Source: Candidatus Kerfeldbacteria bacterium
Lineage (GTDB): Bacteria > Patescibacteriota > Patescibacteriia > SBBC01 > CAIJZX01
DNA length: 64,000 nucleotides
Assembly: GCA_016193315.1 (NCBI GenBank)
Contig: JACPSJ010000001.1
Coordinates: forward strand, 155,981-219,980
Reading direction: 5' to 3'
Shown: positions 1 to 64,000 of the stretch, in pieces
How positions within the stretch are numbered: position 1 is the stretch's first letter
How the letters are laid out: each line of letters opens with the position of its first letter
Translations under genes and position numbers: made by a program
The notes under the pieces: model-generated
Database searches by the model: none
The model's input: the letters and a program-made list of their open reading frames with translations, nothing else
What the model was told of the DNA's origin: nothing

Positions 1-159
1 CCGTACGTTGCAACTCGGCCGCGCGGCACACGGCGAACCATGTTGTAGATCCGAAAATAGAGGTTTTGCCCACGTCCCATGCTGCCATTGTACCGGATAT
101 GACCGAATACCAAAACCGCCGTCTCAAGTCTGGACGGCGGCTTGGGCTCTCTGGCTCCC

Positions 160-1320
160 TCAAGGTGCAGTCAGATCGAATAGACTCTGTATCCGCATAT
201 TCGTATTGCTGATGATCGATTCTGGAGGTTGCGGCCGCTGCGGCCTGGGAATTGGCAATGGCCGTGGGCGATGGATTGATGGCGGGGTGATATTGACGTT
301 CGGACGGGGAGAGGCATTGGCGTTCAACTTGACGGAGATGTTGATATTGAGTGCCTGCCGCACCCGAACGAGCAGTTTCGCCTCTTGGGCCAGCATGTGC
401 GCCCGCTGGAAGAGACGGAAGGCTTCAGCGAACTCATCCGCTTCCAGCTTGGCCTGGCCCTCAGCCACCAGATCTTTCGCCGACTCAAGTTTTACTTTGG
501 CCTCGGCCACTACCTCGGTCCCCAGACGGTCTTCCCACTTGGCGATAAACTTTTCCACTTCGGCTATTTTGTGGTTGGCGGCCTTCAGCCGGCGAGTGGC
601 CGCCGCCTCAAGGTTGGGGCGAGCCGAGGCCACCGCGGCTTCGTGCTTGATCCGTACTTCGGCCGCCGCCGCGGCCGCCGATTCGACGGTGGTGACGATG
701 CTAATGCTAGCCGTTCCACCTTGCTCGGCCGCGCTGGTGGCGGTCGCGGACAGGCGAGTCAGAATGCTTTGGTGGGCATGGAGGGTAGCTTCGAGGTTCG
801 AACTTAGGCGAGCTGCTTGTTCATGTCCATCGGCGGCCATTCGGTCGATCAGTGCACGGATCTTCATCTCACCGTGTTTGAAACTCGCTTCAATGGCCGC
901 TTGGGCCGTGGCATCTAATCTGCCGCTGGCTGCCAGCGCCTCCGCTTCCTCCAGTCGGCGCTCCAAGCGGCGCATGTCCCAGTTCGCCCGTGCCTCCGAG
1001 GAGAAACTGAACGCCGCCCGAACTTCTTCGTTGACACCAACTTTCCATTGGTAGAGCGGATCGCCCGGCCGAGCGCTTTCGGCGGCCGCGGCCACGCCGC
1101 TGCTAACCACCACGGCGGCGGCGATGATGACACTGAGGATGGGCATCAGCTGAAGACGATGAGGGATAAGAATAGTTTTCCAGCGTCGCCACCCATGACG
1201 GTCGATCGACTCACCTCTTACCAGGCGTTCAAGTTTGTGCCGCAGCGACGCCGACTCCGCATCGGTCAGCCGGACGGATTGTAGACGCCGCAGGAATTGT
1301 GACCAGTTCTTAGATTCCAT
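160..1320 (-). CDS. Membrane-anchored anti-sigma-factor-like protein (single N-terminal TM helix, long Ala/Glu-rich coiled-coil periplasmic domain, Pro-rich C-terminus); 4-bp overlap with upstream ECF sigma gene
   Basis: 386-aa ORF; TM segment ILSVIIAAAVVVSSGVAAAA; coiled-coil low-complexity; translationally coupled downstream of the sigma factor gene on same strand. Confidence 0.5.
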   Translation of the reverse strand: MESKNWSQFLRRLQSVRLTDAESASLRHKLERLVRGESIDRHGWRRWKTILIPHRLQLMPILSVIIAAAVVVSSGVAAAAESARPGDPLYQWKVGVNEEVRAAFSFSSEARANWDMRRLERRLEEAEALAASGRLDATAQAAIEASFKHGEMKIRALIDRMAADGHEQAARLSSNLEATLHAHQSILTRLSATATSAAEQGGTASISIVTTVESAAAAAAEVRIKHEAAVASARPNLEAAATRRLKAANHKIAEVEKFIAKWEDRLGTEVVAEAKVKLESAKDLVAEGQAKLEADEFAEAFRLFQRAHMLAQEAKLLVRVRQALNINISVKLNANASPRPNVNITPPSIHRPRPLPIPRPQRPQPPESIISNTNMRIQSLFDLTAP

Positions 1321-1804
1321 AGGCCAGCGTTTGTTTTAACTGCCGGATGGCTCGATGCAGTCGAACGGAGATAACATTTGGCGATTCGCCGAGTATCTCA
1401 GCGATCTCACGGGGTTCGAGGCCGTTGACATAACGCATCACAAAGACTTCGCGGTAATCAGGGTTGAGATCCTTAACGATCCGGAGCACCGCATCGGCGT
1501 CAAGTTTCGTTTCCGTCACTTCCGCCCCCGGTCCAGCCGGCTCAAATCCCTCGGCTTGAAGCTGATCAAGCGACAGCGCCCGCTTTTTGCGGGATTCGTC
1601 GATCAGTAAGTTGTTGGCCACCCGGTAGAGAAAAGCTTTCATGTTGAGAATCTTTTGGCCACGCTGCATGTATTCCCAGGCCCGGAGATAGGTTTCCTGG
1701 ACTAAGTCTTTCGCTCGCTCGCGATCGAAAACCCGGTAGTAGCAATGCCGAAAAAGGGCGTCGGCGAGTTGATCATAGAGCTGAAGGAATTCATCGGCCG
1801 ACAT
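1310..1804 (-). CDS. RNA polymerase ECF-type sigma-70 factor
   Basis: 164 aa; sigma70 region 2 (LVQETYLRAWEY) and region 4 HTH (REVFVMRYVNGLEPREIAEILGESPNVISVRLHRAIRQL). Confidence 0.85.
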   Translation of the reverse strand: MSADEFLQLYDQLADALFRHCYYRVFDRERAKDLVQETYLRAWEYMQRGQKILNMKAFLYRVANNLLIDESRKKRALSLDQLQAEGFEPAGPGAEVTETKLDADAVLRIVKDLNPDYREVFVMRYVNGLEPREIAEILGESPNVISVRLHRAIRQLKQTLAYGI

Positions 1805-1843
1805 GGGGCTAGTATTACTTATGACGAGACGATCGCATTGTTC

Positions 1844-2587
1844 TTACACCAACCTGGGTAGCCACCCGGCTTTTATCATCGTCTCCCGCTGCAATCCAAA
1901 CCATTCCCGGTAGCCGATCCCGTTCGGGTGGAACCGGTCGGCCGAGTAATAGTGGGCGGGATTCTTTAACCAGCGGTCTTCTCCGCGCTCGACAAAGGGA
2001 TCGATGTACATCACGCCATGTCGATCGGTGGCCGCCCGGAAAATTTCCCGCAGGCGGCGTGAGCGGCGGGTGAACAAACGACTGAAGAATGGTGGAAAGA
2101 GCGGCGCATTGCCGATGTTACCCTGACTCATGAGCAAAACATGTGTACCAATTCGTCTGGCTAGGGTCAACACCGAGTCAATCGCGGCCGGGAGTTCTTG
2201 GTCACTGGTGAATTGAACTACATCATTGCCACCCACCAGGATGATGATCACGTCAAAGTGTTGATCAGTGACGCGACGCAGTTGTTTGACTACCGTTGCC
2301 GTGCGCGTCCCGTTTTGACCGCCGTTGACGATCCTGGCGTCCGGGTAGGCCTGACCGAAATACCCAACCACAGTCTGGTCCGGCCGGTCAGCGCCGGTGC
2401 CGACGACGGTACTGTCGCCCACGAAGAGTAGGCGTGGTCGGCCGGGACTGACTGGTCGCTGAAAAGCGACCGCCAAAGCTGGGGCCGGCCGGCCAATGCC
2501 GATCTGCTTGATGGTCTCGCGGATAACCAGAAACAGCTGCCCCCGCAGGAGTAGCAGAAAACCAATCAACGGGAGCGGAATCTGCAT
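1844..2587 (-). CDS. SGNH/GDSL family hydrolase (lipase/acylhydrolase-like)
   Basis: GDS motif in LLFVGDSTVVG near N-terminus, GGND block (ILVGGNDVV), size 247 aa, N-terminal hydrophobic segment. Confidence 0.7.
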   Translation of the reverse strand: MQIPLPLIGFLLLLRGQLFLVIRETIKQIGIGRPAPALAVAFQRPVSPGRPRLLFVGDSTVVGTGADRPDQTVVGYFGQAYPDARIVNGGQNGTRTATVVKQLRRVTDQHFDVIIILVGGNDVVQFTSDQELPAAIDSVLTLARRIGTHVLLMSQGNIGNAPLFPPFFSRLFTRRSRRLREIFRAATDRHGVMYIDPFVERGEDRWLKNPAHYYSADRFHPNGIGYREWFGLQRETMIKAGWLPRLV

Positions 2588-2598
2588 TGGGTAATGGT

Positions 2599-3144
2599 CT
2601 AGGCTTGGTCGAGTCGGGCGTGCCAGTAGAGCCCGATGATCGGCCTGACCGGTTTACCACGCCTGGTACCAAAGGTCCAGTGGTGAAGAGTTGGCACGCC
2701 GGTCGAACTGCGGTTGCTAATGGCGCGGCCGCGGCCGAGGTAGAAACCGAGATGCTGGTGCTCTTCGCCATCGGCGAACTTCTGCGATGCCCAGCGAATG
2801 ACCCACCCCGGCCGCGGCCGCGCACCACCCCTCGGCCTTCGGCCGTTTCCCCTCCTCAATCCCCGCTGGCGCGGGGAGGAGGGGAGATGACGCCAACCGG
2901 AGCGCTTCATGTCGGCGACGGTGCCGGCCACGGTCAGATGGACACCACGGAGAAGATTAAAAAGACGGAGGATGCTGGAGACGTAAAAGGCGCACGATAG
3001 CTCACCGCGCCGGACGAGATTCTGCCGCCGGTCGTCAGCCAGGCCGTACGCCGAGCGCCAGATCTTGGACCCAGCGCTGTTCTTCAGTACCGCCAGATAG
3101 GTGTCAGCGGTCAGGAGCCTTATTGCTGCCTGTTTCTTTGTCAT
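2599..3144 (-). CDS. Hypothetical protein (C-terminal half translates a GC-rich Arg/Gly/Pro low-complexity stretch; may be shorter or spurious)
   Basis: ORF only; overlaps cutA start by ~40 bp; reads through a large GC hairpin at 2830-2890. Confidence 0.2.
   Translation of the reverse strand: MTKKQAAIRLLTADTYLAVLKNSAGSKIWRSAYGLADDRRQNLVRRGELSCAFYVSSILRLFNLLRGVHLTVAGTVADMKRSGWRHLPSSPRQRGLRRGNGRRPRGGARPRPGWVIRWASQKFADGEEHQHLGFYLGRGRAISNRSSTGVPTLHHWTFGTRRGKPVRPIIGLYWHARLDQA
2820..2895. other. Long GC hairpin (CCCCTCCTC...GAGGAGGGG with 17-nt loop)
   Basis: Perfect 9-bp inverted repeat read directly. Confidence 0.4.
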
Positions 3145-3478
3145 GGCCGTGTTCTCGCAATTCATGGCGTAGCCAATTGGCGTAGGCCCTCGATAGATGC
3201 CCGACCCGGACTGAGCCGAAAAACGGCACTTGGTCGGAGTGGAGTTGTTTGACCACCCGCTCGATGGCGCGAACTCGGGTGGGCGTGGTGGTCAGGACTA
3301 AGGTCGTACCCTGGCCTCGCTCCAGCTGACCGGATCGCGGCGGCCAGAAATAGCCGCTGGCTTGGCGCAGCCAGACGTCGAAGCAAGCGGCCAAACGCTT
3401 GGCGACCACCGCTTCGCCGATGGTTTGTGCCTCCGCCAATGACTTACAGTTGACGATCACCCAGATGGCAGTTTTCAT
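3104..3478 (-). CDS. cutA: Divalent-cation tolerance protein CutA
   Basis: 124 aa; CutA1 family pattern (RLAACFDVW... VLTTTPTRVRAIERVVKQLHSDQVPFF). Confidence 0.8.
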   Translation of the reverse strand: MKTAIWVIVNCKSLAEAQTIGEAVVAKRLAACFDVWLRQASGYFWPPRSGQLERGQGTTLVLTTTPTRVRAIERVVKQLHSDQVPFFGSVRVGHLSRAYANWLRHELREHGHDKETGSNKAPDR

Positions 3479-3796
3479 GTCGCTAGTATAGCAGACTCAG
3501 CCGGATGCTGGCGGGACGCCAGGCATGGTATGCTTTCAACTAGCGGACGTGACGATGAGTCCTGACCACCCTCAACTCCCAGCACACACGACTCGTTTCG
3601 ACGATCAAGCCGGACCGGTGTGGCAGTTTTTTCTCCACTACTACGAAGGGATTATCGTCGGCCTCGGCTTGGTTCTGTTCGGCATTCTGTGGTGGCGCCA
3701 ACGGCGCCGGCAGCCACGTCACAGTCAAAACTGAACAACCCCGCCGGCCGGCGGGGTTGTGCTTTATACCAAAACGTTGGTACGTACCTCTGAGAC

Positions 3797-4210
3797 TTAC
3801 ATCTGGCCACCCGGTTGGCCACCCATTGGGCCGCCCATTGAACCACCTGATGGCGGCATGTTTGGCATGGTTGGCGCGGCGGGCGCTGACTTCATGCCTC
3901 CTTTGGCGCCGGCCCAGACGATCAAGCCGAGGATACCGAGCACGGCGTGGACGATGGTGATCCAGATCGGCAAGTTGATGATGCCGAACAGGTCTTTGGT
4001 AAACAAGCCGACGACGGCCAGCAGGACGCCGACGATACCAACCCACATGGTGTATCCTTTATGCATTTTCGGCAGGGCCACACCCAAGAAGCCGGCGACA
4101 ATGTGGAAAACGGCGTGGGCGGGCAAGAGTTTGATCGACTCGAAGAAGAAGTTGAGAATCCCAACAACGATCAGGACCCACCCGACGATCATAGCAAATT
4201 GTTTGGTCAC
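3797..4210 (-). CDS. Small multi-pass membrane protein (DUF4383-like) with Gly/Pro/Met-rich C-terminal tail
   Basis: 137 aa, 3-4 predicted TM helices, GGxMGG repeats at C-terminus. Confidence 0.45.
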   Translation of the reverse strand: MTKQFAMIVGWVLIVVGILNFFFESIKLLPAHAVFHIVAGFLGVALPKMHKGYTMWVGIVGVLLAVVGLFTKDLFGIINLPIWITIVHAVLGILGLIVWAGAKGGMKSAPAAPTMPNMPPSGGSMGGPMGGQPGGQM

Positions 4211-4666
4211 ACTCTCACCCCCTTTCGGTCAGTCATAAACGATTTCCACAGGTAGTATAGCATACCTGTTTAATGTTGCTTGACTGAGCGAAATCGGTAA
4301 CCTGACCAGCGGTACAAACGGTCGGTCAGGCGGGTGAATGGGATGGCTAGACCGATGATGGCGGCCAGAAAGAGGACCAACCCCCACGGCCAAACTAGAA
4401 CCAAAGGCTGGCGCCATGGCCACGAACCGATAGCATAGCGGACGAGGACGAGTTGAGTGCACGGTGCGTTGAGTGTTTTTTTGGTATATCACGATGCGAA
4501 GCGTTACTTCTATTCTATGTTGAACTGTGACCCCGAAGCAAATGCGATCTTGCTCGGTCCGACCGCCCGTGATACTGTAGCTCCGCTAGTGTCCCGGCTC
4601 CCCGTTGAAACGACTCGCACCGCTCGTCGTTCACGGGGCAAGCAGCAGATAGTCTGGCACCAAATC

Positions 4667-4739
4667 GCGCCCGTAGCTCAGTGGATAGAGTACATGGCTT
4701 CGGACCATGGGGTCGCAGGTTCGAATCCTGCCGGGCGCG
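4667..4739 (+). tRNA. tRNA-Arg (anticodon TCG)
   Basis: Cloverleaf read by hand: acceptor GCGCCCG/CGGGCGC, D-arm GCTCAGTGGATAGAGT, anticodon loop CTTCGGA, T-arm GCAGG-TTCGAAT-CCTGC. Confidence 0.8.
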
Positions 4740-5380
4740 GTTTGGCGCTAGCTTCGGACCAGAAGGGTCGCGGCCGGTTGCGAAGCAAAGAAGATGAACT
4801 GCTTCATCTTCGTCCGGCCGCGACGGGTGACGCCATGCTTCGAAGGAGCAGGCGGCACCCAGGAACGGGGTTCGAATCCCTCAGGGCGCACCATTGAAAA
4901 TACGTCCCGCGAAGGCGGGACCTTCATTCGGTTGCGACCGAGGGATGAGAAGGGCAGGAGTGAGGCCGAGCAGAGCGACGGCCGAACGTCCGCCGAGCTG
5001 CCAGTGGCAGGTCGGCGCTGACCAGGGTCGAATCCCTCAGGGCGCGCCCGCGCCCGTTTGGATTCGAAGGGGTCGAGACTACAAGCGAAGCCAACTGCTT
5101 GGCTTCGCTCGCGACCGCCGAGACGGGCGAGCCGATGTTCCGAAGGAACAGCGAGACCCAGGCTCGAGCACCCCTGGTCCCGGATCAAGTCTGGGATGGC
5201 GGGAGAGCGCAAGCCCCGGCCTCGAAGAGGCGAATCCCTCAGGGCGCGATTCGACAAATAATTTGCTTTTGGCCCGGTCCGGACGCAGGCCGCGTCCCAT
5301 AAATCAGCCCCGGCTTTCGCCCGGGGTAAACTCCGCGAATTTTGCGGGATTCGAATCCTGCCGAGCGCTGGGACTTGTCT
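4740..5380 (+). repeat. Four tandem ~150-200-nt highly structured tRNA-like repeats; three end in the identical 3' element GAATCCCTCAGGGCGC (one followed by ACCA) and a fourth in GGGATTCGAATCCTGCCGAGCGC; contain nested GC hairpins including loops AACTGCTT
   Basis: Direct reading: repeated T-arm/acceptor-like 3' ends at ~4871-4893, 5027-5050, 5228-5250, 5347-5372; no matching 5' acceptor strands found, so not canonical tRNAs; track ORFs here are spurious. Confidence 0.45.
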
Positions 5381-5869
5381 TTTCCCATGATTTGTGTATA
5401 CTCATGGTGTGCGGTTGTTGATCGGTTGGTCGTCGACTGCATCCGCAACAAAAGGCGTCAAAACAAAACGGAGGACTCTATGTCCGAACACGCGCTGGAA
5501 GTACTGCCGAGCGGCGAAGGAGAGCCGTCGGAGTTTGCGCGCTCGGGCGGCGAGATCCTCGAGCGCGACGATGCCGGCCGCCCGCGACGGTGGCTTTGTG
5601 GCTTTGACAAGGAGGGGCACAAGATCGACCCGCCCGATCTCAACGGCTCACCCGTTCTCCATGAGCTTGATGCTCGAGGAAGATGGGAGGGGCGTCGTTC
5701 CGGACGCGGAGGATTTGGCCGAATATGACACCTGGCCTCACCACTAGCCCCGACTCGACGGAGCCGCGGCTTCGAAACGTCGACCACGAGACTGGGCCCC
5801 TGGCCGCAGTCTCTTTTTTTGAGTGGACGATTCTAGTACAGTTGCCAGAGGCACCGCTTTTTGCTTCAA

Positions 5870-6035
5870 TGCAGGCATCGGGGTGTGGCCTAGCGGTAAG
5901 GCGTCCCGCACCGAATCGGGGATTAGCGCCCCGTAAAATGCCGTCTCTCGGCAAGCTCGAGACGGAATCACGGGGCAAGCAGTTGGAAGCCCGCCTGCTT
6001 CTTGCCCGTCACAACACCATCAAGAGTTTCCCGCA
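5870..6035 (+). ncRNA. tRNA-like element: canonical-looking 5' half (acceptor, D-arm GGCC-TAGCGGTAA-GGC, anticodon-like loop CACCGAA) followed by ~100 nt of extra hairpins instead of a normal T-arm/acceptor; possible pseudo-tRNA or interrupted tRNA
   Basis: Hand folding; contains CAAGCAGTTGG hairpin shared with other repeats in window. Confidence 0.25.
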
Positions 6036-6039
6036 GAGT

Positions 6040-6112
6040 CGGGGCGTGGCGCAGCTGGTAGCGCGCGTGGTTTGGGACCACGAGGTCGCGAGTTCAAATC
6101 TCGCCGCCCCGA
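6040..6112 (+). tRNA. tRNA-Pro (anticodon TGG)
   Basis: Acceptor CGGGGCG/CGCCCCG, D-arm GCGCAGCTGGTAGCGC, anticodon loop TTTGGGA, T-arm GCGAG-TTCAAAT-CTCGC; flanked by a 10-bp extension of the acceptor helix (CCGCAGAGTC/GACTCTGCGG). Confidence 0.8.
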
Positions 6113-6300
6113 CTCTGCGGACAATACGCGATGGGAGCGGGAGGGTCGAGGCCGCGAGCGAAGCGTCAGCGACAGAACTGCTTCTGTCGCGGCGGCTGAG
6201 ACGGGCGTCGCCCTGCTACGCAAGAGCGGCGGCGCTCCGGACGCGGTTCGAGTCTCGGTACCCCGACCATTCGAAACACAATCTAAAAAACACAGACCTC
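6113..6300 (+). repeat. Structured repeat downstream of tRNA-Pro (CAGAACTGCTTCTG hairpin; homologous in inverted orientation to part of 34080-34150)
   Basis: Sequence similarity read by eye between 6160-6225 and reverse complement of 34080-34150. Confidence 0.4.
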
Positions 6301-6377
6301 GGCCCGATGAATATTGGTCGGGCCTGAGTTCGAACCAAGCGGATCCGTCTCAACACCATTGTTGAACCATCGGTCTT

Positions 6378-7214
6378 ATGGGATACGAAATCAAATTGGA
6401 TAACGTTTTAAGTACAGCACGCGTTGGTATAAACCGTGCGTGGGTGTTTATGGGCCTCGGTGTCAATGCTGCTTCGATTGAGACCCTTACCCCAAACGTT
6501 ACGGGCGCTTCTTACCTTAAGCTTCTCCCGGACGAAATCTCCGCAGACAGTCTGCGAGAATTTAAAACTGAGTTCAGGACATGGGTCGTTGTCAAGGGTT
6601 TAGAGGAACTAATCGAAGTGTTTGGCGTTTTTCTTGAACAGCTATATTCTATGGTGCTGTTCGTTGATGCCTGGAAAAGTAAGGGGCAAGTTGACCAAAA
6701 ACAAATAAGCCAATTTACCGAAATGGGTATTAGGGAAAAACTGAATATCCTTAATCGAAATTTTGGCATTGGCACAGCGTTTAACGATGACATCGTGTCT
6801 GTAAATCAAGCGAGACACTGTCTTACCCATAGGCTGGGTATCGTCGCAACTCGAGACCTGAATACGTCCTCAGGCTTGAAAGTTCAGTGGCGCACACTTC
6901 AGCTCTACGGACACAATGAGGATGGCTCTGAGTTTGTCCCTGACATGGAACGATTTGAACCGGAAGGATTAAAAAAAGAACCAGTAGTGTTTCCAAGGGG
7001 CTCCCCTGCAAAGATGAGGAACGACCCACGTTCCAAAGTATTTCCGATCGGATCACGAGTAGTGCTGGAACCTCGCGATCTAAAAGAAATTTGTTTGTGG
7101 TTCTCTCTATTGCTGAATGAATTGAATGAGAGCGTAATTAAATATTGCGAGAAATCGGGTGTTCATGTTACGCGGCTTGCTGGACAAACTCCCGGAGCGA
7201 CTTCGAAGAGTTAA
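6378..7214 (+). CDS. Hypothetical protein with HEPN-like Rx4H motif (ARHCLTHR); possible Abi/HEPN-type defence or RNA-targeting protein; lies in a low-GC island next to tRNA-Pro
   Basis: 278 aa ORF in AT-richer segment (6.3-7.6 kb); R-HCLT-H motif; no other recognisable domain. Confidence 0.4.
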   Translation: MGYEIKLDNVLSTARVGINRAWVFMGLGVNAASIETLTPNVTGASYLKLLPDEISADSLREFKTEFRTWVVVKGLEELIEVFGVFLEQLYSMVLFVDAWKSKGQVDQKQISQFTEMGIREKLNILNRNFGIGTAFNDDIVSVNQARHCLTHRLGIVATRDLNTSSGLKVQWRTLQLYGHNEDGSEFVPDMERFEPEGLKKEPVVFPRGSPAKMRNDPRSKVFPIGSRVVLEPRDLKEICLWFSLLLNELNESVIKYCEKSGVHVTRLAGQTPGATSKS

Positions 7215-7575
7215 TGGAACAGATAAGGCGGAAGAGTGGGTGTCCGTCGCTAAGAATCATTGTTCTAACATCATCCACCAACCCCGACCAAGTTAGACAT
7301 TGAGAATTTTCGGAAGAAGGTACGCGCTCGCTTCGCTCGCGCGCTGGGGGGATTTTATTCTGATTTTCCGCCACAATTCGCCATTCGCCAGACCAATCCC
7401 AGCCGACTTTTTTGGCAAGCAGGCGGCGGTTCGTTCCAATTTTTTCCACCAACGATTTTATTTCATCAAAATCGATGGACGAAGCCAGTTTTTCGGCGTG
7501 GTGAGCGGTTAAAATCCATTCGCGCAAAGATTCGATCCAATTGTTTCCCTTTCGCCCAAAATCTGTCTTTTCCAA
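7168..7575 (-). CDS. Hypothetical protein (low-GC island)
   Basis: 135 aa ORF, overlaps 3' end of previous gene by ~45 bp. Confidence 0.3.
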   Translation of the reverse strand: MEKTDFGRKGNNWIESLREWILTAHHAEKLASSIDFDEIKSLVEKIGTNRRLLAKKVGWDWSGEWRIVAENQNKIPPARERSERVPSSENSQCLTWSGLVDDVRTMILSDGHPLFRLICSINSSKSLREFVQQAA

Positions 7576-7657
7576 TTGAGGTCGTGTGAACCACTATATG
7601 TCTGGGTACGTTACGTTTTCGACTGATTCCTTTGTCAAAATATGGTACACTACACAA

Positions 7658-9274
7658 ATGATAAAAACCAAGCAAAAGACTGTTCTACACATCCTCGCCC
7701 CCACAGCGGTCATCGCACTGGGTTTCTCGCTGCTCGGCGTCAGTGCTTTTGTTTTTTGGAATAGCGTTCGGCGGCCTACGACCACCATTAATAGAAATGT
7801 AACTTCCGCACCCACGCTGACGACGGACGTTGATACGACGCCGCCGACAGTTTTTTTTGTAAGCCCAACCAACGGACAGACCGTTTCGGGTTTGGCGGAC
7901 ATTACGGCGAACGCCAGCGACAATTCCGGGATTCTCAAGGTTGATTTTTTCCTTGATGAAACAAAGCTGCTCGGCACGGTCACACCAATAGCCCGAGGAA
8001 TCTGGTTATCGCCCGATGAGATCATGGCGTTGCCGATCACAAGTCAGCTTGGTTGTGAGACCGGCACACCGTGCGCCGCGGCGTGGACCGCCATGCGGAG
8101 CGAAGCGGAGAGGCTGGTTCCAGGCAACGCTGATATTTCCGATCAGGATTCCTATCATGATGTCCAGACCATGGCCGCGGCCTTGGTTTGCGTTCGAACT
8201 GGTGAATTCTGTGCCCCAGCCCGACAGGCCGTACTGGCGGCAATCGGTACCGAGGAAAGAACCTTAACGACGCCGACTGAACCCCCGGGAAATCAGTGGT
8301 TGGCAGTGGGCAGAAACCTCGGCGCCTACGTCATTGCCGCGGACCTGCTCGATTTGCGGGCAAGCGCTAGCCCCGAGGGCCGACAGGTCCAAGACTGGAT
8401 CCAAAGTTTCATCGGCCGCGTGGCGAGTTTAGGCGCCTCCTTCGGCGCCTTTCAAAGCGGTTCAAACGCCTCGGCCCAAGAGGGCTTTGTCTATGCCGCC
8501 GTCGCCGCTTTCTTGCATGACGCCGATGAGCTGGCATACGTTTGGAATCGATTTCAATTTTTTACCGGCGCCAGCAACGAGGGAACAGATGACATTGATC
8601 TCAACAAGGGCCTTGAGTATGGCTGGGCTCACAACGACGATCCCAACCTGGCGCTTCCGATTAATCCAATTGGTTCGACCAAGGTCGTTCCATCGGGATA
8701 TCCGGGCGCGGGCACGACGCATCGAGTTGACGGCGCCGTGATCAATGATCAGCGGAGAGGCGCTCAGTACCAGTGGCCACCCGTCTATACGCATTACCCC
8801 TGGGTCGGCCTGGAAGGGTCGATTCCGGCGGCGCTGATTCTTGAGCGCGCTGGGTATCGCTCGTTTGCCTCGGCCGATCAGGCTTTGTTCCGCGCGGTCG
8901 ATTACCAATGGTGGTTGGGTCAGGAATTGGGTCAAAGCCCGGCTTGCACTTTTGACTGTTGGTGGGATTACAACCGGGCCCTGGATATTAAGCACCTGGC
9001 CAACTGGCGGTACGGCACTGACCATCCGCACCTGACACCAGTGGCCGGCGGCCGAACAGTCGGTTTTACGGACTGGACGCATCCCACGTTGCTCGACATA
9101 GTCGCGATCGTTCCATACAGCATGACCTGGGATTTAACCCAACTAGTGAGCCTGGGTAATCACGTCTTGAGCGCCAAGTCCTGGGATACATCCGGTAATC
9201 TAGCGACCGCAGAGATTACAGTCTCTGTCTCCGACGATGGCGGCGGTGGCGGTATAAGAAAAATCCCAGAGTAA
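7658..9274 (+). CDS. Secreted/membrane-anchored protein with N- and C-terminal Ig-like (Big) domains and a central polysaccharide-lyase-like (alginate lyase/heparinase-like) region
   Basis: Start moved to ATG 7658 (MIKTKQK..); signal-anchor helix; Ig-like strands TPPTVFFVSPTNGQTVSG.. and SWDTSGNLATAEITVSVSDDGGGGG. Confidence 0.45.
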   Translation: MIKTKQKTVLHILAPTAVIALGFSLLGVSAFVFWNSVRRPTTTINRNVTSAPTLTTDVDTTPPTVFFVSPTNGQTVSGLADITANASDNSGILKVDFFLDETKLLGTVTPIARGIWLSPDEIMALPITSQLGCETGTPCAAAWTAMRSEAERLVPGNADISDQDSYHDVQTMAAALVCVRTGEFCAPARQAVLAAIGTEERTLTTPTEPPGNQWLAVGRNLGAYVIAADLLDLRASASPEGRQVQDWIQSFIGRVASLGASFGAFQSGSNASAQEGFVYAAVAAFLHDADELAYVWNRFQFFTGASNEGTDDIDLNKGLEYGWAHNDDPNLALPINPIGSTKVVPSGYPGAGTTHRVDGAVINDQRRGAQYQWPPVYTHYPWVGLEGSIPAALILERAGYRSFASADQALFRAVDYQWWLGQELGQSPACTFDCWWDYNRALDIKHLANWRYGTDHPHLTPVAGGRTVGFTDWTHPTLLDIVAIVPYSMTWDLTQLVSLGNHVLSAKSWDTSGNLATAEITVSVSDDGGGGGIRKIPE

Positions 9275-9684
9275 GGCTGCCGAAAAAAAGCGGCGACGGG
9301 CGGCCCTCGGTAAACTCGGGACAGGCAGGCGGGCGGAATTTTTACCCCGCACCCGAAGTGGTGCGGCGGCCCCCTTGAACCCCCTTCCGCCCGCCCGCCA
9401 GAAGGCTAAAAATTCGCCCTCTCCGGCAGAGCCGGATCCGGCTTCGCCGGAAAAAAAGGTTCGCGCAGCGTTCAGCAAATTCGACCACATAAAACAAAGT
9501 TTCGAAGATAAGCTCTCCAGCTCTCCGGGGATTGATGGGTAGTGAGTTCAAACCAAACCGCAAGACTTCCTTATCATCGCATGAACCGACACCCCATCGG
9601 GCTTTGGGGTACGAGGGCACAGCCGGTTTTTAGTTATTTTGATATATTGACAAAATTGATTTTCTTCGATATATATACGGTGAT

Positions 9685-10818
9685 ATGTCGTTTTCCCCAT
9701 TACACCCCCATAAGCTACCAAAGCTTAGCCCAATTAGAATCACTAACGCCGAATACTGGCCCGAATTGATCCGTGCTCGCACATTGATTGCCGAGCTTCG
9801 GGGATTGAGTCTTACGCTCCCTAACCCCCTTCTGCTTATTTCTCCAGCAGTTATTCGAGAATCCATCGCTAGCTCTCAAATCGAAAATATTAATACTACA
9901 GTACAAGAAGTGTTACAGAGCCAACTGTTTCCTCTTGATGAGCAGCGATCTGTTGACAAAGAAGTTTTGCGGTACCGTGAAGCAGTTCTGTGGGGGTTCA
10001 AGCATAAGCGACTTCCCATCTCGACCCGTTTAATCCTTGGTATACATGAAAAGCTGATCCCAAGTGGGGGTGGACAATATCGAAAACAGCAAAACAAGAT
10101 CGAAGATAGCACCACACACGAAGTGCTTTATACACCGCCAATCGCTCCCGATGTCCCTATGCTGATGAGTGATTGGGAAAATACCGCCAATCAGCAGACG
10201 GAGGACCCCGATCCACTATTACGCTGTGCGATGCTTCATTATCAATTTGAGGCCATTCACCCCTTCCTTGATGGCAACGGTAGGACTGGGAGGATCTTGA
10301 TGGTCTTACAATTGGTCCGAGAGAAGCTGTTGCCCCTACCTACGCTTTTCGTTAGTGGGTACCTCGATCATCACCGCAGCGAATATTACAAACTTCTTCG
10401 CAACATTACCGCGCAAGGGGATTGGACACCGTATTTGCGATTCATGTTAGTTGCCTTTGCTGAACAGGCAGAGGAGACCCGTAATTTATTGTTAGCTATC
10501 CGGGGACTCTACTTTAGTACGAAACGAATTCTAAAGAAACGATTTAGCAGAATCTATTCTGTCGAGTTACTGGACGCTCTATTCTCAACGCCAATTATTT
10601 CTCCAGTGCGGCTTAGTGAAATCATCGGTACCCATTACGCTACTGCGAGTAAGTATCTGCAGCAACTTGCGAAGGCTGGATACTTAAGAGAGAGGTGGGT
10701 CGGGAAATACCATTTATACGCCAACACTCAATTGGTGAAAGTGTTTAGTATGCCACGTTTGGCGATCAGGCATGGTCGGGGTAAGAGTAATGCTGGACAA
10801 GATCGGAAGACGGCCTAA
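9685..10818 (+). CDS. Fic family protein (AMPylation/Fic-DOC) with C-terminal winged-helix domain
   Basis: Canonical Fic motif HPFLDGNGRTGR; low-GC segment. Confidence 0.85.
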   Translation: MSFSPLHPHKLPKLSPIRITNAEYWPELIRARTLIAELRGLSLTLPNPLLLISPAVIRESIASSQIENINTTVQEVLQSQLFPLDEQRSVDKEVLRYREAVLWGFKHKRLPISTRLILGIHEKLIPSGGGQYRKQQNKIEDSTTHEVLYTPPIAPDVPMLMSDWENTANQQTEDPDPLLRCAMLHYQFEAIHPFLDGNGRTGRILMVLQLVREKLLPLPTLFVSGYLDHHRSEYYKLLRNITAQGDWTPYLRFMLVAFAEQAEETRNLLLAIRGLYFSTKRILKKRFSRIYSVELLDALFSTPIISPVRLSEIIGTHYATASKYLQQLAKAGYLRERWVGKYHLYANTQLVKVFSMPRLAIRHGRGKSNAGQDRKTA

Positions 10819-11026
10819 ATGAGTTTAGCATTGTGAGACTCCTGGGCCCCATTTCTAGTATCATAGTTCTAACGTCGTCTACCAACCCCGACCCGACGAA
10901 CTATGATGCATGCCTGTCCGCCGTAGCGATGTGAAGGCGGCAATTATTAAACTCTGCTCGAACCTATTTTGAAATGATTTGCTTAGATAAAACGCTGTCG
11001 ACTCAAAAATCATTTCGAGAATATAT

Positions 11027-11494
11027 ATGAAAATGCGTATCGGTACAGATCACGCCATTATGAACTATTCTCGTATTACCCCGGGGACATACCTTGGTAC
11101 GAACGCCTGTTGCCAACGGCACTTTGACCTAAAGCTTTTGCACCGAGGGATCACTGCCGACATTTCCCTCGAAGCTGAGCGTATTGATGCCCCACGCGGA
11201 GTAGACTACTTTCTGTGGTTACCGACGCCAGATCATTCTTCGCCAACGCAAAATGATCTGGAGCTGGGAAGCCAGGCCATTGATTGGTTCATGCGCCATA
11301 AAGAAAAAGTTTATATTCACTGTAAAAATGGCCATGGCCGCAGCCCAACCTTACTTGCCGCTTACTTTATCCGCTACCAAGGAATGACGGTTCAGCAAGC
11401 AATGACTATTATCAAACATCGTCGGCCAGAGATCCATCTCGAAACAAGTCAGCTCCATGCCCTAGAGGTATTCGCCAGACATCACCTCCGCTAG
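11027..11494 (+). CDS. Protein tyrosine / dual-specificity phosphatase
   Basis: CX5R P-loop HCKNGHGRS. Confidence 0.75.
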   Translation: MKMRIGTDHAIMNYSRITPGTYLGTNACCQRHFDLKLLHRGITADISLEAERIDAPRGVDYFLWLPTPDHSSPTQNDLELGSQAIDWFMRHKEKVYIHCKNGHGRSPTLLAAYFIRYQGMTVQQAMTIIKHRRPEIHLETSQLHALEVFARHHLR

Positions 11495-11538
11495 GGAGCT
11501 TTTTTAACCAGGGGCTTAGCCGCACTTGACGGCTCTTT

Positions 11539-11916
11539 TTGCGCTTGATAGTATTTCAATACTTATGGAAATATTTAATCACTAGTACTATGCTTGATCT
11601 CCATTCTCGCGAAGCTGAACGGATTCGCTCCACCCTCGCCAAAGATCACGTTGATGATAAAGCTCGGGCTTTTGATCTCCTGAGCGATCCGAGTAGGTAT
11701 CGTATCCTTAGGGCTTTATCGCTTCACCCGGAGCTGTGCGTTAGCGATCTGACCGAGCTGTTTGATATGACCATGCCGGCGGTCTCTCATCACCTGCGGT
11801 TGCTGAAAGACGCCAAGGCGGTCACCTGTTGGCGTCACGGCCAGATGATATGCTACTCGCTGGAAAAAACTCCACTCGCAAACTTCATTCGCCAAGCCCT
11901 CGACAAACCTTTGTAG
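11539..11916 (+). CDS. ArsR/SmtB family transcriptional regulator
   Basis: HTH LSDPSRYRILRAL...CVSDLTELFDMTMPAVSHHLRLLKDA. Confidence 0.75.
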   Translation: MRLIVFQYLWKYLITSTMLDLHSREAERIRSTLAKDHVDDKARAFDLLSDPSRYRILRALSLHPELCVSDLTELFDMTMPAVSHHLRLLKDAKAVTCWRHGQMICYSLEKTPLANFIRQALDKPL

Positions 11917-11920
11917 TTCC

Positions 11921-12250
11921 ATGAAAGCCAGAGTGACTATTTTTCGGTATACGGGGAAGCAGGGGTTTTTTACCGTTTCCGCCGAAGCGTGCGAAGAGTG
12001 CGACGCGACCATCCATCTCGCGAAATCGCTGATCGCTCAGCTTCCACCTGGTAACGTCAAGCTCACAACCCGGCCATGGTGGCTGTGCTTCTGGAAAGTG
12101 CTGTATCGCGGCGGCTGGCATCCGCCGATTGTCACGATTAATGGGCGGGTTTTCAGTCAAGGGGTTGTCCCTGATGCGAGTTGTTTCAAGCAAGCGTTAG
12201 CCCAAGTTATCAATGGCTATACGTTTACGCCCTGCACCCATGCCGTTTGA
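11921..12250 (+). CDS. Small thioredoxin-fold-like protein with CxxC (CEEC) motif
   Basis: 109 aa; CEEC; positioned between ArsR and CcdA. Confidence 0.35.
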   Translation: MKARVTIFRYTGKQGFFTVSAEACEECDATIHLAKSLIAQLPPGNVKLTTRPWWLCFWKVLYRGGWHPPIVTINGRVFSQGVVPDASCFKQALAQVINGYTFTPCTHAV

Positions 12251-12986
12251 TGTGACGCAGCCGAGCTTTTTTCTAGCCTTTGTCGGTGGGCTGATTGCAT
12301 TTCTCTCCCCTTGCTTCTTTCCGCTGATCCCGGCCTACATCAGCTATTTCGGAGGAACATCACTCAATCACCAAGCCGAGAAGCCGCTGGGTTGGGAAAA
12401 CCGCACTCTCGGTCACACCTTGCTCTTCATTGCCGGGTTTCTGATTATATTTACTGCGTTGGGAGCCAGTGTTGGGAGTGTCGGCCGAAGCTTACTCGTG
12501 CACCGGCAGATCTTCATGCAGCTGGGGGGAGTATTGTTTATCTTCTTCGGTCTGTTTATGCTCGGCGCATTTCAGCATTTTACGCGACTGGGTGGCGAGA
12601 TAAAATTTCACATCGGGCCGCACCAAACCAAATATCATGGCTTCAACGCTTTCTTGCTCGGCCTCACCTTTGCTTTTTCCTGGACGCCATGCATTGGGCC
12701 GGTGCTCGGAGCAATCCTCACGCTAGCCGCGACTTCAACGACTGCCGGAACCGGCGCCGTCTTGCTCTTCGTGTTCGGTCTCGGCATCGCCTTCCCGTTT
12801 CTGATCATCAGCCTGTTTTTGGATCGCCTGTCCGCCTGGTTGCGCCGATTCCGGCAGGTGACGATCTACGCCCAGCGTGCGGCCGGGACACTCTTGTTGC
12901 TCTTGGGAATCTTTATGATCCTGGGGAAATACGGCCAACTGACCGCCTGGATCTTGAACGTCACTAAATTTCAACCAGCGCTTTAA
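12213..12986 (+). CDS. ccdA: Cytochrome c biogenesis / thiol-disulfide electron transporter CcdA (DsbD beta-domain family)
   Basis: 6-TM protein with conserved LSPC..PL..P motif (FLSPCFFPLIPAY) and second Cys in TM4 (WTPCIGP). Confidence 0.8.
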   Translation: MAIRLRPAPMPFDVTQPSFFLAFVGGLIAFLSPCFFPLIPAYISYFGGTSLNHQAEKPLGWENRTLGHTLLFIAGFLIIFTALGASVGSVGRSLLVHRQIFMQLGGVLFIFFGLFMLGAFQHFTRLGGEIKFHIGPHQTKYHGFNAFLLGLTFAFSWTPCIGPVLGAILTLAATSTTAGTGAVLLFVFGLGIAFPFLIISLFLDRLSAWLRRFRQVTIYAQRAAGTLLLLLGIFMILGKYGQLTAWILNVTKFQPAL

Positions 12987-12996
12987 TTCGCACGCT

Positions 12997-13455
12997 ATGG
13001 CAAAACATCGCTCCCAATCAAAGACCGGTTACTGGATAACAGGCGTTGTCATTATCGGCGTATTGATTTGGGGACTGGCCAGCCTTGGCAGTCGTCAAGG
13101 TCAGAATCGCACGGATAATCAAAGCTCCGGAGCCGCCATGTACCTCAAACCCTCACCGGCGGTTACCGCCAACCTGGCAAATCCAGGCAAGCGAACCGTG
13201 CTGTGGTTCTCGGCCACCTGGTGTGAAATCTGTAAATCAATGAGTCCGTACGTCCAAGCTGTCGTGGAGCGGCACGTCGATCAGGTGGTGATTACCGAGC
13301 GGGATGTTGACCGTGAACCGGGGCTGGCCCGCCAGTATGCGGTCCGGGGCACGCCGACCTTTGTCCTGCTCGATGAAAACGGCCAGACCATTACAACGCG
13401 GGTCGGTTATCTGTCGGAAAGCCAGTTTGAGTCTTTCATCACCCAGGGAACGTGA
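12997..13455 (+). CDS. Membrane-anchored thioredoxin (TlpA/ResA-like thiol:disulfide oxidoreductase)
   Basis: N-terminal TM; WCxxC motif (WFSATWCEICKSM). Confidence 0.75.
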   Translation: MAKHRSQSKTGYWITGVVIIGVLIWGLASLGSRQGQNRTDNQSSGAAMYLKPSPAVTANLANPGKRTVLWFSATWCEICKSMSPYVQAVVERHVDQVVITERDVDREPGLARQYAVRGTPTFVLLDENGQTITTRVGYLSESQFESFITQGT

Positions 13456-14411
13456 CCTCCCGTCGGGTCACTTTCCTCGCCGTCATCATCATCGGCGCCG
13501 GCGCCGCGATCTGGGGAATACTATCTCAACAAAGAAACGTGTTCACGTACTCAAATACCAACACGAAAGCACTTATCCCGATCGAGGACATTGTCGAGGG
13601 TGGGCCGGGTAAGGACGGCATTCCGTCGATTGACACGCCGAAGTTCGTCGACGTCGCTGCTGCCGACCAGTCGGGGATCTATGCCGACGATGGTTTAGGT
13701 ATCAGCGTCGTGTCAGGGACAACTGCTCGGTTTTATCCCTTCCAAATTCTCGTTTGGCACGAAATTGTCAACGATACTGTCGGCGGCCGGCCGCTCGCGG
13801 TCACCTACTGCCCACTGTGCGGCACCGGCATCGTCTACGACCGAACGATCGACGGCCAGGCGGTCGAATTCGGCGTTTCCGGGAAGCTTTATCAATCCGA
13901 CCTACTGATGTACGACCGGAAGACAGAATCTCTGTGGGCGCAAATCGAGGGGCGGGCTGTAGTCGGGCCGCTCGTTGGTCGCCGATTGACATTGATCGAG
14001 GCTCAAAACATCACTTGGAAAGAGTTCAAGACGAAATATCCGAATGGCCAAGTGCTGTCAACGGATACCGGTTACACCCGAAACTATCAGAGTTCCCCAT
14101 ATGGGGGTTATGATACAAACGAGGAAATCTACTTTCCGATCAACAACCGTGACAACCGAATCGATCTAAAAACACGAGTCCTTGGCATTGAAATCAACGG
14201 GAAATTTAAGGCCTATCCGGTCGAGGACGTCCAGCGGCTCAAGAACGTGACTGATACGTTCGCCGGCCGGATGCTACGTCTCACCGCCGATGGCGAGGAA
14301 GTGACCATTTTGGATACGTCATCGCGCCAGGTGATCGTGCCTGTCCACTCATTCTGGTTTGCCTGGGCGACGTTTCATCCGGGGACGGAACTCTACCAGC
14401 CCAACAGATGA
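13452..14411 (+). CDS. DUF3179 domain-containing protein
   Basis: Characteristic DUF3179 segment (LAVTYCPLCGTGIVYDR...SGKLYQSDLLMYDRKTESLW); commonly co-located with CcdA/thioredoxin. Confidence 0.65.
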   Translation: MTSRRVTFLAVIIIGAGAAIWGILSQQRNVFTYSNTNTKALIPIEDIVEGGPGKDGIPSIDTPKFVDVAAADQSGIYADDGLGISVVSGTTARFYPFQILVWHEIVNDTVGGRPLAVTYCPLCGTGIVYDRTIDGQAVEFGVSGKLYQSDLLMYDRKTESLWAQIEGRAVVGPLVGRRLTLIEAQNITWKEFKTKYPNGQVLSTDTGYTRNYQSSPYGGYDTNEEIYFPINNRDNRIDLKTRVLGIEINGKFKAYPVEDVQRLKNVTDTFAGRMLRLTADGEEVTILDTSSRQVIVPVHSFWFAWATFHPGTELYQPNR

Positions 14412-14519
14412 ATTCTGGATCGGTATTCTTGACCAAAATCCCGGAACAGTACTAAGGTCATTCGGCTACAGAGTTCAGCCACAGAAGTACGGAACGATCA
14501 TTTCACAAAGGAGAGTTCA

Positions 14520-15152
14520 ATGAATGCTTCGAAGGAGCCGACCCAAGACCCGCGCCGTGTGCGCGAACCGTTAACCCCCGAAGAGGTGGGGAAGTTCGAG
14601 GGCTATGCCAGCGAGATCTTTCATCGGCTCGGTCTCGAACAGGGGCCAGGAACGGAGACAACCCCCCAGCGTTGGCTCAAGGCAATGGTCGACATGACCA
14701 GCGGATACGACGGTGACGAAAAAATCCGTACCGTCTTCCCGAACGAGTGCCCGGGTTGTCCGCCTGATCACTTGGCGCACATCGTCGAAGGGCCGATTCA
14801 CCTGATGAGCAGCTGCGAGCACCACATTGTGCCGATCATCGGGGAAGCTTACGTCGCCGCCCACAGCCTGATCGGCATCTCCAAGTTCGTCCGCCTGGTG
14901 CGCGTCTACGCGCGTCGCTTCACCAGCCAGGAGCGGATCACCCAGCAAGTCGCCGGGGATCTGATGAAGCTCATCAATCCCCAGGGCACGGCCGTGCTGA
15001 TCAAAGCGCATCACCTGTGCTCGATTGCTCGCGGGGTCCGTGAGGTCACCTCGGCCACGACCACCATGGCCTTCCGCGGCGTCTACTTGACGGATCTCCA
15101 CCGCCGTGACGAATTCACGCAGCTGGTCGCGCACCGTATGGGTAATTACTAG
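14520..15152 (+). CDS. folE: GTP cyclohydrolase I
   Basis: Zinc-site motif region (SSCEHHIVP) and conserved central block (ISKFVRLVRVYARRFTSQERITQQVAGDL). Confidence 0.85.
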   Translation: MNASKEPTQDPRRVREPLTPEEVGKFEGYASEIFHRLGLEQGPGTETTPQRWLKAMVDMTSGYDGDEKIRTVFPNECPGCPPDHLAHIVEGPIHLMSSCEHHIVPIIGEAYVAAHSLIGISKFVRLVRVYARRFTSQERITQQVAGDLMKLINPQGTAVLIKAHHLCSIARGVREVTSATTTMAFRGVYLTDLHRRDEFTQLVAHRMGNY

Positions 15153-15160
15153 GAGGACGC

Positions 15161-16003
15161 ATGGACCCGCTCAAGACCTTAGTCGATAACCAAACCCGGG
15201 CCGATCCGGCGTGGCTACCCGAGGAGCTCCGTCGGCTGTATGATGGTGATCTCGTCTTCACCCGGCGGACCGATCGCCCGACGGTCGTGGCGAACTTTGT
15301 CTCGTCGCTTGATGGCGTCGTCTCGCTGAATATTCCCGGCCGTTCCGGCGGCGGAGAAATCAGCGGCCACGATTCCGGGGATCGGCTGATCATGGGGTTG
15401 TTGCGAACCGTCGCTGACGCGGTCGTAGTCGGCGCCGGAACGCTCCACGGCGATCCCGGGCACGTCCGAATTTCACGGTACATCGCTCCCGAGCTCGAGA
15501 CACTGCTCTCACGCTGGCGTCAAGATCGCGGACTGCCATCGCTTCCTCTGAACGTCATCGTCAGCGCCAGCGGCCGAGTCGACCTGAACGAACCGACGTT
15601 TCACACGCCCGATTTGCCAACGGTCATCATGACGACATTGACTGGGCAGCAGCGCCTGATCCGTGATCACGGTCAGGGCGTGTCCGCCACTCAGGTTCGG
15701 GTAGCGGGCGACGAAGCCCTGCTCCAGCCGCACGATATCCTGAACGCGCTCCATTCGGAATTCGGCGTTCAACTGCTGCTCCACGAAGGGGGCCCGACGC
15801 TGTTCGGCCAGTTCCTCAAGGAGCGGCTGATCGACGAGCTGTTCCTGACTATCGCGCCGCAAATCGTGGGGCGATCCAGGGACACCCGGCGGCTGGGCTT
15901 GGTGGAAGGGGCAGCTTTGGCCCCAGAGACGAATAGCTGGTGGGGTGTCCTCAGCGAAAAGGCCGCCGGAAGCTATCGCTACTTTCGTTTGGTGACCCCA
16001 TGA
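15161..16003 (+). CDS. RibD C-terminal domain / dihydrofolate-reductase-family reductase
   Basis: VVANFVSSLDGVVS...GGPTLFGQFLKERLIDELFLTIAPQIVG pattern. Confidence 0.6.
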   Translation: MDPLKTLVDNQTRADPAWLPEELRRLYDGDLVFTRRTDRPTVVANFVSSLDGVVSLNIPGRSGGGEISGHDSGDRLIMGLLRTVADAVVVGAGTLHGDPGHVRISRYIAPELETLLSRWRQDRGLPSLPLNVIVSASGRVDLNEPTFHTPDLPTVIMTTLTGQQRLIRDHGQGVSATQVRVAGDEALLQPHDILNALHSEFGVQLLLHEGGPTLFGQFLKERLIDELFLTIAPQIVGRSRDTRRLGLVEGAALAPETNSWWGVLSEKAAGSYRYFRLVTP

Positions 16004-16194
16004 AATTGTTTCTTCCACGGTGTCGAATCCGACCCGTTTCCCCCGCTCTGTTTAGGGCGGGGTTTTCTTTTCCTCCTCCCGTTCGAATCGGCGGCCCGTT
16101 CCTCCGAACTATTGACTCCTTGCGGGCTGTCTGTCAAGATTCGCGGGGAATTCCAGATACGCTGCTTAAACACTCATCGCTCAGGAGGCAGTCT

Positions 16195-16923
16195 ATGGCG
16201 GGTGCAAAGGGCCTGGAGATACACCGCGATCGCGTGATGATCGTGACGGGTGGAACCGGCGGACTCGGTCAAGCCGTCACCCGCAAGCTTTTGGACGGTG
16301 GCGCGACCGTAATCGCAACGTATCTCAACCAAGACGAAGCCGATCGGCTGGCCGCATCCACGTCTAGCGACCAGCGTCAGCGGTTAAACCTCACGTTGGT
16401 GGACGTCACCAATCCGTCGTCGGTCAACGCGTTGGTGGCTCACGTCCTCGAGTCGCATGGCCGGATCGATGGTCTCGTCAACGTCGTCGGCGGCTACCAG
16501 TACCGACCCTTCCTCGAAATCTCACCGGCCGACTGGCAACGGCAGCTCCAGCTGAATCTCGACACGACCTTCCTCGTCACCCGGGCGGTCCTCAAGCCGA
16601 TGGTGGAGGCGGGCTACGGCCGGATCGTCAGCGTCGGATCGCAGAGCGCGATGGCAGCCGCTCCCTTCGCCGCCCATTACAATGCGGCCAAGGCCGCCGT
16701 GGCAAGCCTGATGGCCACCCTGAGTCACGAATTCGGTCCAAATATCACAGCCAATACCGTTCTACCCGGCACGATTGATACGCTGGCGAATCGTCAGGCC
16801 ATGCCCGAGGCTGACACGAGTCAGTGGGTATCGCCCGAGACCATCGCGCACATGATTTCGCGGCTGTTGGAAGCCAGCAACGTAACCTCTGGACAACATA
16901 TCCCGGTCACGCGCAACCGTTAG
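16195..16923 (+). CDS. Short-chain dehydrogenase/reductase (SDR) family oxidoreductase
   Basis: Start moved to ATG 16195 after AGGAGG RBS; TGGTGGLG cofactor motif; YNAAK catalytic Y-x3-K. Confidence 0.8.
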   Translation: MAGAKGLEIHRDRVMIVTGGTGGLGQAVTRKLLDGGATVIATYLNQDEADRLAASTSSDQRQRLNLTLVDVTNPSSVNALVAHVLESHGRIDGLVNVVGGYQYRPFLEISPADWQRQLQLNLDTTFLVTRAVLKPMVEAGYGRIVSVGSQSAMAAAPFAAHYNAAKAAVASLMATLSHEFGPNITANTVLPGTIDTLANRQAMPEADTSQWVSPETIAHMISRLLEASNVTSGQHIPVTRNR

Positions 16924-17104
16924 CTACGCCCCCGTCCGACCAGACGGGGTTTTCTTTTCTTTGACGCTCGGCATGCGATCTGCCGGGTGCTTGATCAGTT
17001 CAGGCAACTGTTTCGTAGCCCGGGTCGGCGAGTAGAAGTTTTCCACACCGGGACGCTTGACAGCAATACGGAACGTATGTAATATATAAACATATCTACA
17101 TATA

Positions 17105-17443
17105 TTGATTTATATGCTACTCACCAAGCCGAAAGAGGCTACCGCATTGCGGCGGACCCTGGAAACTCTCCAAACCGACGGACCGAGCCGTGTATTTGCC
17201 GCGCTCGGTGACCCGATTCGCTTGCGGATGACCGTTTTGCTCAGTCTCAAACCCGACATTTGCGTGACCGACTTGACGGAACTTCTCGGTATTTCGCAGC
17301 CACTCGTGTCGCACCACCTGCGGATTTTGCGGGAAGCGGGTGTGGTCGTAGTCGAACGAATGGGCCAAATGCAGTGCCCGCGCCTGGCGAACGAACAGAT
17401 CAAGCGGATGGTTATGAAGTTTATTATGTCCGAAAGGGGGTGA
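17105..17443 (+). CDS. ArsR/SmtB family metal-responsive regulator
   Basis: LGDPIRLRMTVLLSL..ICVTDLTELLGISQPLVSHHLRILREAG. Confidence 0.75.
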   Translation: MIYMLLTKPKEATALRRTLETLQTDGPSRVFAALGDPIRLRMTVLLSLKPDICVTDLTELLGISQPLVSHHLRILREAGVVVVERMGQMQCPRLANEQIKRMVMKFIMSERG

Positions 17444-17448
17444 GCAAC

Positions 17449-17592
17449 ATGCCGCAATGTCCAGTCTGTAACGATGATGTGGATAATGTTGATGAGCATT
17501 CCATGAAACGTGCCGATGAAGGTGATCAGCCGCATAAGGAAGCGGTCGAGAAAATGGAAAAAATGAAGGGCCACGAAGGTCACAACCACTAA
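17449..17592 (+). CDS. Small Cys/His-rich putative metal-binding peptide (MPQCPVCNDD...KMKGHEGHNH)
   Basis: 47-aa ORF immediately after ArsR stop with GGGGG RBS; CPVC and His-rich tail. Confidence 0.35.
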   Translation: MPQCPVCNDDVDNVDEHSMKRADEGDQPHKEAVEKMEKMKGHEGHNH

Positions 17593-17660
17593 GTTCGGGG
17601 AGTAGCGGCGAATGTTCATTCGCCGACTCTCCCTGATCTGAGTAAACTCGTATCACACCT

Positions 17661-18158
17661 ATGGATCTCAAAACCTTTCGTTCAGAAAAAGACCAATTCT
17701 TCCGATCGCCCGACTCTCCGTTGCAACCTGTCCAGCGATCTTCTTTTACCGGATTATTATATTTTCCCGAAAATTCCAAGCTGCGGTTTCGATTGAAACT
17801 CAAGGAAAACGTGGCGCATGATTTTGTCATGATGCAGACCAGCACTGGCAGCCAGCGTCGTTATGTTCGGGCCGGAAAGATAGTCTTCGCCGTCAACGGG
17901 CAAGCAACGGAACTCTCCATCTTCAAGGATGAGCATGGTTACTTCCTGCCGTTTCGGGACGCGACGGGCGAAATGGAGACGTATCCTGCCGGGCGCTATC
18001 TCGAACCGGAGGTTGGGCCGGACGGATTGCTCGTGGTCGACTTCAATCAAGCATACAACCCATACTGTGCGTACAACGAGCAGTACTCCTGCCCGGTCCC
18101 GCCGCCAGAGAACCAGATTGCGGCGCGAATTGAAGCCGGAGAGAAACGATTTCACTAA
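17661..18158 (+). CDS. DUF1684 domain protein
   Basis: Characteristic DUF1684 segment (FRDATGEMETYPAGRYLE...DFNQAYNPYCAY). Confidence 0.65.
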   Translation: MDLKTFRSEKDQFFRSPDSPLQPVQRSSFTGLLYFPENSKLRFRLKLKENVAHDFVMMQTSTGSQRRYVRAGKIVFAVNGQATELSIFKDEHGYFLPFRDATGEMETYPAGRYLEPEVGPDGLLVVDFNQAYNPYCAYNEQYSCPVPPPENQIAARIEAGEKRFH

Positions 18159-18165
18159 AAAGATG

Positions 18166-18576
18166 ACCGTGCCAATTTTTCATCCGTCTGCCAAAAATCT
18201 ATTGACGAGAATGACGCCAATCCTTGGGGCCGGCGCGGTCGGCGCCTGCCCGCTATGCTGGATCGGTTCAGCTTCGTTCCTAACGTATATTGGGCTGGGC
18301 GCAGTTATTCCGATATGGCGATGGATCGTCTTGACCATGTTGGGCTTGAGTATTGTTGGTTTTGCGCTGGATTACCGTTCGCATCAAACAATGTATCCAC
18401 TCATCCTGCTGGTCCTTGGCGGCACGCTTCTCTATCTTGGTCGATACACTTTTGGCGGGGCCGGCTTCACCGGATGGCAAATCTGGGTGCCAGGTGCGAT
18501 TTTCGTCATCATCGCGGTTGTCTATAATAAACGTCAATTTTCTAAACCATCACATTACCCCCATGCCCACATTTGA
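18166..18576 (+). CDS. Small 4-TM membrane protein with GACPLCW motif (MerT/MerF-like metal transporter candidate)
   Basis: 136 aa; vicinal Cys pair CPLC at first TM; directly upstream of disulfide reductase. Confidence 0.4.
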   Translation, partial: TVPIFHPSAKNLLTRMTPILGAGAVGACPLCWIGSASFLTYIGLGAVIPIWRWIVLTMLGLSIVGFALDYRSHQTMYPLILLVLGGTLLYLGRYTFGGAGFTGWQIWVPGAIFVIIAVVYNKRQFSKPSHYPHAHI

Positions 18577-19963
18577 TCTGATCGTCATCGGCGGCGGCTC
18601 AGCCGGGTTTGTCAGCGCCATCAAAGCTCGTTCCTTCGGCCTGAACGTTGCCCTTGTAGAAAAACACAAGCTTGGCGGCGAATGCCCGAACTACGCCTGC
18701 TTGCCATCCAAAGCATTGCTCCGCGCGGCCGAGATCTTATCACTGGCCGAACGGGCCGAGGAATTCGGTCTGACGATGAGCGGCGTCAGTGCATCACTAC
18801 CGGCGATGATGGCGATGAAGGACACCATCGTCAATAAGCTGACTGGCTCGCCGCGACTGGAACGGATGTTGGAGCGCCATGACATCAATCTGATCCGCGG
18901 AGAAGCTTTGTTTGTCGACCCGTACACTATTCAGGTCGGCCACAAACATTATTCAGCCAAGCAGTTCGTGCTGGCCAACGGTTCCGACCCGTTGATCCCG
19001 CCCGTTCCTGGTCTCAAGGAGGCCGGTTTCCTCACCAGCATTGACGCCAGTATGCTTCAGCACCAGCCGCCACGGATCGCTATTATTGGGGGCGGTGCAG
19101 TCGGGAGTGAATACGCACAGTTATTTATCCGGTTGCATTCGGAAGTTTGGTTGATTCAAAAAGGCGAACGTATCCTCGACCGTGAAGACCAGGAAACCTC
19201 AGCCGCCATTACCGAATCTTTCAAAAAACAGGGCGTGAACATTCTCACCAACGCCGAAGTGCTGACGGTCAAGAAAGATCAGACAAGCAAGCTCTTAACG
19301 ATTAGACGCGGCGCTGATGAACAATCCATTGCCGTCGATGAAATCTTGGTTGTGCCAGGACGCCAGCCGGATATCTCAGGCCTGCATCTGGAGAAAACTG
19401 GTGTTAGCTTGGATGAACGTGGCAAACTTGTTCTCAACGACTACCTTCAGACATCCCAACCGCACATCTGGGCGGCTGGGGACGTAGCTGGCCGAATGCT
19501 CTTTACCCACGTGGCCGCCTACGAAGGCGATATTGTCGGCTGGAATCTCACCCATCCCGATCAGCTCAAGAAACCCGACTATCGGGTCGTGCCCCGCGCC
19601 ACCTTTACTTCCCCAGAGATCGGAAGTGTCGGGCTGACAGAGGAACAAGCTCGGTTAGCAGGATATGACGTTGTCGCTTCATCCTATCCACTTAGAGTGA
19701 TGGGCCGAGGCATGACGGTCCATGAGACCGACGGCTTCATTAAACTCGTCGTTGACGCCAAGACTGAACAGATCCTCGGCGGACATATGGCTGGCAGCCA
19801 GGCCGGAGAAGTTATTCACGAAATCGCCTTAGCCATGCACGCCCGCGTGCCGATCACGACCCTGGCCACTATGATTCACGCCTTTCCGACCATGGCCGAG
19901 GCCGTCAGTTTCGTCAGCGAGCGCTTAGTTTCTCAGCGCGACAAGATTCGCGGAGCTGTCTAA
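18572..19963 (+). CDS. Class I FAD-dependent pyridine nucleotide-disulfide oxidoreductase (dihydrolipoamide dehydrogenase / mercuric-reductase-like core)
   Basis: GxGxxG FAD site (IGGGSAGF), redox-active GGECPNYACLPSK disulfide, second NAD GxGxxG (IGGGAVGSE), C-terminal HAFPTMAE dimerisation motif; lacks MerA C-terminal CC pair. Confidence 0.75.
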   Translation, partial: FDLIVIGGGSAGFVSAIKARSFGLNVALVEKHKLGGECPNYACLPSKALLRAAEILSLAERAEEFGLTMSGVSASLPAMMAMKDTIVNKLTGSPRLERMLERHDINLIRGEALFVDPYTIQVGHKHYSAKQFVLANGSDPLIPPVPGLKEAGFLTSIDASMLQHQPPRIAIIGGGAVGSEYAQLFIRLHSEVWLIQKGERILDREDQETSAAITESFKKQGVNILTNAEVLTVKKDQTSKLLTIRRGADEQSIAVDEILVVPGRQPDISGLHLEKTGVSLDERGKLVLNDYLQTSQPHIWAAGDVAGRMLFTHVAAYEGDIVGWNLTHPDQLKKPDYRVVPRATFTSPEIGSVGLTEEQARLAGYDVVASSYPLRVMGRGMTVHETDGFIKLVVDAKTEQILGGHMAGSQAGEVIHEIALAMHARVPITTLATMIHAFPTMAEAVSFVSERLVSQRDKIRGAV

Positions 19964-19979
19964 AAATCCAGACTTTCCA

Positions 19980-22319
19980 GTGCGAAACCGTCAACCACGC
20001 CTGCCACCTCCAAAGAATGATTCGCGTGGTCGTCCCCCGACCATACTTGTCGTGTTTGGCGCGACAGGTGACTTGATGGCGCGCAAGCTGATTCCCGCTC
20101 TTCGACACATGTTCACTAGTAAAAGCCTGCCCGAACGGGTCACCGTGGTTAGCACATCTCGGCTAGCAATGAATGATGGCGCCTTCCGCCTTCATGTCCG
20201 CGAAGCACTCTTGAAGTCCGGCAACGCACAAGCCGTTGATGAGCAGTTTCTCAACTTGTTTCAGTACCTCCCCGGAGATTTTTCCTCCCCGGAATTTTAC
20301 CAAGCCCTTAAGGTAAAACTTGATCAGGTGGATATTGACTGGGGCGTTTGTACGAACAAACTCTTTTATTTTGCGGTTCCGCCAAATGCGTACGCGGTCC
20401 TGTTCCAAGGACTGGCGCGGGTTCGCCTCAATGAACCGTGCAGCTCGGCCACCGGCTGGACGCGGATCCTCGTTGAGAAACCGTACGGGTCAACGCTGCC
20501 AGAAGCGGAAACAATCAACGCGCTGTTGGAAAAACATTTTCGGCCCGAGCAAGTGTATCGGATCGATCATTACCTAGGCAAGCAAGCCGTTCAGAATATT
20601 CTTTCGTTCCGCTTTTCTAACACCTTTCTTGAGCCGTCATGGAGCCGGGAGTTCGTTGAGCGGGTCGAGGTTCGGATTCACGAAAAGATAACGATCGAAG
20701 GTCGCGGTGCGTTCTACGACCAGGTTGGTGCACTGCTGGACGTCGGACAGAATCACGCGCTTCAGCTCTTGGCGCTGGTGGCCATGGAACACCCATCGAG
20801 CTTGAACGCCAACGTCATTTGGCAAAAGCGCACCGAAATCCTAGAGGCGTTGCGGCCGGTTACTGACTCAGCGGCGCAAACATTTCGGGCGCAGTACGAA
20901 GGGTATCGGGAGCAACCTGGCGTCGCGACAGATTCGACGACCGAAACGTTTTTCCGCGTCACCACTACGCTCGATCATCCCCGCTGGCGCGGCGTTCCGA
21001 TTATTATCGAGGGCGGAAAGAATCTGCCCGCGGACGACAAGCAGGTGATCGTCACGTTCAAACACCCCACCCCATGTCTGTGTCCGCCGGGGCAACACTA
21101 CCAGACCAAGGCCCACTTTCGCTTAGCCCCTAACCCGGGTGTAGCTATTCAGTTTTGGTCGCGCAAGTCAGGCTCTACGACCGAGCTTCAAGAACGGTGG
21201 CTCACGTTTGATTATCCAGCAGATGAGCAACAACGGTACCTGGCTGAGTATGCCCAGTTATTGTCTGAGGCGATCATGGGAAACCAGCTCCTGTTCATTT
21301 CCGGTCGTGAAGCCTTGGCGAGTTGGCGTTTTGTTGATCCGATCCGTCAAGCGTGGAAAACGATGGGGCGACCACAAACGTACGCGCCGCAAACGCTACC
21401 CAACACTCCGACAGTCCCAGCCAAAGAAAAAGTTCAGACGATCGGTATGGTAGGTTTGGGCAAAATGGGGCTCAACTTAAGTTTGCGTTTGGCGGAGAAG
21501 CGGTGGAGCGTGGCTGGATTTGATCCGCAAGCGAAATCTGTTCAAGGCGTCAGTGTCGTTGACTCACTGTCGAGTCTCGTCGAACAACTTCCGTCTCCAA
21601 AGGTGGTCTGGTTGATGGTCCCGCATCAAGTAGTTGATCAAACGCTTTTCGGTAAAGTCGGACTCGCGTCCTTACTCCATAAGGGCGACATCGTGATTGA
21701 TGGTGGTAACTCGTATTACCGAGACTCGATCCGGCGAGCGAAGAAACTAAGCATCAAAGGAATCAAGTTTATTGATGTCGGCGTTTCGGGTGGCCCCGGC
21801 GGAGCTCGTTACGGACCGTCGTTGATGGTTGGCGGACAGCGACAGGATGTCGAGCAGGTCGAGCATCTGTTTCTTGACCTCGCCTTGTCGGACGGTTACC
21901 AATTCTTTCCAGGTCACGGTGCCGGACACTTTGTGAAGATGGTCCACAACGGGATCGAGTATGGCATGATGCAGGCGGTTGCCGAAGGGTTCACGATCCT
22001 CAAAAAATCTTCATTCAAGCTGGACCTTGCCAAGGTTGCCGAGGTCTATAACCACGGGAGCGTCATTGAATCGCGGCTGATGGAGTGGCTACGCCGTGGC
22101 CTCGTACTACACGGCCCGGATTTCAAGGGAGTGAGCGGAACTGTAGCCCATACGGGCGAAGGCGAGTGGACTGTAAAAACCGCGAAAGCCTTAAAAGTCC
22201 AGACTAAGATTATTGAGGCATCGCTCCAATTCCGGAAACTGTCAGCAAAAAAACCTTCATACACTGCAAAAATTCTTTCAGCTCTTCGTGAACAATTTGG
22301 TGGACACGCCTCACGCTAA
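19980..22319 (+). CDS. zwf: Fusion protein: glucose-6-phosphate 1-dehydrogenase (N-terminal ~470 aa) plus 6-phosphogluconate-dehydrogenase-like NAD(P)-binding domain (C-terminal ~300 aa)
   Basis: G6PD motifs GATGDLMARK and RIDHYLGKQ; C-terminal domain GMVGLGKMGLNLSLRL and 6PGDH-like DGGNSYYRD...GVSGG blocks; single 779-aa ORF. Confidence 0.7.
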   Translation: MRNRQPRLPPPKNDSRGRPPTILVVFGATGDLMARKLIPALRHMFTSKSLPERVTVVSTSRLAMNDGAFRLHVREALLKSGNAQAVDEQFLNLFQYLPGDFSSPEFYQALKVKLDQVDIDWGVCTNKLFYFAVPPNAYAVLFQGLARVRLNEPCSSATGWTRILVEKPYGSTLPEAETINALLEKHFRPEQVYRIDHYLGKQAVQNILSFRFSNTFLEPSWSREFVERVEVRIHEKITIEGRGAFYDQVGALLDVGQNHALQLLALVAMEHPSSLNANVIWQKRTEILEALRPVTDSAAQTFRAQYEGYREQPGVATDSTTETFFRVTTTLDHPRWRGVPIIIEGGKNLPADDKQVIVTFKHPTPCLCPPGQHYQTKAHFRLAPNPGVAIQFWSRKSGSTTELQERWLTFDYPADEQQRYLAEYAQLLSEAIMGNQLLFISGREALASWRFVDPIRQAWKTMGRPQTYAPQTLPNTPTVPAKEKVQTIGMVGLGKMGLNLSLRLAEKRWSVAGFDPQAKSVQGVSVVDSLSSLVEQLPSPKVVWLMVPHQVVDQTLFGKVGLASLLHKGDIVIDGGNSYYRDSIRRAKKLSIKGIKFIDVGVSGGPGGARYGPSLMVGGQRQDVEQVEHLFLDLALSDGYQFFPGHGAGHFVKMVHNGIEYGMMQAVAEGFTILKKSSFKLDLAKVAEVYNHGSVIESRLMEWLRRGLVLHGPDFKGVSGTVAHTGEGEWTVKTAKALKVQTKIIEASLQFRKLSAKKPSYTAKILSALREQFGGHASR

Positions 22320-22488
22320 GTGACATGCCCTTCATAAGAGCGGCGGCGCCCCGCAGAGCGGGGCACGAACCCCCTCGGGCGGCGGGCGGGCGGCCAGCAG
22401 GAAATCGACCGACCGAGAGATCGGCCGCCGACGACTTGGTCACATCCAAGAAAATACATGAACCCGCTAAACCTGCTATACTCCGTGA

Positions 22489-23742
22489 GTGCAAAGTCCC
22501 GTTTCTGGTCCCCCGTCATTCTACGGTCTCGGCATCGCGCCGCGGCTGCTTGAGGTCCTCGATCGGTTGCGCTTCACCGTCCCGACTCCGATCCAGCAGC
22601 GCTCGATTCCCATCGCCATTGAAGGTAAGGACATGATCGGCGTGGCCCAGACTGGCACCGGCAAAACCCTGGCCTTCGGCCTACCGATGGTCCAGCGCCT
22701 GGCGGCGGTCAAAGGTCGGGGACTGGTGCTCCTGCCGACCCGCGAGTTGGCCATTCAGGTTGATGAAACGCTGCATCAGCTCGGGCGCAGCTTTGGTTTA
22801 CGGACGGCCGTGCTGATCGGCGGCGCCTCGATGCATCTGCAAATCCAACAACTGAAAGCCAAGCCGCACATAATCGTCGCCACACCCGGCCGCCTCAACG
22901 ACCATCTCCAGCAAGGCACGGCTCATTTGGACCAGGTGAAAATCCTGGTGCTCGATGAGGCCGACCGGATGCTCGACATGGGTTTTGCCCCGCAGATCAA
23001 CCGGATCATCGGGAAACTACCATCCGATCGTCAAACGTTGCTATTCTCGGCCACCATGCCGAGGGAAATAGTGGCCATCGCCAAACGCACCATGCGCCTG
23101 CCGTTGCGGGTGGAAGTGGCGCCGTCGGGGACGACCGTCGAACAGGTCGAACACGAACTGTTTATCGTCCCGAAACCGGACAAGGCTCGCCTGCTAGAAA
23201 AGCTCCTGGCCGAGTACCGCGGCTCGATCTTGGTTTTCACCCGGACGAAGTTCGGCGCCAAGAAACTGACTCGTCAGGTCAAGGGCTGGGGACACACGGT
23301 GGCCGAACTCCACTCGAACCGCAGCCTAAGCCAACGTCGGGCGGCCCTCGAGGGATTCAAGTCCGGGGCTTACCGGGTGTTGATCGCCACGGACATTGCC
23401 GCCCGGGGCATTGATGTGACCGGCATCGAGGTGGTCCTGAACTACGACTTGCCGACCCAAGCCGAAGATTATGTCCACCGGATCGGGCGAACGGCCCGGG
23501 CTGGCCGGCGCGGCAAAGCGGTTTCCTTTGCCCAACCAGAACAGCAACGGGACATCCACAACATCGAACGGTTAATCCGGTTGAAGATTCCGGTTGGGCG
23601 CTTGCCCGAACTTCCTGTCGGGCCGCTGCCGGGCTTTGCTCGTCGCGGGGAATCCGGTCATGGCGCCCACGCCTGGCGTCGTTCACCGGGGGCTCGCCAA
23701 TTCCGCGGCCGCCGATATCCGGGTAGATTCAGGCGTCGGTGA
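22489..23742 (+). CDS. DEAD-box ATP-dependent RNA helicase with Arg-rich C-terminal tail
   Basis: Q-motif, AQTGTGKT, PTRELA, DEAD, SAT, HRIGRTAR motifs all present. Confidence 0.85.
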   Translation: MQSPVSGPPSFYGLGIAPRLLEVLDRLRFTVPTPIQQRSIPIAIEGKDMIGVAQTGTGKTLAFGLPMVQRLAAVKGRGLVLLPTRELAIQVDETLHQLGRSFGLRTAVLIGGASMHLQIQQLKAKPHIIVATPGRLNDHLQQGTAHLDQVKILVLDEADRMLDMGFAPQINRIIGKLPSDRQTLLFSATMPREIVAIAKRTMRLPLRVEVAPSGTTVEQVEHELFIVPKPDKARLLEKLLAEYRGSILVFTRTKFGAKKLTRQVKGWGHTVAELHSNRSLSQRRAALEGFKSGAYRVLIATDIAARGIDVTGIEVVLNYDLPTQAEDYVHRIGRTARAGRRGKAVSFAQPEQQRDIHNIERLIRLKIPVGRLPELPVGPLPGFARRGESGHGAHAWRRSPGARQFRGRRYPGRFRRR

Positions 23743-23806
23743 TGATCGGATCGGTTTGCTTGCGACTCAGCGCGAATATCTTCGGCCGGCACACACGAAT
23801 GAACGC

Positions 23807-24523
23807 ATGACCGGCAAAGTCATTATTATTCGTGGACCTCTCGGTGTCGGGAAGTCGACCATCGGTCGGCATTTGGCGGCCGACCTTTCAAGTCTCTACG
23901 TCCCCCTCGACGATGTCTTAGCGGATCATGGGCTTGATCGCGTCCCGGCGGATGCCGAGTGTATTCCGGCCGAAAACTTTCTGCTAGTCCTTCGTAGTCT
24001 GCTTCCGAAATTACAACAGACTGTCGCGGCGGGGCAAAGCGTGGTTGTTGATGCTTGTTTCTACCATCGAGAGATGATTCAGTTCCTGGACACACACTTC
24101 CCCGGGCAGACAGCTGTGTTTACTCTCAGTGCTCCCGTCGAGATTTGCATTGCCCGTGACCGGGAACGGAGTAAGAGTCATGGCGAAGATGCTGCTCGGG
24201 CTGTTCATGACCTGGTTTCCAGATTTACAGCCGGCAAAAAAATTGACGCCACGAAATCCAAAAAGTCTATTCTCCAGGAGATCATGAAGAATCTTGCCCG
24301 CGGGGCCTGGAGGGCATATGAACGCCGCTGGCCACCCCAACCCACGGCGGATATTTCTGAAAATGAAAACGACCCGCCCGCAAAAAGCAAGAGTTTCACC
24401 CGGCCAATGAAAAAACGACCAGCCGAGAGGTTGGTCGTGGTGCCACCGGAGGAAGCCCGCCCGCCTCAGCGGATGACAGCCAGCTTGCCGGTGGCAATGA
24501 ACGAATCGAGTTGGAGTCGGTAG
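23807..24523 (+). CDS. P-loop NTPase / AAA-domain kinase-like protein
   Basis: Start moved to ATG 23807; Walker A GPLGVGKST; ~239 aa; acidic C-terminus. Confidence 0.5.
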   Translation: MTGKVIIIRGPLGVGKSTIGRHLAADLSSLYVPLDDVLADHGLDRVPADAECIPAENFLLVLRSLLPKLQQTVAAGQSVVVDACFYHREMIQFLDTHFPGQTAVFTLSAPVEICIARDRERSKSHGEDAARAVHDLVSRFTAGKKIDATKSKKSILQEIMKNLARGAWRAYERRWPPQPTADISENENDPPAKSKSFTRPMKKRPAERLVVVPPEEARPPQRMTASLPVAMNESSWSR

Positions 24524-25005
24524 AGGTAGATACCGACGGCGACGGACCGCCCGGACTCATCGCGGAGGTCCCAGTTCGTCCGATAGACGCCGGCGTGGAG
24601 CGGGCCGTGGACCAGCCGTTTCTGCCGCCGGCCCTGGAGGTCGAAAATCTCGAGCGAGGCGCGGGCTTCCTGTGCTGCGCCGAACTCGATAGTCAGCGAT
24701 CCGCGCGCCGGATTCGGCTGGGCTTGTCCGAGGAAATCGACCATCGTCACCCGCGGCCGGTCATTGACGTCGAGGAGCTGGTGGACGTTGCCCGCCCAGA
24801 AGCCGTGTTCGACGATCGTGCTGCCGCCCGGGGCCATGCTGATGCCGGAGATGACGTCGCCGACATTGCCATTGATCTCGTAGATGCCGCTGGCCATCAG
24901 TTGACCGCCGGCGGAGAAGAGGGATTTGGGCTGCACCGTTTGCGCGCTCGCTGTCGAAGCAGCCAGGAAGGCAGCGATGATGAGCGTGAAGACTCTGGTT
25001 TTCAT
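24466..25005 (-). CDS. Small secreted protein with T9SS (Por) C-terminal sorting domain
   Basis: Signal peptide; C-terminal ~80 aa matches Por_Secre_tail pattern (NPARGSLTIEF...LEIFDLQGRR...GVYRTNWD...GIYLYRLQ). Confidence 0.6.
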   Translation of the reverse strand: MKTRVFTLIIAAFLAASTASAQTVQPKSLFSAGGQLMASGIYEINGNVGDVISGISMAPGGSTIVEHGFWAGNVHQLLDVNDRPRVTMVDFLGQAQPNPARGSLTIEFGAAQEARASLEIFDLQGRRQKRLVHGPLHAGVYRTNWDLRDESGRSVAVGIYLYRLQLDSFIATGKLAVIR

Positions 25006-25024
25006 TGGAGCACCTCCTTACTGG

Positions 25025-25951
25025 TCACTGCTTTACCCAGACTTCGAGTTCAGTAGCCGATGAACCACTTGGATATGCCGCACCACAGAACTCAATCTGA
25101 CACTCTGGGTTTGGAGGTTGTTCTACTCCGTTGCAGGTGTATCCATAAGGGAAGTAGCTGTATCCAAGGTCCATCTGCTCATTGATGAACAGGTTGGGCC
25201 CGCCTCCAAAGCATGGCCCGCTGTTAATGTTGTGGTAGACGGACCAAGAACGAAGTTCTCCACCCTGTGAGTATTTCTTGTTGGACGTCAGGGAGAAAAT
25301 GAAGTTGTGTCCGTACGGCCGTAAACAACCGCCGGCGCAACTGCTCGTCCAAGCGATGTCGGTATAACCACCGATGGTGTATCCATTCACCAATTGCACG
25401 ACGGTCAGCGATGGACCGCGGTTGTCACAGAGATTATGAAACGTCGTCGGGCTGGCTCCGTTCACGCTCTTTCGATAGCACAGCGTCCAGGTCTGGAACA
25501 CATTGCCAACCCAGGAATTGACCTGAAATTGCTGTGCCGGTGTAAGGATTGTGCTCCCAGGAAACGGCTGTTCGGGGATACTGACAAGCCGTTCCGCAAC
25601 ACCCGCTCGCACCGCATACGGCACGCTGCCGATCTTCGTCCGTGGCGTGAGTTCCGTTCCGCCGTTGACGCTAATACCTAGCCAACGAACCGATCCATCC
25701 CAGACGCTCTGGTCCGGATTGAGGTTGAGGTGGTAGACGCCGTTCCGGACGCTGACACCGGCGAAGGTCTCGCTGTACAGCGCTGAACCACCAGTAGAAT
25801 CGGCGTAGACGCTGATCGTGAGGTCTCTGCTGCCCATGACTAGCGACCCACTCTCCGACAACTGTCCGGAGTATGGGATTTGAAGGGGGACGGCGAGGGT
25901 GATCACCGGGAGTAAGAGCCCCAGCAATGCCATTAAGATTGTGCGCTTCAT
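25025..25951 (-). CDS. Secreted protein, paralog 1 of a tandem family (conserved N-terminal IPYSGQLSE...NLNPDQSVWDGSVRWLGISVNGG..TPRTKIGSVPYAVRAG module; Cys-rich divergent C-terminal domain)
   Basis: Signal peptide; ~110-aa module shared with the next three genes at >70% identity (DNA-level repeat also visible). Confidence 0.6.
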   Translation of the reverse strand: MKRTILMALLGLLLPVITLAVPLQIPYSGQLSESGSLVMGSRDLTISVYADSTGGSALYSETFAGVSVRNGVYHLNLNPDQSVWDGSVRWLGISVNGGTELTPRTKIGSVPYAVRAGVAERLVSIPEQPFPGSTILTPAQQFQVNSWVGNVFQTWTLCYRKSVNGASPTTFHNLCDNRGPSLTVVQLVNGYTIGGYTDIAWTSSCAGGCLRPYGHNFIFSLTSNKKYSQGGELRSWSVYHNINSGPCFGGGPNLFINEQMDLGYSYFPYGYTCNGVEQPPNPECQIEFCGAAYPSGSSATELEVWVKQ

Positions 25952-25969
25952 TACCGACCTCCTTACAAT

Positions 25970-26758
25970 CTACTGGTAGCGGTTGGGGAACCACATCGCA
26001 AACATGCTGCGATAGGTGATTTTCACGGTTCCCGTAGGACAGAACAGCGAGGCCATGAGGTAGAACGTCCGCGGGCCAGCGTTCACCTGGTAGGACCCTG
26101 TCATGGCCAATGGAACGTAGGTCACCCCCGGCCCAGTAACGGCAGTATGGAAATCGCCGTTTAGGTTTGGGGGGTTATCCGTCAATATGAGGTTGAGGCA
26201 ACCTGCGTCGGTCAGCCAACACAGTCCCCCTGTGTGGACCATGACATACCCATCCTCTGGGCAGTTGATGGAGATGCTGTCAACAGCCGTCCATTGCGTT
26301 TGCGTGATAGTAAGAATGGTTGTGGTGTTAACCATCCAGTTCAGACCGGGCGCGATGGCCGGATTCGTCAGAGCATCCGCATGCGATGCCACGCCCGCCC
26401 GCACCGCATACGGCACCGTGCCGACCTTGGTCCTAGGCGTGAGTTCGGCTCCGCCGTTGACGCTAATACCTAGCCAACGAACCGATCCGTCCCAGACGCT
26501 CTGGTCCGGGTTGAGGTTGAGGTGGTAGATGCCGTTTTGGACGGTCGCGCCCGCGAAGGTTTCGGCGTAGACTGGTGATCCACCGACTGAATCGGCATAG
26601 ATGTTGATGGTGAGGTCCCGTGTCCCATTCACGAGTTGCCCATTCTCCGACAGCTGACCGGAGTATGGGATTTGAAGGGGGACGGCGAGGGTGAGGGTTG
26701 GGACGAGGAGTCCCAGCAGAACTGCGAGGTACATCCGTTTCATTGTTTCCTCCTTCAT
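25970..26758 (-). CDS. Secreted protein, paralog 2 of tandem family (same N-terminal module, different C-terminal domain)
   Basis: As above. Confidence 0.6.
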   Translation of the reverse strand: MKEETMKRMYLAVLLGLLVPTLTLAVPLQIPYSGQLSENGQLVNGTRDLTINIYADSVGGSPVYAETFAGATVQNGIYHLNLNPDQSVWDGSVRWLGISVNGGAELTPRTKVGTVPYAVRAGVASHADALTNPAIAPGLNWMVNTTTILTITQTQWTAVDSISINCPEDGYVMVHTGGLCWLTDAGCLNLILTDNPPNLNGDFHTAVTGPGVTYVPLAMTGSYQVNAGPRTFYLMASLFCPTGTVKITYRSMFAMWFPNRYQ

Positions 26759-26782
26759 GGTGAGCTTGTCGAACCATGCTAC

Positions 26783-27610
26783 CTACTGGTAGCGGTTGGG
26801 GAACCACAAGACCTGTATAGCATGTCGGCGGTACCGGTAGTTCTGATCTGTCAAATTCTCTTTCTTCGCCCAAACCGAGATGGTGTGCGGTCCTTGGACA
26901 ATAGGCTGCATCTGGGCAATAGAAACTGGGATGTACTGCCAATCAATGCCAGACGATGCGGCCCCCAAAAGATAGCCACCATCAAAGTCGGACGGTGTTC
27001 CTTCTTGGATGCGCAATCTTCCGAGATACCTGGACGAGGCGTCGAGAATGACGCTTCCAGATGCGCTCATGAAGAGGAATCCATCAGCTGGGCAGGTCAC
27101 GGTGATCGAATCAACCACCACCCACAAGATTGATGTGACATCGAAAGCTCCTTGTTCTGATCCAGAGTACCTGAAGCTGGCTCCGGGCAAAAGTGGCGCG
27201 TTCGCGACAGCATCTGCAGTACCCGCCCGCACCGCATACGGCACGCTGCCGATTTTGGTGCGGGGTGTGAGTTCTGCTCCACCGTTGACTGACACCCCGA
27301 GCCACCGAACCGATCCATCCCAGACGCTCTGGTCTGGATTGAGGTTGAAGTGGTAGATGCCGTTCTGCAGATTGACTCTGGTGAAGGTTTCGGTGTAGAT
27401 CGCCGCGCCACCGGTTGAATCCGCGTAGACGGCGATGGTCAGGTCCCGTGAGCCAGTGACCAGCGTCCCGTTCTCCGACAGCTGGCCGGAGTACGGAATA
27501 CCATTCGGAACCGCTCCTACAGCTGAAGGAAAACAGAACAGCAAAAGCACGGGTACCACCGACTTCATGAGTTTCATCAGCATTCCCCTTTTCGTGTTGT
27601 CAAGGAGCAA
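26783..27610 (-). CDS. Secreted protein, paralog 3 of tandem family
   Basis: As above. Confidence 0.6.
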   Translation of the reverse strand: MLLDNTKRGMLMKLMKSVVPVLLLFCFPSAVGAVPNGIPYSGQLSENGTLVTGSRDLTIAVYADSTGGAAIYTETFTRVNLQNGIYHFNLNPDQSVWDGSVRWLGVSVNGGAELTPRTKIGSVPYAVRAGTADAVANAPLLPGASFRYSGSEQGAFDVTSILWVVVDSITVTCPADGFLFMSASGSVILDASSRYLGRLRIQEGTPSDFDGGYLLGAASSGIDWQYIPVSIAQMQPIVQGPHTISVWAKKENLTDQNYRYRRHAIQVLWFPNRYQ

Positions 27611-27623
27611 CAGCAGGAATCTG

Positions 27624-28040
27624 CTAGCTCCTGGACAGCGTGTCCCAAAGCACTCTCAACCTACCCTTCTCAAATAATATGTCAAGGGATGGTACAATCA
27701 TTTCATGGCTGGTGTCATACCTGAAAAGGTCAATCAAGAACAGCGGCGAGCCACCGTTGACTGAGATAGCTAGCCAACGATCCGAGCCGTCCCACACTGT
27801 CGTTGAGACGTTAAGCATCACGTGGTAGACGCCGTTGACGACGTTGAGCACGTCATCTTGGCTGTACACCGGCGAACCACCTGCAGGCACGGGATAGATT
27901 CGGAACGTGAAACTGCGCGTCCCGTTGACGAGTTGCCCGTTTTCGGTCAGTTGCCCGGAGTACGGGACTTGGGTGGGGACGGCGAATACAACTGCCGGTC
28001 CGGACAACAGCAACAACGCGAACATGAGCTTGCGAACCAT
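27624..28040 (-). CDS. Secreted protein, paralog 4 (short; N-terminal module only plus short tail)
   Basis: 138 aa; signal peptide; module VPTQVPYSGQLTENGQLVNGTRSFTFRIY... Confidence 0.5.
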   Translation of the reverse strand: MVRKLMFALLLLSGPAVVFAVPTQVPYSGQLTENGQLVNGTRSFTFRIYPVPAGGSPVYSQDDVLNVVNGVYHVMLNVSTTVWDGSDRWLAISVNGGSPLFLIDLFRYDTSHEMIVPSLDILFEKGRLRVLWDTLSRS

Positions 28041-28490
28041 GACTGTCTCCTTGTCCCGCTCAGCGGGACGTTGAAGGGTTGTTTCTCTACCGATCTGTCA
28101 AAGAACCACCAGATCGGATGGATCACGACTTGCTACAATGGCCCTACCCTACAAGTGCCTGGTGGTCGTGTCAAGCAAAACACAGCGGGCCTGGTCCGGC
28201 GGCGGAAAATCCCCAGGCGCGGTTGTCGTATACTCCAAACTAGTCGGCACTTCGCAACGAGAGAGCGACCGATCGGCAATTGAGCTGCAGTCAGAACAAA
28301 CACCTCCTGGCAGAACAAGCGGAAGAACAAGAGGAGCATATTAATCCTTCCTAAACCCTTGCTGATCTGAGCGAGAGCGTTTTTTGCATCTTGCTCCCGT
28401 GCGAACTGGGTCAGACGTGGTCTCGAAACTTGGCTTTTGAAGCAAATCATGTTATAATGAATGAAGAATTGAAAAAAAACAAAACATCGC

Positions 28491-31016
28491 ATGGGTAATA
28501 ACCCCAAAGATCAAAGCGGCCAGGAATGGACTCGGATCTCGTGGCGCCAACGGTTGAACACCAAGCTGTTGCTGTGGTTTTTTATGGGCGCCATGCTGCC
28601 CGTGCTGATCGTCGGTTTCTGGAGTCTCGATGTCGCCAGGCAGTCATTGCTGAGCGTCACGCTTCGCGACGCCCGGGTTGACTCACAAGTTTTTGCCCAG
28701 CGGACACATGAGTCGTTGGAAGCGCTGGCCGAGACAGTCATAGATCTTAGCCGCACCCCGGCGGCGGTAGGCCTGGCCAGGGCACAAGGAAACGAGGGCC
28801 TTGACCCGGTCGACGGCACGACCGTGGAGACGTGGGCCAATCGGCTGGCCGAAGAATTTCGTTCGCTGGCCGAGGAGGCTTTGGAGGAGGAAGAGTTCGT
28901 ACTCTACCCGATCTTCCGTTACGTTGACACCAGGGGGCAGGAAATGGTGCGTCTCGAGGTCACCATGGAAGGAGAAATTGAACGCACCCCCACCGACGAA
29001 CTGGGGTCGGTGACGGATCGCGACTTCTTTGTCGGTACTATGGCCGCCGGCGTTGGAGGAGTGTACCGGTCGCGGCTGGAATATAACCAAGACGTCGACC
29101 CCAAGGAGACGATCGGTCCCCACCAGTCTGTCATTCGATCAGGCACCCCAGTGGTCGACGACCGTGGTGTTGTTCGGGGCGCGGTGGTCGTCAGTCACGA
29201 CCCGGAATTCTTCCTCGAGCATTTGTATCCCGACGCCGACAAGTTCGGACCAGTTGACCTAGCCGCCATCGAAGAACTGAAATTGCTGATCGATGCGGAC
29301 GGGTACTACCTGCTGCATCCCGATTTGGACAAGCGCTGGGGCGGACCGCTGGATCTGGGGACCGGCATCAATATTAAGACGGAATTCCCGGCCATTGGTG
29401 ACTCCATTTTTGGCTCGCAGTTACGACAAATGGTCGACCAGGAATTCGCCGCCGCCCAGGTCCGGGAGCGAGTGACCGAAGGCAAACCGACGGTCGACGG
29501 GGAAATAACACTATTTTCCGACTTTGCCGTCCACTACCGTCCGATTTTCCCCGATCCGGACGACCGAAGTCAGTACTGGATCGAAGTTCATTTTCTGCCC
29601 GGCCGGCTGGTCATTAGTCCGGTCCGGGATCTACAGCGCCTGTTACTGATGTTGGTCGCCGCTTTTGCCGGCATGGTGATTGTCACCTCATATCTGGCCT
29701 CGCGCACCATTTCCCGACCAGTGACTGCCCTCCAGCGTGGGGTCGAGATCATCCAGGGTGGGAACCTCAATCATCGCGTGGCGGTTACGGGCCAGGATGA
29801 GATCGGCCGGCTGGGGCGAGCCTTTAACCACATGACCGCCAGCCTCAAGGACCTGTATGACAATCTTGAAGACAAGGTTCGAGCCAGGACGGCTGAGGTC
29901 CACAAGTTTCAACAAGCGGTTGAGTCGTCGACGGATGGGGTGATGATGATGACGCCGCAGGCCGAGATCGCCTACGTTAACCCGGCTTGGCAAAGACAGA
30001 GCGGTTTCCCAGCGGCGATGATCATCGGCCAAAACCTGGATCGGGTGATTAGCGAACACACACCACTTGACGTTCGTCAGCAACTCCGCCGGCACCTTCA
30101 GGAAGGTCAACCGTTCTTCTCCGAGGCGATTTTTGCCCGGCGCCAGGATGATCAGGAGTACCAAATTCAGCTGTCGATCGTTCCCGTCCACGAGGACGAC
30201 CGCGTGGTCTTCCTGGTCGGCCTGCAGCAAGACATCACCCAGCGGATGGAAGTTGACAAAGCCAAAACCGAATTCGTGTCCTTGGCCTCGCACCAGCTCC
30301 GCACCCCGTTGTCGACGATCAACTGGTACACTGAACGGCTCTTGGGCGGCGACCTTGGCCCGGTCAACGAGTCCCAGCAGAAGTATCTCCAGGAGATCTA
30401 CGACAGCAACCAGCGGATGACGAAGTTGGTCAATGATCTGCTCAACGTTTCCCGCCTCGAACTGGGAACGTTTGTCGTCGAACCCGAACCGACCGACATC
30501 AAGCGCATCATCCACGAGACGATCACCGACCTGACCGCCTTGATCCAGCACAAACGTCTGACGGTCGATGAGCAGTATGACCGTGGCTTGCAGCCGATGT
30601 CGCTCGATCCGAATCTGATGCGCCTGATCATCCAGAATCTGGTGACTAATGCCGCTAAATATACGTCCGAGGGCGGTCACGTTTCTATTATCATTAGCCT
30701 AGCCAAAGAAGGGCAAACGATCGAGGATCAGCGAGTGACGGTACCGAGTTTAGTCGCCCAAGTGGCGGACAATGGGGTCGGCATCCCGGCCGACCAGCAG
30801 TCAAAGATCTTCACCAAGTTGTTCCGGGCCGACAATGCTCGGGAAAAGGTGCCGGATGGAACCGGACTCGGACTATACATGGTGAAATCGATCATTGACC
30901 ATTCCGGCGGCCGAATCTGGTTCCGGTCGAAGGAGAACCGCGGCAGCACGTTCGTGGTCGCCATCCCGCTCAGCGGGATGAAGAAGAAAGCGGGTACCAA
31001 GCCGCTGACGACTTGA
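28491..31016 (+). CDS. Sensor histidine kinase (2 TM, large periplasmic sensor domain, HAMP, PAS, HisKA, HATPase_c)
   Basis: HAMP (RPVTALQRGVEIIQGGNLNHRV...GRLGRAFNHM), H-box SHQLRTPL, N/G boxes (NLVTNAAKYT, DNGVGIP, GTGLGL). Confidence 0.85.
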   Translation: MGNNPKDQSGQEWTRISWRQRLNTKLLLWFFMGAMLPVLIVGFWSLDVARQSLLSVTLRDARVDSQVFAQRTHESLEALAETVIDLSRTPAAVGLARAQGNEGLDPVDGTTVETWANRLAEEFRSLAEEALEEEEFVLYPIFRYVDTRGQEMVRLEVTMEGEIERTPTDELGSVTDRDFFVGTMAAGVGGVYRSRLEYNQDVDPKETIGPHQSVIRSGTPVVDDRGVVRGAVVVSHDPEFFLEHLYPDADKFGPVDLAAIEELKLLIDADGYYLLHPDLDKRWGGPLDLGTGINIKTEFPAIGDSIFGSQLRQMVDQEFAAAQVRERVTEGKPTVDGEITLFSDFAVHYRPIFPDPDDRSQYWIEVHFLPGRLVISPVRDLQRLLLMLVAAFAGMVIVTSYLASRTISRPVTALQRGVEIIQGGNLNHRVAVTGQDEIGRLGRAFNHMTASLKDLYDNLEDKVRARTAEVHKFQQAVESSTDGVMMMTPQAEIAYVNPAWQRQSGFPAAMIIGQNLDRVISEHTPLDVRQQLRRHLQEGQPFFSEAIFARRQDDQEYQIQLSIVPVHEDDRVVFLVGLQQDITQRMEVDKAKTEFVSLASHQLRTPLSTINWYTERLLGGDLGPVNESQQKYLQEIYDSNQRMTKLVNDLLNVSRLELGTFVVEPEPTDIKRIIHETITDLTALIQHKRLTVDEQYDRGLQPMSLDPNLMRLIIQNLVTNAAKYTSEGGHVSIIISLAKEGQTIEDQRVTVPSLVAQVADNGVGIPADQQSKIFTKLFRADNAREKVPDGTGLGLYMVKSIIDHSGGRIWFRSKENRGSTFVVAIPLSGMKKKAGTKPLTT

Positions 31017-31062
31017 TTTTTTGCCGGCCTTTGTCATACTTTCCCCCAGGCACCACTACTTC

Positions 31063-31482
31063 ATGACTACCAAAGCACCAGCCATGCCCCCGGCCCCGCC
31101 CCGCCAGCGAGTTCTCCTGATCGAGGACGAACTGCCGCTGATTGACGTCGTCAAAGGTAAACTCGAGGCCGAGCAATTCGAGGTGGTCGTGGCTCGCTCG
31201 GTGGAGCAAGCGCTGGCTAGCCTCACATCCGACGGCCAAATCGACGCTATTTGGCTCGACCATTTCTTGCTCGGCCGACAGACCGGATTGGATTTCATCA
31301 CCGACTTGAAGAAGCCTGGATCGCGCTGGCGCGCGACCCCGATTTTTCTGGTGACGAATACCGCCGGATCAGAGACCGACGCCGAGTACCTCCGTCTGGG
31401 GGTCGAGAAAGTGTACAGCAAAGCAGCCGCCCGTCTGGACACCATCGTGGCCGACATCAAGGCCAGACTCAAGCCCCACTAA
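31063..31482 (+). CDS. Response regulator receiver-domain protein (REC only)
   Basis: RVLLIEDE...DAIWLDHFL pattern (phospho-acceptor Asp); start placed at ATG 31063. Confidence 0.65.
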   Translation: MTTKAPAMPPAPPRQRVLLIEDELPLIDVVKGKLEAEQFEVVVARSVEQALASLTSDGQIDAIWLDHFLLGRQTGLDFITDLKKPGSRWRATPIFLVTNTAGSETDAEYLRLGVEKVYSKAAARLDTIVADIKARLKPH

Positions 31483-31485
31483 TCT

Positions 31486-31860
31486 ATGGACGGCAAGAAA
31501 GTGCTCATCGTTGACGACGAGGAGCCACTTCGTCGGGTGTTAGTCGACGAACTGGCCCAGCAAGGATTTACCGCTTTGAGCGCCAAGGATGGACTGGAGG
31601 GTTTACGTATCGCCAAGACCGAGCATCCCGACGTCATCCTGCTCGATCTGATCATGCCAAACATGGATGGACTGACGATGCTGGAAAAACTGCGGCGGGA
31701 CTCTTGGGGGGCGACGGCCCAGGTAATCTTGCTGACGAACTCGAGCGATCTCCGCGACGTTGAGCGGGCACTCCGCTTCCAAGCCTATGATTTCCTGGTC
31801 AAATCAAACTGGAGTCTCGATAACGTTGTCAAAAAGATCAGAGAAAAAATCAATTCCTGA
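31486..31860 (+). CDS. CheY-like response regulator receiver protein
   Basis: KVLIVDDEEPLRRVL..DVILLDLIMPNMDGLTML. Confidence 0.8.
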   Translation: MDGKKVLIVDDEEPLRRVLVDELAQQGFTALSAKDGLEGLRIAKTEHPDVILLDLIMPNMDGLTMLEKLRRDSWGATAQVILLTNSSDLRDVERALRFQAYDFLVKSNWSLDNVVKKIREKINS

Positions 31861-31984
31861 AGCCCGGCGAAACGATCGCCTGACCGATGGGAGAAGAAGC
31901 CTCTTTTTGTGCCGCCGGCCAGGAAGTAAAACCAGCCGGTCATTTTATGGTATCGTGGGGGTACCAGTTTGAACATCGATCGTC

Positions 31985-32440
31985 ATGTCCATCATCACTT
32001 CCACCGTCAGTATCAACGCCCCAGCCGAAAAGGCATTTCACGTGGTGACCGACCCGAAAACGGCGGTCAAGCTTATCCCCGGCGCGGTCGGCGTGAGTAA
32101 CGTGCCGAAACTGCCGCTGGTTCGGGGTTCGATTTTCTCCTGGGAGTACATTCTGCTCGGCCTACCGCTCCGCGGCAAGTGGATGGTCGAAGAAATTAAC
32201 GGGCCGAATTTCTATATTTCCCGCACCACCGGCAGCGTTGACAGCCGCTGGATCTACACCATTATCCCCCGCGGGAAAACCTGCCGGCTGACGCTCGATC
32301 TTGATTATACTTTGCCGGGTTCGCTCCTCCGCCGCTATACGCTCGGCCTGGTCGAACCCCACGCCCAGCGGATTATTGACACCTACCTGGCGAGCTTGAA
32401 AGCCTTCCTCGAATTGCCGCCGACAAAAACAAAAGGATAG
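31985..32440 (+). CDS. SRPBCC (polyketide cyclase/START-like) family protein
   Basis: 151 aa, typical SRPBCC N-terminal strand-helix pattern. Confidence 0.6.
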   Translation: MSIITSTVSINAPAEKAFHVVTDPKTAVKLIPGAVGVSNVPKLPLVRGSIFSWEYILLGLPLRGKWMVEEINGPNFYISRTTGSVDSRWIYTIIPRGKTCRLTLDLDYTLPGSLLRRYTLGLVEPHAQRIIDTYLASLKAFLELPPTKTKG

Positions 32441-32463
32441 TCACTCATTCTTAACCGACCACC

Positions 32464-33258
32464 ATGCCTCGACCCCTGATCATTCCCGCCAGTCTCCTGG
32501 TCTTGACCCTGCTCGGCGCTGGCTGTTGGCCAAAAACGAAGACCAACACCAATTCGACCAATGGAGCAATTCGCCCAAGCAATGTTAATGATGCCACGAA
32601 TACCGGTCAGCCGCCGCTGACATTTACTTTTTCCGATCCCAAAAAGAGCGCCCACTATGAATCGAACACCCCGGCGCACGGCGCCATCCTGCCGGCGCCG
32701 CCAGTCAACGTCGTCATCAACTTCAATTTTGACTTGTCGACGAAGTCGAGCATCGCGATCAACAAAGACGGGCAAGAATACGGGACCGGTGAAACGACAG
32801 TCGACGGTAACAAACTTACACTGCGGCACGGTTTCAACGGCGACGCACCGGACGGTCTCTACACGGTCACCTACAATGCCTGCTGGCCGGACGGCAGTTG
32901 TCACGATGGCTCGTTCCAATTTGCCATTGATCGCTCGTCGGCCGCGTCAGCCGTCGACCTGACGAACCAAGGAGAAATCACGATTCGTCTCAAAGACCTC
33001 GCTTTCAGCCCGCGGCTGATCCGGATCTGGCGCGGAACGACGGTCACCTGGGTCAATGACGACAGCGTTGACCATTACATCAATACCGACAGCCACCCGG
33101 CTCATACATACTTTTTGGAACAGAATTCATCAGCTCTGAAAAATGGCCAGTCTTTCAGCCAGACCTTCAGTCGAGCCGGCGTCTATCCTTACCACTGCAG
33201 CGCGCACGCCGGATTCATGACTGGTACCATCATCGTCGAGCCGAGCGTGGTCGAGTAA
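32464..33258 (+). CDS. Lipoprotein with CopC-like N-terminal domain and C-terminal type-1 copper cupredoxin domain
   Basis: Lipobox LLGAGC; cupredoxin ligands in YPYHCSAHAGFMTG (C..H....M). Confidence 0.65.
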   Translation: MPRPLIIPASLLVLTLLGAGCWPKTKTNTNSTNGAIRPSNVNDATNTGQPPLTFTFSDPKKSAHYESNTPAHGAILPAPPVNVVINFNFDLSTKSSIAINKDGQEYGTGETTVDGNKLTLRHGFNGDAPDGLYTVTYNACWPDGSCHDGSFQFAIDRSSAASAVDLTNQGEITIRLKDLAFSPRLIRIWRGTTVTWVNDDSVDHYINTDSHPAHTYFLEQNSSALKNGQSFSQTFSRAGVYPYHCSAHAGFMTGTIIVEPSVVE

Positions 33259-33306
33259 CCAGCGGCGGCAGTTGACAAGACAACAATACCGGCTCACAAT
33301 TCCACC

Positions 33307-33489
33307 ATGGACGGACCACAATCGTCACCCCCGGCTGGCTACGGCAAACGCCCGCGCTGGCAGTGGGTCGTCATCTACCTCGTCATCGGTGGCTTGGTGT
33401 ACGGCGCGATCTATTACTTCGCCTACGCCAATAAAGGCGGTTACCAGTCGTCGGGGAACGCAAACCAAAATAGTCGCAGCCTATACTAG
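33307..33489 (+). CDS. Small single-TM membrane protein
   Basis: 60 aa; one clear TM helix; downstream of cupredoxin gene. Confidence 0.3.
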   Translation: MDGPQSSPPAGYGKRPRWQWVVIYLVIGGLVYGAIYYFAYANKGGYQSSGNANQNSRSLY

Positions 33490-33505
33490 GTCCGGATCGG
33501 CTACC

Positions 33506-34045
33506 TTACTGCTTCCGAAGCGCGACGAACTTTTTTCTGAAGCTGGCTAGTTTCGGAGTGATGACCACCTGACAATACGGCTGGTCGGGGTTCTTGGCGT
33601 AGTAGTCGCGATGGTAGTCTTCGGCCGGGAAAAATTTTTCGGCCGGCACGATGGCGGTGACGATGGATTTGTCAAAGACTTTTTCCCGTTCCAGTCGGCC
33701 TTTGACCGCTTCGGCGATGCGTCGCTGCTCATCATCATGGAAGAAGATAACTGACCGGTACTGTTCACCGACGTCGTGGCCTTGGCGGTTCAGCTGGGTC
33801 GGATCGTGGGTCAGGAAGAAAACCTCAACCAGCTGTTGATAGGAGATTGCGGACGGGTCAAACTCGATCCGGATCGCTTCGGCGTGACCGGTCCGCCCGG
33901 AGCTTACTTGTTCGTATCCCGGATCATCCATCGTGCCGCCGGCGTAGCCGGGCATAACGCTACGCACGCCACGGAGTTCTTTGAACATGGCTTCGGTGCA
34001 CCAGAAGCAGCCGCCCCCAAAGGTCGCAATTTGTACGTTGCCCAT
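33506..34045 (-). CDS. msrA: Peptide methionine sulfoxide reductase MsrA
   Basis: GCFWCTEA active-site motif at N-terminus. Confidence 0.9.
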   Translation of the reverse strand: MGNVQIATFGGGCFWCTEAMFKELRGVRSVMPGYAGGTMDDPGYEQVSSGRTGHAEAIRIEFDPSAISYQQLVEVFFLTHDPTQLNRQGHDVGEQYRSVIFFHDDEQRRIAEAVKGRLEREKVFDKSIVTAIVPAEKFFPAEDYHRDYYAKNPDQPYCQVVITPKLASFRKKFVALRKQ

Positions 34046-34560
34046 CTTTATTCGTGGTTATGTGAAGACCTGGGCGCCGCGGCTCCTCGTCCCTCGCCAA
34101 CTCGGGACTTCGTAGCATCGCGCCGCCCGTCGCGTCGGCCGCGACAGAAGCAACCCCCACCGAATGTTGCAGTTTGTGTGTCGCTCATTTCCAACTCGAG
34201 TTATACAGAGACCGGGGTGCGTCGGCTCCTACGAAGCATCGCCGCACCCGTCTCGGCCGCCGCGAGTCAAGCAGTTGGCTCGCTCTCGCTTTCAGCGAGT
34301 CGGCCTCGACCCAAAAACATGCACCCCCGAAAGTCGCTATACTCCACAGATGATAGAGAATCGATGCAATCGTCTAGGCCTCGCCGTTCCTTCCCCCGCG
34401 GCAAGCTCGGGGTCGAAACATGCTCGGCCCGTCGCGCCCGGACGCGAGTCAAGCAGTTGACTCGCTTTCCTTCGGAACCGGGCGCGACCCAGAAGCCACC
34501 CCCACCGAACGTTGGGATATATATTTGTCGACGCTCCATCGCCGCAGTATAGCATGCTTA
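34046..34560. repeat. ~500-bp intergenic block of three imperfect tandem ~150-bp structured repeats; each ends in ACCCCCACCGAA(T/C)GTTG-like motif and contains GCGAGTCAAGCAGTTG(G/A)CTCGC hairpins; inverted homolog of repeat at 48995-49100 and of 6160-6225
   Basis: Direct comparison: 34365-34460 is approximately the reverse complement of 48995-49100 (GCTCGGGGTCGAAACATGCTCGGCCC shared exactly). Confidence 0.5.
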
Positions 34561-34587
34561 GCCAACGTAAGAAAAAACCGCGCTCGG

Positions 34588-34956
34588 CTATGAGGCGGTT
34601 CGTGGCGGCTGCTCGGCCAAGTCGACCAGCTCGAGTCCGCTGGCGTGGTGGCTCAGCCAGTGCGCCAGTTCATCAGCGCAGTCCAGATCGAGGATGGTCA
34701 ACCAGAAAGTGCTGTTGCGCTCGTCGAGACGGCTTCGCCCGTCCCATAGGTGGTTGACGGTCACGATTCCCCGCCCCTCGAGCCGAAAGGCACGGCCGTG
34801 GCCAAGGCGCAAGAACTCGATCGCGCCCAGGGGGTACGTGCCGTCGAGCGTGAACTTGATGGACCGTTCTCCTCGCACCGACTTCTCGATGACGACCAGC
34901 CACTGATTGAGCGAGGGGTGGGCGACGGTGGATCCGGCCTGCACTCCGGTGGTCAT
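34588..34956 (-). CDS. Small VOC-family (glyoxalase/bleomycin-resistance-like) protein, tentative
   Basis: 122-aa ORF only; weak pattern resemblance. Confidence 0.3.
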   Translation of the reverse strand: MTTGVQAGSTVAHPSLNQWLVVIEKSVRGERSIKFTLDGTYPLGAIEFLRLGHGRAFRLEGRGIVTVNHLWDGRSRLDERNSTFWLTILDLDCADELAHWLSHHASGLELVDLAEQPPRTAS

Positions 34957-35065
34957 GGAAAGATCCTCCTTGAGCGACTGAACGGTAGTTCGTGATTATT
35001 TCGAACCGACCAGCCAACGCTAGCAAAACGAGTTGAGTGATGTCAACCCGCCCGGTCGTGAATTA

Positions 35066-35944
35066 TCACTTCCGCCCAGTGAAAATTCCGTAACCGATCA
35101 AACCCAGTTCGTAAGCGGATCGCTGGGCGCTGGTAGCCTGGAGCAATAGCTGTTCTTCGTCCGAGGCCAAGCCAAGTCGATGGAGAAAACGGAGGACCAG
35201 TCCGGCCAAACGTCGCCGCCGATCGACGTCCAAGACTGATTTAGCGATGGCCTGGGTTTGGTCGATGAATTCGAGTTCGTGAAAACCGGCATTACGGAAA
35301 ACAGCTTGCACCTCGTCAGCGGTGTTCCACCCGGACAGGAAGTAACCACCTGCACAGTCGCCGACCAGCTGGCGTTCGACAGCATCGGTCGGCCGTCGGC
35401 GCAAGATTCCATCCGACATCACGATCCGTCCTCCTGGTGTGAGCAGGCGGTGCATTTCGGTGAGCAGCGGTCGGAGGTCAGGATAGGCGTAGCAAAAAGA
35501 TTCGATGCCGAAGACCTTGTCAAAAGCCGCATTCGGGAAAGCCGTCCGGCGGTAATCCATTTGATAAAATTCAACCTGATCCTCGAGGTGGCGCTGACGG
35601 GCGTAGCGCTGGGCCAGACCGCGCTGAACGGACGACAGCGTGATGCCGACGTAATGCCCGGGGCCGTGCGCGGATAACCACAGCGCCGCGCCGCCCACGC
35701 CACAACCAGCATCGAGGATGTGCTCACCCGGCTGCGGTTCCAGCAGGGTTGATACTGCTCGGTACTGGTTGGTTAGAGCCTCGGCCCGATTGCGCGTGGT
35801 GGTGTCCCAGAAGCCGTAATGCAGACCGAGACTCTGGCGGTCTGAATAGGCCCAGGTAAACCACCGCTGTGTCCGGTCGTAAAATCTAGCTACCGCTTGG
35901 CTGTCCATAAGCCCGACCTTATCATACTCGGTGGTTGACGCCAA
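35066..35944 (-). CDS. Class I SAM-dependent methyltransferase
   Basis: Motif I LDAGCGVGGAA; motif post-I/II spacing typical. Confidence 0.8.
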   Translation of the reverse strand: MASTTEYDKVGLMDSQAVARFYDRTQRWFTWAYSDRQSLGLHYGFWDTTTRNRAEALTNQYRAVSTLLEPQPGEHILDAGCGVGGAALWLSAHGPGHYVGITLSSVQRGLAQRYARQRHLEDQVEFYQMDYRRTAFPNAAFDKVFGIESFCYAYPDLRPLLTEMHRLLTPGGRIVMSDGILRRRPTDAVERQLVGDCAGGYFLSGWNTADEVQAVFRNAGFHELEFIDQTQAIAKSVLDVDRRRRLAGLVLRFLHRLGLASDEEQLLLQATSAQRSAYELGLIGYGIFTGRK

Positions 35945-36031
35945 AGATGGAATGTAGTATGACTAGCCGGGTATCGGCCGCCTGGGCCGATGAGTCGTTA
36001 TCGCACACTCTTTGACAAGGGGGCACGAACC

Positions 36032-37615
36032 ATGAGGCAGCTGCGCGGCTTCCTCAACAGTACCTGGGTTGATGGTCAACCGAGCCGGACCAAACTCTAC
36101 AATCCCTCAACCGGCGAGGCAGTGGCCGAAGTTCTCGAGCCGTCTTCATCAGACCTCGTCGCTGGGCTGGAATTGGCCCGGACAAAAGGCGGACCGGAGC
36201 TGCGGCAAATGACGTATGCTCAGCGCGCGGAGATCCTGACCGGCATGGCCGAAGTGAACGCGGCCCACGCCCAAGAGCTCGACGAGTTGGCGATGGTCAA
36301 CGGCGGCAAGACCAAGGCCGGCGCCCAGTTCGATGTCGGTGGAGGCACATACACGCTCCAGCACTACGCCGAACTCGGACGCGGCATCGGGGATGCCAAA
36401 TACCGCACCGACGGCCGATGGCTACAGCTGTCCAGTCGGCACTTGCAGTTCATCGGCCAGCACGTCTGGGTACCGGTTTCAGGGGTGGCCATCGGCATCA
36501 ACGCCGACAACTTCCCGGCCTGGAGTCTAGCTCAGAAAGTAGCGCGGTCCATCTTGGCTGGCGTGTCGTTCCTGTGCAAGCCCGCTACGGCCACGGCCCT
36601 CGTGGCGCACCGGATGGTCGAGTTGTGGGTCGAGGCCGGTATCCTTCCGGACGGCGTTCTCCAGCTGTTCATGGGCGACTTCTCTTCGCACCTCGGCAAC
36701 CTCCAGGAGGATGATGTCATCGCCTTTACCGGGTCGGCGGAGACGGGCGGGCGCATCGCTTACCACACGCGGCGGATCGGCTATCGCTTCTCCGCCGAGA
36801 CCGACAGTTCCAACGCTGCTGCTCTCGGCCCGGATGTTCAGGACGGCAGCCCGACCTGGCAGCTGTTCATCGACCACGCGGTTTTCGCCACCACCTTCCT
36901 GACTGGCCAGATGTGTACCTCGCTGCGCCGGCTACTGGTCCCGCGAGAAAAGACTCAAGCCGTGGTTGATGCACTGGTGGCCGAACTCTCGAAGGTCGTA
37001 GTCGGCAATCCGGCCGATCCCAGCGTCACCATAGGGCCACTGACGACGGCCGACCGGCTGCGGGAAGTGCAACGAGGCCTTAGATTACTGCGCCAGGAGG
37101 GCCGAGTGGTCTATGAGGGTCAAGGATCGCGATCCCCGGTCGGGGGCACGCCGAGCGGCAACTTCTTCTGGCCGACGGTGGTACTCGTGAATGAGGGGAT
37201 CGAAGCCCTGATGTCACAGCACTTGGAGGTCTTCGGCCCGGTCATCCAAATCACGGCTGTTGATCCGAAGCCGTCAGTAGTCAGCGAGGTCAGCGCCCGT
37301 GGTGGCGGTAGCCTGGTCGGAGCCGTGTACTCGGACGACGTCCCATGGGTGACGGCGGTGGCCCAAGGCCTGATGGGCCACACCGGCCGAGTCTATGTCG
37401 CCAACTCCCGCGTCGATCGTAAAGCGCCGAATCCAGCCACCGTTCTGCCGCACCTGGTTCACGGCGGGCCCGGTCGGGCTGGCGGCGGCGAGGAACTCGG
37501 CGGTCTTCGCGGGCTCGAGGCGTTTCAGCGACGGGTCGCCTTGGAAGGTGACGAGTGGTTGGTCAACGCCGTGATTGGGACACCCAGGACCCGGGAAGCA
37601 GTCGCAGCGAGCTGA
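36032..37615 (+). CDS. Aldehyde dehydrogenase family protein with C-terminal extension
   Basis: ALDH motifs FTGSAETG and catalytic-Cys region GQMCTSLRRLLV; start at ATG 36032 after AGGGGG. Confidence 0.7.
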   Translation: MRQLRGFLNSTWVDGQPSRTKLYNPSTGEAVAEVLEPSSSDLVAGLELARTKGGPELRQMTYAQRAEILTGMAEVNAAHAQELDELAMVNGGKTKAGAQFDVGGGTYTLQHYAELGRGIGDAKYRTDGRWLQLSSRHLQFIGQHVWVPVSGVAIGINADNFPAWSLAQKVARSILAGVSFLCKPATATALVAHRMVELWVEAGILPDGVLQLFMGDFSSHLGNLQEDDVIAFTGSAETGGRIAYHTRRIGYRFSAETDSSNAAALGPDVQDGSPTWQLFIDHAVFATTFLTGQMCTSLRRLLVPREKTQAVVDALVAELSKVVVGNPADPSVTIGPLTTADRLREVQRGLRLLRQEGRVVYEGQGSRSPVGGTPSGNFFWPTVVLVNEGIEALMSQHLEVFGPVIQITAVDPKPSVVSEVSARGGGSLVGAVYSDDVPWVTAVAQGLMGHTGRVYVANSRVDRKAPNPATVLPHLVHGGPGRAGGGEELGGLRGLEAFQRRVALEGDEWLVNAVIGTPRTREAVAAS

Positions 37616-37767
37616 ACGATCTTTCACTTCATCGAATGCCCCGCGCCAGGGAGGTGGTGCGGGTTTTTTCATATTGAGATCTTGAGACGCCGGTTGTTTG
37701 TGGTCACTCGGGATATCCGATCCGAGTAATCCCCCTGGTTATCGCTCAAGGTGACTACGGGGCAAGG

Positions 37768-38838
37768 TTACCTCAATTCGGATGGGTTGGCCATGTAGGC
37801 CAGCGCGGTCTCCTCACTGATCATCCCGTCGAGGTAGAGTTTCTTGATGTTCTGGTCCATGGTGAACATCCCATCCTCGGCGCTGGTTTGGATGGCGGTC
37901 TTGACTTGGGCGATTTTGTTTTCGCGGATCAAGTTGGCGATGGCCGGGGTGTTGATGAGAACCTCGCGAGCGGCCAGGCGTCCGCCGCGAGACGATTGCA
38001 TCAGCTGTTGCGAAATGATGCCGCGCAGGAAGAGCGAGATCTGCAGTCGGACCTGGGATTGTTGATACGGCGGGAAGACATCAATAATCCGGTCGACCGT
38101 TTGGGCAGCGTTGAGCGTGTGCAGGGTGGCCAACACCAGGTGGCCGGTTTCGGCCAGGGTGATGGTCGAGGCGATCGTCTCGAGGTCGCGCATCTCGCCG
38201 ACCAGAATGACGTTTGGATCCTGCCGCAGAACGTGTTTCAACCCTTGGGCAAAGCTCATGATGTCCATACCGAGTTGCCGTTGCTTGATGATGGCTTTCT
38301 TCGGGCTGTAGAGGAACTCGATGGGGTCTTCGAGGGTGACGATGTGGACCGAGCGTTCGTGGTTGATAAGGTTGATCATCGCCGCCAGGGTGGTTGATTT
38401 TCCCATGCCGGTCGGACCGGTGACCAGTACCAAGCCCTGCTTCAGCCGACACAGATCGTAGGTGATCGGTGGCATCCCGAGCTCCTCCATGGTGGGGATC
38501 TTGTTGCTGATCACCCGGGCTACCAGGCCGGCGTTGTTCTTCTCCCAATGGAGGTTAACGCGAAAACGCGAGAGGCCATGAATTTCATACCCCAAATCGA
38601 GCTCGCGCTCGGTATCGAATACTTCCCGCTGCTGGTCCGTCAGCATACTATAGCAGATGTCGAGCGTGTCGCGGCCGGTCAGCGGTCGATAGTCCTTGAG
38701 CGGGCGGAGTTCGCCGTTAATCCGGAGGATTGGCGGCAAGCCCTCAACGATGTGGACGTCAGAAGCGGCGTGGTCAACGCCGATCCGGAAGATGGTATCA
38801 ATGAATTTTTCGCTGGCCACCATGGCGTGCGTGTCCAC
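37768..38838 (-). CDS. pilT: Type IV pilus twitching-motility ATPase PilT
   Basis: Walker A GPTGMGKST, Asp box, His box, PilT signature AIANLIRENK. Confidence 0.85.
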   Translation of the reverse strand: MDTHAMVASEKFIDTIFRIGVDHAASDVHIVEGLPPILRINGELRPLKDYRPLTGRDTLDICYSMLTDQQREVFDTERELDLGYEIHGLSRFRVNLHWEKNNAGLVARVISNKIPTMEELGMPPITYDLCRLKQGLVLVTGPTGMGKSTTLAAMINLINHERSVHIVTLEDPIEFLYSPKKAIIKQRQLGMDIMSFAQGLKHVLRQDPNVILVGEMRDLETIASTITLAETGHLVLATLHTLNAAQTVDRIIDVFPPYQQSQVRLQISLFLRGIISQQLMQSSRGGRLAAREVLINTPAIANLIRENKIAQVKTAIQTSAEDGMFTMDQNIKKLYLDGMISEETALAYMANPSELR

Positions 38839-38888
38839 CCCAGCTTACCATCGTTTTGACCGACGGTCAAACGCGATGCTAGACTGGA

Positions 38889-39143
38889 TTGGTGAACGGT
38901 CCGACCGCACCCAACCAACAGCCAGACGTCCGACGCGAAGTTCGTAACCAAATCGTCACCCTGCTGCTGGGCGGATTGAGCCTGGTAGCCGCGTTGGCCT
39001 GGAATGAGGCAATTCTTGGCTTGTTTCGGGAACTTTTCCCGCAGGGTGGGGGACTCGTCTATAAGTTTGGGTACGCAATCGTGGTCACGGTATTGATCGT
39101 GCTGATCTCGACCCGGCTACGCCGGTTCTTAAACAAACAATAA
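38889..39143 (+). CDS. Small 2-TM membrane protein
   Basis: 84-aa ORF with two hydrophobic helices. Confidence 0.35.
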   Translation: MVNGPTAPNQQPDVRREVRNQIVTLLLGGLSLVAALAWNEAILGLFRELFPQGGGLVYKFGYAIVVTVLIVLISTRLRRFLNKQ

Positions 39144-39184
39144 ATCGCCCAACCGAAGAGTTGGTTGGAAACTGCGGCCGCGCG

Positions 39185-39970
39185 TTACCCTGAAGCCAGC
39201 GCGCGGTCGAGTTCGGTCTTGACTTGGCTATACGGCAGGGCGCCGGGGAAAACCGTAATGGTCTTACCATCCCGGCCGACGACAAACGTGGTCGGTGTGC
39301 CGCCCGCCCCGGCATTAGTACCGTCCGCGGTTTCGGCCTGGACGCGGGCCGCCATCTGGCCGCTGTCAAGGCAGTCTTTGAACTTGGATTCGTTCACCCC
39401 GACTTCTTTGGCCAGGGCCGGCAGCTGTTCGAGCGAGAACCCGGTGCCGTTCGAAGCGGTCCGTTCGAAGATCTTGTCGGTGAAATCCCAGAACGCGTTG
39501 CTGTCGCCGAGGCTGCCGACGCACAAGCCGGCCTCGGCTTCCTTGGCCGCGTTGGCATGAAAACTGAGTGGGAAGTGACGATAGACCCAGGCGACCTGGT
39601 CCTTGTAATCAGTCATCACCTGCTGCATGGTCGGATGGAAGCTCTTGCAGAACGGACACTCGTAGTCCGAATACTCGATTAAGGTCAGCTTGGCGTTCGG
39701 CGACCCGCGGACGTAATCATCATCGCCGACGACCTTGACGTTGCCGTAGCTCGGCTGGCTGGTGGTTGAACTATTCGTCGGGGTGGTCGTGGCGGCACTC
39801 TTCTTCGTTGCTCCCGAAGCCCGCGGCAAGAGAATGAAGATACTAACCAAGGTCGCTGCCGCGACGCCGGCGATGACGCCGAAAATAAAGGCCAGCTGCG
39901 GCGAAGTGCCTTGCCAGATGCTGCCGACTAGTTTGGGAGTTGGTGTTGGGTGTGGCGCTGGGTGTTCCAT
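39185..39970 (-). CDS. DsbA-family thiol:disulfide oxidoreductase, membrane-anchored
   Basis: N-terminal TM; CPFC active site (LIEYSDYECPFCKSF). Confidence 0.75.
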   Translation of the reverse strand: MEHPAPHPTPTPKLVGSIWQGTSPQLAFIFGVIAGVAAATLVSIFILLPRASGATKKSAATTTPTNSSTTSQPSYGNVKVVGDDDYVRGSPNAKLTLIEYSDYECPFCKSFHPTMQQVMTDYKDQVAWVYRHFPLSFHANAAKEAEAGLCVGSLGDSNAFWDFTDKIFERTASNGTGFSLEQLPALAKEVGVNESKFKDCLDSGQMAARVQAETADGTNAGAGGTPTTFVVGRDGKTITVFPGALPYSQVKTELDRALASG

Positions 39971-40044
39971 GGGGAAAACGGGGCTAGGCTACTACAATGT
40001 GTAGTATACAGAGTCGCACCAGGGCGCGCAAGGGGAGAAAAGAA

Positions 40045-40308
40045 TCATATTTCCGGAGCCGGGTAGAGGCGTTTGCCGGATTGATCGTAAAGGTAGATCG
40101 CTAAGGTCGGGCAGACCTTAGCGGCGTTGAGGAATTCCTCATCGCTGGCGCGGTGATTGGGTTTGAGAATGGCCTTGTTCTCTTTATCGAGCGCAAAGGC
40201 GGCCGGCAGAACGTTGACGCACGACGCCGCGCCAATGCAGAACTCGCGGTCGATTTCGACGCGAGCGATGCGATTCGTGGTTGGGCCCTGACTTTCATCC
40301 ATGACCAT
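40045..40308 (-). CDS. Small ferredoxin
   Basis: 87 aa; Cys pattern CIGAASC...CP typical of single-cluster Fd. Confidence 0.6.
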   Translation of the reverse strand: MVMDESQGPTTNRIARVEIDREFCIGAASCVNVLPAAFALDKENKAILKPNHRASDEEFLNAAKVCPTLAIYLYDQSGKRLYPAPEI

Positions 40309-40752
40309 GGCAGCCTACCATGGCTTTACGCATCCAGGCAAAGCCTCCGGCGTTGGCCATAAAACGCAGACATGGTACAAGAAGGCCGTTGTTCCGTCCC
40401 GATCTTTCCACCATCGCCCGCCCGGTACGCCGGACCCCTAACGCTCGACGTTTTTGGAGTCAGCTTGGGCGATGGCCCGGTCAAGGGCCTGACACACGAA
40501 GCAGGTCCCGGTTGGGTCATCGACTTTGAGAGCTCCCCGCCGCGTTACACCTCGAACATGGAGTTCCTGGTCGATGCTCGTGTCTTAGCGACACCTGCCT
40601 AACCGGCGGGTGTTTTTCTTTCGGCCCCCTCACCGCTACCTAGTCGAGAACGCTAGGCGGCCGTTGACAGCTGCACGCGAACTTGGTTCTATGAATCCAT
40701 CCTACAGCTACTCGTCCTTTTTTGTCCCGCCCAAACCTGATGGAGGCGTACC

Positions 40753-41244
40753 ATGCGACTGACCATCCCCACCGATGTCCGCGATCAATTTCGCCCCCTG
40801 CTCTGGCCCGGATTAGGAGCACTCGTTCTCGTGACCATCGTGATCCTCGCCACGCAACTTGGTTTGGTCAAGCCGGGTCCTCAGCCGACGGACTACTCAG
40901 TTCCGGTGACAGTCACGGACCAGGCCGGTACGCGCGTCGAGAGTCGGGGACTGCCTCTGCCGGCGGTAGACGACAGCCTCGTTCGTGAGGTGAGCGAGGT
41001 TCGCGGTATCATCCGGCTGTTTCCGAAAGGCGGCAATGAATACCAGGCCCTCATTCGGTCCGAACGGGATCGTTTCCGCTTCTACCAGATTTACAGCAAT
41101 GCGAGAGAGGTGGCTGTAGTAATCGATCAGCCGCCGGAAGCCGATGGTTGGTACCACGAGGTATGGTACCAGTACGATCAGGTCGAGGCCATCTTCCATT
41201 TACCGACGACGGCCATGATTGGCGGATCGATGCGGAATGAGTAA
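40753..41244 (+). CDS. Hypothetical membrane-anchored protein
   Basis: 163-aa ORF with one N-terminal TM helix. Confidence 0.35.
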   Translation: MRLTIPTDVRDQFRPLLWPGLGALVLVTIVILATQLGLVKPGPQPTDYSVPVTVTDQAGTRVESRGLPLPAVDDSLVREVSEVRGIIRLFPKGGNEYQALIRSERDRFRFYQIYSNAREVAVVIDQPPEADGWYHEVWYQYDQVEAIFHLPTTAMIGGSMRNE

Positions 41245-41311
41245 GTGCCTGGACTAGCTCTCGCTAACCAAGACCCACCCACCGACAGGACGGTGGGATT
41301 TTTTCGATCGG

Positions 41312-41563
41312 CTACTCCTGTTCCAGAATTTTCTTGTCGTGCCCGGTATCGAGCAACGCCATCGCCTCCGACCAGCGATGTCGCAGCTTGTCTTCCAGCT
41401 CCTCAATGTTGGCGTCGTCGTCGAGTTCGCCCGCTTCCCGTTTTTCCTCCAACACCTCTTCAACCAAATCAAAGTACGCCTGTTGCTCAAAGGCGCCTTC
41501 TTCCTGCATGCGGTTGATTATTTCGTGGAAAACTTCGTTCAGGTCGAAGGTCAGGTTTTGCAC
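41312..41563 (-). CDS. Small acidic hypothetical protein
   Basis: 83-aa ORF, highly acidic, helical. Confidence 0.35.
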   Translation of the reverse strand: MQNLTFDLNEVFHEIINRMQEEGAFEQQAYFDLVEEVLEEKREAGELDDDANIEELEDKLRHRWSEAMALLDTGHDKKILEQE

Positions 41564-41968
41564 GCCGGGATCATAGCACGGATCGATCTAGAGAGTGAAG
41601 TTATCAAATTTCCGCGAGTAACTAGAACTCATTCCAAATCCTGCTTTCAGGGCGAAATGGCAGATTTCGCGGGCGCGGCGCCGCGGCGGAGGGTGAAATG
41701 TATTTGGAGATACACTGAACCCGAGCCGCCAGCCGGAGCCCGAAATCTGGCCTGGCAGCCGAAATGAGGTTTTGCAATGAGTTCTAGTCAAAAGTAGTGT
41801 ATATTCTTTTTCTGCTTGTCGATCGTCAAAGACCTGCGTACATGGTTGCTCACGTTACGAGACTTCCGCCTCCCCGCGCTCACGCGCCGAGACAAGCGTC
41901 GGCGTGGAGCGCGAGTTGCCTAGCGGGGCGGTAGCATGCGGGGGATGCTTCTCCCGTTCAGCGGGGGA

Positions 41969-42211
41969 CTACTGTTTCTCGTCGTCCATCCTCGGCGGCA
42001 GCGCCTCAAGGAGACGCTTGGCGAAGGCCAGAAGCTCAATCGCTCTGGCCCAGGCCTGGCGATTCGTGAGCACCACGCCGAACTCCTTGGCGATGATCTG
42101 TCGCAAGCGATCGACCTCCTGTTGGGTAAGGCCCAAAGCGCCAGTTTCAGGACCGATCGCGTCCCGGATGCTTTCTGGCATGTCGTTCAGACTGTCCCTT
42201 CGCTGAGACAT
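41969..42211 (-). CDS. Hypothetical small protein
   Basis: 80-aa ORF only. Confidence 0.25.
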   Translation of the reverse strand: MSQRRDSLNDMPESIRDAIGPETGALGLTQQEVDRLRQIIAKEFGVVLTNRQAWARAIELLAFAKRLLEALPPRMDDEKQ

Positions 42212-43508
42212 AGGCTCATGGGTTGGTGGATAAACCCATCGAGCCCAGCAGAGAGAGTGATAGCTGGAGGAATGCGCGAAAAACCCTCTCGGATGGAGGG
42301 CTGCTCTGTGATGTGGAAGCTACCTAGACGAGTTTCAGGTCTTCGTCGCTAACGACGCGCTTGGACATGAGTACTTCAGCCAGCCGATCGTGGCGGGCTT
42401 TCAAGACGGCAAACTCTTGATGCCAGTCTTCGGTTCGCTTCAGGTAGCGGTCGACCGCGCTGTGAAGGTCAAAGACACTCTCACGAGTGGTTGCGCCCTC
42501 GTCTTGCACCAGCGCCTTCAGCTCGCGGATATCTGCTGTCAGTCCCGCCATATCTTCTTTCGTGGCTTGGTTGGCGTTGCTTGTAGGCGTGTCCATAATC
42601 AATAATAGAACTTGTGCTTCGTAGAGTATCATAGCGAGGCAACTCGTCAAGGCCAGATCTGATGAAGTATTTGTACGCACGTCCTCGCTTCTGTGGAGTT
42701 GCGTGGCTCCCTTCCTCGTCACGACATCGTCTCCAGTCAGACTCCCGCTCGGTAGAGCGAAAAGCCTGGGCTCAATCCACACTGTGCACTATACTCAGTG
42801 CGTTAACCCCTCTGCTTGAACAGAAGAAGAACCAAGAAGATTCTCCGGCGTAGCCGGATCCGCCTTGCCCGGCTCCCGCCGTGGCTCCGCCGGAAAGCGC
42901 CGGCCAAACTTGCTCGCCTCGTATCTCACGCCAGGCTCGCTCGGACAGTGGCCGGCGCGGGTTTTGGGTACTTTCAATGTCGTTCTTGCAGCGGAGTTGA
43001 CTGAGTGGATGGAGTTGAGAAGCACGAGAACGAAGAAGCCCCCTTCGTATCCCTGAGCTCGCGTTCTAGAACCGTCCCCGGCGGCCGCGCGAGGCCCGAC
43101 AAAGAAAACACCGCCTCGAAGTCCGCGCAGGGTCTCTGGGACCCAAAGCCCGGGCGGCACCAGAGATCCCTCGCCGGTTACCGCGCGACGGTGCTAGGAT
43201 TGGGCTCGGGAATATGGCCGTATGCCTGAGCCCACGTGTTAGAATCGTGTTCTGTATCGGCGCCGCGCCCGACTAGGAAAATACTGTTTCGAAGCCCGCC
43301 CAGGGCCCCCTCCGCCACAAAGCCAGCGGCGAGCCGTTTCCTCGACCGCCCCGTCTCCGCCATGCGGCGGAGCCACCCCGCCTAAGATAGGCGGGGATGT
43401 TGTGGCCTCGCCACTAGTAGATCTCCTCCCTTTTTTCCCTCAGGAATCCCAAACTCCCTCCCCACCCATCCTCCCCTCAGGCAGGGGAGGCCAACGCCCA
43501 AGGGCATG

Positions 43509-45155
43509 TTAGTATATCTCCTCTCTTTTCTCCCTGAGGAAGCCGAGGAAACCTTCCGTCGCCTCGAGGAACGCCTTGAACGGCGCCTCGATGATGACAT
43601 CGAGGAAGAAAATGAATACATTGATCTTCGGCGCCCGTAAGGCGATCCAGCGACCAACCTGCAGGATCGGCACGGTCAGGAAATCGAATAGTACAGTGAA
43701 GATGTTTTCACGTTGGTCGACGACGAGCAACTCCTTGGCCAATAGGCGAACGCGAATGCCGAAGAAGCTGACGATGGTCAGGAAGAGCAAGAAGATGAAG
43801 GTGCTGACCGGGGTGAAGTGGTAGTAGGTCAACATGGCGATTAGGAAACCGAAGACGACGAAGAACGTCAGACCGTAGACGATCCGGTAGATGGCGGTGA
43901 ACAAGGCGCTGCGGCGAATCGGTTTACGCGGTTTGACCAGGGCGTGCCGCTCATCGCCGCGATAGACGAGATCCTGAACTTTGGCCATCACCGCCTGTTC
44001 GTTCTTCCGACCCGGCGGCCGGATGGTGATGCCGATGAGGAGTAGCAGCAGCGGCGGGAAAACGGTGTTGATGATCAGCGGCGTGTAATCGATGTTCTGA
44101 CCGAAGAACAGGCGGTCGACCGGCACCTCGATCACCAGCGTCAACAGCATCTTGGTCAGGAAGACGTAGATGATCGAACGGATCACGTTACGGGCGATTT
44201 TCCAGGTCACCGTTTTCCGTCGCCCCGCGTAGGCGGTGGCGATAGTTTCCACCAGCTCGTCCGGCTGGCTGAGGAGGGTCGGGCCGGCTGAGTCCTCGGT
44301 TTTGATGATGTCGCCCAGCAGCAGAAAGATGATAGTATATTTTTTCATCAGCCGCTGGAGCAGTTCGCCGGCGGGATGGAGCAGTTGAGATTCGATGTGT
44401 TGTCGAATCTGCGGCAGGGCCCGGCCCAGACGTTGAATCACTTCCGCGCTCGGTTGTTGCCATTCTGGGTGCTGGCGGAGAAAGAGGTGGAAGCGGATGA
44501 TGTTCGAGTCGGACTTCAGCAGGGCCCGGTGGATGGCGACGTAGAGCTGAGTATTTTTCTCGGCCTCGCCCATTTCCCCCTCGGCAAAGGCGATGTCGCG
44601 GTGGGTGACGTGGAACATCAGATGAACCAGCGCTTCATCGTGTGTCGGCGGAGTGAATAGCTCGTTCAGCTGCACGGCCAACAAGCCAAGATACCAATCG
44701 AACAAGCGTTGCTGATCGCGCTCGTTAGGCTGCGTCGGCGCGGCCGACCACAGATGGATGTAGCGGTTGATGATTTCCTCCGCTTGCTGGATGACCGTCG
44801 TCGGCAGGGTATTGTTCGGCAGGTAGCGGCCGCGGATTAGCTCGAGGACCAGCGGGTCGGCTAGCTGTTCAGCGGTCACACCCGAGGTCAGTCGACGCCG
44901 CAAAATTCTCTCGATGGCGTTCTTCCGGAGGAGGTGCTCGTCTTGGTAATCGATGGCTTGGCGCAGCTTTTCATAGGCCCAGGCGACATTGCTGACCGTG
45001 TCGTGTACTTCGATCTTCGGCACGTCTTCGTCTATCTGTGCGCTCGACTGCTTGGCCAGCGTCTCCACCATTCGACTGACCGATGGCGTCAAAGACTTCG
45101 GTGGGGTCGGTTCCGGCGTCCGGCTGGTCGGCAGGATTTTCGGCAGATACGGCAT
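43509..45155 (-). CDS. Large hypothetical membrane protein (soluble N-terminal ~270 aa, 6+ TM C-terminal half)
   Basis: 548-aa ORF; followed by GC hairpin terminator-like element at ~43440-43480. Confidence 0.5.
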   Translation of the reverse strand: MPYLPKILPTSRTPEPTPPKSLTPSVSRMVETLAKQSSAQIDEDVPKIEVHDTVSNVAWAYEKLRQAIDYQDEHLLRKNAIERILRRRLTSGVTAEQLADPLVLELIRGRYLPNNTLPTTVIQQAEEIINRYIHLWSAAPTQPNERDQQRLFDWYLGLLAVQLNELFTPPTHDEALVHLMFHVTHRDIAFAEGEMGEAEKNTQLYVAIHRALLKSDSNIIRFHLFLRQHPEWQQPSAEVIQRLGRALPQIRQHIESQLLHPAGELLQRLMKKYTIIFLLLGDIIKTEDSAGPTLLSQPDELVETIATAYAGRRKTVTWKIARNVIRSIIYVFLTKMLLTLVIEVPVDRLFFGQNIDYTPLIINTVFPPLLLLLIGITIRPPGRKNEQAVMAKVQDLVYRGDERHALVKPRKPIRRSALFTAIYRIVYGLTFFVVFGFLIAMLTYYHFTPVSTFIFLLFLTIVSFFGIRVRLLAKELLVVDQRENIFTVLFDFLTVPILQVGRWIALRAPKINVFIFFLDVIIEAPFKAFLEATEGFLGFLREKREEIY

Positions 45156-45209
45156 CCCGTTAGAGTTCTTGGACGGCGCTGTGCATCATCTCACGATCAT
45201 CCTCCGGCG

Positions 45210-45926
45210 CTAGGTGAAGCGAACGATCAAGTCGAAGATGACGGTCAACAAGATTTGGGTGGCCGCCACCGGCACGAAGGAACGAGTTTGCCAAGCCATC
45301 CAGGCCAGGAGCACGGTTAGTGGCGCGGCAAAGTAGCGGATCGAACCAGGGACCGCCAGTTGCCCGGCGGCCAAGATCAGTCCGACCAGCAAAACGGCCG
45401 CCCACGGCTTGAGCAGGTGGGTCAGGCGAAAGAGAAGGAGGCCAGTAAAGAAGGCGGCTTGGGCCAGGATGATGATGGCCACCGCGCCCTGGCCAAGGAA
45501 CCACGACGACCAAGGCAGCTGTGGCGCCACCGCCACATACTGATCTGGTTGCTTAACGGACAGGAACAAGATTAGTGGTAGGCAGGCCATGATGATAACC
45601 GCCGCGCCAAAGAAGGCGGGTTGCCGCGGCCGTTCCGGCGGTTGCCAGCCGAGGTGTTCCAACTTCAACGCCGGCCAGGCGTCACGGAGAACGGTGACTG
45701 GCAAAACGAGCAGGAGCAGAACGCTGCCCAACAGACGAATCAGGACCGGCAGTGGCAAGAGGAGAAAAATCAAGCCAATCACGGCGGTGGTCAGGAGGAA
45801 CGTCACCTCACCGCCGACGTGGTAGGGGCGGTAGCGGTGAGGAGCGATCGCTTGGAGTTGGGCCAGGGGTGCCTTGCTTTTCGTCCGAACCGGTCGACGC
45901 CCGGCGTTCCGTTTCGCAGTAGCCAA
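45210..45926 (-). CDS. Polytopic hypothetical membrane protein
   Basis: 238 aa, 6 predicted TM helices. Confidence 0.45.
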   Translation of the reverse strand: MATAKRNAGRRPVRTKSKAPLAQLQAIAPHRYRPYHVGGEVTFLLTTAVIGLIFLLLPLPVLIRLLGSVLLLLVLPVTVLRDAWPALKLEHLGWQPPERPRQPAFFGAAVIIMACLPLILFLSVKQPDQYVAVAPQLPWSSWFLGQGAVAIIILAQAAFFTGLLLFRLTHLLKPWAAVLLVGLILAAGQLAVPGSIRYFAAPLTVLLAWMAWQTRSFVPVAATQILLTVIFDLIVRFT

Positions 45927-46011
45927 GGATGGAGAAAATAAAAAATGACTATATGAGTATACTGGGGCAAAGCAAAAAAATCAACCGCCGCAGTCCACGT
46001 GAGCTATGGTT

Positions 46012-46869
46012 TTAGTTTATGCCCGACGATGTATGTTCGAGTGCTCGAATGGCGCGGAACTTTCGCCAACAGTAGAGACCGCCGCCAGCAATGAGCATGA
46101 ATAAGGGTACGTTTAGGAAGTAATCAATCGCACGAATGAAGGGACGAGGAACGAAGCTCAGGGAAAACCAGAGGAGGAGTAAGGTGAATACCGCGGCCAA
46201 GAGTAATTGGAATCGCAGGTGCTGACGGTACCGAGGGTTGGGAATATGTCGGGACGACCATGAGGACAAAAAGACGCCGACAAAACCGGCCGCCGCAGCC
46301 ATCGTGGTAGTCAGCAGAGCAATAAAGAGGGCGCTGAAGACCAGGCCACTGTTTGTATCCGGCACATCGATGTCTTGCCGCCCGGTATAAAGATCATTCA
46401 TCAACCCGAACGTCGCTCCGATAATCATGGTTATGATCCAGGTAGCGGTAAACAACCTGGCCGCTTGGTGGTAACGAGCGATGATTCGCCCCAGCAGGGC
46501 GGCCGAGACCAAAGGGAACAGAAGTTGGACATAGAGATACAATGAAAAACCACGATCGTCCTCCTGAAGGAGGTTCCAGCCCGGCCAATGGTGCCGGAAG
46601 CTGGCGAGTTCCCACCATTTCATGACGGCCACGAACACCACGTAGAGTATGGCCGCGGACGTGACTTTCCATGGCCGGTCAAGCAGGCCGAGGTACAAGC
46701 GATTGTAACCAGTAGCCATGTCCGCCGGACGACCGAGGGCTTGGTCCGGGTCGTCGTCAGGACCAAGTTCAAGTAAATGTGCTTTCAGTTCGGCAATAAG
46801 TTCGGCCCGCTTTGGTTGGCCGACGCGCAGAGCCGCCTCAAAGTTCGAAAGGTACTTGTTATGTGTCAT
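46012..46869 (-). CDS. DUF1700-like membrane protein (PadR-operon partner)
   Basis: N-terminal cytoplasmic helix segment (EAALRVGQPKRAELIAELKAHLLE) then 4-5 TM; 4-bp overlap with upstream PadR. Confidence 0.5.
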   Translation of the reverse strand: MTHNKYLSNFEAALRVGQPKRAELIAELKAHLLELGPDDDPDQALGRPADMATGYNRLYLGLLDRPWKVTSAAILYVVFVAVMKWWELASFRHHWPGWNLLQEDDRGFSLYLYVQLLFPLVSAALLGRIIARYHQAARLFTATWIITMIIGATFGLMNDLYTGRQDIDVPDTNSGLVFSALFIALLTTTMAAAAGFVGVFLSSWSSRHIPNPRYRQHLRFQLLLAAVFTLLLLWFSLSFVPRPFIRAIDYFLNVPLFMLIAGGGLYCWRKFRAIRALEHTSSGIN

Positions 46870-47240
46870 GTCGGCTGATGGATCATCCGTGAAACAAGCG
46901 ACGAAAACAGCCGCCAGTCGTGTTTCTTAGCTGCCAACATTCGCTGTCCGCGATGGGTCAGGGCGTAGACTTTACGATCTGCCCCCAGGATCCGTTGCCA
47001 GCGTCCGCGGATGAGTTTGTCTTTCTCCATCCGGTGGAGCAGCGGATAGATCATGCCGACCCCAAAACGGAAACTCTCCGGCATCCGCTGCCGCAAATGC
47101 TCGGACAGGGCGTAGCCATGCATCGGTCGCCTGGCCAGGGCGGCCAGAATGATCAGTTGGGAATGGCCCTTGAGAATTTCGCGGTTTAACCCCATATATC
47201 GTGTAACGATATTATGAGGCGCACAGAAACTAGCCGTCAA
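46866..47240 (-). CDS. PadR family transcriptional regulator
   Basis: Winged-helix pattern LIILAALARRPMHGYALSEHL...MIYPLLHRMEKDKLI. Confidence 0.8.
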   Translation of the reverse strand: MTASFCAPHNIVTRYMGLNREILKGHSQLIILAALARRPMHGYALSEHLRQRMPESFRFGVGMIYPLLHRMEKDKLIRGRWQRILGADRKVYALTHRGQRMLAAKKHDWRLFSSLVSRMIHQPT

Positions 47241-47258
47241 GCCGAGGCGGTGGATAGG

Positions 47259-47735
47259 TTACCCTAGTTTTCTGACTAGCTGCCCGGCCCACTCAAGCAC
47301 GCGCTGGCGATTATTCTTCAGATCGAAGAACCAACTGTCTATCCGGAGTGTCGGAATAATTGTATTTCCACCGACATCATGCACCAGCGTTTCCAGCAAA
47401 TCAGCGGCCTGGCAAAAATCGGTGTAGCCCCGGTCGCCTAGAGCGAAGACAGCGAAATGCTGTCGCGGAAGTTTCCGATCTTTCAGTTCCATGGCTAAAT
47501 CGTGCATGTGCTGCTGCAACTGGCCTTCCAAGCGTTTGCCATCAATGAATAGTTCCCAAGTGCACGAACCAAGAATAACCAAATCACGGCCGTCCAGATC
47601 AGCCGGCTTTGTGTCGCGAGCGTGTTGCATCACAACCTTGTGTTTGTGTTCAGACAGAACATCTTGGACGATCCGCGCGGCTTCGGCTGTGCCGCTGGAA
47701 TTGGTGGCGTAGACAATGAGAACCCTCATCTTCAT
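47259..47735 (-). CDS. Flavodoxin
   Basis: MKMRVLIVYATNSSGTAE FMN-phosphate-binding start; 158 aa. Confidence 0.7.
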   Translation of the reverse strand: MKMRVLIVYATNSSGTAEAARIVQDVLSEHKHKVVMQHARDTKPADLDGRDLVILGSCTWELFIDGKRLEGQLQQHMHDLAMELKDRKLPRQHFAVFALGDRGYTDFCQAADLLETLVHDVGGNTIIPTLRIDSWFFDLKNNRQRVLEWAGQLVRKLG

Positions 47736-47787
47736 TCGCTTATTCGTAGCATTCGTAGATGTTGTTCCATTCGTCTATTCGTAGATC

Positions 47788-48507
47788 TCAGTAGGTTGGG
47801 ATCACCGCTGGAATAGTGCCTTGTACATGGAGCCGTCCATTCTCGACCGCCATCCGGGCGATGGTGAGGTGAGGGATGTTTTTTATCAATCCCTCCGCAT
47901 AGGTGACTAGGCCCGCGGCAAAGGGACCGGGCGAGAGCGACAACCGCCCGAGTTCTGTCTTTTCGAGGGTCAATGAGGCCTGACCATCGGTGATCTCGCC
48001 TGTGCCACGCAGGTAGAAGATTGGATTGCCGAGTAAGTATCGGTCGAACACCGACAGAACTCCTAACTGGTCGACTTCATCAACGCCGGCCGCGCGGAGT
48101 AATCCGCGAATTCGTCCGCGATCGATCCGACCGGAGGCCTCGAAAGATCCGTCGTCATGGAATAGGAGTTGGAGATCTTTGACTGGGTGGATGGTCATGA
48201 AATGGGCGGCGTATTCGGCCGGCGTCAAGTTGGCATCAACGGATACCTCATCAGCGGCTTGCCAGATGGTATGCGGATCTTGTCCGCGGGCGAGTGCCAC
48301 TTGGGACTGGCCGAGCTTACTATTGGCGGACTGCAAATCCGCGGCGGTGACGGATACGCCCAGGTCCCGCGGCCGGTCCGAACCGAACAGTTTCGACACG
48401 CCGGGCAAGAAACCGTAGTAACCAAGCACGAGAGCTACCACGAGCACTGGCAGGACGAGAATCTTGATCAGCCGAATGACCAGTTTGCGTAGCCAGCCGA
48501 GGAGCAT
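47788..48507 (-). CDS. Hypothetical membrane-anchored protein
   Basis: 239-aa ORF with N-terminal TM. Confidence 0.4.
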   Translation of the reverse strand: MLLGWLRKLVIRLIKILVLPVLVVALVLGYYGFLPGVSKLFGSDRPRDLGVSVTAADLQSANSKLGQSQVALARGQDPHTIWQAADEVSVDANLTPAEYAAHFMTIHPVKDLQLLFHDDGSFEASGRIDRGRIRGLLRAAGVDEVDQLGVLSVFDRYLLGNPIFYLRGTGEITDGQASLTLEKTELGRLSLSPGPFAAGLVTYAEGLIKNIPHLTIARMAVENGRLHVQGTIPAVIPTY

Positions 48508-48755
48508 ACCTTTGTACTCTACTGCACTGAACTGTAAATGGCCAGGCGCGTATCGTTGAATTGACGGAGACGAGTTTTTGCGCTATTTTCTGCGTGCCGT
48601 GGTGACCATGGTGCCCCGTAAAGGTCGACCGGCGTAGCCGGTTTCCCCACGGGGCAAGTAGCGACAGTACCCCGCATAATTCCTCACTTTGAATGGTAAT
48701 CCGCGGGGCAGACAGGGGCTTGACAACCAGAGGCAAGGTATCTCGTGCTCAGGCC

Positions 48756-48828
48756 GGTGGCTATGGTGTAGCGGTAGCACAGGGGCTTGTGGAGCCCTTA
48801 GCACCGGTTCAAATCCGGTTAGCCACCC
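48756..48828 (+). tRNA. tRNA-His (anticodon GTG) with extra 5' G(-1)
   Basis: Acceptor GGTGGCT/AGCCACC, D-loop TAGCGGTAG, anticodon loop TTGTGGA, T-arm ACCGG-TTCAAAT-CCGGT. Confidence 0.8.
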
Positions 48829-49154
48829 CAAAGGTGGTAACCACCGGCCTGGGTATTGAGCCTCTATCTCGGGGTCGCGATCACTACCGATGGCGACGGG
48901 CGAGGACGGTTGCCGGTGGCAACCGTCCGCAGCCCAGGCCCGAAGGGCGAATCCCGATGGTCACCCCATGCCCTCATAGCGAAATGGGTCTCGGCCGCAT
49001 CGAGCCAGGCGAGATAGCGAGCCAAACTACTTGGCTCGCGGCGGCCGGGACGGGCCGAGCATGTTTCGACCCCGAGCCTGCCGAGGGGGAGGAACGGCGA
49101 GGCCCCGGAACACAGCGACTTCGCCAGATAGGCGGCACGTCTTCCTCTGTCTTT

Positions 49155-49226
49155 GCCCTCGTAGCACAAAGGACAGTGCAAGGGACTTCTAAGCCCGAGA
49201 TGATGGTTCGATTCCATCCGAGGGCA
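49155..49226 (+). tRNA. Possible tRNA-Arg (anticodon TCT) with imperfect anticodon stem (may be pseudo-tRNA)
   Basis: 72 nt: acceptor GCCCTCG/CGAGGGC, D-arm GCAC-AAAGGACA-GTGC, loop CTTCTAA, T-arm GATGG-TTCGATT-CCATC; anticodon stem only 3 WC pairs. Confidence 0.35.
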
Positions 49227-49291
49227 GAGACATTGGCGGACGCATAGGCGTTCTAAGCCTTGAGGTGTAGGTTCGAATCCTACCGGGGGCA
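49227..49291 (+). pseudogene. tRNA 3'-half-like fragment (anticodon-arm AGGC-GTTCTAA-GCCT, T-arm GTAGG-TTCGAAT-CCTAC, acceptor-3' CGGGGGC) without matching 5' half
   Basis: Hand folding; directly abuts previous tRNA-like gene. Confidence 0.3.
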
Positions 49292-49416
49292 AATCCATGA
49301 CAGTCATGATCTCCTCAATTTTTTTGGGTTTCTTGCTATTGACGCTAGAGCCGTCTTTTGTCACCATAGCCACAATTTCAGTCGCTCCTTCCATCGACCC
49401 CAAAACCGAGGAGGTG

Positions 49417-50286
49417 ATGAACGTGATCCGCCTGTCGAATGGGTATGAGTTTGAGTACGTCGCCGCCAGCGGCGCGCTCGGCTTCGACGGCCAAGGCTGG
49501 CCGTGGGAGCAGCCGCTCCGGGTACTCGGACTATTCGATCCGTCGCTCTTCAAGCCGGTGACGAAAAGCCTGACCTGGAAACCGCGCCGTGGCAACCTCC
49601 GGTGGCACGACCCGTTCCGGGCGGTCAGGTTCATCGATGGCGGCGTGGTCAATGCAGTTGATCTCACCAACCTAGGTTTCGACTGGTGGCTGGAAACCGT
49701 CGGACGCCGACTCGAGAGTGGCCGGCAGTCGCTGATCGTCTCGATCTACACCGAGGACGAAACCGAGTTGCGCCAGATGGCTGAGCGGTTAAACGATATC
49801 GACCTTGCCGCAGTCGAGCTCAACGCGCACTGTCCCAATCATCATGGCGATTTCCACCATAACGCCTGGCAGGTCGTCTGGTTCTGCGAACTCTACCGTC
49901 GGTTGTGCCGTCATCCGTTGATCCTCAAGGTCTCGGTCCTCCACAACTTGAACCTGATCGTCCCGAAGGCCGAACCATACATTGAGGCGATTGACATCAA
50001 CTCGGTCCCCTGGTCATACGTGTTCCCCCACCGCAGCCCCCTCCGGCGATTGGGTGGGGGAGCCGTCTCCGGCCAACCCGCGCAGGCGGTGACCTGGTCG
50101 ATCTTGCGGCAACTCGTCAACTTGACCGATATCCCGGTCATCGGCCCGAGCGTCTGGCGCTACCAGGATATCCAAGCACTCCGCGGGCGCGGCGCCCAGG
50201 CCATCAGCTTCGGCTCGATCTTCCTCCGTTACCCGTGGCGGCCGACGATCTTCGTCCGGCGTGATCAGCGGGAGAACGGACGATGA
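49417..50286 (+). CDS. Dihydroorotate-dehydrogenase-family TIM-barrel protein (PyrD-like)
   Basis: Start at ATG 49417 after GGAGG; DHOD-like motifs VELNAHCPN and N-terminal substrate-loop pattern; followed by hairpin terminator CCACCAGTCGCAAGCTGGTGG+T5. Confidence 0.6.
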   Translation: MNVIRLSNGYEFEYVAASGALGFDGQGWPWEQPLRVLGLFDPSLFKPVTKSLTWKPRRGNLRWHDPFRAVRFIDGGVVNAVDLTNLGFDWWLETVGRRLESGRQSLIVSIYTEDETELRQMAERLNDIDLAAVELNAHCPNHHGDFHHNAWQVVWFCELYRRLCRHPLILKVSVLHNLNLIVPKAEPYIEAIDINSVPWSYVFPHRSPLRRLGGGAVSGQPAQAVTWSILRQLVNLTDIPVIGPSVWRYQDIQALRGRGAQAISFGSIFLRYPWRPTIFVRRDQRENGR

Positions 50287-50330
50287 GGCCCCGAATACAT
50301 CGGTTGTTGTCCCTTCCACGGCCGGCGGGA

Positions 50331-50376
50331 CCTGTCGGCCAAGTGGCGATCTTTGACTCGCATCCACCAGTCGCAA
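50331..50376 (+). terminator. Rho-independent terminator of pyrD-like gene (CCACCAGTCGCAAGCTGGTGG + CTTTTT), immediately followed by first TTGACA of the minigene array
   Basis: Hairpin plus T-tract read directly. Confidence 0.6.
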
Positions 50377-53300
50377 GCTGGTGGCTTTTTCTGTTCACAT
50401 GGCGTTTGACAATGAACGAATGATTCGCTTGAATGGCGGGGCTGCGCCTAGCCCCGGATGGGTGCTGTTCCGCGTCCAAGTCCACGTCTCGGTCTGGCAA
50501 GGCATTCTTTGGGGCCCCGCGCCATTCAAGGTGCGGGGCGTTTTCTTGACATCAATCCATCCGGGTGGTTCTCTGTGACAGCGGTGACTAGGTTTGGCGC
50601 GCCGTCGAAGTCATGTCCGGCCACAGCCAAGCAATCGCAGCGTTCTCTCCGGAGCCCCGATGATGAAATCGGGGCTGTTTCTTGACATTCTCGAAATCCT
50701 TCTGTACATTGCTGTCGCTCACCTGGCAGGGTTTCCACCCGTTGACCACGCTCCGCAACGTTGGCGACAGCCACGACGACGTGCGGCCGGGACCGCTATT
50801 CTTTGGGGCCCCGATCAATCTGTCGGGGCTGTTTTTCTTGACAGACCGTCAGGTGTCATGTAAAAAAGTCTTCATCTTCGGTCAGCGCTGTCGCTTGGAT
50901 CGCCAACCTTGCGTCGGGCGCGCTGCGCCTAAGCCGACAGTGCCCAGCCTAGCTCCTCTCTGGATCCCGATCACTCACCTGGTCGGGATGTTTTTCTTGA
51001 CTAGCCCACGTACTCGTGGTACATAGCTGTCGATTGTATCCATTGCGGATGGGTGCGGACAGGTAGCCCGCGGCATAACAGGCCCAGCCAAGCCCGGGTC
51101 AGCCATTGTGGTCTTTGGGTCCCGATCTGACAACAGGTCGGGACATCTTTTTATTGACACGGGAACAGCCTAACGATATAGTACGGCGAACTCGGTTAGG
51201 TCCGGCTGCCTATGCCATGCTTCGCCCAAGCAAGCACCGGCCCCGCATCGACCGCCGTGCCAAGCCGTTCTCCGGATCCTCCGTCTCTGACGGAGGATAT
51301 TTCTTGACATGAAACTGTTCTCTTGTTAAAGCGGGGCTGGCTCCTTGCCCAGGTCAGGTGACGCCAGTTGCGCCGGGCTCAGCTGTCCCGGTACAGCCAA
51401 CGGCCAGCATTGCCGCCGCCAGCACAGGCATGTCTATCTTTCCTTCGGGTCCCGATCGCGCTAGATCGGGACTCTTCGCTTGACTTTTTTAAAAACTTTA
51501 GTATAAAATTATTGCGTTTCTCGCGGCTGTGTTCGCCCGGCCGAGCTAAGGAGTTGACAGCTCCGGCACGCTGCTGAACGGTAGGCTCCTCTTTGGGCCC
51601 CGCATCATTCTCGGAATGGCGTGGGGCTGTTTTCTTGACAACCATTGCTCGGACAGGTACTTTCCACTGCGCTCCGCGCGACGGGACATTTTCTTGACAA
51701 ACAGGCCGGGGTGTCCTAGGTTGTCTCGCGAACCACCTGGCCCGCCTGCGCGAGACAGGCAGCGCCGACGCAGGGTACTGATTGACTGGCCGTGGTGTAC
51801 TTGCGAGTTCTATGGGGCCCCGTCTGGTATTACCGAGCGGGGCCGTTTTTTTGACGAACCAAGACGAAACGAATATAGTGTTCGAGTCGTTTTCCGGCCA
51901 GGCCTGGTTGGGATAGCCACCCCATCCAGCGCCATGCCTCCCCGTGTCAGGGATAGGCCAGCACCTCTCCGGGCCCCGATCACGTTGATCGGGACTGTTT
52001 TCTTGACAGGGTGTGTATTTGCTCCTACCCTTAGCCAACGCCCCACGCCGACCTAGTCTGACGACAGCAAGGGTCAAGCAGACTATCACGCCGCAGGCCA
52101 CTTCAGGCTCCGGGTCCCGATCTGACAACAGGCCGGGACTTTTTTCTTGACAACTTTTGATATTGCACCTATCGTCTCGCCAGACAGTATTGCCGTACGG
52201 CACTGTTCGTCTAGCAACGGCACCGCTTCCCAACGAAGACCTAGCTAGCCTACGGGTCCCGGTCTGAAAACAGGTCGGGACGTTTTATTGACGAAAAAGG
52301 GATAAACAACTAAGGTGTCGAAGTTCTATCCGGCCAGGTACGCCGGGCACAGGCGGCCAGCGGAAAGCCACCGTCAGCCCCCGCTCGCCAACGTCCGTCG
52401 CGCTCCGCACAGCCCGTCTCTGGGTCCTCCGCCTCTGGCGGAGGACGTTTTTCTTGACGCGAATGGGAAGTCGGTGATACGGTGCGCCTTGCGTTGGCAA
52501 AACCCGGCTGACCATCGTTGGGCATCGTATGTTCCTCACCGCCGGACAAGCGCGTCAAACGCCAGGCAACTCTTTGGGTCCCGATTCTCACGACTCGGGA
52601 CTATTTATTGACACAGATTATTAACTCGAGTAGGCTCGCGGGAGTATCACGGCTGGGCGATACTTCCAACGCACCCGCATCCCGATCAGTGTCATGCTCC
52701 TCTGTGGGTCCCGGCCGCTATACGTTGCCGGGACATTTTCTTGACGCGCATACACCATTTTGCTAGTTTGCGCATTGGATTGGCTGGCCATGTTAAGGTC
52801 GGGCCCGACAGAGTGCCGCCAGCTGCGCAAGAGCATGCCCTACTATGGGTCCCGGTTCTGATGAATCGGGACTTTTTCTTGACATGCGCTCAATCCTCGC
52901 TTAGGGTGAAACGCGCCTCATGCAGTCCAGGCGAGGTCCGCTTTGGCTGAGTAAGGCATGAATGGCCTAGGTGCGGTTGGCTGCTCTACGGGTCCCGATT
53001 CTCACGACTCGGGACATTTTCTCGACACGACTTTTTCGATAATGTACTTTCTGACAACTTGGCCCGCCGGGCATTGGATGAGTAGGCCATGGCATCCTTC
53101 GGTCCACTTCGGGGCTCCCGCAAACACGGGAGCCGATTTTTTCTTGACTCTTGTTGGTTGATCAAGTAACTTGCCTATCGTCAAGTTTCACGGCTCGGTG
53201 AGGATAGCTCCGCACTGCCTAGCCGGAGCGCCGTCAGGTGACGTTCGCTTGGGATAGCTTTGGAGGCGGGACGCCAGTCTCGCCTTTTTGCTTGACAAGT

Positions 53301-53575
53301 TTCGATCGCAACCCTAAAGTTTCAGCTCTCGCCTCGCTCCGGTTCTGTGTGACAGGGCCAAGTACCGCAGCACGAACCTCTCTTTGGGGCTCCCCCATCA
53401 TGATGGGAGCCTTTTGTTTGACAATCTCATCCGGTAGGGTCTAAGTTCACACAGTACGCAGGGCCTCGGATAGCCGCGGAGCCCATTTCCTTCCCGTGTT
53501 TCGGCTAGGCCAGCCGTTCTAAGGGTCCCGACTTCATCGGTCGGGACTTATTCTTGCTTGACAAAATTGTGCATC
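50340..53575 (+). repeat. Array part 1: ~23 tandem promoter-body-terminator minigene units (~135-175 bp each). Unit = TTGACA -35 / 17 bp / TAnnnT -10 in variable region, ~70-100-nt variable GC-rich body, conserved tail (..CCTAGG..TCTTTGGG + GC hairpin of conserved structure but variable/covarying sequence + T4-6) directly abutting next TTGACA
   Basis: Read directly: -35 boxes at 50406, 50546, 50681, 50838, 50996, 51164, 51304, 51479, 51645, 51693, 51850, 52003, 52147, 52287, 52453, 52608, 52741, 52878, 53021, 53144, 53292, 53427, 53568; each followed at 17+-1 bp by TAnnnT (TACATT, TAAAAA, TACATA, TATAGT, TAAAGC, TATAAA, TATCGT, TAAGGT..). Confidence 0.7.
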
Positions 53576-53684
53576 TCCGTTAAGGCTGGTGTACGCTCCT
53601 TCCAATCCATCACTGGACTATCGGATCCGAAGGCGCGCTTCGTCCACGCTGTTTGCCTCTTCACCACATCTTTGGAGGCTCACC

Positions 53685-55532
53685 GTGAAGCGTCAGAAGC
53701 CGCGGCCACCATTGCCGCGCAAGCTCAACCTGCTGGAGTATTTTCCGTACCATCTGTACCCAGTCATGCGACCGAATCAGCGGCTTGGTCTCGAGACTAT
53801 TGAGGCCAACGACGGATTGGCGACCCTCGAAGCGCCGACCGGCAGCGGCAAGATGGCCATCGGCTACACCTTCCTCAAGGCGCTGGCCGCTCAGCGCCTG
53901 GGGCCGCTGTTCTACATCGTGCCGACGAAGACGCAGGTCGACCAACTCGTCCGGTACCACCCGGATCTCATCCCGGTCTACGGGCGGAACGAGCACGACT
54001 GTCTGTATTACCCGGACCTGTCGCTGAAGGCGGATGAAATTCCAACCGTCCTCTGCCCAGGCTGCGATCACTTCGTCAACCAGGAGACCGGCGCCGTCAA
54101 CGTACCCGGCGTCGTGCCCTGTCCGTACTACCTCCAGAAGTACCAGGCGAAGCAGGCGCCGATCGTCGTCTGCACCATGGCCTTCTACCTCTTCACCCAG
54201 CTCTTCTCGCAGGAGTGGGAGGAGCCGGCCGGCCTGGTCATCGATGAAGCGCACCAGTTCCCCCGGGTCGTCCGTAACTGCCTCAGCTACGAGATTACCG
54301 ACTACCACTTGTGGCGGTCGGCCGACCTCTTGGCGGAGATCGACGGCGTCGCCGCGCACCAACTGCGGGACTTCGGCCGGAAGATGATTTCGATCATCAA
54401 GCGGAAGCCAGCCGGGCAGGGAACGCTGCTCAAGGACGAGGAGATCATTCAGCTTATCGAGCTGCTCGACGTCATCGACGCCGGGGCGGTCGAACGCGCC
54501 CTCAGCCGGGCCATTCGGCAGGGGCTGATCGACGTCAAGCAGGACCGCGAGACGTTGAAGCAGCTGGAGACGATCGTTCGCGACCTGCGGCGGTACCTCC
54601 ACACCCTCGAGTACTCGCTGCCGACGAAGCAGCGGCACGCCCTGAACTACACCTACGGCTTCTACGAGGAGGAGATGGGGCCGAACGACAAGGCTCAGTA
54701 CCGTCTGGTCATCAAGGCGCACTACGTCGCGCCGATTATCGCCAAGATCCTGAGCCCGCGGACGGTGGCGTATTCGGCCACCATCGGCGATCCGCCGATC
54801 TTCCAGGGCGAGACGGGTATCCGCGCCGACGTCTTCGAGTTCGGTTCGGAATTCTCTCATCTGAAGACGCGGGTGTTCATGCCGACGGACACTAAGAACC
54901 TGGCCTTCAACACCCGGGGTCGACAGGATGTTACCCGGACGCTGCGGCTGGTGGCCAAAGCGGCCCGTCGCTTCGCCCAACGGGGTCACCGCTCTCTGGT
55001 GGTGATCGTGTCGGAGAAGGAGCGGCAGAAGTTCTTGACCCTGGCCGAGGAGGAGCGGCTGAAGGTCCTGAGCTACGGGAATGGGTCACCCGCTAAGACA
55101 GTGGCAGCCCGGTTTCTTGGCGGTGAAGGAGATTGCCTGGTCGGCACCACCGCCCAGTACGGCGAGGGGATCGATTTGCCACGGCAGTCGGCGCCGGTCA
55201 TCTTTATGCTCCGGCCTGGCTACCCGCATCCGGACGATCCGGGCACGCAGTTCGAGGAGCGGCGCTTCAGCACCGGGCAGGTCTGGGCCATCCGCCAGTG
55301 GCGGGTGATGATGGAAGCGCTCCAGGTGCGGGGCCGGAACATCCGTTCCAGCGACGACCTCGGCGTAACCTTCTTCATGTCCCAGCAGTTCCGGAAGTTC
55401 CTGCGCAGCAGCCTGCCGAAGTGGCTCGAGCGGGCCTACCGCAACACCCGCACCTTTGACCAGTGCGTCGAGGAGACGATGGAGTTGTTGAGCCGAGGCG
55501 ATCGAGGTCTGACGGCTGGAATACAGCAGTGA
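53685..55532 (+). CDS. DinG/XPD/Rad3-family superfamily-2 DNA helicase with FeS-cluster cysteines (type IV CRISPR Csf4-like size)
   Basis: Start GTG 53685 after GGAGG; Walker A-like TGSGKM, DEAH box (VIDEAHQF), four Cys (HDCLYY, CPGCDHF, CPYY) in FeS insertion, C-terminal helicase motifs (GTTAQYGEGIDLP); expressed from the -35/-10 of the last array-1 unit and terminated by first array-2 hairpin. Confidence 0.8.
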   Translation: MKRQKPRPPLPRKLNLLEYFPYHLYPVMRPNQRLGLETIEANDGLATLEAPTGSGKMAIGYTFLKALAAQRLGPLFYIVPTKTQVDQLVRYHPDLIPVYGRNEHDCLYYPDLSLKADEIPTVLCPGCDHFVNQETGAVNVPGVVPCPYYLQKYQAKQAPIVVCTMAFYLFTQLFSQEWEEPAGLVIDEAHQFPRVVRNCLSYEITDYHLWRSADLLAEIDGVAAHQLRDFGRKMISIIKRKPAGQGTLLKDEEIIQLIELLDVIDAGAVERALSRAIRQGLIDVKQDRETLKQLETIVRDLRRYLHTLEYSLPTKQRHALNYTYGFYEEEMGPNDKAQYRLVIKAHYVAPIIAKILSPRTVAYSATIGDPPIFQGETGIRADVFEFGSEFSHLKTRVFMPTDTKNLAFNTRGRQDVTRTLRLVAKAARRFAQRGHRSLVVIVSEKERQKFLTLAEEERLKVLSYGNGSPAKTVAARFLGGEGDCLVGTTAQYGEGIDLPRQSAPVIFMLRPGYPHPDDPGTQFEERRFSTGQVWAIRQWRVMMEALQVRGRNIRSSDDLGVTFFMSQQFRKFLRSSLPKWLERAYRNTRTFDQCVEETMELLSRGDRGLTAGIQQ

Positions 55533-55559
55533 ACAACGAATAGGCAAAACCTGGGTTAC

Positions 55560-58500
55560 CAAGTGTAGGCAACCCCCAGGCAAGAAAGAGTGCTCTCTGG
55601 GACCCCCGATCGAATGATCGGGGGTCGTTTTCTTGACAGGTGTTGAGCTTATCATTAACCTGCAGCCGCTAGCTACGGACCGGCTAGGAACGGTGGGCCA
55701 CGTTTTGGCTGAGTCCGGACGGCCGGACCCAGGTCGCCTAGAGTGTTCTATGGGGCCCCGATCATTTGGTCGGGGTCGTTTTTTGACTTCCTCCAAGGTT
55801 GGGTGTAGGGTCTTCCAATCCGCCAGCCTTCGGCAGGTAACGGTAGTTCTGGGTAGCCAGTCCTGTGGCACGGGCTCCAACGCGCGGATGGGATCGCCTT
55901 GGTTTTGCATGGTTTGTCTCGCTCCGGGTCCTCCGCCTTTGGTGGAGGACTTCTTTCTTGACATAAAGCAACCAAGCGAGTAGGAAGTTGATACCGGAGT
56001 GGTACGCGCCGCCCCGGAAAGCTAGGCTCTTTGGCGGTATGCCACGCTGGCCTGCACTGCGGGACCTCATTCGGAAGAATGAGGTCGTTTTTCTTGACAT
56101 GCCCACGAAATAATTCTAGTGTGCGAGCGCCGCGCCTAGGAATTCTTTGGAGCCCCGTTCGCAAGAACGGGGCTGCTTTCTTGACACGACCTATTTTTTC
56201 CTGTAAGACCTTTTGCACCCGGTGCTGAATCCAATGCACTGGTGCGCCATCGCGCGGCAGCCGCATCAATCGGCACGCTGGGCTACGCTTCGGGACGGTG
56301 ACTCACCATGGTCGCCGTCTTTTTTCTTGACACGACGAATGCAATGCAATAGGCTTGCCCAGCAGTATTCCCGCTGCGGACAGCCATGACCCGCACCGTT
56401 CCGCTAGGCTGCGGTCAGCCGTTCTTTGGAGCTCCGTTCGCAAGAATGGGGTCAATTTCTTGACAAACTGCCTGATTCAGTTAGCCTACCCAATCACCAG
56501 AAGTCCCATCCTCAGCCTTGGTGTCCCGTGACAACCATCGCTATGGTTGGGCCTGGTCCGGAGGGCCGTCCTTTGGAGCCCCGTTCGTCAGAGCGGGGCT
56601 TTTTCTTGACTGCCGTTATTACTTTTGATAGGGTCGGCCGACACGCCTAGGCTTGCCTTGGTTAACCAAGCACCGCCGTCGTCGGCCACCCCAGCGCCAT
56701 CTTCGGAGCCCCTGATCATTCGATCGGGGGCGTTTTTCTTGACTCTCGCTGGATCATCCTGTACAACGTCCAAACCAGGTGTGCCTGACCTGCCAGGACC
56801 ATGCCTGTGTGGGCCTTGGAATGCACGGCCATACTCTGGGGCCAGCTCGTCTTTACGCGAGTTGGCCTACTTCTTGACAGCGTGAAAGCATTACTCTAGT
56901 TTTCAGCCATTCCATGCGCCTCGGATAGCTGCGCTATCGCGCGATGCGTAGCGGAACGGACTGGTGGAGTAGTCATTGGTTCTCTGTGGGGTCCCATCAG
57001 TCGGTGGGGGCTTCTTCTTGACTGAACGAAAAATACGCTGATAGATTCTGTCGACCCGCCAGGGAAAGCAAAGCCGCGGAATTCCTCGGATCGCCGCGCC
57101 TCGCCTGCCTGTGCCATGACAGCCTGATCTTCGGTGCCTCATCCATCCGGGTGGGGCATGTTTCATGACATCCCCTGGGGAGAGAGAATAATCTTGGTTG
57201 TCCACGCGCCTCGGAAAGCTTTCCTAATGGCGATACGTAATTGAACTGATTTCGTGGTTGTAAGTGGCTATCCTTGGTTTCCCGACGTAATGTGGGGCTT
57301 TCTCCTTGACCAGAACACTCAATTGTCTGTAATTTTCCAATCCTCGGAAAACCATGGTCCGGCGGGCCTGTCTCTGCCTGCGTCAGCCTCGCTCTTCCAG
57401 GCTTAGCCTCGCTTTGGGTCCTCCGTCGCTGACGGAGGACATTTTCTATTGCGATTGCTTGACAAATCCGGGGATGACGATTAGGTTGCCGACACTAGGC
57501 TGGCCCGGCTTTCCTAGGGCAAGTCGGCCTGTCCCGGAGCATCCGGCGGACAGCTCAGCATAGCCATTCTTTGGATCCCACGCAACCGCGGTGGGACTTT
57601 TCTTGACTTTCCGAGGGCCCCGTTCTAAAGTGCCGCGGCTGGATCAAGGCTCGGATAGGCCTCCTTGGCCCCGCAAAGCCTAGGAACCTCTGGCCGCGGA
57701 CGGCCCCGGACAGGATCTCCCTCCCGTTCTTTGGGTCCCCATCAGCCATGGTGGGGATGCTTTCTTGACCGACGAAAATGGATTTGCTAGTTTCTTGCGG
57801 CCATATGGTTAGGCCGGGAACGGCGGCCATCGGTGTTCCAAGCACCGCCTTGGCCAGGCTCGCCTTGCTCCACTTCGGGACCCTGCAGAAATGCGGGGTC
57901 ATTTTCTTGACCTTCTGAAGTTCGAAGCTTATGTCCGTCTGACGTGGTATGGTCGGCTTGGCTAGCGCTGCGTGTCCCTCGCCAGACTCCCCATCGCCAT
58001 CCCTGCTCTAGGCGTCGTGTTCTCCGGAGCCCCGTTCGAAAGAGCGGGGCTGCTTTCTTGACATCGCCCACACCGGGATGTACGGTCGAATGACGCGATG
58101 ATGAACTGTGCCAAGCCAGTCATCGGCCCGCCAGCGCGAGACGCCCCGCCCTTTGCTGCGCAATGCCTCCGCTCTCTATGGGGTCCGTTCGGCAGAACGG
58201 ATCTGTTTCTTGACAGCGTGTGAATTTGGCCGTAGATTTTTTTTGCTTAGGCCGTGGTTCATGATTGTCTTTGTAAGCGGAAACCAGCCCAGGCTAGGTG
58301 TCCCCAGCACTGGCATGGTCGGCTTGCAAGTGGCCAACCACGCCCTGGATGTCTACGGGCCCAGCCCGTGTTTCTGAATCATGACGGGCTGGGCTTTTTT
58401 CATGAGCTTCATCCGGGAACGCAATCTACTGACAAACCAACACGGTTCGGCTAATTTGTCTTGGCATCAGGCGGTTTTTTCGTCAGCCTTAGTGTCGCGT

Positions 58501-59060
58501 GATAACCATCGGTCTGGTTGGGTCTGTTCCGGAGGGCTGTACTTCGGGGCCTCGCTCCACATGAGCGAGGCTGCTTCTTGACGCTAAGTTCATCTCATGA
58601 TAAACACCCGGTCGTCGCAGTCGGCGCCTTGAAACTCATAGTACTCCCGGAACGCCAGCGATCGCCGCAGTGCGGAATTCCAGACCACCGCATCCCCAGC
58701 CGCCGCACGCTCCGTCAGACTTTGGGCCCGACCGCGCAAGCGCGTCGGGCATTTTTCTTGACTAGTTTCATGCTCTGTAGTAGGTTCGTCGGTGTCCGCC
58801 ATGCCCACGCCAGTTTCGGAATGGTATCCTCCCGCCAGTCGCGGCAGTCTGTGGCCCGCTCTGGAGTCCCGATGGTAACACCGCCTTGGGACTTTTCTTG
58901 ACGCCCTGCTCATTCGTTGATAAGAGTATGATGGTTCTGAAATTGATTTCTCGGAATCGACCCGGCAGGCCCAGGATTCCCGAGTCTCGCCATCCCAGCC
59001 ACACCCCAGCTCCTCTTCGGGGCCCCGCCAGCCATCGCGGGGCCATCTTCTTGACAAAAC
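55560..59060 (+). repeat. Array part 2: ~24 further promoter-body-terminator minigene units of the same family
   Basis: -35 boxes at 55633, 55782, 55959, 56095, 56181, 56328, 56460, 56605, 56739, 56873, 57018, 57165 (ATGACA), 57306, 57459, 57603, 57764, 57906, 58058, 58209, ~58398 (degenerate), 58578, 58758, 58898, 59050; same TCTTTGG-hairpin-Tn tails. Confidence 0.7.
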
Positions 59061-59166
59061 CAGGGCGGTTTTGCTAAGGTCGCGGATCGCCTTTTGTTTG
59101 GGCGAACCTGGCTACGCAGGACGCGTGGCAGCTGTACCATCCAATTCTTTGGAAAGGGGCCACCCA

Positions 59167-59811
59167 ATGGCCAACAAGCGGAAGCGCGTCACCGTCCGGT
59201 GCGTCGGGATCGAGCCGATCCTCTTCAACGCCATTCCCGAAGGCCTGCTCATGGACCTGCTGAAGGGCAAGAGCCGGCCGAAGGTGAAGGGCGACGACGT
59301 CGACCTCGACAAGATCTGCGAGGACAAGCTCTACGTCGACGACGACGGCACGCCGTGCATCCCGCGGCTGAACATGTTCGCCGCCCTGAAGTACGCCGGC
59401 AAGTTCGTCAAGGCCGGCAAGAAGAACATCACCGGTGGTGACTCGACCCAGCTGCCGTCGATCCTGACGGTCGAGGGAACGCTGTTCCGTCTCGACAACG
59501 GGACGGCGAACGGCAAGCCGGAGTGGAAGATGGATCTCCGCGCCGGCCGTCACCGCCAGGGCACCTCGAAGGTCATGGTCGCCCTCGTTCGGCCCCGCTT
59601 CGACCGCTGGGGCTTCACCGCCACGGTCTCCTGCGCCGACGACGACGCCACGATCAAGACGGTCAAGCAGCTGTTCTGGGAGGCCGGCGACAAGGCTGGT
59701 CTCGGCGACTACCGCCCCTCGTCGGGCGGCTTCTACGGCCGCTTCCGGCCGGTGGGCTTCACCGTCGAGGACATGGTCGAGGAGACCGAGTTCGCGGCGG
59801 CCGTGGCCTAG
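59167..59811 (+). CDS. Basic ~214-aa protein, paralog A (array-associated); C-terminal glycine-rich loop GLGDYRPSSGGFYGRF reminiscent of RAMP (Cas5/Cas6-type) G-rich loops - tentative
   Basis: ATG 59167 after AAAGGGG; driven by last array promoter (TTGACA 59050); N-terminus RKRVTVRCVGIEPILFN shared with paralog B. Confidence 0.55.
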   Translation: MANKRKRVTVRCVGIEPILFNAIPEGLLMDLLKGKSRPKVKGDDVDLDKICEDKLYVDDDGTPCIPRLNMFAALKYAGKFVKAGKKNITGGDSTQLPSILTVEGTLFRLDNGTANGKPEWKMDLRAGRHRQGTSKVMVALVRPRFDRWGFTATVSCADDDATIKTVKQLFWEAGDKAGLGDYRPSSGGFYGRFRPVGFTVEDMVEETEFAAAVA

Positions 59812-59893
59812 CCGCTGTACGGTCGTTTCCTTTCGGGACGGCGGGACGCGAAGCGTCCCGCCGCCGCTTCACCTACGGATCGGAGGAACTGCC

Positions 59894-60532
59894 ATGCTGC
59901 GGATTCACGTCCGATGTGTCGGCCTCGCCCCGCTATTGATGAACCGGCCCGACCAGCAAGCGCTGGTCGAGTGCGTCGCCGGCAACGGCCGCTCGTCCCG
60001 TTCGGACCAGGAGGTCTTCGAGTCGAAGATCTACCGGGCGCCGGACGGACGGATCGCCCTGCCGCGGCCGATGCTCCTGGCCGTGCTGAAGAACGCCGGT
60101 CGCGAGGTCAAGCTCGGTCGCCAGAAGGTGACCACCCCCGAATCGACGCTGCTCAGCAGCCTGCTGAGCATCAAGGAGGAGTATCTCACCCTCGACGGCG
60201 GCCGGCCTGGTTCGGAGCCGCTGGTCGAGCGGGATTCCCGTCGGGCCATCCAGCGGCAGGGTCGGAAGCAGGAGCGGGTGCGGGCCGTCCGCCCGAAGAT
60301 CAAGCGGTGGGGATTCGAGGTGACGCTCTGCGTCAGTTCGCCCTCCCAGGCGCGGATCGCCCGCCAGCTGTTCGATGTCGCCGGGGCCGAGGGCTACCTC
60401 GGCGATTTCCATCCATCGTCCAAGTTTCGCAAGAAGCTCAAGGCGAACGGCTGGAAGGCTCCGTTCAATCGGTTCGCCGTGACCGAATGGGCGGTCGAGG
60501 CGGTGCTCGAGGAAGCGATGGCAGCGGTGTAG
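59894..60532 (+). CDS. Basic ~212-aa protein, paralog B (N-terminus MLRIHVRCVGLAPLLMN; shared motifs K(I/L)Y..DG, RWGF..T)
   Basis: ATG 59894 after GGAGG; ~25-30% identity to paralog A by eye. Confidence 0.55.
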   Translation: MLRIHVRCVGLAPLLMNRPDQQALVECVAGNGRSSRSDQEVFESKIYRAPDGRIALPRPMLLAVLKNAGREVKLGRQKVTTPESTLLSSLLSIKEEYLTLDGGRPGSEPLVERDSRRAIQRQGRKQERVRAVRPKIKRWGFEVTLCVSSPSQARIARQLFDVAGAEGYLGDFHPSSKFRKKLKANGWKAPFNRFAVTEWAVEAVLEEAMAAV

Positions 60533-60747
60533 ATCTGGTATTCTCGACGGCGCCGTTCTGATCAGGCCTGTCAGGGACCCGATCGCCACAACTACATGAT
60601 GTGTCCTTTGGAGCGTCAGGAGAAATTCCTGGCGCTTTCTTTTTCGCCACAACAACTTGACAGCGAGCGTCTTTTCTGCTAGGCTGCTCGGTTGGTTAGC
60701 TGTCTTGTCGCTTGTCGTCACCGTCTCTCACAGCTACGGAGGCTTCC

Positions 60748-61071
60748 ATGTACATTCCCAAGCGAATTCTGCTCATGGTCGTGCTAGCGTTGGTGCTAGT
60801 GGGTACCACGGCCTTCACCCGTGTGCGACGCGCGACTACGGTCCCGAATGTGGAGATAATCTCCCTCGGGCTGAACGCCACGTTCGCCGACGGGAAGCCG
60901 ATTACCAAGCCGATCCGACTGGCTCTCCACCGCGTCGGCACGAAGCATCTCGGCGCACAGTACGTGGTGGTGACCGGGCAGCCCGACAGGAATGGCTTTA
61001 TGACTGTTACCGCCAAGGTCCCGGTTGACCCGAAGTTTCAACCGTTGGTGCGGCTGGCGCTTCAGAGATAA
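60748..61071 (+). CDS. Small secreted/membrane-anchored protein (signal peptide)
   Basis: ATG 60748 after GGAGG; preceded by a degenerate array-type tail+promoter (TCCTTTGG-hairpin-TTTTT..CTTGACA-17-TAGGCT at ~60595-60680). Confidence 0.45.
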   Translation: MYIPKRILLMVVLALVLVGTTAFTRVRRATTVPNVEIISLGLNATFADGKPITKPIRLALHRVGTKHLGAQYVVVTGQPDRNGFMTVTAKVPVDPKFQPLVRLALQR

Positions 61072-61081
61072 TGGAGGAATC

Positions 61082-61462
61082 GTGGACCACCCAACCTATA
61101 TTTATCTTCAGCCCGGCGAGCAAAACGAGCCGCGGCGAAGGCAGCTGGAAGCCAAGCTCGAGGCCTACCGGCGTCGGGTGGCCGAAGCCGGCGACAGTCC
61201 AAGCGGAGGCGTCGAACCGTTCTGGTTTTGGAACGACCGGGCCAAGCTGATCATCCTCGAGCGGTTGCTCAGAGACGGGCGGGTCGATCGGACCGAGCTG
61301 CATCGGGAACTCTGGCTCAATCATGCTACGAACCCGATCGTCAGATACTCGCACTGGCAGTACGGCAACCCCTTCCACACCGCCTTCGACGTGATATTCG
61401 ACTACGTTGAAACCGGCGGCGCGAACGTCATGGGAGGTTCTGGCCTGCCATCACCCCAGTGA
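61082..61462 (+). CDS. Hypothetical protein (~126 aa)
   Basis: GTG 61082 after GGAGG; Trp/aromatic-rich C-terminal half. Confidence 0.4.
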   Translation: MDHPTYIYLQPGEQNEPRRRQLEAKLEAYRRRVAEAGDSPSGGVEPFWFWNDRAKLIILERLLRDGRVDRTELHRELWLNHATNPIVRYSHWQYGNPFHTAFDVIFDYVETGGANVMGGSGLPSPQ

Positions 61463-61592
61463 GCTCCGTCAGAATGCTCCTTTGCCCCAAAGCTTTGCCA
61501 GTTGTCCCGCACAACTGGTTTTTTTCAACCAGCGATCTTTGACTTTTCTCCAGGGTTGTGCTATAGTAGTAAGAGAAAACAGAAAAAACCCC

Positions 61593-64000
61593 GTGGTGGA
61601 AGCAACAGACAAAAAGGAAAACACCCACCAGCGACACCGTCGGCATCTTCATATCCACATCGCCTGGACGACCGCGGCCTTGATTTTTTTTGGTTTGGGA
61701 GTTTTTCTTTCACTTCGGACGGAAGAGTTGCCGCGGGTGGAACGGCCGGCCGTGGTTCGGGCTGGCGAAAGCGGAACCGCCGCCTCAAACGAGTTGAGCA
61801 GTAGCTGCATTTTAACCCGAGCCGATTACGACGCCGACGGTCAGATTACCGAAACGGACGTCCAGCGGTACCTGAAGTATCGAGCGGCCCGAAGCACCGG
61901 TGCCGACCTCAATGCAGACGGGGCGAACGGAGACCTCCGCGACGACGCCTGCATGGAAGCCTTCTACTCGGCGGGCAAGCTGTGGCCGCAGATCGTGTCG
62001 CCTTCAGCCGGAGCCGAATTGCACGGCGTCGTGCCGCTCATCGCCGAGTCGTCAATTTTTCAAACCTTGGAGCGGTTGACGCTACGTTTCACCACCCCGG
62101 AGGGCACGACCTATGCCCGTGATTACCAAGTCAGCACGGTTCTCAATCCGGAGAATCACGAGGCGGTAGTTATTCCTTTCGACAGTTTAGCCATGGCCAA
62201 CGGCCGGGTGACGATCACCATCTGCCCGACCGGCGGAACGACCACGGAGTGCGCGCGACCGGTGGAGTACGTGGTTAAGAACACGGCCAAGATCCACGAA
62301 CCATCGTCCCAGGCCACCATCAGTGGCCAGCGGGCTAAATTCAGTGCGACCATCAGTGGGATTGTCACCTATGCCCGGTTTGAGATTCGTGCCACCTCCG
62401 GCGGTAGCTGCGGCGGCCAGTCGGCATTCTCCCTAACCACCTCAAAAGTCGACGGCAGCGGACGCCCATATTTCTACCTTGACACCACCGGCTGCACGAA
62501 CGGGGTCTACCTGGCTCGCCTGTCGTACCTGCCGATCTGGCAGACCTTCTATACGGCCGCCGGGAAATCCCCGGTGGCGGAAACTACCTTCACTGTCGCC
62601 AATGCGGTGACCACCACGAATAGTGCCAGTGATGCTGAAGAAGAATCAACCGCGGATACCACCAACACCTCCAATGCGTCCGACGGCAGTTCAACAACCA
62701 CTGACGAAGGAACAACCTCGACTGACGACAGCCAGCTCATTCACGACGACGATCAGCCAGACAACTCGACGACCACCACGCAGGCTTCCGACCTCACCGT
62801 CCCGGACATCACCAAGCCGAAAGCCAACACCAACCTCTACGAACTCAAGGCGGTCACCGGCCGGGTCAGCCGCGCTGACCGGGTCGGCTTGATCCTGAAA
62901 TACCACTCCGGTCTTGATAGCAGCGGGTGCAGTCTCAGCGGCGGCGACTACGTCATTCAGGAGCAGTCGGTGCCGATCGCTTCGGACGGAACATTCCGTC
63001 TCCCGGTACCGAAGGCGCTCAAGCCCGGGGTGTACGCCCTGGCCAGCGCGGCGTTTGACGACGGCCGCAGCGGCCCGACGAGAAGCCTCTGCTTCCGGGT
63101 ACTGAATCCATTGGTCAAATTAGCGACCGCCGATCAGGAACGCTTGTCAGGGAACGGTCGCCTCGACGCCTACGCCATCGGGCCGGTGAGCGCCGTGGAG
63201 TTCTATGCCGCCCAGGGCGATCTGCCGCCGCTGTTTGTTGGCCGGGCAAGTTCCTCGGTGTCGGGGAACGAGCGACTGTGGACGCTGGCTTTTGACACCC
63301 GCAACTATCAGCCCGGGACGTATCAGGTAACGGCCGAGGCCACCGCCTTGAACGGTGTGACGGTGACCAGCGCAACCATTGCCGTCACCATTGACAACCA
63401 GACGGAAAACGCCCCCCGCTCGAGCCTGACCGTCAGCCCGCCGACCATCGCTGACGAACCAGACGTGCCAGACGAAGTTGATGCCACGGAAGTTGAGCGT
63501 CAAACCGTCGCCACCCAGCCGAAGCCGGCCGCGACTCAGCCGATTGAACATCCTAAGCGAACGGGCACGGCGAACCCTGAGAAACTGAAAGTCCTGACCG
63601 TCGCTAATGTTGACCGAGCGGCGGAGGAAAAGCCGGTCCTCAAACTAACCGGTGTCGGGCCGCCGAACTCGATCGTTACCATCTTTATCTACTCGAATCC
63701 GATCGTCGTCACCACCCGCACCGACGCCAGCGGGAACTGGTCATACTCCCTCGACCGAAACCTGGTTGATGGGCAGCATGAGGTCTACGTCACCATCACC
63801 GACCAGACCGGGAAGATCGTCGAGAAAAGCAACCCGCTTAGTTTCTTCGTGGCTGAAGCGCGCGCGGTGAGTGAAGAAGAGTTCGTCCGGCGGGAAGTAC
63901 CGAGCACGCGACCGAGCGATACGTATCTGTTCCTCTATATCGCCGGCGCCAGCCTGATGGTTACCCTGACGATCCTCGTTTTCTTGCTGCTGAGGTTGAA
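61593..64000 (+). CDS. Large cell-surface protein, 3'-partial at window end: signal-anchor, dockerin-type Ca-binding repeat (DYDADGQITETDVQRY...DLNADGANGDLRDD), multiple Ig-like domains, Thr/Asp-rich linker, terminal hydrophobic anchor
   Basis: Continuous open frame (phase of 62166) from GTG ~61593 to the last base; not in ORF track because no stop inside window; translated by hand. Confidence 0.6.
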   Translation, partial: MVEATDKKENTHQRHRRHLHIHIAWTTAALIFFGLGVFLSLRTEELPRVERPAVVRAGESGTAASNELSSSCILTRADYDADGQITETDVQRYLKYRAARSTGADLNADGANGDLRDDACMEAFYSAGKLWPQIVSPSAGAELHGVVPLIAESSIFQTLERLTLRFTTPEGTTYARDYQVSTVLNPENHEAVVIPFDSLAMANGRVTITICPTGGTTTECARPVEYVVKNTAKIHEPSSQATISGQRAKFSATISGIVTYARFEIRATSGGSCGGQSAFSLTTSKVDGSGRPYFYLDTTGCTNGVYLARLSYLPIWQTFYTAAGKSPVAETTFTVANAVTTTNSASDAEEESTADTTNTSNASDGSSTTTDEGTTSTDDSQLIHDDDQPDNSTTTTQASDLTVPDITKPKANTNLYELKAVTGRVSRADRVGLILKYHSGLDSSGCSLSGGDYVIQEQSVPIASDGTFRLPVPKALKPGVYALASAAFDDGRSGPTRSLCFRVLNPLVKLATADQERLSGNGRLDAYAIGPVSAVEFYAAQGDLPPLFVGRASSSVSGNERLWTLAFDTRNYQPGTYQVTAEATALNGVTVTSATIAVTIDNQTENAPRSSLTVSPPTIADEPDVPDEVDATEVERQTVATQPKPAATQPIEHPKRTGTANPEKLKVLTVANVDRAAEEKPVLKLTGVGPPNSIVTIFIYSNPIVVTTRTDASGNWSYSLDRNLVDGQHEVYVTITDQTGKIVEKSNPLSFFVAEARAVSEEEFVRREVPSTRPSDTYLFLYIAGASLMVTLTILVFLLLRL

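What the first reader, a model, noticed from the sequence alone, without database searches (positions are those of the whole stretch)
50340..59060. ~47 tandem self-contained promoter-body-terminator minigenes (CRISPR-like periodic array that is not CRISPR)
Each ~145-bp unit carries a near-consensus sigma70 -35 (TTGACA) with a TAnnnT -10 exactly 17 bp downstream, a 70-100-nt non-conserved GC-rich body, and a conserved 3' tail TCTTTGGG-hairpin-T4-6. Hairpin stems differ between units but stay complementary (GGGGCCCCG/CGGGGCT, GGTCCCG/CGGGAC, CCTCCGTC/GACGGAGG, GGCTCCC/GGGAGCC), i.e. compensatory covariation that points to selection on RNA or terminator structure. The T-tract runs straight into the next -35, so units are packed head-to-tail with no intervening DNA. 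Bodies are too short and too variable to be protein genes. This predicts ~47 discrete ~90-110-nt transcripts sharing a 3' handle: an sRNA or guide-RNA library with per-unit transcription instead of pre-crRNA processing. I know of no described system with this architecture.
Basis: seen in the sequence. Interest (0 to 1): 0.95.

Follow-up and report, generated by a model that had tools for sequence, protein, structure and literature searches.

The report
VIPR guide-RNA array, CPR bacterium
The ~45 promoter-body-terminator minigenes are real and most likely genes for VIPR guide RNAs (vrRNAs), a CRISPR-like, RNA-guided DNA-recognition system first described in 2026 preprints, here as an unusually large chromosomal array next to a helicase and two Cas7-like Vipr proteins in a candidate-phyla-radiation bacterium.

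Summary
On the + strand, 45 units of about 145 bp each carry a sigma-70-type promoter, a 45-105-nt body and a YTCTYY-GG-hairpin-T-tract tail.

- The array is split by a 615-aa XPD/DinG-family helicase gene (53685-55532).
- It is followed by two paralogous ~213-aa genes (59167-59811 and 59894-60532).
- The "non-conserved" bodies carry a strict 5-nt code, G-(G/C)-(not G)-N-N, in one register with the tail. In-register pentamers match it 52% of the time, against 13% in shuffles.

The two small proteins are RAMP/Cas7-fold proteins and homologues of the SUSP1 Vipr protein. They fall in the same PHROG, hhalign gives 94% probability, and the RNA-contact residues are conserved.

Together these features match VIPR systems (Doudna lab preprints, April 2026). 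Those consist of Vipr, an accessory gene and ~100-nt vrRNAs made of YNNGG repeats plus a structured 3' tail.

Relatives in three further lineages keep the Vipr, helicase and array together. Two of them lack per-unit promoters.

No targets were found. The verdict is a new member of a known, very recent kind. The "guide-RNA library" idea is supported; "no described system" is out of date.

The parts
50406..53557 (+). vrRNA gene block 1, with 22 promoter-led units. Unit starts are 50406, 50546, 50682, 50838, 50997, 51154, 51304, 51480, 51635 (truncated), 51694, 51851, 52003, 52147, 52288, 52454, 52608, 52741, 52879, 53022 (degenerate -35), 53144, 53292 and 53418.
   Evidence: Promoter, body and tail anatomy. 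Pentamer register. Promoter and terminator excess.
57603..57764 (+). Example unit u38. -35 TTGACT at 57603-57608; -10 TAAAGT at 57626-57631; 18 in-register pentamers at 57638-57727 (13 of them G-S-H); TCTTT at 57728-57732; tail hairpin GGGTCCCCATCAGCCATGGTGGGGAT at 57733-57758; T-rich end running into the next -35.
53558..53684 (+). Promoter (TTGACA-N17-TAAGGC) and 5' leader of the helicase gene. The leader ends in TCTTTGGAGG (tail 5' motif fused to the Shine-Dalgarno sequence). Its body has 0 of 15 G-S-H pentamers, so it is not a vrRNA.
   Evidence: The leader is conserved in L001.
53685..55532 (+). Accessory gene (vap-like). A 615-aa SF2 helicase of the XPD/Rad3/DinG family, with a GSGK Walker A motif, a DEAH box and 3-4 conserved cysteines.
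   Evidence: Pfam Helicase_C_2 and DEAD_2. PADLOC typeIV_DinG 'CAS-IV-A associated' model, E 4e-43, full length. Top PDB sequence hits are XPD, E 4e-14. phrog_2488. Alignment with orthologues in L001 and L003.
55534..55632 (+). Promoterless vrRNA-like unit directly after the helicase stop codon (12 pentamers, 4 canonical, plus tail hairpin and T-tract). It probably also serves as the helicase terminator.
   Evidence: A similarly placed unit occurs in L001.
55633..59050 (+). vrRNA gene block 2, with 23 promoter-led units. Unit starts are 55633, 55783, 55958, 56094 (3 repeats only), 56181, 56327, 56460, 56606, 56739, 56874, 57018, 57165 (degenerate), 57306, 57459, 57603, 57765, 57907, 58058, 58210, 58400 (weak promoter), 58578, 58758 and 58898.
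59051..59166 (+). Promoter and 5' leader of vipr1. The leader ends in TTCTTTGGAAAGGGG just before the ATG. Its body has 4 of 12 G-S-H pentamers.
59167..59811 (+). vipr1, a 214-aa RAMP (Cas7-like) protein and Vipr homologue. It is identical to NCBI HYY50_01195 ('Candidatus Kerfeldbacteria bacterium' MAG).
   Evidence: - phrog_4652, E 1.5e-16. The same PHROG holds the SUSP1-type Vipr, E 2e-96.
- PDB profile hit to 'SUSP1 Vipr protein', E 1.6e-4, with R138/D177/W178/R179 aligned to R142/D181/Y182/R183.
- hhalign probability 94%, E 1e-7, 175 columns.
- Identity to the NCBI record.
59835..59865 (+). Tail-like hairpin (GGGACGGCGGGACGC-GAAG-GCGTCCCGCCGCC, preceded by CCTTTC) between vipr1 and vipr2. 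It has no T-tract.
59894..60532 (+). vipr2, a 212-aa paralogue of vipr1 (34% identity). Its G-loop reads GDFHP instead of GDYRP. L001 carries an equivalent second vipr gene; L003 and L012 do not.
60533..60645 (+). Degenerate, promoterless vrRNA-like element after vipr2 (CCTTT|GGAGC hairpin plus T-run; 3 of 14 canonical pentamers). Probable operon terminator.

Best explanation
The locus 50406-60645 is a chromosomal VIPR (Viral Interference Programmable Repeat) system. It has about 45 vrRNA genes, an XPD/DinG-family helicase as accessory (vap-like) gene, and two Vipr (ancestral RAMP/Cas7-like) genes.

**Shown here**
- The sequence anatomy of the units.
- The 5-nt code in register with the tail.
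- Homology and fold of the proteins.
- Conserved synteny in relatives.

**Inferred from the published SUSP1 VIPR work and from the anatomy**
1. Each unit is transcribed from its own sigma-70-type promoter. It is terminated at its own tail hairpin plus U-tract, giving a ~90-150-nt RNA (median ~110 nt).
2. Vipr protomers polymerise along the body, one per pentamer (9-21 per RNA). They sequester G-(G/C)-(not G) and present the two variable bases.
3. The hairpin caps the 3' end. It plays the role of the SUSP1 pseudoknot tail and here also acts as the intrinsic terminator.
4. The filament reads double-stranded DNA through the NN dinucleotides, with one target base skipped per repeat.
5. The helicase is then recruited to the bound site to unwind or clear it, by analogy with CasDinG in type IV-A CRISPR. 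The result is silencing of, or interference with, the target, most likely phages or other mobile elements of this bacterium.

The roles of the second paralogue (cap subunit or heteromeric filament) and of the tail-motif-bearing mRNA leaders (possible autoregulation) are speculation.
For: **Proteins**
- Both small proteins match phrog_4652 over its full length. This is the family of the Felixounavirus/SUSP1-type Vipr.
- A profile of the family hits the PDB chain 'SUSP1 Vipr protein'. The aligned residues include those reported to bind G1, G2 and Y3 (paper section read).
- hhalign gives 94% probability over 175 columns.

**RNA units**
- Period-5 power of G is 0.76 against a background of ~0.2. 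Coding DNA from the same window shows period 3 instead.
- Anchored on the tail, all units share one register out to about -85. Position 1 is G ~65%, position 2 is G or C ~90%, position 3 is G <=5% (9% at one position), and positions 4-5 are unconstrained.
- 342 of 653 in-register pentamers are G-S-H, against 3-13% in the other four registers and 13.3+-1.2% in shuffles. All 16 NN dinucleotides are used.
- Body segments of 10 units show no marked secondary structure (z-scores -2.9 to +0.7, mean about -0.85).
- The tail hairpins covary.
- Size (~110 nt) and two-part layout match the published vrRNAs.

**Synteny**
- Vipr, the same helicase family and hairpin-capped pentamer arrays are also kept together in L001/L009, L003/L007 and L012, with Vipr identity to the window from 61% down to 33%.
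- In the paralogous pair u30/u43, NN positions differ at 1 of 24 sites but scaffold positions at 8 of 36. This fits NN being the selected information.
Against: - No transcript, RNP or target data exist for this locus.
- The repeat consensus is G-(G/C)-H-N-N, not the GGY-NN of the characterised type II systems. Only about half of the in-register pentamers are canonical.
- The tail is a simple hairpin, not a pseudoknot.
- The direct sequence link to SUSP1 Vipr is modest (E 1.6e-4 over 58 residues; hhalign E 1e-7).
- No target was found with the 1-nt-skip rule. In the window, L001 and L003 the best matches equal shuffled controls and stay below the 80% NN criterion. There were 0 exact hits for u38 in metagenome contigs and for u39, u14, u38, u6 and u34 in viral contigs.
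- The skip rule may differ in this clade, and exact-match scans are insensitive.
- Which of the seven published VIPR types this belongs to could not be checked, because no supplementary data are held.
Confidence: 0.85

Rival explanations
1. An unconventional CRISPR-Cas locus (type IV-like: Cas7/Csf2-like proteins plus a DinG helicase). Under this reading the hairpin tails are degenerate CRISPR repeats and the bodies are contiguous spacers acquired from invaders.
For: - The helicase hits a PADLOC 'typeIV_DinG, CAS-IV-A associated' model at E 4e-43.
- Relatives L003 and L012 have co-transcribed hairpin-plus-variable-segment arrays that look CRISPR-like.
Against: - TRF finds no tandem repeat.
- The 'repeats' differ in 43 of 45 copies and covary rather than being copied.
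- Segment lengths vary from 45 to 105 nt.
- The bodies carry a 5-nt scaffold that spacers captured from foreign DNA would not have.
- No Cas1, Cas2, Cas5, Cas6 or Cas8-like hit was found among the 16 neighbouring ORFs tested.
- The canonical Csf4 model matches only weakly (E 1.9e-5). The best solved relatives are XPD, not CasDinG.
- The small proteins group with Vipr by sequence.
Confidence: 0.03
2. A battery of ordinary trans-acting antisense or regulatory sRNA genes (or RNA decoys) that happen to sit beside the RAMP and helicase genes. They would act by contiguous base-pairing with mRNAs, independently of Vipr.
For: - Each unit is a complete promoter-RNA-terminator gene.
- There is no Rfam family hit.
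- Two mRNA leaders in the locus share the TCTTTGG motif.
Against: - A strict pentamer scaffold in phase with the tail is not a property of antisense sRNAs.
- No contiguous complementarity to the other 55 kb of the window is better than chance.
- The RNA array and the vipr and helicase genes are kept together in three further lineages, with Vipr identity down to 33%.
Confidence: 0.05
3. It is a VIPR system mechanistically, but its guides are not directed at phages. They would regulate chromosomal genes of the CPR bacterium itself or DNA of its host organism (domesticated transcription control), or the system belongs to an integrated element and serves that element.
For: - Published VIPRs act by transcriptional repression and are mostly encoded on mobile elements.
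- tRNA genes lie 1.2 kb upstream and an integrase ~7 kb downstream.
- L001 has an integrase and an AcrVA2-like gene next to its locus.
- No viral target was found.
Against: - No self-target was found in the 64-kb window at or near the 80% NN criterion, though only ~7% of the 857-kb contig was available.
- The published helicase- or nuclease-bearing chromosomal types are reported to target viruses.
- The failed target search is weak evidence either way.
Confidence: 0.2
4. A non-functional satellite: a decaying tandem amplification of a promoter-terminator cassette.
For: - Some units are truncated or degenerate (51635, 56094, 57165).
- Tails fall into a few subfamilies, which suggests duplication.
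Against: - The bodies are unique rather than degenerate copies of one sequence. Only one pair shares body similarity.
- Promoters, the register, hairpin complementarity and T-tracts are maintained in ~40 units despite body divergence.
Confidence: 0.02

Closest known systems
VIPR systems, type II (Escherichia phage SUSP1 / Felixounavirus, P. fulva prophage); bioRxiv 10.64898/2026.04.26.720920 and 10.64898/2026.04.26.720927
   Same: - A ~20-kDa single-RRM RAMP protein of the same PHROG, with conserved G-loop and thumb RNA-contact residues.
- ~100-nt RNAs built of pentanucleotide repeats (three scaffold plus two variable bases), followed by a conserved structured 3' tail.
- RNA genes flank the protein genes.
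- No CRISPR array or adaptation genes.
- In the Alf5 copy of the SUSP1-type locus, each vrRNA also ends in a hairpin plus T5 and is preceded by a conserved ~35-nt element. Unit-wise transcription may therefore be shared.
   Different: - Scaffold is G-(G/C)-H rather than GGY, with about half of the repeats degenerate.
- Simple covarying hairpin tail that doubles as an intrinsic terminator, instead of an invariant pseudoknot.
- Consensus sigma-70 promoter per unit.
- About 45 guides, against 4 in SUSP1.
- Two Vipr paralogues.
- The accessory gene is an XPD/DinG-family helicase, not a small DNA-binding protein.
- Located on a cellular (CPR/Patescibacteria) chromosome, not a phage.
VIPR types III-V (accessory nucleases or helicases; partly in defence islands on prokaryotic chromosomes), same preprint
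   Same: Chromosomal location, an enzymatic accessory gene (helicases are mentioned), variant repeat consensus and variable array architecture are all reported for these types.
   Different: The text held gives no locus-level description, and no supplementary data are held. It therefore cannot be said which type this is. Nor can it be said whether a 45-unit array with one promoter and terminator per guide, a two-Vipr operon or a CPR host has been described. The architectures named in the paper are staggered, hammerhead-interspersed and single-vrRNA.
Type IV-A CRISPR-Cas (Csf2/Cas7 filament plus CasDinG/Csf4 helicase)
   Same: A RAMP filament on a guide RNA with a 3' hairpin, paired with an SF2 DinG-family helicase and no nuclease. 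It probably binds DNA and interferes without cutting. The helicase matches a PADLOC type-IV-associated DinG model.
   Different: - No CRISPR repeats, Cas6, Cas5 or Csf1.
- The guides are gapped pentamer codes, not contiguous spacers.
- The helicase keeps 3-4 cysteines in the XPD-type Fe-S position, and its nearest solved relatives are XPD, not CasDinG. That CasDinG has only a vestigial Fe-S domain is from my own knowledge, not tested here.
Type III Csm3 / type VII Cas7 backbone subunits
   Different: No sequence-level membership, 10-17% identity, no Cas10, Csm or Cas14 partners, and a different guide architecture.

Membership tests
VIPR system | Encodes a Vipr protein: a small single-RRM RAMP with G-loop and thumb, homologous to the SUSP1/X1U2U4 family | tested here: met
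   - phrog_4652 is shared with the SUSP1-type Vipr.
- PDB 'SUSP1 Vipr protein', E 1.6e-4, with R138/D177/W178/R179 aligned to R142/D181/Y182/R183.
- hhalign 94%, E 1e-7.
- The family has 3245 50%-identity cluster representatives at E<1e-3.
VIPR system | vrRNAs made of tandem pentanucleotide repeats with conserved scaffold bases alternating with hypervariable NN (YNNGG or a related consensus; at least 4 repeats) | tested here: met
   - One register in all units: G, G/C, not-G, N, N.
- 342 of 653 in-register pentamers are canonical, against 13% in shuffles.
- 9-21 pentamers per unit.
- The consensus is a variant (G-S-H, not GGY).
VIPR system | Repeat tract followed by a conserved, structured 3' tail | tested here: met
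   YTCTYY-GG(G/A)NC plus an 8-12-bp hairpin in 45 of 45 units, with covariation. It is a hairpin, not the pseudoknot of the SUSP1 clade.
VIPR system | Minimal locus: vipr plus an accessory (vap) gene, flanked by the RNA genes, with no CRISPR array or cas adaptation genes | tested here: met
   - The helicase gene lies inside the array and the two vipr genes at its end.
- TRF finds no repeat array.
- No cas-type adaptation or processing hit (Cas1, Cas2, Cas5, Cas6, Cas8) among 16 neighbouring ORFs tested against PADLOC; the helicase gave only weak partial Cas3 matches.
- The rest of the genome was not available.
VIPR system | vrRNAs are expressed as ~100-nt RNAs and co-purify with Vipr | not testable with these tools
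   Only predicted: promoters and terminators are in excess, and the predicted median length is 110 nt.
VIPR system | NN dinucleotides specify dsDNA targets under the 1-nt-skip rule (natural targets with >=80% NN match) | tested here: inconclusive
   No match above shuffled controls in the window, L001 or L003. No exact hits for five guides in the viral collection or one guide in the metagenome collection. Mismatch-tolerant searches of large databases were not possible.
CRISPR-Cas (type IV-A) | CRISPR array of near-identical direct repeats separated by contiguous spacers of uniform length | tested here: not met
   TRF finds nothing. There are 43 distinct hairpin arms in 45 units. Bodies are 45-105 nt with an internal 5-nt scaffold.
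CRISPR-Cas (type IV-A) | Csf1/Cas8-like, Csf3/Cas5 and Cas6/Csf5 subunits, and CasDinG (Csf4) | tested here: not met
   There are no PADLOC, Pfam or NCBIfam hits for the small proteins or neighbouring ORFs. The helicase hits the Csf4_0_IVA model only at E 1.9e-5, though it hits an 'associated' DinG model at 4e-43. The nearest solved relatives are XPD.
Known RNA family (Rfam) | Match to a curated covariance model at gathering score | tested here: not met
   Only four tRNAs were found in the window and nothing in the array. Gathering threshold only; the E-value mode was not run.

The most novel reading that the evidence does not exclude
This locus may represent a distinct, more elaborate VIPR lineage of CPR/Patescibacteria. 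Its features would be:
- Two diverged RAMP paralogues forming a differentiated effector, for example a filament subunit plus a tail-cap subunit.
- An Fe-S XPD/DinG-type helicase as the executing enzyme.
- A relaxed G-S-H scaffold code.
- Guide genes that have each acquired a housekeeping promoter, with the tail converted into an intrinsic terminator. This would allow a 45-guide library without any RNA processing.

Such a system would be an evolutionary intermediate between minimal phage VIPRs and multi-subunit class 1 effectors, type IV (Csf2 plus DinG) in particular. It would also be the main programmable defence or regulation system of an organism with a <1-Mb genome that devotes ~1% of it to guides.
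Probability: 0.25. Interest if true: 0.8.

Novelty: new member of a known kind. Interest (0 to 1): 0.5.

Why it matters
VIPR was described only months before the date of the libraries used here, and it was characterised in phage type II systems with a handful of guides.

This locus shows the same logic on a cellular chromosome of an ultra-small CPR bacterium, scaled to about 45 guides. The features that stand out are:
- Each guide has a textbook promoter and a tail that doubles as a terminator.
- The guides are coupled to an XPD/DinG-type helicase and a duplicated Vipr.
- Because every guide is its own transcription unit, boundaries, register and code can be read straight from the DNA. This gives a clean natural data set of ~650 pentamers for the variant G-S-H code.
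- Relatives with co-transcribed arrays show that guide biogenesis has changed within one clade.
- The helicase link offers a concrete handle on the proposed VIPR-to-CRISPR (type IV-like) transition.

If the targets can be found, the guides would report which phages or elements, or which host genes, matter to an uncultivated episymbiont.

Tried and rejected
**Searches that found nothing**
- tRNA scan (ARAGORN) and Rfam at gathering threshold: nothing in the array.
- Tandem Repeats Finder: no tandem repeat.
- Megablast of the whole interval against GenBank phages: no match.
- Contiguous (antisense-type) matches of units to the rest of the window: only chance-level 12-14-mers.
- Search for further units elsewhere in the window with a tail PWM plus folding: only weak, hairpin-less hits outside 50406-60645.
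- PADLOC on 10 upstream ORFs: no cas genes and only a weak mad8 hit.
- Supplementary tables of the VIPR preprint, to assign a type or find this accession: not held.

**Searches that returned few or no relatives**
- Helicase relatives in viral contigs: none.
- Genome-contig scan with the Vipr alignment: returned only the L003 contig.
- Metagenome-contig scan with the Vipr alignment: returned five loci (L009-L013); L009 duplicates L001 and L012 was the only informative new locus.

**Target searches under the 1-nt-skip rule**
- Local search of the window, L001 and L003: no better than shuffled guides.
- Six exact-pattern scans of public collections: zero hits. Exact matching is insensitive, and I had no positive control for my pattern construction.

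**Ideas considered and dropped**
- Small peptides encoded in the bodies. There are no consistent start or stop codons, and the periodicity is 5, not 3.
- Structured RNA in the bodies. The z-scores are unremarkable.
- A phage origin of the window. Several PHROG hits pointed that way, but the protein is on an 857-kb contig named as a Kerfeldbacteria MAG, and the relatives' neighbours are cellular genes.

Full report
**Observation**

Reading 49800-60000 and locating T-run+TTGAC sites confirms a + strand series of units of about 130-180 bp. Each unit has four parts:
- TTGAC(A) as the -35.
- A TAnnnT-like -10, 16-18 nt downstream.
- A variable body.
- A tail of YTCTYY-GG(G/A)NC, a strong hairpin and a T-rich run that abuts the next -35.

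The statistics support this:
- TTGAC-N17-19-TAnnnT (16-18-nt spacer) occurs 32 times in the locus. The other ~54 kb holds 7 on the + strand and 5 on the - strand.
- A stricter consensus scan gives 12 promoter-like sites (2.7+-1.7 expected) and 35 terminator-like sites (10.2+-3.5 expected). All terminator-like sites and 10 of the 12 promoter-like sites are on the + strand.
- All 45 tails fold into hairpins with 43 different 5' arms.
- Stem positions 3, 7, 8, 9 and 10 each use three to five Watson-Crick or wobble pair types while remaining 84-100% paired.
- Four independent assemblies from other runs are 99.99-100% identical across 50933-64000, so this is not an assembly artefact.

Some details need correcting:
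- There are 45 promoter-led RNA units (22 + 23), not 47. Two of the promoters drive protein genes.
- The interval contains a 1.85-kb gene.
- A few units are truncated or degenerate.

The array is interrupted at 53685-55532 by a 615-aa SF2 helicase. The evidence is:
- Pfam Helicase_C_2 and DEAD_2.
- A PADLOC 'typeIV_DinG, CAS-IV-A associated' model at E 4e-43 over its full length, but the Csf4 model only at 1.9e-5.
- Partial NCBIfam matches to DinG, Rad3 and YoaA.
- The best solved relatives are XPD.
- GSGK and DEAH motifs and 3-4 conserved cysteines.

Directly after the last unit lie two paralogous genes of 214 and 212 aa (59167-59811 and 59894-60532). Neither has a Pfam, PADLOC or NCBIfam hit. 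Both match phrog_4652 end to end.

An AlphaFold model of the first (pLDDT 68.8, pTM 0.69) has only CRISPR RAMPs as its best structural neighbours:
- Foldseek: E ~1e-6 to Csm3 and type VII Cas7.

**The link to VIPR**

A profile of the small-protein family hits one solved chain, 'SUSP1 Vipr protein' (36pp_D, E 1.6e-4). That led to two 2026 preprints.

Those preprints describe VIPR systems as follows:
- A ~20-kDa ancestral RAMP (Vipr).
- An accessory gene (vap). In types III-V it encodes nucleases or helicases.
- ~100-nt vrRNAs made of 9-16 YNNGG repeats, followed by a conserved structured 3' tail.
- One Vipr protomer binds each repeat, hides GGY and presents NN.
- The filament reads dsDNA with one target base skipped per repeat and represses transcription.

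I tested the defining features one by one.

1. *Protein.*
   - The Felixounavirus (Alf5) copy of the SUSP1-type Vipr belongs to phrog_4652 (E 2e-96), the family hit by both window proteins.
   - hhalign of the window family against it gives 94% probability, E 1e-7, over 175 columns.
   - The published RNA-contact residues R138, D177, W178 and R179 align with R142, D181, Y182 and R183. R142 and D181 are invariant in the window family.
2. *RNA code.*
   - The unit bodies show strong 5-nt periodicity. G power is 0.76 and G+C power 0.97, against ~0.2 at other periods. Random segments of the same window, which are mostly coding, peak at period 3.
   - Anchored on the tail GG, all units share a single register back to about -85. 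Position 1 is G in ~65%, position 2 is G or C in ~90%, position 3 is almost never G, and positions 4-5 are unconstrained.
   - 342 of 653 in-register pentamers fit G-S-H. The other registers give 3-13%, and shuffles give 13.3+-1.2%.
   - Units hold 9-21 pentamers.
3. *Tail.* It is conserved and structured, as described above.
4. *Locus.* It holds vipr plus an accessory gene, with RNA genes flanking them. There is no tandem-repeat array and no cas-type adaptation or processing hit in 16 neighbouring ORFs; the helicase itself gives only weak partial Cas3 matches.

Body segments of 10 units have no marked secondary structure (mean z about -0.85), as expected for a protein-coated guide. Expression, RNP formation and targeting could not be tested.

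**Relatives**

The first small protein is identical to NCBI HYY50_01195 from a 'Candidatus Kerfeldbacteria bacterium' MAG, on an 857-kb contig. Neighbours of homologous loci are cellular genes: ComEC, NDK, RelA/SpoT and GroEL. The host is therefore a CPR/Patescibacteria-type bacterium, not a phage, despite several PHROG hits in the window.

The helicase, Vipr and arrays travel together in three further lineages.

| Locus | Vipr identity to window | Vipr genes | Units | Own promoters / T-tracts | In-register G-S-H vs other registers |
|---|---|---|---|---|---|
| L001/L009 | 61% | 2 | 6 | Yes (TTGAC promoters and T-tracts) | 32% vs 4-15% |
| L003/L007 | 35% | 1 | 16 | No; apparently co-transcribed with vipr and the helicase | 30% vs 1-12% |
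| L012 | 33% | 1 | at least 11 | No; co-transcribed downstream of the helicase | 42% vs 4-12% |

The conserved element is therefore the pentamer tract plus the hairpin cap. The one-promoter-one-terminator-per-guide arrangement and the expansion to 45 guides are features of the window's lineage.

In the Alf5 copy of the type II locus, each vrRNA also ends in a hairpin plus T5 and is preceded by a conserved ~35-nt element. Unit-wise transcription may not be unique to this clade. That is an inference from sequence only.

**Mechanism proposed**

The steps below are inferred, not shown.
1. Each unit is transcribed from its own promoter and terminated at its tail, giving RNAs with a median length of ~110 nt.
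2. Vipr polymerises one protomer per pentamer.
3. The hairpin caps the 3' end.
4. The NN positions (18-42 specified bases per guide) read dsDNA.
5. The XPD/DinG-type helicase acts on the bound site, by analogy with CasDinG.

One observation fits NN being the selected information. The only clearly paralogous pair of guides (u30 and u43) differs at 1 of 24 NN positions but at 8 of 36 scaffold positions. The sample is small.

The function of the second paralogue (G-loop GDFHP) is open. So is the function of the TCTTTGG motif in the helicase and vipr1 mRNA leaders.

**Targets**

Using the published NNx rule, no guide matches the window, L001 or L003 better than shuffled guides. The best matches are ~65% of NN positions, below the 80% criterion. 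Exact-pattern scans for five guides in viral contigs and one guide in metagenome contigs found nothing. This is weak negative evidence for three reasons:
- The scans tolerate no mismatch at canonical repeats.
- CPR phages are poorly sampled.
- The rule may differ for a G-S-H scaffold.

**Comparison and verdict**

The locus meets every VIPR criterion that can be tested in silico, and it fails the defining features of a CRISPR array. It is best filed as a VIPR system with a helicase accessory gene.

The preprint mentions helicase-bearing types, variant repeat consensus, variable array architecture and chromosomal loci. Its seed proteins include entries whose accessions (A0A1F4...) look to me like groundwater CPR-type genomes, which I did not check. 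The class is therefore known.

Several features are not described in the text available to me, and no supplements are held:
- A 45-guide array with a consensus promoter and an intrinsic terminator per guide.
- The two-Vipr operon.
- The G-S-H code.

I therefore rate it a new member of a known kind, with a moderate chance (~0.25) that it is a distinct, more elaborate lineage bearing on the VIPR-to-class-1 (type IV-like) transition.

Its claim of no precedent is superseded.

Noticed in passing
window 53558-53684 and 59051-59166; L001 7545-7660: The 5' leaders of the helicase and vipr1 mRNAs end in the vrRNA tail 5' motif fused to the ribosome-binding site (TCTTTGGAGG..GTG and TTCTTTGGAAAGGGG..ATG). 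The L001 helicase leader has its own genome's version (TCATCGGAGG). The genes may have been inserted into former units, or Vipr may bind its own mRNAs (autoregulation).
   Followed up: partly
window 55534-55632, 59835-59865, 60533-60645: Tail-like hairpins also close each protein gene. A promoterless 12-pentamer unit follows the helicase, a bare tail hairpin follows vipr1, and a degenerate unit with a T-run follows vipr2. The last lies outside the reported coordinates.
   Followed up: yes
window 56460-56605 (u30) and 58400-58577 (u43): This is the only pair of units with body similarity (80% over 93 nt). Over the last 12 pentamers, NN positions differ at 1 of 24 sites and scaffold positions at 8 of 36. 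This suggests two guides kept for the same or a similar target.
   Followed up: partly
window 51635-51693 and 56094-56180: Two stunted units. One is a promoter followed only by a tail remnant. The other has just three pentamers before a normal tail. They may be deletion products or very short guides.
   Followed up: no
window 48757-49227; L015 8816-9787 (about 3 kb beyond the window end); L001 2789-6148: tRNA-His and tRNA-Arg lie 1.2 kb upstream of the array. A phage-type integrase lies ~7 kb downstream of vipr2. The L001 locus has an integrase and an AcrVA2-like gene just upstream. The VIPR locus may sit on an integrative island. GC content does not differ from the surroundings.
   Followed up: partly
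L003 4284-4966 and 6756-7958; L012 2040-3330 (- strand): Distant relatives carry arrays of 11-16 hairpin-capped pentamer units. The hairpins read GGGGCAGAG-TGAAAGA-CTCTGCC with covarying stems. There are no promoters or T-tracts between units, which implies an unidentified processing activity. No ribozyme or Cas6-like gene was looked for.
   Followed up: partly
L008 1800-2060 and 3150-3450 (Escherichia phage Alf5, SUSP1-type VIPR): Each type II vrRNA (GGYNN x ~12) ends in a hairpin plus T5. Each is preceded by a conserved AAAAGGTCTTTAAnnGGGTCTTTTAA element, possibly a phage promoter. Per-guide transcription units may be common in VIPR.
   Followed up: no
window 53985-54140: The helicase keeps three invariant cysteines (C106, C127, C146) and a fourth nearby between the Walker A and DEAH motifs, across orthologues of 49-62% identity. 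This fits an XPD-type Fe-S domain.
   Followed up: partly
window 18353-23742 and 28491-31016: Several large ORFs have PHROG hits (RNR large subunit, dehydrogenase fusion, helicase, kinase-like), although the contig is cellular. These are probably ordinary housekeeping genes shared with phage families.
   Followed up: no
window 37768-38838 (- strand): Weak PADLOC hit to mad8 (methylation-associated defence), E 1e-6, over a short stretch.
   Followed up: no

What the first reader, a model, noticed from the sequence alone, without database searches (positions are those of the whole stretch)
53568..55640. DinG/XPD-like FeS helicase embedded as one cassette inside the minigene array
The helicase gene uses the array unit's own -35/-10 (TTGACA 53568, TAAGGC) and an added GGAGG RBS. 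Its stop is followed within 60 bp by a standard array tail and the next TTGACA, so it occupies exactly one unit slot. DinG (Csf4) is the signature helicase of type IV CRISPR-Cas. A DinG family helicase sitting in a guide-like RNA array suggests an RNA-guided helicase/interference module, but target, PAM and adaptation machinery (no cas1/cas2 in window) are absent.
Basis: partly seen in the sequence, partly recalled or inferred. Interest (0 to 1): 0.85.

Follow-up and report, generated by a model that had tools for sequence, protein, structure and literature searches.

The report
Helicase inside a VIPR guide-RNA array
The helicase sits in the middle of about 45 small guide-RNA genes of a VIPR system, a CRISPR-like RNA-guided DNA-recognition system first described in 2026. 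This copy is in a Patescibacteria chromosome, and the helicase is its conserved but still uncharacterised accessory enzyme.

Summary
A 615-aa XPD/DinG-fold helicase with four conserved cysteines (GTG 53685 to 55532) lies between two blocks of about 22 promoter-to-terminator units each (50406-53557 and 55633-59050). It uses a promoter of the same type as the units and ends in a unit-type tail and terminator.

The "minigenes" are vrRNA genes of a VIPR system (bioRxiv 10.64898/2026.04.26.720920). Their bodies show strong 5-nt periodicity with consensus G-S-H-N-N, typically 10-18 pentamers, then a conserved TCT-NN-GG plus hairpin tail.

Two Cas7-like Vipr paralogs lie at 59167-59811 and 59894-60532. 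Their family profile matches the solved SUSP1 Vipr protein at E=1.8e-12, and the model has a Cas7/Csm3 fold.

In 63 of 68 Patescibacteria species loci the helicase lies next to vipr, usually flanked by period-5 tracts. It is therefore a dedicated VIPR accessory (vap), not a housekeeping dinG and not type IV Csf4.

In one pair of orthologous guides the NN positions are conserved (25/28) while the scaffold positions drift (23/42). No targets were found.

Verdict: a new member of a recently described kind. The RNA-guided idea was right; the CRISPR type IV link is only an analogy.

The parts
50406..53557 (+). vrRNA array, block A: 22 promoter-to-terminator units. One is truncated (51635-51693).
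   Evidence: Each unit has TTGACA, 17 nt, TAnnnT, then a body, then TCTnnGG, a GC hairpin and a T-run. The bodies show 5-nt periodicity.
52288..52453 (+). Example vrRNA gene: 17 in-phase pentamers (52332-52416), tail TCTCTGG, and a terminator hairpin at 52424-52446.
53558..53684 (+). Helicase promoter (-35 53558-53563, -10 53581-53586) and 5' leader, with TCTTTGG followed by GGAGG (53674-53678). The leader is not pentamer-phased. Its last ~50 nt are conserved in L005, L007 and L009.
53685..55532 (+). XPD/DinG-fold SF2 helicase with four conserved cysteines, 615 aa. It is the presumed VIPR accessory protein (vap).
   Evidence: Synteny with vipr.
55533..55632 (+). Helicase 3'UTR: a weak pentamer tract (55544-55583), tail TCTCTGG (55594-55600) and terminator hairpin (55601-55626). 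There is no promoter of its own. In L005 and L007 the same position holds a 17-pentamer vrRNA.
55633..59050 (+). vrRNA array, block B: about 23 units. 58210-58577 holds two units.
57459..57602 (+). vrRNA gene with an ortholog in L007 (12727-12872). NN positions are 25/28 identical; scaffold positions are 23/42.
59051..59166 (+). Array-type promoter (TTGACA, 18 nt, TAAGGT) and leader of the vipr operon, with the TTCTTTGG motif before the start codon.
59167..59811 (+). vipr-1, 214 aa, a minimal Cas7-like RAMP.
   Evidence: The family profile hits PDB 36pp_D, SUSP1 Vipr, at E=1.8e-12 over the full length. PHROG 4652 at 1.5e-16. AF2 model pLDDT 91. Foldseek hits Cas7/Csm3 with probability 1.0.
59894..60532 (+). 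vipr-2, 212 aa, a paralog 34% identical to vipr-1 with an insertion in the glycine-rich loop.
   Evidence: P0126.

Best explanation
This is a chromosomal VIPR (Viral Interference Programmable Repeat) locus of a Candidatus Kerfeldbacteria (Patescibacteria) genome.

Shown by sequence:
- About 45 units each carry a sigma-70-type promoter and an intrinsic terminator.
- Each unit would give an RNA of roughly 100-120 nt.
- Its body is typically 10-18 pentamers of the form G-S-H-N-N, followed by a conserved TCT-NN-GG plus hairpin tail.

Inferred from the SUSP1 work:
- The two Cas7-like Vipr proteins polymerise along the pentamers, one protomer per repeat.
- They bury the G-S-H triplets and present the NN dinucleotides.
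- The NN dinucleotides pair with double-stranded DNA, skipping every third target base, and form an R-loop triplex that blocks transcription.

Inferred and untested anywhere:
- The XPD/DinG-fold helicase is the accessory (vap) enzyme.
- It loads on DNA opened by the Vipr-vrRNA filament and translocates 5'->3', extending or enforcing interference.
- This would work much as CasDinG does for type IV-A CRISPR.

The helicase gene occupies one unit slot. It uses a unit-type promoter, and its mRNA ends in a vrRNA-like tract, tail and terminator.
For: Vipr identity:
- Profile hit to the solved SUSP1 Vipr, E=1.8e-12, full length.
- PHROG 4652 for both paralogs.
- High-confidence model with Cas7/Csm3 as top folds.

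vrRNA identity:
- Lag-5/10 identity excess is 0.085, against 0.000 +/- 0.006 in shuffles and -0.009 +/- 0.007 in random pieces of the window.
- The pentamer profile is G 0.83, then C/G, then no G, then N, N.
- 31 of 43 units have at least 10 in-phase pentamers.
- The tail is conserved and in phase with the pentamers.
- These match the published anatomy: ~100-nt vrRNAs, 9-16 (up to 30) YNNGG-type repeats plus a tail, and vap genes that include helicases.

Information in NN:
- In the orthologous unit pair, NN positions are 25/28 identical against 23/42 for the scaffold, Fisher p=0.003.

Dedicated partnership:
- vipr lies next to the helicase in 63 of 68 species loci.
- Period-5 windows make up 23% of the vipr-helicase gaps and 18% of the 1.2 kb downstream, against 0.36% inside the helicase CDS.
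- Arrays also flank the helicase in L005/L006 and L007/L008.
Against: - No expression data exist for these RNAs.
- No target was found. There is no local match above shuffled guides under skip 0-3.
- Eight exact 1-nt-skip scans of viral and metagenome contigs gave only chance-level seeds.
- The scaffold triplet (G-S-H) is more degenerate than the published GGY.
- 12 of 43 units are poorly phased.
- The helicase's role is pure inference. The preprints do not characterise any helicase vap.
- Which of the seven published types this is cannot be read from the text available.
Confidence: 0.85

Rival explanations
1. Same VIPR machinery, different biological role. In Patescibacteria the system could be a vertically inherited regulator of cellular DNA, either the cell's own genes or those of the host bacterium it lives on, rather than an anti-phage or anti-MGE weapon.
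For: - The context is chromosomal and non-viral.
- The module is present across many Patescibacteria lineages, with helicase identity of 40-78%.
- The NN code of one guide is conserved between two species whose helicases are 73% identical. This implies a conserved target.
- No viral hits were found.
Against: - No self-target was found in about 55 kb of the same genome or about 1.1 Mb of related loci.
- The preprint reports no self-targeting for other types, and viral targets for the chromosomal types III and V.
- Most guide bodies are not conserved between relatives, as expected for an arms race.
- My target scans required exact matches and were few.
Confidence: 0.2
2. The helicase is an ordinary housekeeping XPD/DinG repair helicase, and the array happened to grow around it.
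For: - It has all core XPD/DinG features: Walker A, DEAH and four conserved cysteines.
- It is widespread, about 600 aa, in small genomes.
- One full-flank ortholog, L061, has no vipr and no period-5 tract nearby.
Against: - 63 of 68 orthologous loci keep vipr within a few kb, 54 of them upstream on the same strand.
- Most have period-5 tracts on both sides.
- It fails every NCBIfam DinG, YoaA and Rad3 cutoff by a wide margin.
- In the two closest relatives its 3'UTR is a full 17-pentamer vrRNA, and a weaker 8-pentamer tract holds that place here.
Confidence: 0.05
3. A divergent type IV (or other class 1) CRISPR-Cas system, with Csf4-like DinG and unusual self-transcribed 'spacers'.
For: - The PADLOC model PDLC01439, labelled typeIV_DinG, matches over the full length at E=4e-43.
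- Vipr has a Cas7-like fold.
- CasDinG structures are among the fold hits.
Against: - No direct-repeat/spacer array is present.
- cas_csf4 scores 13 bits against a cutoff of 400.
- There are no PADLOC hits for the small proteins.
- CasDinG is absent from the sequence-profile hits.
- The guides are built from pentamers, not contiguous spacers.
Confidence: 0.02
4. The units are generic small regulatory RNAs, or mere promoter-terminator modules, unrelated to the neighbouring proteins.
For: No Rfam or tRNA match. The bodies are poorly conserved between species.
Against: - Strong 5-nt periodicity with a G-S-H-N-N profile.
- The same tracts accompany vipr and the helicase across the phylum.
- Conservation is specific to the NN positions in the ortholog pair.
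Confidence: 0.03

Closest known systems
VIPR systems (Vipr + vrRNA + vap), bioRxiv 10.64898/2026.04.26.720920 and 10.64898/2026.04.26.720927. The characterised examples are type II from phage SUSP1 and a P. fulva prophage.
   Same: - Vipr homolog: minimal RAMP, G-loop motif GxGDxRP..FGRF aligned.
- vrRNA genes of roughly 100 nt made of pentamer repeats plus a conserved 3' tail.
- An adjacent accessory gene.
- No CRISPR array.
- The preprints say some types carry predicted helicases.
   Different: - The accessory gene here is an XPD/DinG-fold helicase rather than a small DNA-binding Vap1.
- The scaffold triplet is G-S-H, not strict GGY.
- The tail is TCT-NN-GG plus a terminator hairpin. No SUSP1-type pseudoknot was looked for.
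- About 45 guides, each with its own promoter and terminator, against 4 in SUSP1.
- Two vipr paralogs.
- Chromosomal in Patescibacteria rather than phage-borne.
- The type (probably the helicase-bearing type IV) could not be verified, because the figures and data tables are not available.
Type IV-A CRISPR-Cas (Csf2/Cas7 filament on crRNA plus CasDinG/Csf4)
   Same: A Cas7-like backbone on a guide RNA, paired with an XPD/DinG-fold 5'->3' helicase and no nuclease. Interference is expected without cleavage. CasDinG is a fold match at E about 1e-17, TM about 0.6.
   Different: - No CRISPR repeats, Csf1, Csf3 or Cas6.
- The helicase keeps four conserved cysteines and fails the Csf4 model.
- The guide is read discontinuously.
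XPD/Rad3 and bacterial DinG/YoaA repair helicases
   Same: The fold and motifs match. The best sequence-profile hits are XPD at 5.7e-19. The best fold hits are E. coli DinG at 8e-23 and XPD at TM 0.72.
   Different: It scores far below all family cutoffs. Its genomic context is fixed to vipr and vrRNAs.

Membership tests
VIPR system | Vipr protein: a minimal RAMP homologous to characterised Vipr | tested here: met
   Profile of 45 homologs against PDB 36pp_D, SUSP1 Vipr: E=1.8e-12, residues 4-197 of 209. Cas7/Csm3 fold. PHROG 4652 for both paralogs.
VIPR system | vrRNA genes: tracts of pentanucleotide repeats (YNNGG or related), 9-16 or up to 30 units | tested here: met
   Lag-5/10 identity excess is about 14 sd above shuffles. 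Profile G-S-H-N-N. 31 of 43 units have 10-18 in-phase pentamers.
VIPR system | Conserved 3' tail after the repeat tract | tested here: met
   C-T-N-N-G-G immediately before a GC hairpin in 41 of 42 units. T and GG are invariant in the 39-unit alignment. The sequence differs from the SUSP1 tail.
VIPR system | Accessory vap gene in the locus | tested here: met
   Helicase next to vipr in 63 of 68 species loci. The preprints list helicases among vaps.
VIPR system | vrRNAs are expressed and bound by Vipr | not testable with these tools
   Only promoter and terminator consensus evidence is available.
VIPR system | NN dinucleotides specify a dsDNA target with a 1-nt skip | tested here: inconclusive
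   No target found. Indirect support: NN positions are conserved 25/28 against 23/42 for the scaffold in an ortholog pair.
VIPR system | No CRISPR array or adaptation module | tested here: met
   No CRISPR-like repeats in the window. Not every ORF was scanned for cas1/cas2.
Type IV CRISPR-Cas | CRISPR repeat-spacer array | tested here: not met
Type IV CRISPR-Cas | Csf4/CasDinG equivalog | tested here: not met
   TIGR03117 scores 13 bits against a cutoff of 400. No CasDinG in the sequence-profile hits. There is only fold-level similarity and one PADLOC model labelled typeIV_DinG.
Type IV CRISPR-Cas | Csf1, Csf2, Csf3 (plus Cas6) effector genes | tested here: not met
   No PADLOC hit for the six proteins flanking the array.
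XPD/DinG helicase superfamily | SF2 core with Walker A, DEAH, a four-cysteine cluster between them, and the XPD/DinG fold | tested here: met
Housekeeping DinG / YoaA / Rad3 | Reaches the curated equivalog or subfamily score | tested here: not met
   32.5 against 598 (DinG), 34.1 against 680 (YoaA), 42.3 against 247 (rad3).

The most novel reading that the evidence does not exclude
Helicase-type VIPR may be a vertically inherited, near-universal chromosomal RNA-guided system of Patescibacteria. From general knowledge, this phylum mostly lacks CRISPR-Cas. Its pairing of a Vipr filament with an XPD/DinG helicase would be the functional, and possibly evolutionary, counterpart of type IV CRISPR (Cas7 + CasDinG). 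At least some guides have an NN code conserved between species, so they may target conserved cellular DNA of the cell itself or of its host bacterium. That would make it RNA-guided gene control in episymbiosis rather than phage defence.
Probability: 0.15. Interest if true: 0.85.

Novelty: new member of a known kind. Interest (0 to 1): 0.58.

Why it matters
VIPR was described only in 2026, and its helicase accessory genes are uncharacterised.

This locus is a clean natural case for studying them. It has a large set of about 45 separately transcribed guides, two Vipr paralogs, and an XPD/DinG-fold helicase wired into the array. The helicase uses a unit-type promoter, and a vrRNA-like tract sits in its 3'UTR.

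The same vipr / vrRNA / helicase / vrRNA layout recurs in 60-odd Patescibacteria species. It is therefore a conserved module in a phylum with tiny genomes, which argues for an important function.

The layout gives direct handles for experiments on what a helicase adds to nuclease-free RNA-guided DNA binding. It also bears on the relationship between VIPR and type IV CRISPR.

Practical point: a PADLOC 'typeIV_DinG' model matches these helicases over their full length, so pipelines may label such loci as type IV-A remnants.

Tried and rejected
- **tRNA or known RNA families in the array:** none found.
- **Coding minigenes:** rejected. The bodies have 5-nt, not 3-nt, periodicity, and no Shine-Dalgarno/start pair is visible in them.
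- **CRISPR array:** none found.
- **Close helicase relatives with a single-protein scan of genome contigs:** nothing. The alignment-based scan worked.
- **Conservation of unit bodies between relatives by blastn:** only one unit is conserved.
- **Array gain or loss between the four samples carrying this organism:** the arrays are identical.
- **Tail covariation with RNAalifold:** the alignment is poorly registered because stem lengths vary. Only 3 pairs were called, so I rely on the per-unit hairpins.
- **Local targets:** searching the window and 74 loci under skip 0-3 gave no signal above shuffled guides. The skip-3 'hits' are homologous vrRNAs.
- **Targets in public collections:** six viral and two metagenome exact-pattern scans found nothing. 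The four seeds extend to only 21-23 of 28 positions, with the skipped base at codon position 1 of a large (742-aa) phage ORF of unidentified function, so I treat them as chance.
- **Phage copies of the helicase by tblastn:** none.
- **Assigning the published VIPR type:** not possible. The figures and data tables are not held.
- **107-aa and 126-aa ORFs after vipr-2:** no homolog in any of the related loci, so they are not counted as parts.
Full report
**1. What is at the coordinates**

- The + strand from 50406 to 59166 is an array of about 45 short units with a median length of 146 bp.
- Each unit starts with TTGAC(A) directly after the T-run of the preceding unit. TA(nnn)T follows 16-18 nt later in 44 of 46 cases, against a background of 0.085. 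Each unit ends in a GC-rich hairpin plus T-run.
- TTCTTGACA with up to one mismatch occurs 48 times in the window, against 11.0 +/- 3.2 in shuffles. Forty of these lie on the + strand between 50543 and 59056.
- There are 33 terminator-like sites on the + strand, against 10.8 +/- 4.2 expected for both strands.
- ARAGORN and Rfam find nothing inside the array.

The helicase ORF runs from GTG 53685 to 55532 and encodes 615 aa.
- Its -35 is at 53558-53563.
- Its -10, TAAGGC, is at 53581-53586, and GGAGG is at 53674-53678.
- After the stop come a weak pentamer tract (55544-55583), the unit tail TCTCTGG (55594-55600), a hairpin (55601-55626), a T-run and the next TTGACA at 55633.

**2. The helicase**

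- Pfam gives Helicase_C_2 and DEAD_2.
- A search of 5.8 billion proteins finds more than 400 homologs. The best 120 are 51-100% identical and about 600 aa long, and every named one comes from a Patescibacteria or unclassified-bacterium MAG. The exact protein is NCBI HYY50_01185 of a Candidatus Kerfeldbacteria MAG on an 857-kb contig.
- In 40 aligned homologs the Walker A residues (G53, G55, K56), the DEAH residues (D187, E188, H190) and C106, C127 and C146 are invariant. C163 is at least 90% conserved.
- A profile of the family hits XPD/Rad3 best (5.7e-19), then FANCJ and CHL1, then DinG at 6.8e-11. It does not hit CasDinG.
- An AlphaFold model (pLDDT 87.5) matches E. coli DinG (8e-23), XPD (TM up to 0.72) and CasDinG (about 1e-17, TM about 0.6).
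- NCBIfam models for DinG, YoaA, Rad3 and Csf4 all fall far below their cutoffs. Csf4 scores 13 bits against 400.
- One PADLOC model labelled typeIV_DinG matches over the full length at 4e-43.

The protein is therefore an XPD/DinG-superfamily helicase of its own subfamily. It is not Csf4.

**3. The missed effector**

The last array-type promoter (59051) drives two paralogous genes of 214 and 212 aa (59167-59811 and 59894-60532). They are 34% identical to each other and have no Pfam or PADLOC hit.

- A profile of 45 homologs hits a single PDB entry, 36pp chain D, 'SUSP1 Vipr protein'. The match has E=1.8e-12 over the full length, and the RP..W and GxGDxRP..FGRF motifs align.
- Both paralogs match PHROG 4652.
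- The AlphaFold model (pLDDT 91.2) has Cas7-family RAMPs (Csm3, type VII Cas7) as its top 50 fold matches, all with probability 1.0.
- The family is large: 7,976 cluster representatives at E<=1e-3 and 465 at E<=1e-30.

**4. What the literature says**

Two 2026 preprints describe VIPR systems (10.64898/2026.04.26.720920 and 10.64898/2026.04.26.720927).

- A VIPR system consists of a vipr gene (a minimal RAMP), an accessory vap gene, and vrRNAs of about 100 nt.
- Each vrRNA is made of 9-16 (up to 30) YNNGG-type pentamers followed by a conserved 3' tail.
- Vipr protomers coat the repeats and hide the GGY motif. The NN dinucleotides pair with dsDNA while every third target base is skipped.
- No PAM is required, and the outcome is transcriptional silencing.
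- Seven types exist. Types III-V carry predicted nucleases or helicases, and types III and V are the only ones with nucleases.
- I therefore infer that the helicase type is type IV. The text never says so, and it does not mention DinG, XPD or Patescibacteria.

**5. Are the units vrRNA genes?**

- Unit bodies show identity of 0.326-0.332 at lags 5, 10 and 15, against 0.21-0.285 at other lags. The helicase CDS shows the usual 3-nt periodicity instead.
- The lag-5/10 excess is 0.085. Shuffles give 0.000 +/- 0.006 (maximum 0.020), and random pieces of the window give -0.009 +/- 0.007.
- An iteratively refined pentamer profile is G (0.83), C/G (0.52/0.42), C/T/A (no G), N, N. This is a relaxed GGY-NN.
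- Thirty-one of 43 units hold 10-18 pentamers in one unbroken phase. Twelve units are short or poorly phased.
- The conserved TCT-NN-GG lies in the same phase as the pentamers and abuts the terminator hairpin. C-T-N-N-G-G is found there in 41 of 42 units.
- The helicase leader is not pentamer-phased. The helicase shares the promoter type and the tail with the units, but its leader is not a guide.

**6. Is the association conserved?**

- An alignment-based scan of one genome per species returned 68 loci.
- A vipr homolog lies next to the helicase in 63 of them. In 54 it is upstream on the same strand, with a median gap of 1,159 nt. In 4 it is downstream, as here. These 4 include the two Kerfeldbacteria-clade relatives L011 and L012.
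- Strong period-5 windows fill 23% of the vipr-helicase gaps and 18% of the 1.2 kb after the helicase. Inside the helicase CDS they make up 0.36%.
- 46 of 54 gaps and 51 of 62 downstream flanks have at least three such windows.
- The nearest relatives (helicase 73-78% identical) have arrays on both sides of the helicase.
- In the two closest relatives the helicase stop codon is followed directly by a 17-pentamer vrRNA with tail and terminator and no promoter. The mRNA therefore carries a guide in its 3'UTR.
- Only one locus with full flanks (L061) lacks both vipr and the tracts.

The helicase is a dedicated VIPR partner.

**7. Evolution of the guides**

- Bodies are not alignable between relatives, except for one unit.
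- In that orthologous pair (window 57459-57602 and L007 12727-12872), the NN positions are 25/28 identical. The scaffold positions are only 23/42 identical (Fisher p=0.003).
- This is the pattern expected if the NN positions carry the information and this guide's target is conserved.
- Arrays are identical in the four metagenome samples that carry this organism.

**8. Targets**

- No match better than shuffled guides exists under skip 0-3 in the rest of the window or in about 1.1 Mb of related loci.
- Eight exact 1-nt-skip pattern scans were run, six of viral contigs and two of metagenome contigs. One used the conserved guide with degenerate positions. They gave nothing, or seeds that extend only to chance level.
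- These scans demand perfect matches and cover few guides. The result is uninformative rather than negative.

**9. Context**

- The window is ordinary chromosome. It holds a G6PD-6PGD fusion, a DEAD-box helicase, histidine kinases, an aldehyde dehydrogenase, a PilT-like ATPase and tRNAs.
- There is no CRISPR array.
- Vipr homologs without a helicase occur in 25 Mycobacterium and 2 Gordonia phage records (Quico checked).
- The helicase has no tblastn match in 50,697 phage records.

**10. Verdict**

- The locus is a VIPR system whose accessory enzyme is the XPD/DinG-fold helicase.
- Shown here: the anatomy, Vipr homology and fold, the pentamer code, the conserved synteny, and NN-specific conservation in one pair.
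- Inferred from the SUSP1 work: filament assembly, 1-nt-skip DNA recognition and silencing.
- Inferred without any precedent: that the helicase is recruited to the opened target and acts like CasDinG.
The type IV CRISPR link is an analogy, not membership.
- Because VIPR, including helicase-bearing types, is already described, this is a new member of a known kind.
- Features not stated in the available preprint text are the Patescibacteria-wide conserved layout, one promoter and terminator per guide, a roughly 45-guide array, two vipr paralogs, and a vrRNA in the helicase 3'UTR.

Noticed in passing
window 53630-53684; L005 9945-10000; L007, L009 equivalent: The last ~50 nt of the helicase 5'UTR (CTTCGTCCACGCTGTTTGCCTCT..CACATCnTTGGAGGCTCA) are conserved in four genomes, although the vrRNA bodies around it are not. 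This could be a regulatory leader.
   Followed up: partly
window 53669-53678 and 59143-59156: The vrRNA tail motif TCTTTGG also sits just upstream of the start codons of the helicase and vipr-1. There its GG runs into the purine-rich ribosome-binding site. This suggests protein genes captured in unit slots, or a shared origin of the tail and the RBS.
   Followed up: no
window 53685-55532: The PADLOC model PDLC01439, labelled typeIV_DinG (CAS-IV-A associated), matches this VIPR helicase over its full length at E=4e-43. NCBIfam Csf4 fails. Annotation pipelines may mislabel VIPR helicases as type IV-A.
   Followed up: partly
window 4666-5250 and 49154-49293: tRNA-Arg (4666-4740) is followed by three tRNA-3'-end-like repeats at 4869, 5025 and 5227. 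tRNA-Arg(tct) (49154-49227) is followed by a partial tRNA copy ending at 49293. These may be integration scars or tRNA fragments.
   Followed up: no
window 7253-10893: 37-nt direct repeats (86% identical) at 7253 and 10857 flank a low-GC (0.48-0.50) segment that encodes a Big_7 protein and a Fic protein. The segment lies downstream of tRNA-Pro (6040-6113) and may be a small integrated island.
   Followed up: no
window 19980-22319: A single 779-aa ORF fuses glucose-6-phosphate dehydrogenase with 6-phosphogluconate dehydrogenase domains.
   Followed up: no
window 25025-27610 (- strand): Three tandem paralogous genes, seen as 300-nt repeats that are 77-83% identical (D1).
   Followed up: no
window 51635-51693 and 58210-58577: Irregular units. 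One is a 59-bp truncated unit with a promoter and T-run but almost no body. The other is a 368-bp stretch holding two terminators, with a second, non-consensus promoter (CTGACA..TAATTT).
   Followed up: no
L020 6900-7900 and 9770-11050: In other Patescibacteria the vrRNA tail has a different sequence (GCACGGGGCGGGG hairpin), and many units lack their own promoter. The array architecture therefore varies within the helicase-type systems.
   Followed up: partly
L083 (Mycobacterium phage Quico 37686-38285): The mycobacteriophages and two Gordonia phages with a match (Quico inspected) encode a Vipr homolog (Quico gp57) near the immunity region. It has about 400 nt of upstream intergenic DNA and no helicase, and is annotated as hypothetical.
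   Followed up: partly
window 60748-61462: Two small ORFs (107 and 126 aa) follow vipr-2. They have no Pfam, PADLOC or PHROG hit and no homolog in 74 related loci.
   Followed up: partly

Follow-up and report, generated by a model that had tools for sequence, protein, structure and literature searches.

A probable chromosomal VIPR system with two Vipr paralogs and a large array of predicted vrRNA genes in a Candidatus Kerfeldbacteria genome

The 64,000-nt stretch of DNA analyzed here (the window) contains a locus that very probably represents a chromosomal VIPR (Viral Interference Programmable Repeat) system, in which two adjacent genes, viprA and viprB, encode the Vipr proteins A and B and the units upstream of them are vrRNA genes. 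VIPR was defined, and its mechanism described, in two preprints (bioRxiv 10.64898/2026.04.26.720920 and 10.64898/2026.04.26.720927; below called the VIPR preprints). There, VIPR is proposed as a form of RNA-guided DNA recognition that predates CRISPR, its components are a Vipr protein, vrRNA and vap genes, and the data set comprises 664 loci. This kind of system is already known from these 2026 preprints; what stands out here is the tandem Vipr pair, the size of the array and the degenerate repeat.

The locus is part of a cellular chromosome, in a metagenome-assembled genome labelled Candidatus Kerfeldbacteria, unlike that of the Escherichia phage SUSP1, and PHROG scans of the genes upstream found no prophage context. 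It extends the family to a bacterium of the Candidate Phyla Radiation type, where the locus is chromosomal. As in published VIPR loci, a gene predicted to act on DNA, the candidate vap gene, accompanies the Vipr genes, and neither a CRISPR array nor cas adaptation genes were found. Our repeat search detected no CRISPR-type repeats, only irregularly spaced families derived from tail hairpins and promoters, and among the neighboring genes scanned we saw no cas genes, including those for Cas5, Cas6, Cas8, Cas1 and Cas2. L001–L004 are essentially identical copies of this locus (100%, except for one mismatch in L001).

Table 1 Features of the locus, with positions in the window.
Feature	Position	Strand	Details
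vrRNA array, whole	50406-59050		~40 separate units, upstream of viprA/viprB
vrRNA array, first half	50406..53557	+	~20 independent units, roughly 135-160 nt each
Helicase promoter and leader	53558..53684	+	Array-type, TTGACA at 53558; read from sequence
DinG/XPD-family SF2 helicase gene	53685..55532	+	615 aa, GTG start at 53685; mechanical ORF from 53589
vrRNA array, second half	55533..59050	+	~20 further units, same design
Example vrRNA unit	57018..57170	+	Promoter TTGACT-18-TAGATT (57018-57047), ~14 pentamers, tail, hairpin
vipr operon promoter and leader	59051..59166	+	TTGACA-17 nt-TAAGGT at 59051-59079
viprA	59167..59811	+	ATG start, 214 aa, predicted minimal Cas7-like RAMP Vipr
Hairpin between viprA and viprB	59840..59862	+	GC-rich, GGCGGGACGCGAAGCGTCCCGCC, no T-run
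viprB	59894..60532	+	212 aa, divergent Vipr paralog
Terminator-like hairpin after viprB, closing the viprA-viprB operon	60610..60638	+	

All array units follow one design, consisting of a TTGACA -35 element, a -10 element, a pentamer body, a CTNNGG tail, a GC hairpin and a T-run. The body is ~60–80 nt long and holds about 12–16 pentamers of the form H-N-N-G-S. In the example unit these read CCCGC CAGGG AAAGC AAAGC CGCGG AATTC CTCGG (pentamers 1–7) and ATCGC CGCGC CTCGC CTGCC TGTGC CATGA CAGCC (8–14), followed by the tail TGATC TTCGG and then the hairpin. In Fourier analysis, each half of the array had a period-5 peak for G and for S but lacked period 3, which was seen in the helicase and vipr genes. 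When 10 pentamers from each of 39 units were compiled, position 1 was G in 3% (not G in 97%), positions 2 and 3 were near-uniform, position 4 was G in 62%, and position 5 was C in 48% and G in 40% (S in 88%), giving the consensus H-NN-G-S; the pentamer register had been highly significant in an earlier subset of units (chi2=359, p=2e-69).

This consensus differs from the Y-NN-G-G of published VIPR systems. The second conserved base is C as often as G, and strict runs of four YNNGG repeats occur only twice in the window. According to the VIPR preprints, a vrRNA is recognized as a ~100-nt RNA with 9–16 tandem pentamers, conserved GGY and hypervariable NN, and the related consensus sequences NNNGG, YNNNG and NNNNG are allowed. 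The units described here are likewise predicted to give RNAs of ~100 nt with pentanucleotide repeats, two putatively hypervariable positions and a constant structured 3′ tail, and H-N-N-G-S can be read as the published vrRNA repeat, YNNGG (GGY/NN), in degenerate form. The degenerate code (G-S-H versus G-G-Y) shows how far the register between protein and RNA can drift.

The constant 3′ end, with CTNNGG, a GC hairpin of 8–12 bp and a T-run, was present in 39 of 39 anchored units, with stem sequences varying among them. RNAalifold on the MAFFT-aligned tails returned no more than 3 pairs, because the loop lengths differ; the hairpins of the individual units are the better evidence. We counted 37 terminator-like sites, 36 of them on the + strand (11.5±3.1 in shuffled sequences), as well as 12 strict promoters (2.3 in shuffles); the repeat families of the array consist of the hairpin plus TTTTCTTGACA. 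Neither this array nor that of the related locus L009 matched an Rfam family, which means that they are not hammerhead-interspersed arrays. Where the SUSP1 clade has a pseudoknot as tail, the units here have a simple terminator hairpin. SUSP1 has four vrRNA genes, whereas ~40 are predicted here, all of them with separate promoters and terminators, making the array one of the largest guide repertoires that we have seen in this work.

The earlier note, made from the sequence alone, had described two basic paralogs at the end of the array and suggested that they are RAMP-like, RNA-binding proteins linked to it. Both open reading frames indeed follow the last unit on the + strand, with pI values of 9.0 (A) and 10.2 (B), and BLASTP aligned them with 33% identity over ~210 residues; the E-value of 1e-31 makes the paralogy real rather than a matter of chance. 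The motifs that the note had listed are present: the N-terminal RVTVRCVGIEPILFN in A and RIHVRCVGLAPLLMN in B, KLY..DG and KIY..DG, ALKYAGKFVKAGKK and VLKNAGREVKLGRQ, and RWGFTAT and RWGFEVT, respectively. The note also had the genes transcribed from the last array promoter. A promoter-like element on the + strand does precede viprA (Table 1), and both genes are presumably transcribed from it. The leader ends with TTCTTTGG, resembling a vrRNA tail without a terminator, and is conserved together with the promoter in L011. A longer, TTG-started reading frame from 59071 would overlap this promoter. An NCBI protein of identical sequence likewise starts with MANKRK. A tandem Vipr pair was found in three independent loci, and the other two also carry a hairpin at the equivalent position between viprA and viprB.

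Searches of A and B against Pfam, NCBIfam and PADLOC gave nothing usable and no match to a Cas model. Both proteins matched PHROG 4652, a family with no annotated function, over their full length (1.5e-16 for A and 5.4e-7 for B). The similarity of A alone to the Vipr of SUSP1 was weak in phmmer (E=0.16), and significance was reached with profiles only. A 6-sequence profile searched against PDB sequences found SUSP1 Vipr (36pp_D) as the sole significant match (E=1.6e-4), and an 86-sequence profile returned the same chain with E=1.8e-12 as the sole match below E=0.1, aligned over the full length (profile 2–194 versus residues 1–192). An exhaustive profile search returned 3245 representatives.

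AlphaFold (AF2) modeled A and B with pLDDT values of 94.5 and 90.6. The best 50 Foldseek matches in the PDB for each model were all RAMPs of the Cas7/Csm3/Cas7-11 type with a probability of 1.00, at E-values around 1e-7 to 1e-5, TM scores of 0.5–0.6 and 12–14% sequence identity. These matches support the RAMP assignment suggested in the note. The model of A has a long β-hairpin (121–145), helices at 25–33 and 47–53, and a G-loop at 178–191. Judged from the models, A and B are minimal RAMPs of the Cas7-like kind, in which a single RRM core is combined with a G-loop, a thumb β-hairpin and a small bundle of helices. In this they are comparable to the ~200-aa minimal RAMP of SUSP1 (PDB 36pp), with which they share G-loop, thumb and a set of R/D/aromatic/R residues for RNA contact.

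In SUSP1 Vipr, the RNA contacts given in the VIPR preprints are R138 of the thumb, D177, W178 and R179 of the G-loop, and H17. The counterparts in A and B are R142 and R133 for R138, D181 and D171 for D177, Y182 and F172 for W178, and R183 and H173 for R179; the H17 site is occupied by N21 in A and N17 in B. Near the C-terminus of A lies a Gly-rich stretch, GLGDYRPSSGGFYGRF, which the earlier note had likened to the RAMP loop. It is the G-loop (G178-L-G-D181-Y182-R183-P), as its GDYRP aligns with D177-W178-R179 of SUSP1 Vipr. The thumb arginine R142 and also W148 are invariant in the 86 relatives, and the R/P of the G-loop are >90% conserved.

B departs at the R179 site, where it has His, while its L005 ortholog has Arg. 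Its G-loop reads GDFHP and continues into an 11-residue basic insertion, SKFRKKLKANGW, which is modeled as an extra helix and is absent from single-copy relatives. We interpret B as a lineage-specific duplicate whose G-loop is altered and enlarged, with the RAMP core and most of the predicted RNA contacts retained. A specialized role is most likely, which could be to cap the filament end, to contact the tail or to dock the helicase.

The gene that splits the array encodes a helicase with Walker A GSGK, a DEAH box and a 4-Cys cluster. It matched Helicase_C_2 (3e-14) and DEAD_2 (1.4e-5) in Pfam, DinG/Rad3/YoaA in NCBIfam and, over its full length, the PADLOC model typeIV_DinG (PDLC01439, E=4.9e-43), with Csf4_0_IVA reaching only 2.6e-5. 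Its sequence matches in the PDB were XPD/DinG proteins, and CasDinG structures of the P. aeruginosa type were absent from them. Orthologs adjoin Vipr in L005, L009 and L011, and the synteny extends to four lineages. The helicase is likely the vap accessory gene. The VIPR preprints describe types III–V as carrying nucleases or helicases and name III and V as the nuclease types; because the candidate accessory gene here encodes a helicase, the locus probably belongs to VIPR type IV.

Helicase, Vipr and RNA units of the same type occur together in L005, L009 and L011–L013, so that this association recurs in independent loci at 35–62% protein identity, and in distant viral relatives (27–32% identity) vipr is flanked by canonical YNNGG runs with as many as 14 repeats. 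A scan of genome contigs yielded one relative only (L009). Proteins of this family that are widespread without an array would have spoken against the suggested linkage, yet the relatives also adjoin pentamer-repeat RNAs. L011 has a single Vipr and the same tail design, and B is absent. We also considered whether the two paralogs read two flavors of the repeat (GG versus GC) or whether the variety of tails tracks the paralogs. We rejected both ideas, as the single-Vipr L011 has the same mix of G and S and also several stem types.

Several observations count against a VIPR system: the degenerate repeat, the hairpin tail in place of a pseudoknot, His at the R179 site of B, the weak single-sequence match of A, and target searches (below) that found no DNA target. 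Three other explanations have to be weighed. The earlier note had proposed that the two proteins bind the conserved 3′ hairpin handle. If so, A, B or both would recognize the hairpin or tail in the manner of Cas6 or Cas5 and would not polymerize on the body. An invariant CTNNGG and a hairpin close every unit, and the basic G-loop insertion of B, missing in single-copy relatives, could be a new RNA contact. However, stem sequences that differ from unit to unit make a poor sequence-specific handle, L011 uses the same tail without B, and the models resemble the Cas7/Csm3 backbone, with Cas5 and Cas6 not evident among the best 50 matches listed. Moreover, the solved SUSP1 homolog sits on the pentamer repeats, one protomer per pentamer, instead of on a handle as Cas6 or Cas5 do. 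We therefore regard handle binding as improbable for the pair; binding of the hairpin or tail by the divergent B is a possibility.

The Cas7-like fold of A and B and the typeIV_DinG match of the helicase could also come from a remnant or minimal CRISPR-Cas system of type IV- or III-like descent, made of Cas7 subunits, CasDinG and a degenerate CRISPR. We consider this highly improbable: the array lacks a repeat-spacer structure, the Pfam, NCBIfam and PADLOC searches assigned A and B to no Cas family, Cas5, Cas6, Cas8, Cas1 and Cas2 were unseen in the neighboring genes, Vipr alone is a significant sequence relative of solved structure, and the PDB sequence matches of the helicase did not include CasDinG of the P. 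aeruginosa type. Hardly any weight remains for a coincidental neighborhood of phage-type PHROG 4652 proteins and an array of regulatory RNA genes or promoter/terminator cassettes. The missing functional annotation of PHROG 4652 and the missing Rfam match of the units fit such a coincidence, but the linkage is repeated in independent loci at the protein identities given above, viral relatives carry canonical YNNGG runs, and the solved Vipr-RNA complex requires exactly the 5-nt periodicity.

If the locus is a VIPR system, as we favor, each vrRNA would provide about 12–16 H-N-N-G-S pentamers followed by the CTNNGG tail and hairpin. SUSP1 Vipr, as described in the VIPR preprints, polymerizes along the pentanucleotide repeats with one protomer per repeat, and GGY is sequestered. 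By analogy, Vipr protomers, most likely A, would polymerize on the repeats, each occupying a single pentamer, so that the conserved G-S-H bases are sequestered and the variable NN dinucleotides presented. These may read double-stranded DNA, skipping one base per dinucleotide, and thereby block transcription of the target, presumably in phages of the host or other mobile elements. The DinG/XPD-like helicase would presumably work on the bound DNA.

Self-targets in the window under the 1-nt-skip rule did not exceed shuffled controls, nor did they at any skip of 0–3. Six exact 9–10-NN patterns, representing 6 of the ~40 guides, were used in five scans of viral contigs and one metagenome scan; four had 0 matches, and the remaining two gave seed-only matches that did not extend, consistent with chance. 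The L007/L008 match lay in an ordinary TPR-like gene on a low-GC contig, with extension at 1/4 further NN.

Two known groups of CRISPR systems invite comparison. With the Cas7 proteins of class 1 (Csm3, type VII Cas7 and the Cas7-11 domains), A and B share the predicted fold, in which G-loop and thumb hold the guide at regular intervals. They differ in a 5-nt rather than a 6-nt periodicity and in matching no Cas7 profile, and neither a repeat-spacer array nor the partners Cas5, Cas6, Cas8, Cas10 or Cas11 were found. Type IV-A systems (CasDinG, Csf4) likewise pair a RAMP-based RNA-guided complex with a DinG-family helicase, and their interference consists of transcriptional repression, not cleavage. 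In contrast to type IV-A, Csf1, Cas5, Cas6 and a CRISPR array are absent here and only the helicase resembles the type IV model; compared with CasDinG, it has the 4-Cys cluster typical of XPD/DinG.

Relative to the published VIPR systems, the locus adds a DinG/XPD-like helicase as probable accessory partner and a duplicated, diverging RAMP. In the preprint text, 670 Viprs are listed for 667 systems, with no mention of paralogs. A speculative and rather unlikely reading is that the tandem pair reflects an early division of labor among RAMPs, with A as the Cas7-like backbone. B, with its remodeled basic G-loop and the conserved hairpin before viprB, would be present in few copies as a cap or adaptor, marking the filament end or recruiting the helicase. 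Given also the DinG-family helicase and the very large set of guides in a cellular chromosome, the locus would then be an extant intermediate on the path from VIPR with its single protein to class 1 CRISPR effectors with several RAMPs. The closest parallel would be type IV-A, in which RAMPs are likewise combined with DinG and targets are silenced, not cut. If the duplicate is specialized, the transition that has been proposed from one RAMP to several specialized ones on the way to class 1 CRISPR becomes directly testable.

The combination of a RAMP-like protein with a non-CRISPR RNA array, which is the signature of VIPR, was recognized from raw sequence alone.

Two tandem genes, viprA and viprB, end the array. 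The earlier note had described their products (A and B) as paralogous small basic proteins sharing several motifs, all of which we found. Both are basic (pI 9.0 for A and 10.2 for B), and BLASTP aligned them over their whole length (33% identity, E=1e-31), which at the sequence level marks them as real paralogs. NCBI lists a protein with exactly the sequence of A, annotated only as hypothetical, in a MAG that bears the label Candidatus Kerfeldbacteria. Pfam, NCBIfam and PADLOC recognized neither protein; PHROGs assigned both, at full length, to phrog_4652, a family without annotated function. The first pointer to the VIPR preprints (bioRxiv 10.64898/2026.04.26.720920 and 10.64898/2026.04.26.720927) was a weak PDB sequence match to 'SUSP1 Vipr protein', from an Escherichia phage.

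Coordinates of features in the window and in related loci
Feature	Locus	Position	Strand	Remarks
Array of ~40 units	window	~50406-59050	+	one gene as sole interruption
Long ORFs over the array	window	51379-52233, 55086-55964, 55748-56269, 58590-59057	-	mechanical calls
Helicase gene leader	window	53590-53684		ends in TTCTTTGG(A/G)
DinG/XPD-family helicase gene	window	53685-55532		mid-array; mechanical ORF from 53589
Promoter-like TTGACA-17 nt-TAAGGT	window	59051-59079	+	ahead of viprA
vipr operon leader	window	59080-59166		ends in TTCTTTGG(A/G)
viprA	window	59167-59811	+	214 aa
A-B intergenic hairpin	window	59840-59862		GC-rich, no T-run
viprB	window	59894-60532	+	212 aa
Terminator-like hairpin	window	60610-60638		downstream of viprB
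TTGACA promoter	window	60648		straight after the operon terminator
Two small ORFs	window	60712-61071, 61025-61462		mechanical list; 107 and 126 aa in L001 gene calls
Surface protein gene	window	61800-64000		811 aa in L001
A-B intergenic hairpin	L005	10704-10739		GC-rich, no T-run
A-B intergenic hairpin	L010	1407-1431		GC-rich, no T-run
Leader motif	L011	9890-10000		listed with the window leaders
CRISPR-like array	L009	4400-4740, 6830-7930		continuous
Integrase and AcrVA2-like genes	L005	2789-6148		244-kb contig
Integrase gene	L002	8816-9787		~8 kb downstream

A profile built from six sequences (A, B and four homologs) improved this match to SUSP1 Vipr to E=1.6e-4. An exhaustive profile search gave 3245 family representatives, and a profile of 86 representatives aligned to SUSP1 Vipr residues 1-192 (E=1.8e-12), the sole PDB match at E<0.1. 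AlphaFold2 models were confident (pLDDT 94.5 for A, 90.6 for B). Against the PDB, the best 50 Foldseek matches per model were all Cas7-type RAMPs, such as type VII Cas7, Csm3 or Cas7-11 domains (probability 1.00, E ~1e-7 to 1e-4 for both models). The preprints give the RNA-contacting residues from the SUSP1 Vipr cryo-EM structure. In our alignment, thumb residue R138 corresponds to R142 in A and R133 in B, G-loop residues D177, W178 and R179 to D181, Y182 and R183 in A and to D171, F172 and H173 in B, and H17 to N21 and N17. The thumb arginine and a nearby tryptophan are invariant in 86/86 relatives. From the profile match, the RAMP fold and the aligned contact residues it follows that A and B are members of the Vipr family and that the Gly-rich loop pointed out earlier is the RAMP G-loop; the proposal of RAMP-like proteins was thus correct.

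The array units, roughly 135-160 nt long, start with TTGACA and a -10-like hexamer. At their ends CTNNGG is followed by a GC hairpin of 8-12 bp and by a T-run, which abuts the TTGACA of the next unit. We counted 37 terminator-like sites (36 on the + strand) against 11.5±3.1 in shuffles, and 12 strict sigma-70-like promoters against 2.3. In Fourier analysis the array bodies peaked at period 5, both for G and for G+C, without a peak at period 3; period 3 was seen in the array-embedded gene and the vipr genes. The long minus-strand ORFs are almost certainly not genes, because the region has the period-5 and lacks the period-3 signal. With the register anchored on the tail GG and ten pentamers pooled from each of 39 units, G makes up 3% of position 1 and 62% of position 4, position 5 is C (48%) or G (40%), and positions 2 and 3 are near-uniform (chi2=359, p=2e-69 in a 23-unit subset). 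The repeat is therefore H-N-N-G-S, in which every three bases under constraint are followed by two that are free, a degenerate form of the published YNNGG (GGY/NN) logic of vrRNA, the VIPR guide RNA: the window holds only 2 strict YNNGG x4 runs and 14 H-NN-G-S x5 runs, the latter against 1.8 in shuffles. Variant repeat consensus forms are described for some VIPR types in the preprint. Rfam had no match to the array.

Both the vipr operon and the helicase gene have leaders that end in the vrRNA-tail motif CTNNGG, which in these leaders runs into the ribosome-binding site. The vipr leader also has a few in-register H-NN-G-S pentamers. Such tail-like leaders could mean that the units share an origin, or that Vipr regulates its own expression by binding to its mRNA.

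VIPR has been known since the preprints of April-June 2026, and the window locus is a further VIPR system. It has the defining features except for the degenerate repeat consensus, with targeting predicted by homology. Protein A was probably within the search behind the preprints, because it is present in NCBI nr. According to the preprint, types III-V carry nucleases or helicases, with III and V the nuclease types, so the helicase-bearing window locus is probably type IV. A CRISPR-Cas system was rejected as an explanation: there is no repeat-spacer array, no Cas profile match for A or B and no partner cas gene among the neighbouring genes scanned. The locus shares with type IV-A CRISPR the pairing of RAMPs with a DinG-family helicase. 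What is unusual in this VIPR system is its ~40 guides, separately transcribed as read from sequence, its G-S-H repeat and its duplicated RAMP.

In the SUSP1 complex one Vipr protomer binds each pentamer, and VIPR binding represses transcription, according to the preprints (bioRxiv 10.64898/2026.04.26.720920, 10.64898/2026.04.26.720927). By analogy, Vipr protomers in the window system would bind vrRNA one per pentamer, flipping out and sequestering the three conserved bases and presenting the NN pairs. These would pair with DNA, skipping every third target base, and transcription of the target would be repressed. For the locus itself, the analysis established the protein fold, the contact residues and the RNA periodicity; that the units are expressed, that filaments assemble and bind DNA, and what the helicase does are inferred. 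Guide matches to the window did not exceed shuffled controls, and exact 9-10-NN patterns for six guides, scanned against viral or metagenome collections, gave 0 matches or seed-only, non-extending ones expected by chance.

The B type, with a G-loop insertion bearing a terminal Trp, is confined to the window (P0007), L005 and L010 (P0136), and its gene lies directly 3′ of the A-type gene in all three. In window B the G-loop motif is immediately followed by a basic insertion of 11 residues, modeled by AlphaFold2 as an extra helix; the motif is GDFHP in the window and GDFRP in both orthologs. B is more diverged than A (ortholog identity 49% vs 62%). In 3/3 of these loci a GC-rich hairpin, with differing stem sequences, separates the genes (z-scores -8.1 in L005 and -3.4 in L010; -1.45 when the entire spacer of the window is scored). 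This hairpin may act in processing, stability or attenuation and thereby set the A:B ratio. One could suppose that A reads GG and B reads GC repeats; we rejected this because L011, with a single Vipr, has the window repeat consensus. As its tail design and helicase are also those of the window, B is not needed for any of the three. Tandem Vipr pairs are rare, given 670 Viprs in 667 systems in the preprint text, which does not mention paralogs. We infer that A would be the subunit that forms the filament, with B as a specialised partner, probably of lower copy number. Binding of the 3′ hairpin of the array RNAs, as suggested earlier, does not hold for the solved SUSP1 homolog, which binds pentamers, and is possible for B alone.

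The array-embedded gene is preceded by an array-type promoter of its own. Its product matches Helicase_C_2 and DEAD_2 (Pfam), DinG/Rad3/YoaA (NCBIfam), the PADLOC typeIV_DinG model PDLC01439 (full length, E=4.9e-43) and, in the PDB, XPD and DinG sequences; it has a Walker A motif, a DEAH box and a four-Cys cluster. Helicase and Vipr occur together in four lineages. Besides the window, these are L005, with both Vipr types and a few units that have the window-type tail; L011-L013, with one Vipr (48% identity to A) and ~15 promoter/terminator units in the H-NN-G-S register; and the distant relative L009, with a single Vipr (35% identity). Neighbouring tRNA-guanine transglycosylase, queuosine and ribosomal protein genes indicate that L011-L013 lie on a cellular chromosome. 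The 16 units of the L009 array carry the tail TNNGG and the hairpin GGC..GAAA..GCCA, and are spaced 79-113 nt apart without internal promoters. The array is continuous and CRISPR-like: its ~25-nt hairpin (GGGGCAGAGTGAAAGACCTCTGCCA-like) recurs 16 times, and the 5-nt periodic stretches in between end in TNNGG. A hammerhead-interspersed array was ruled out here, the Rfam match being absent. We also found Vipr relatives (27-32% identity) on 14 IMG/VR viral contigs, one on each, with a helicase in 0/14; the helicase marks a cellular sub-clade. On most of these contigs vipr is adjoined by canonical YNNGG runs, the longest with 14 repeats (~0.1 in shuffles). Since pentamer repeats lie beside vipr in cellular loci and viral contigs, the link between Vipr and pentamer-repeat RNA is family-wide.

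We looked for a prophage signature upstream of the window array and found none. In L005, a tyrosine integrase gene and one encoding an AcrVA2-like Pfam domain adjoin the VIPR locus and hint at a mobile or defence/counter-defence neighbourhood; the genome of the window has an integrase of its own. The two small ORFs behind the vipr operon follow a further promoter, have no family match and are absent beside Vipr in L005; the first appears membrane-anchored or secreted. About 1.1 kb past viprB lies the gene for a large secreted or surface protein with Ig-like (Big_13) repeats, followed in L001 and L002, copies of the locus, by a histidine kinase gene; both are ordinary chromosomal genes bounding the locus.
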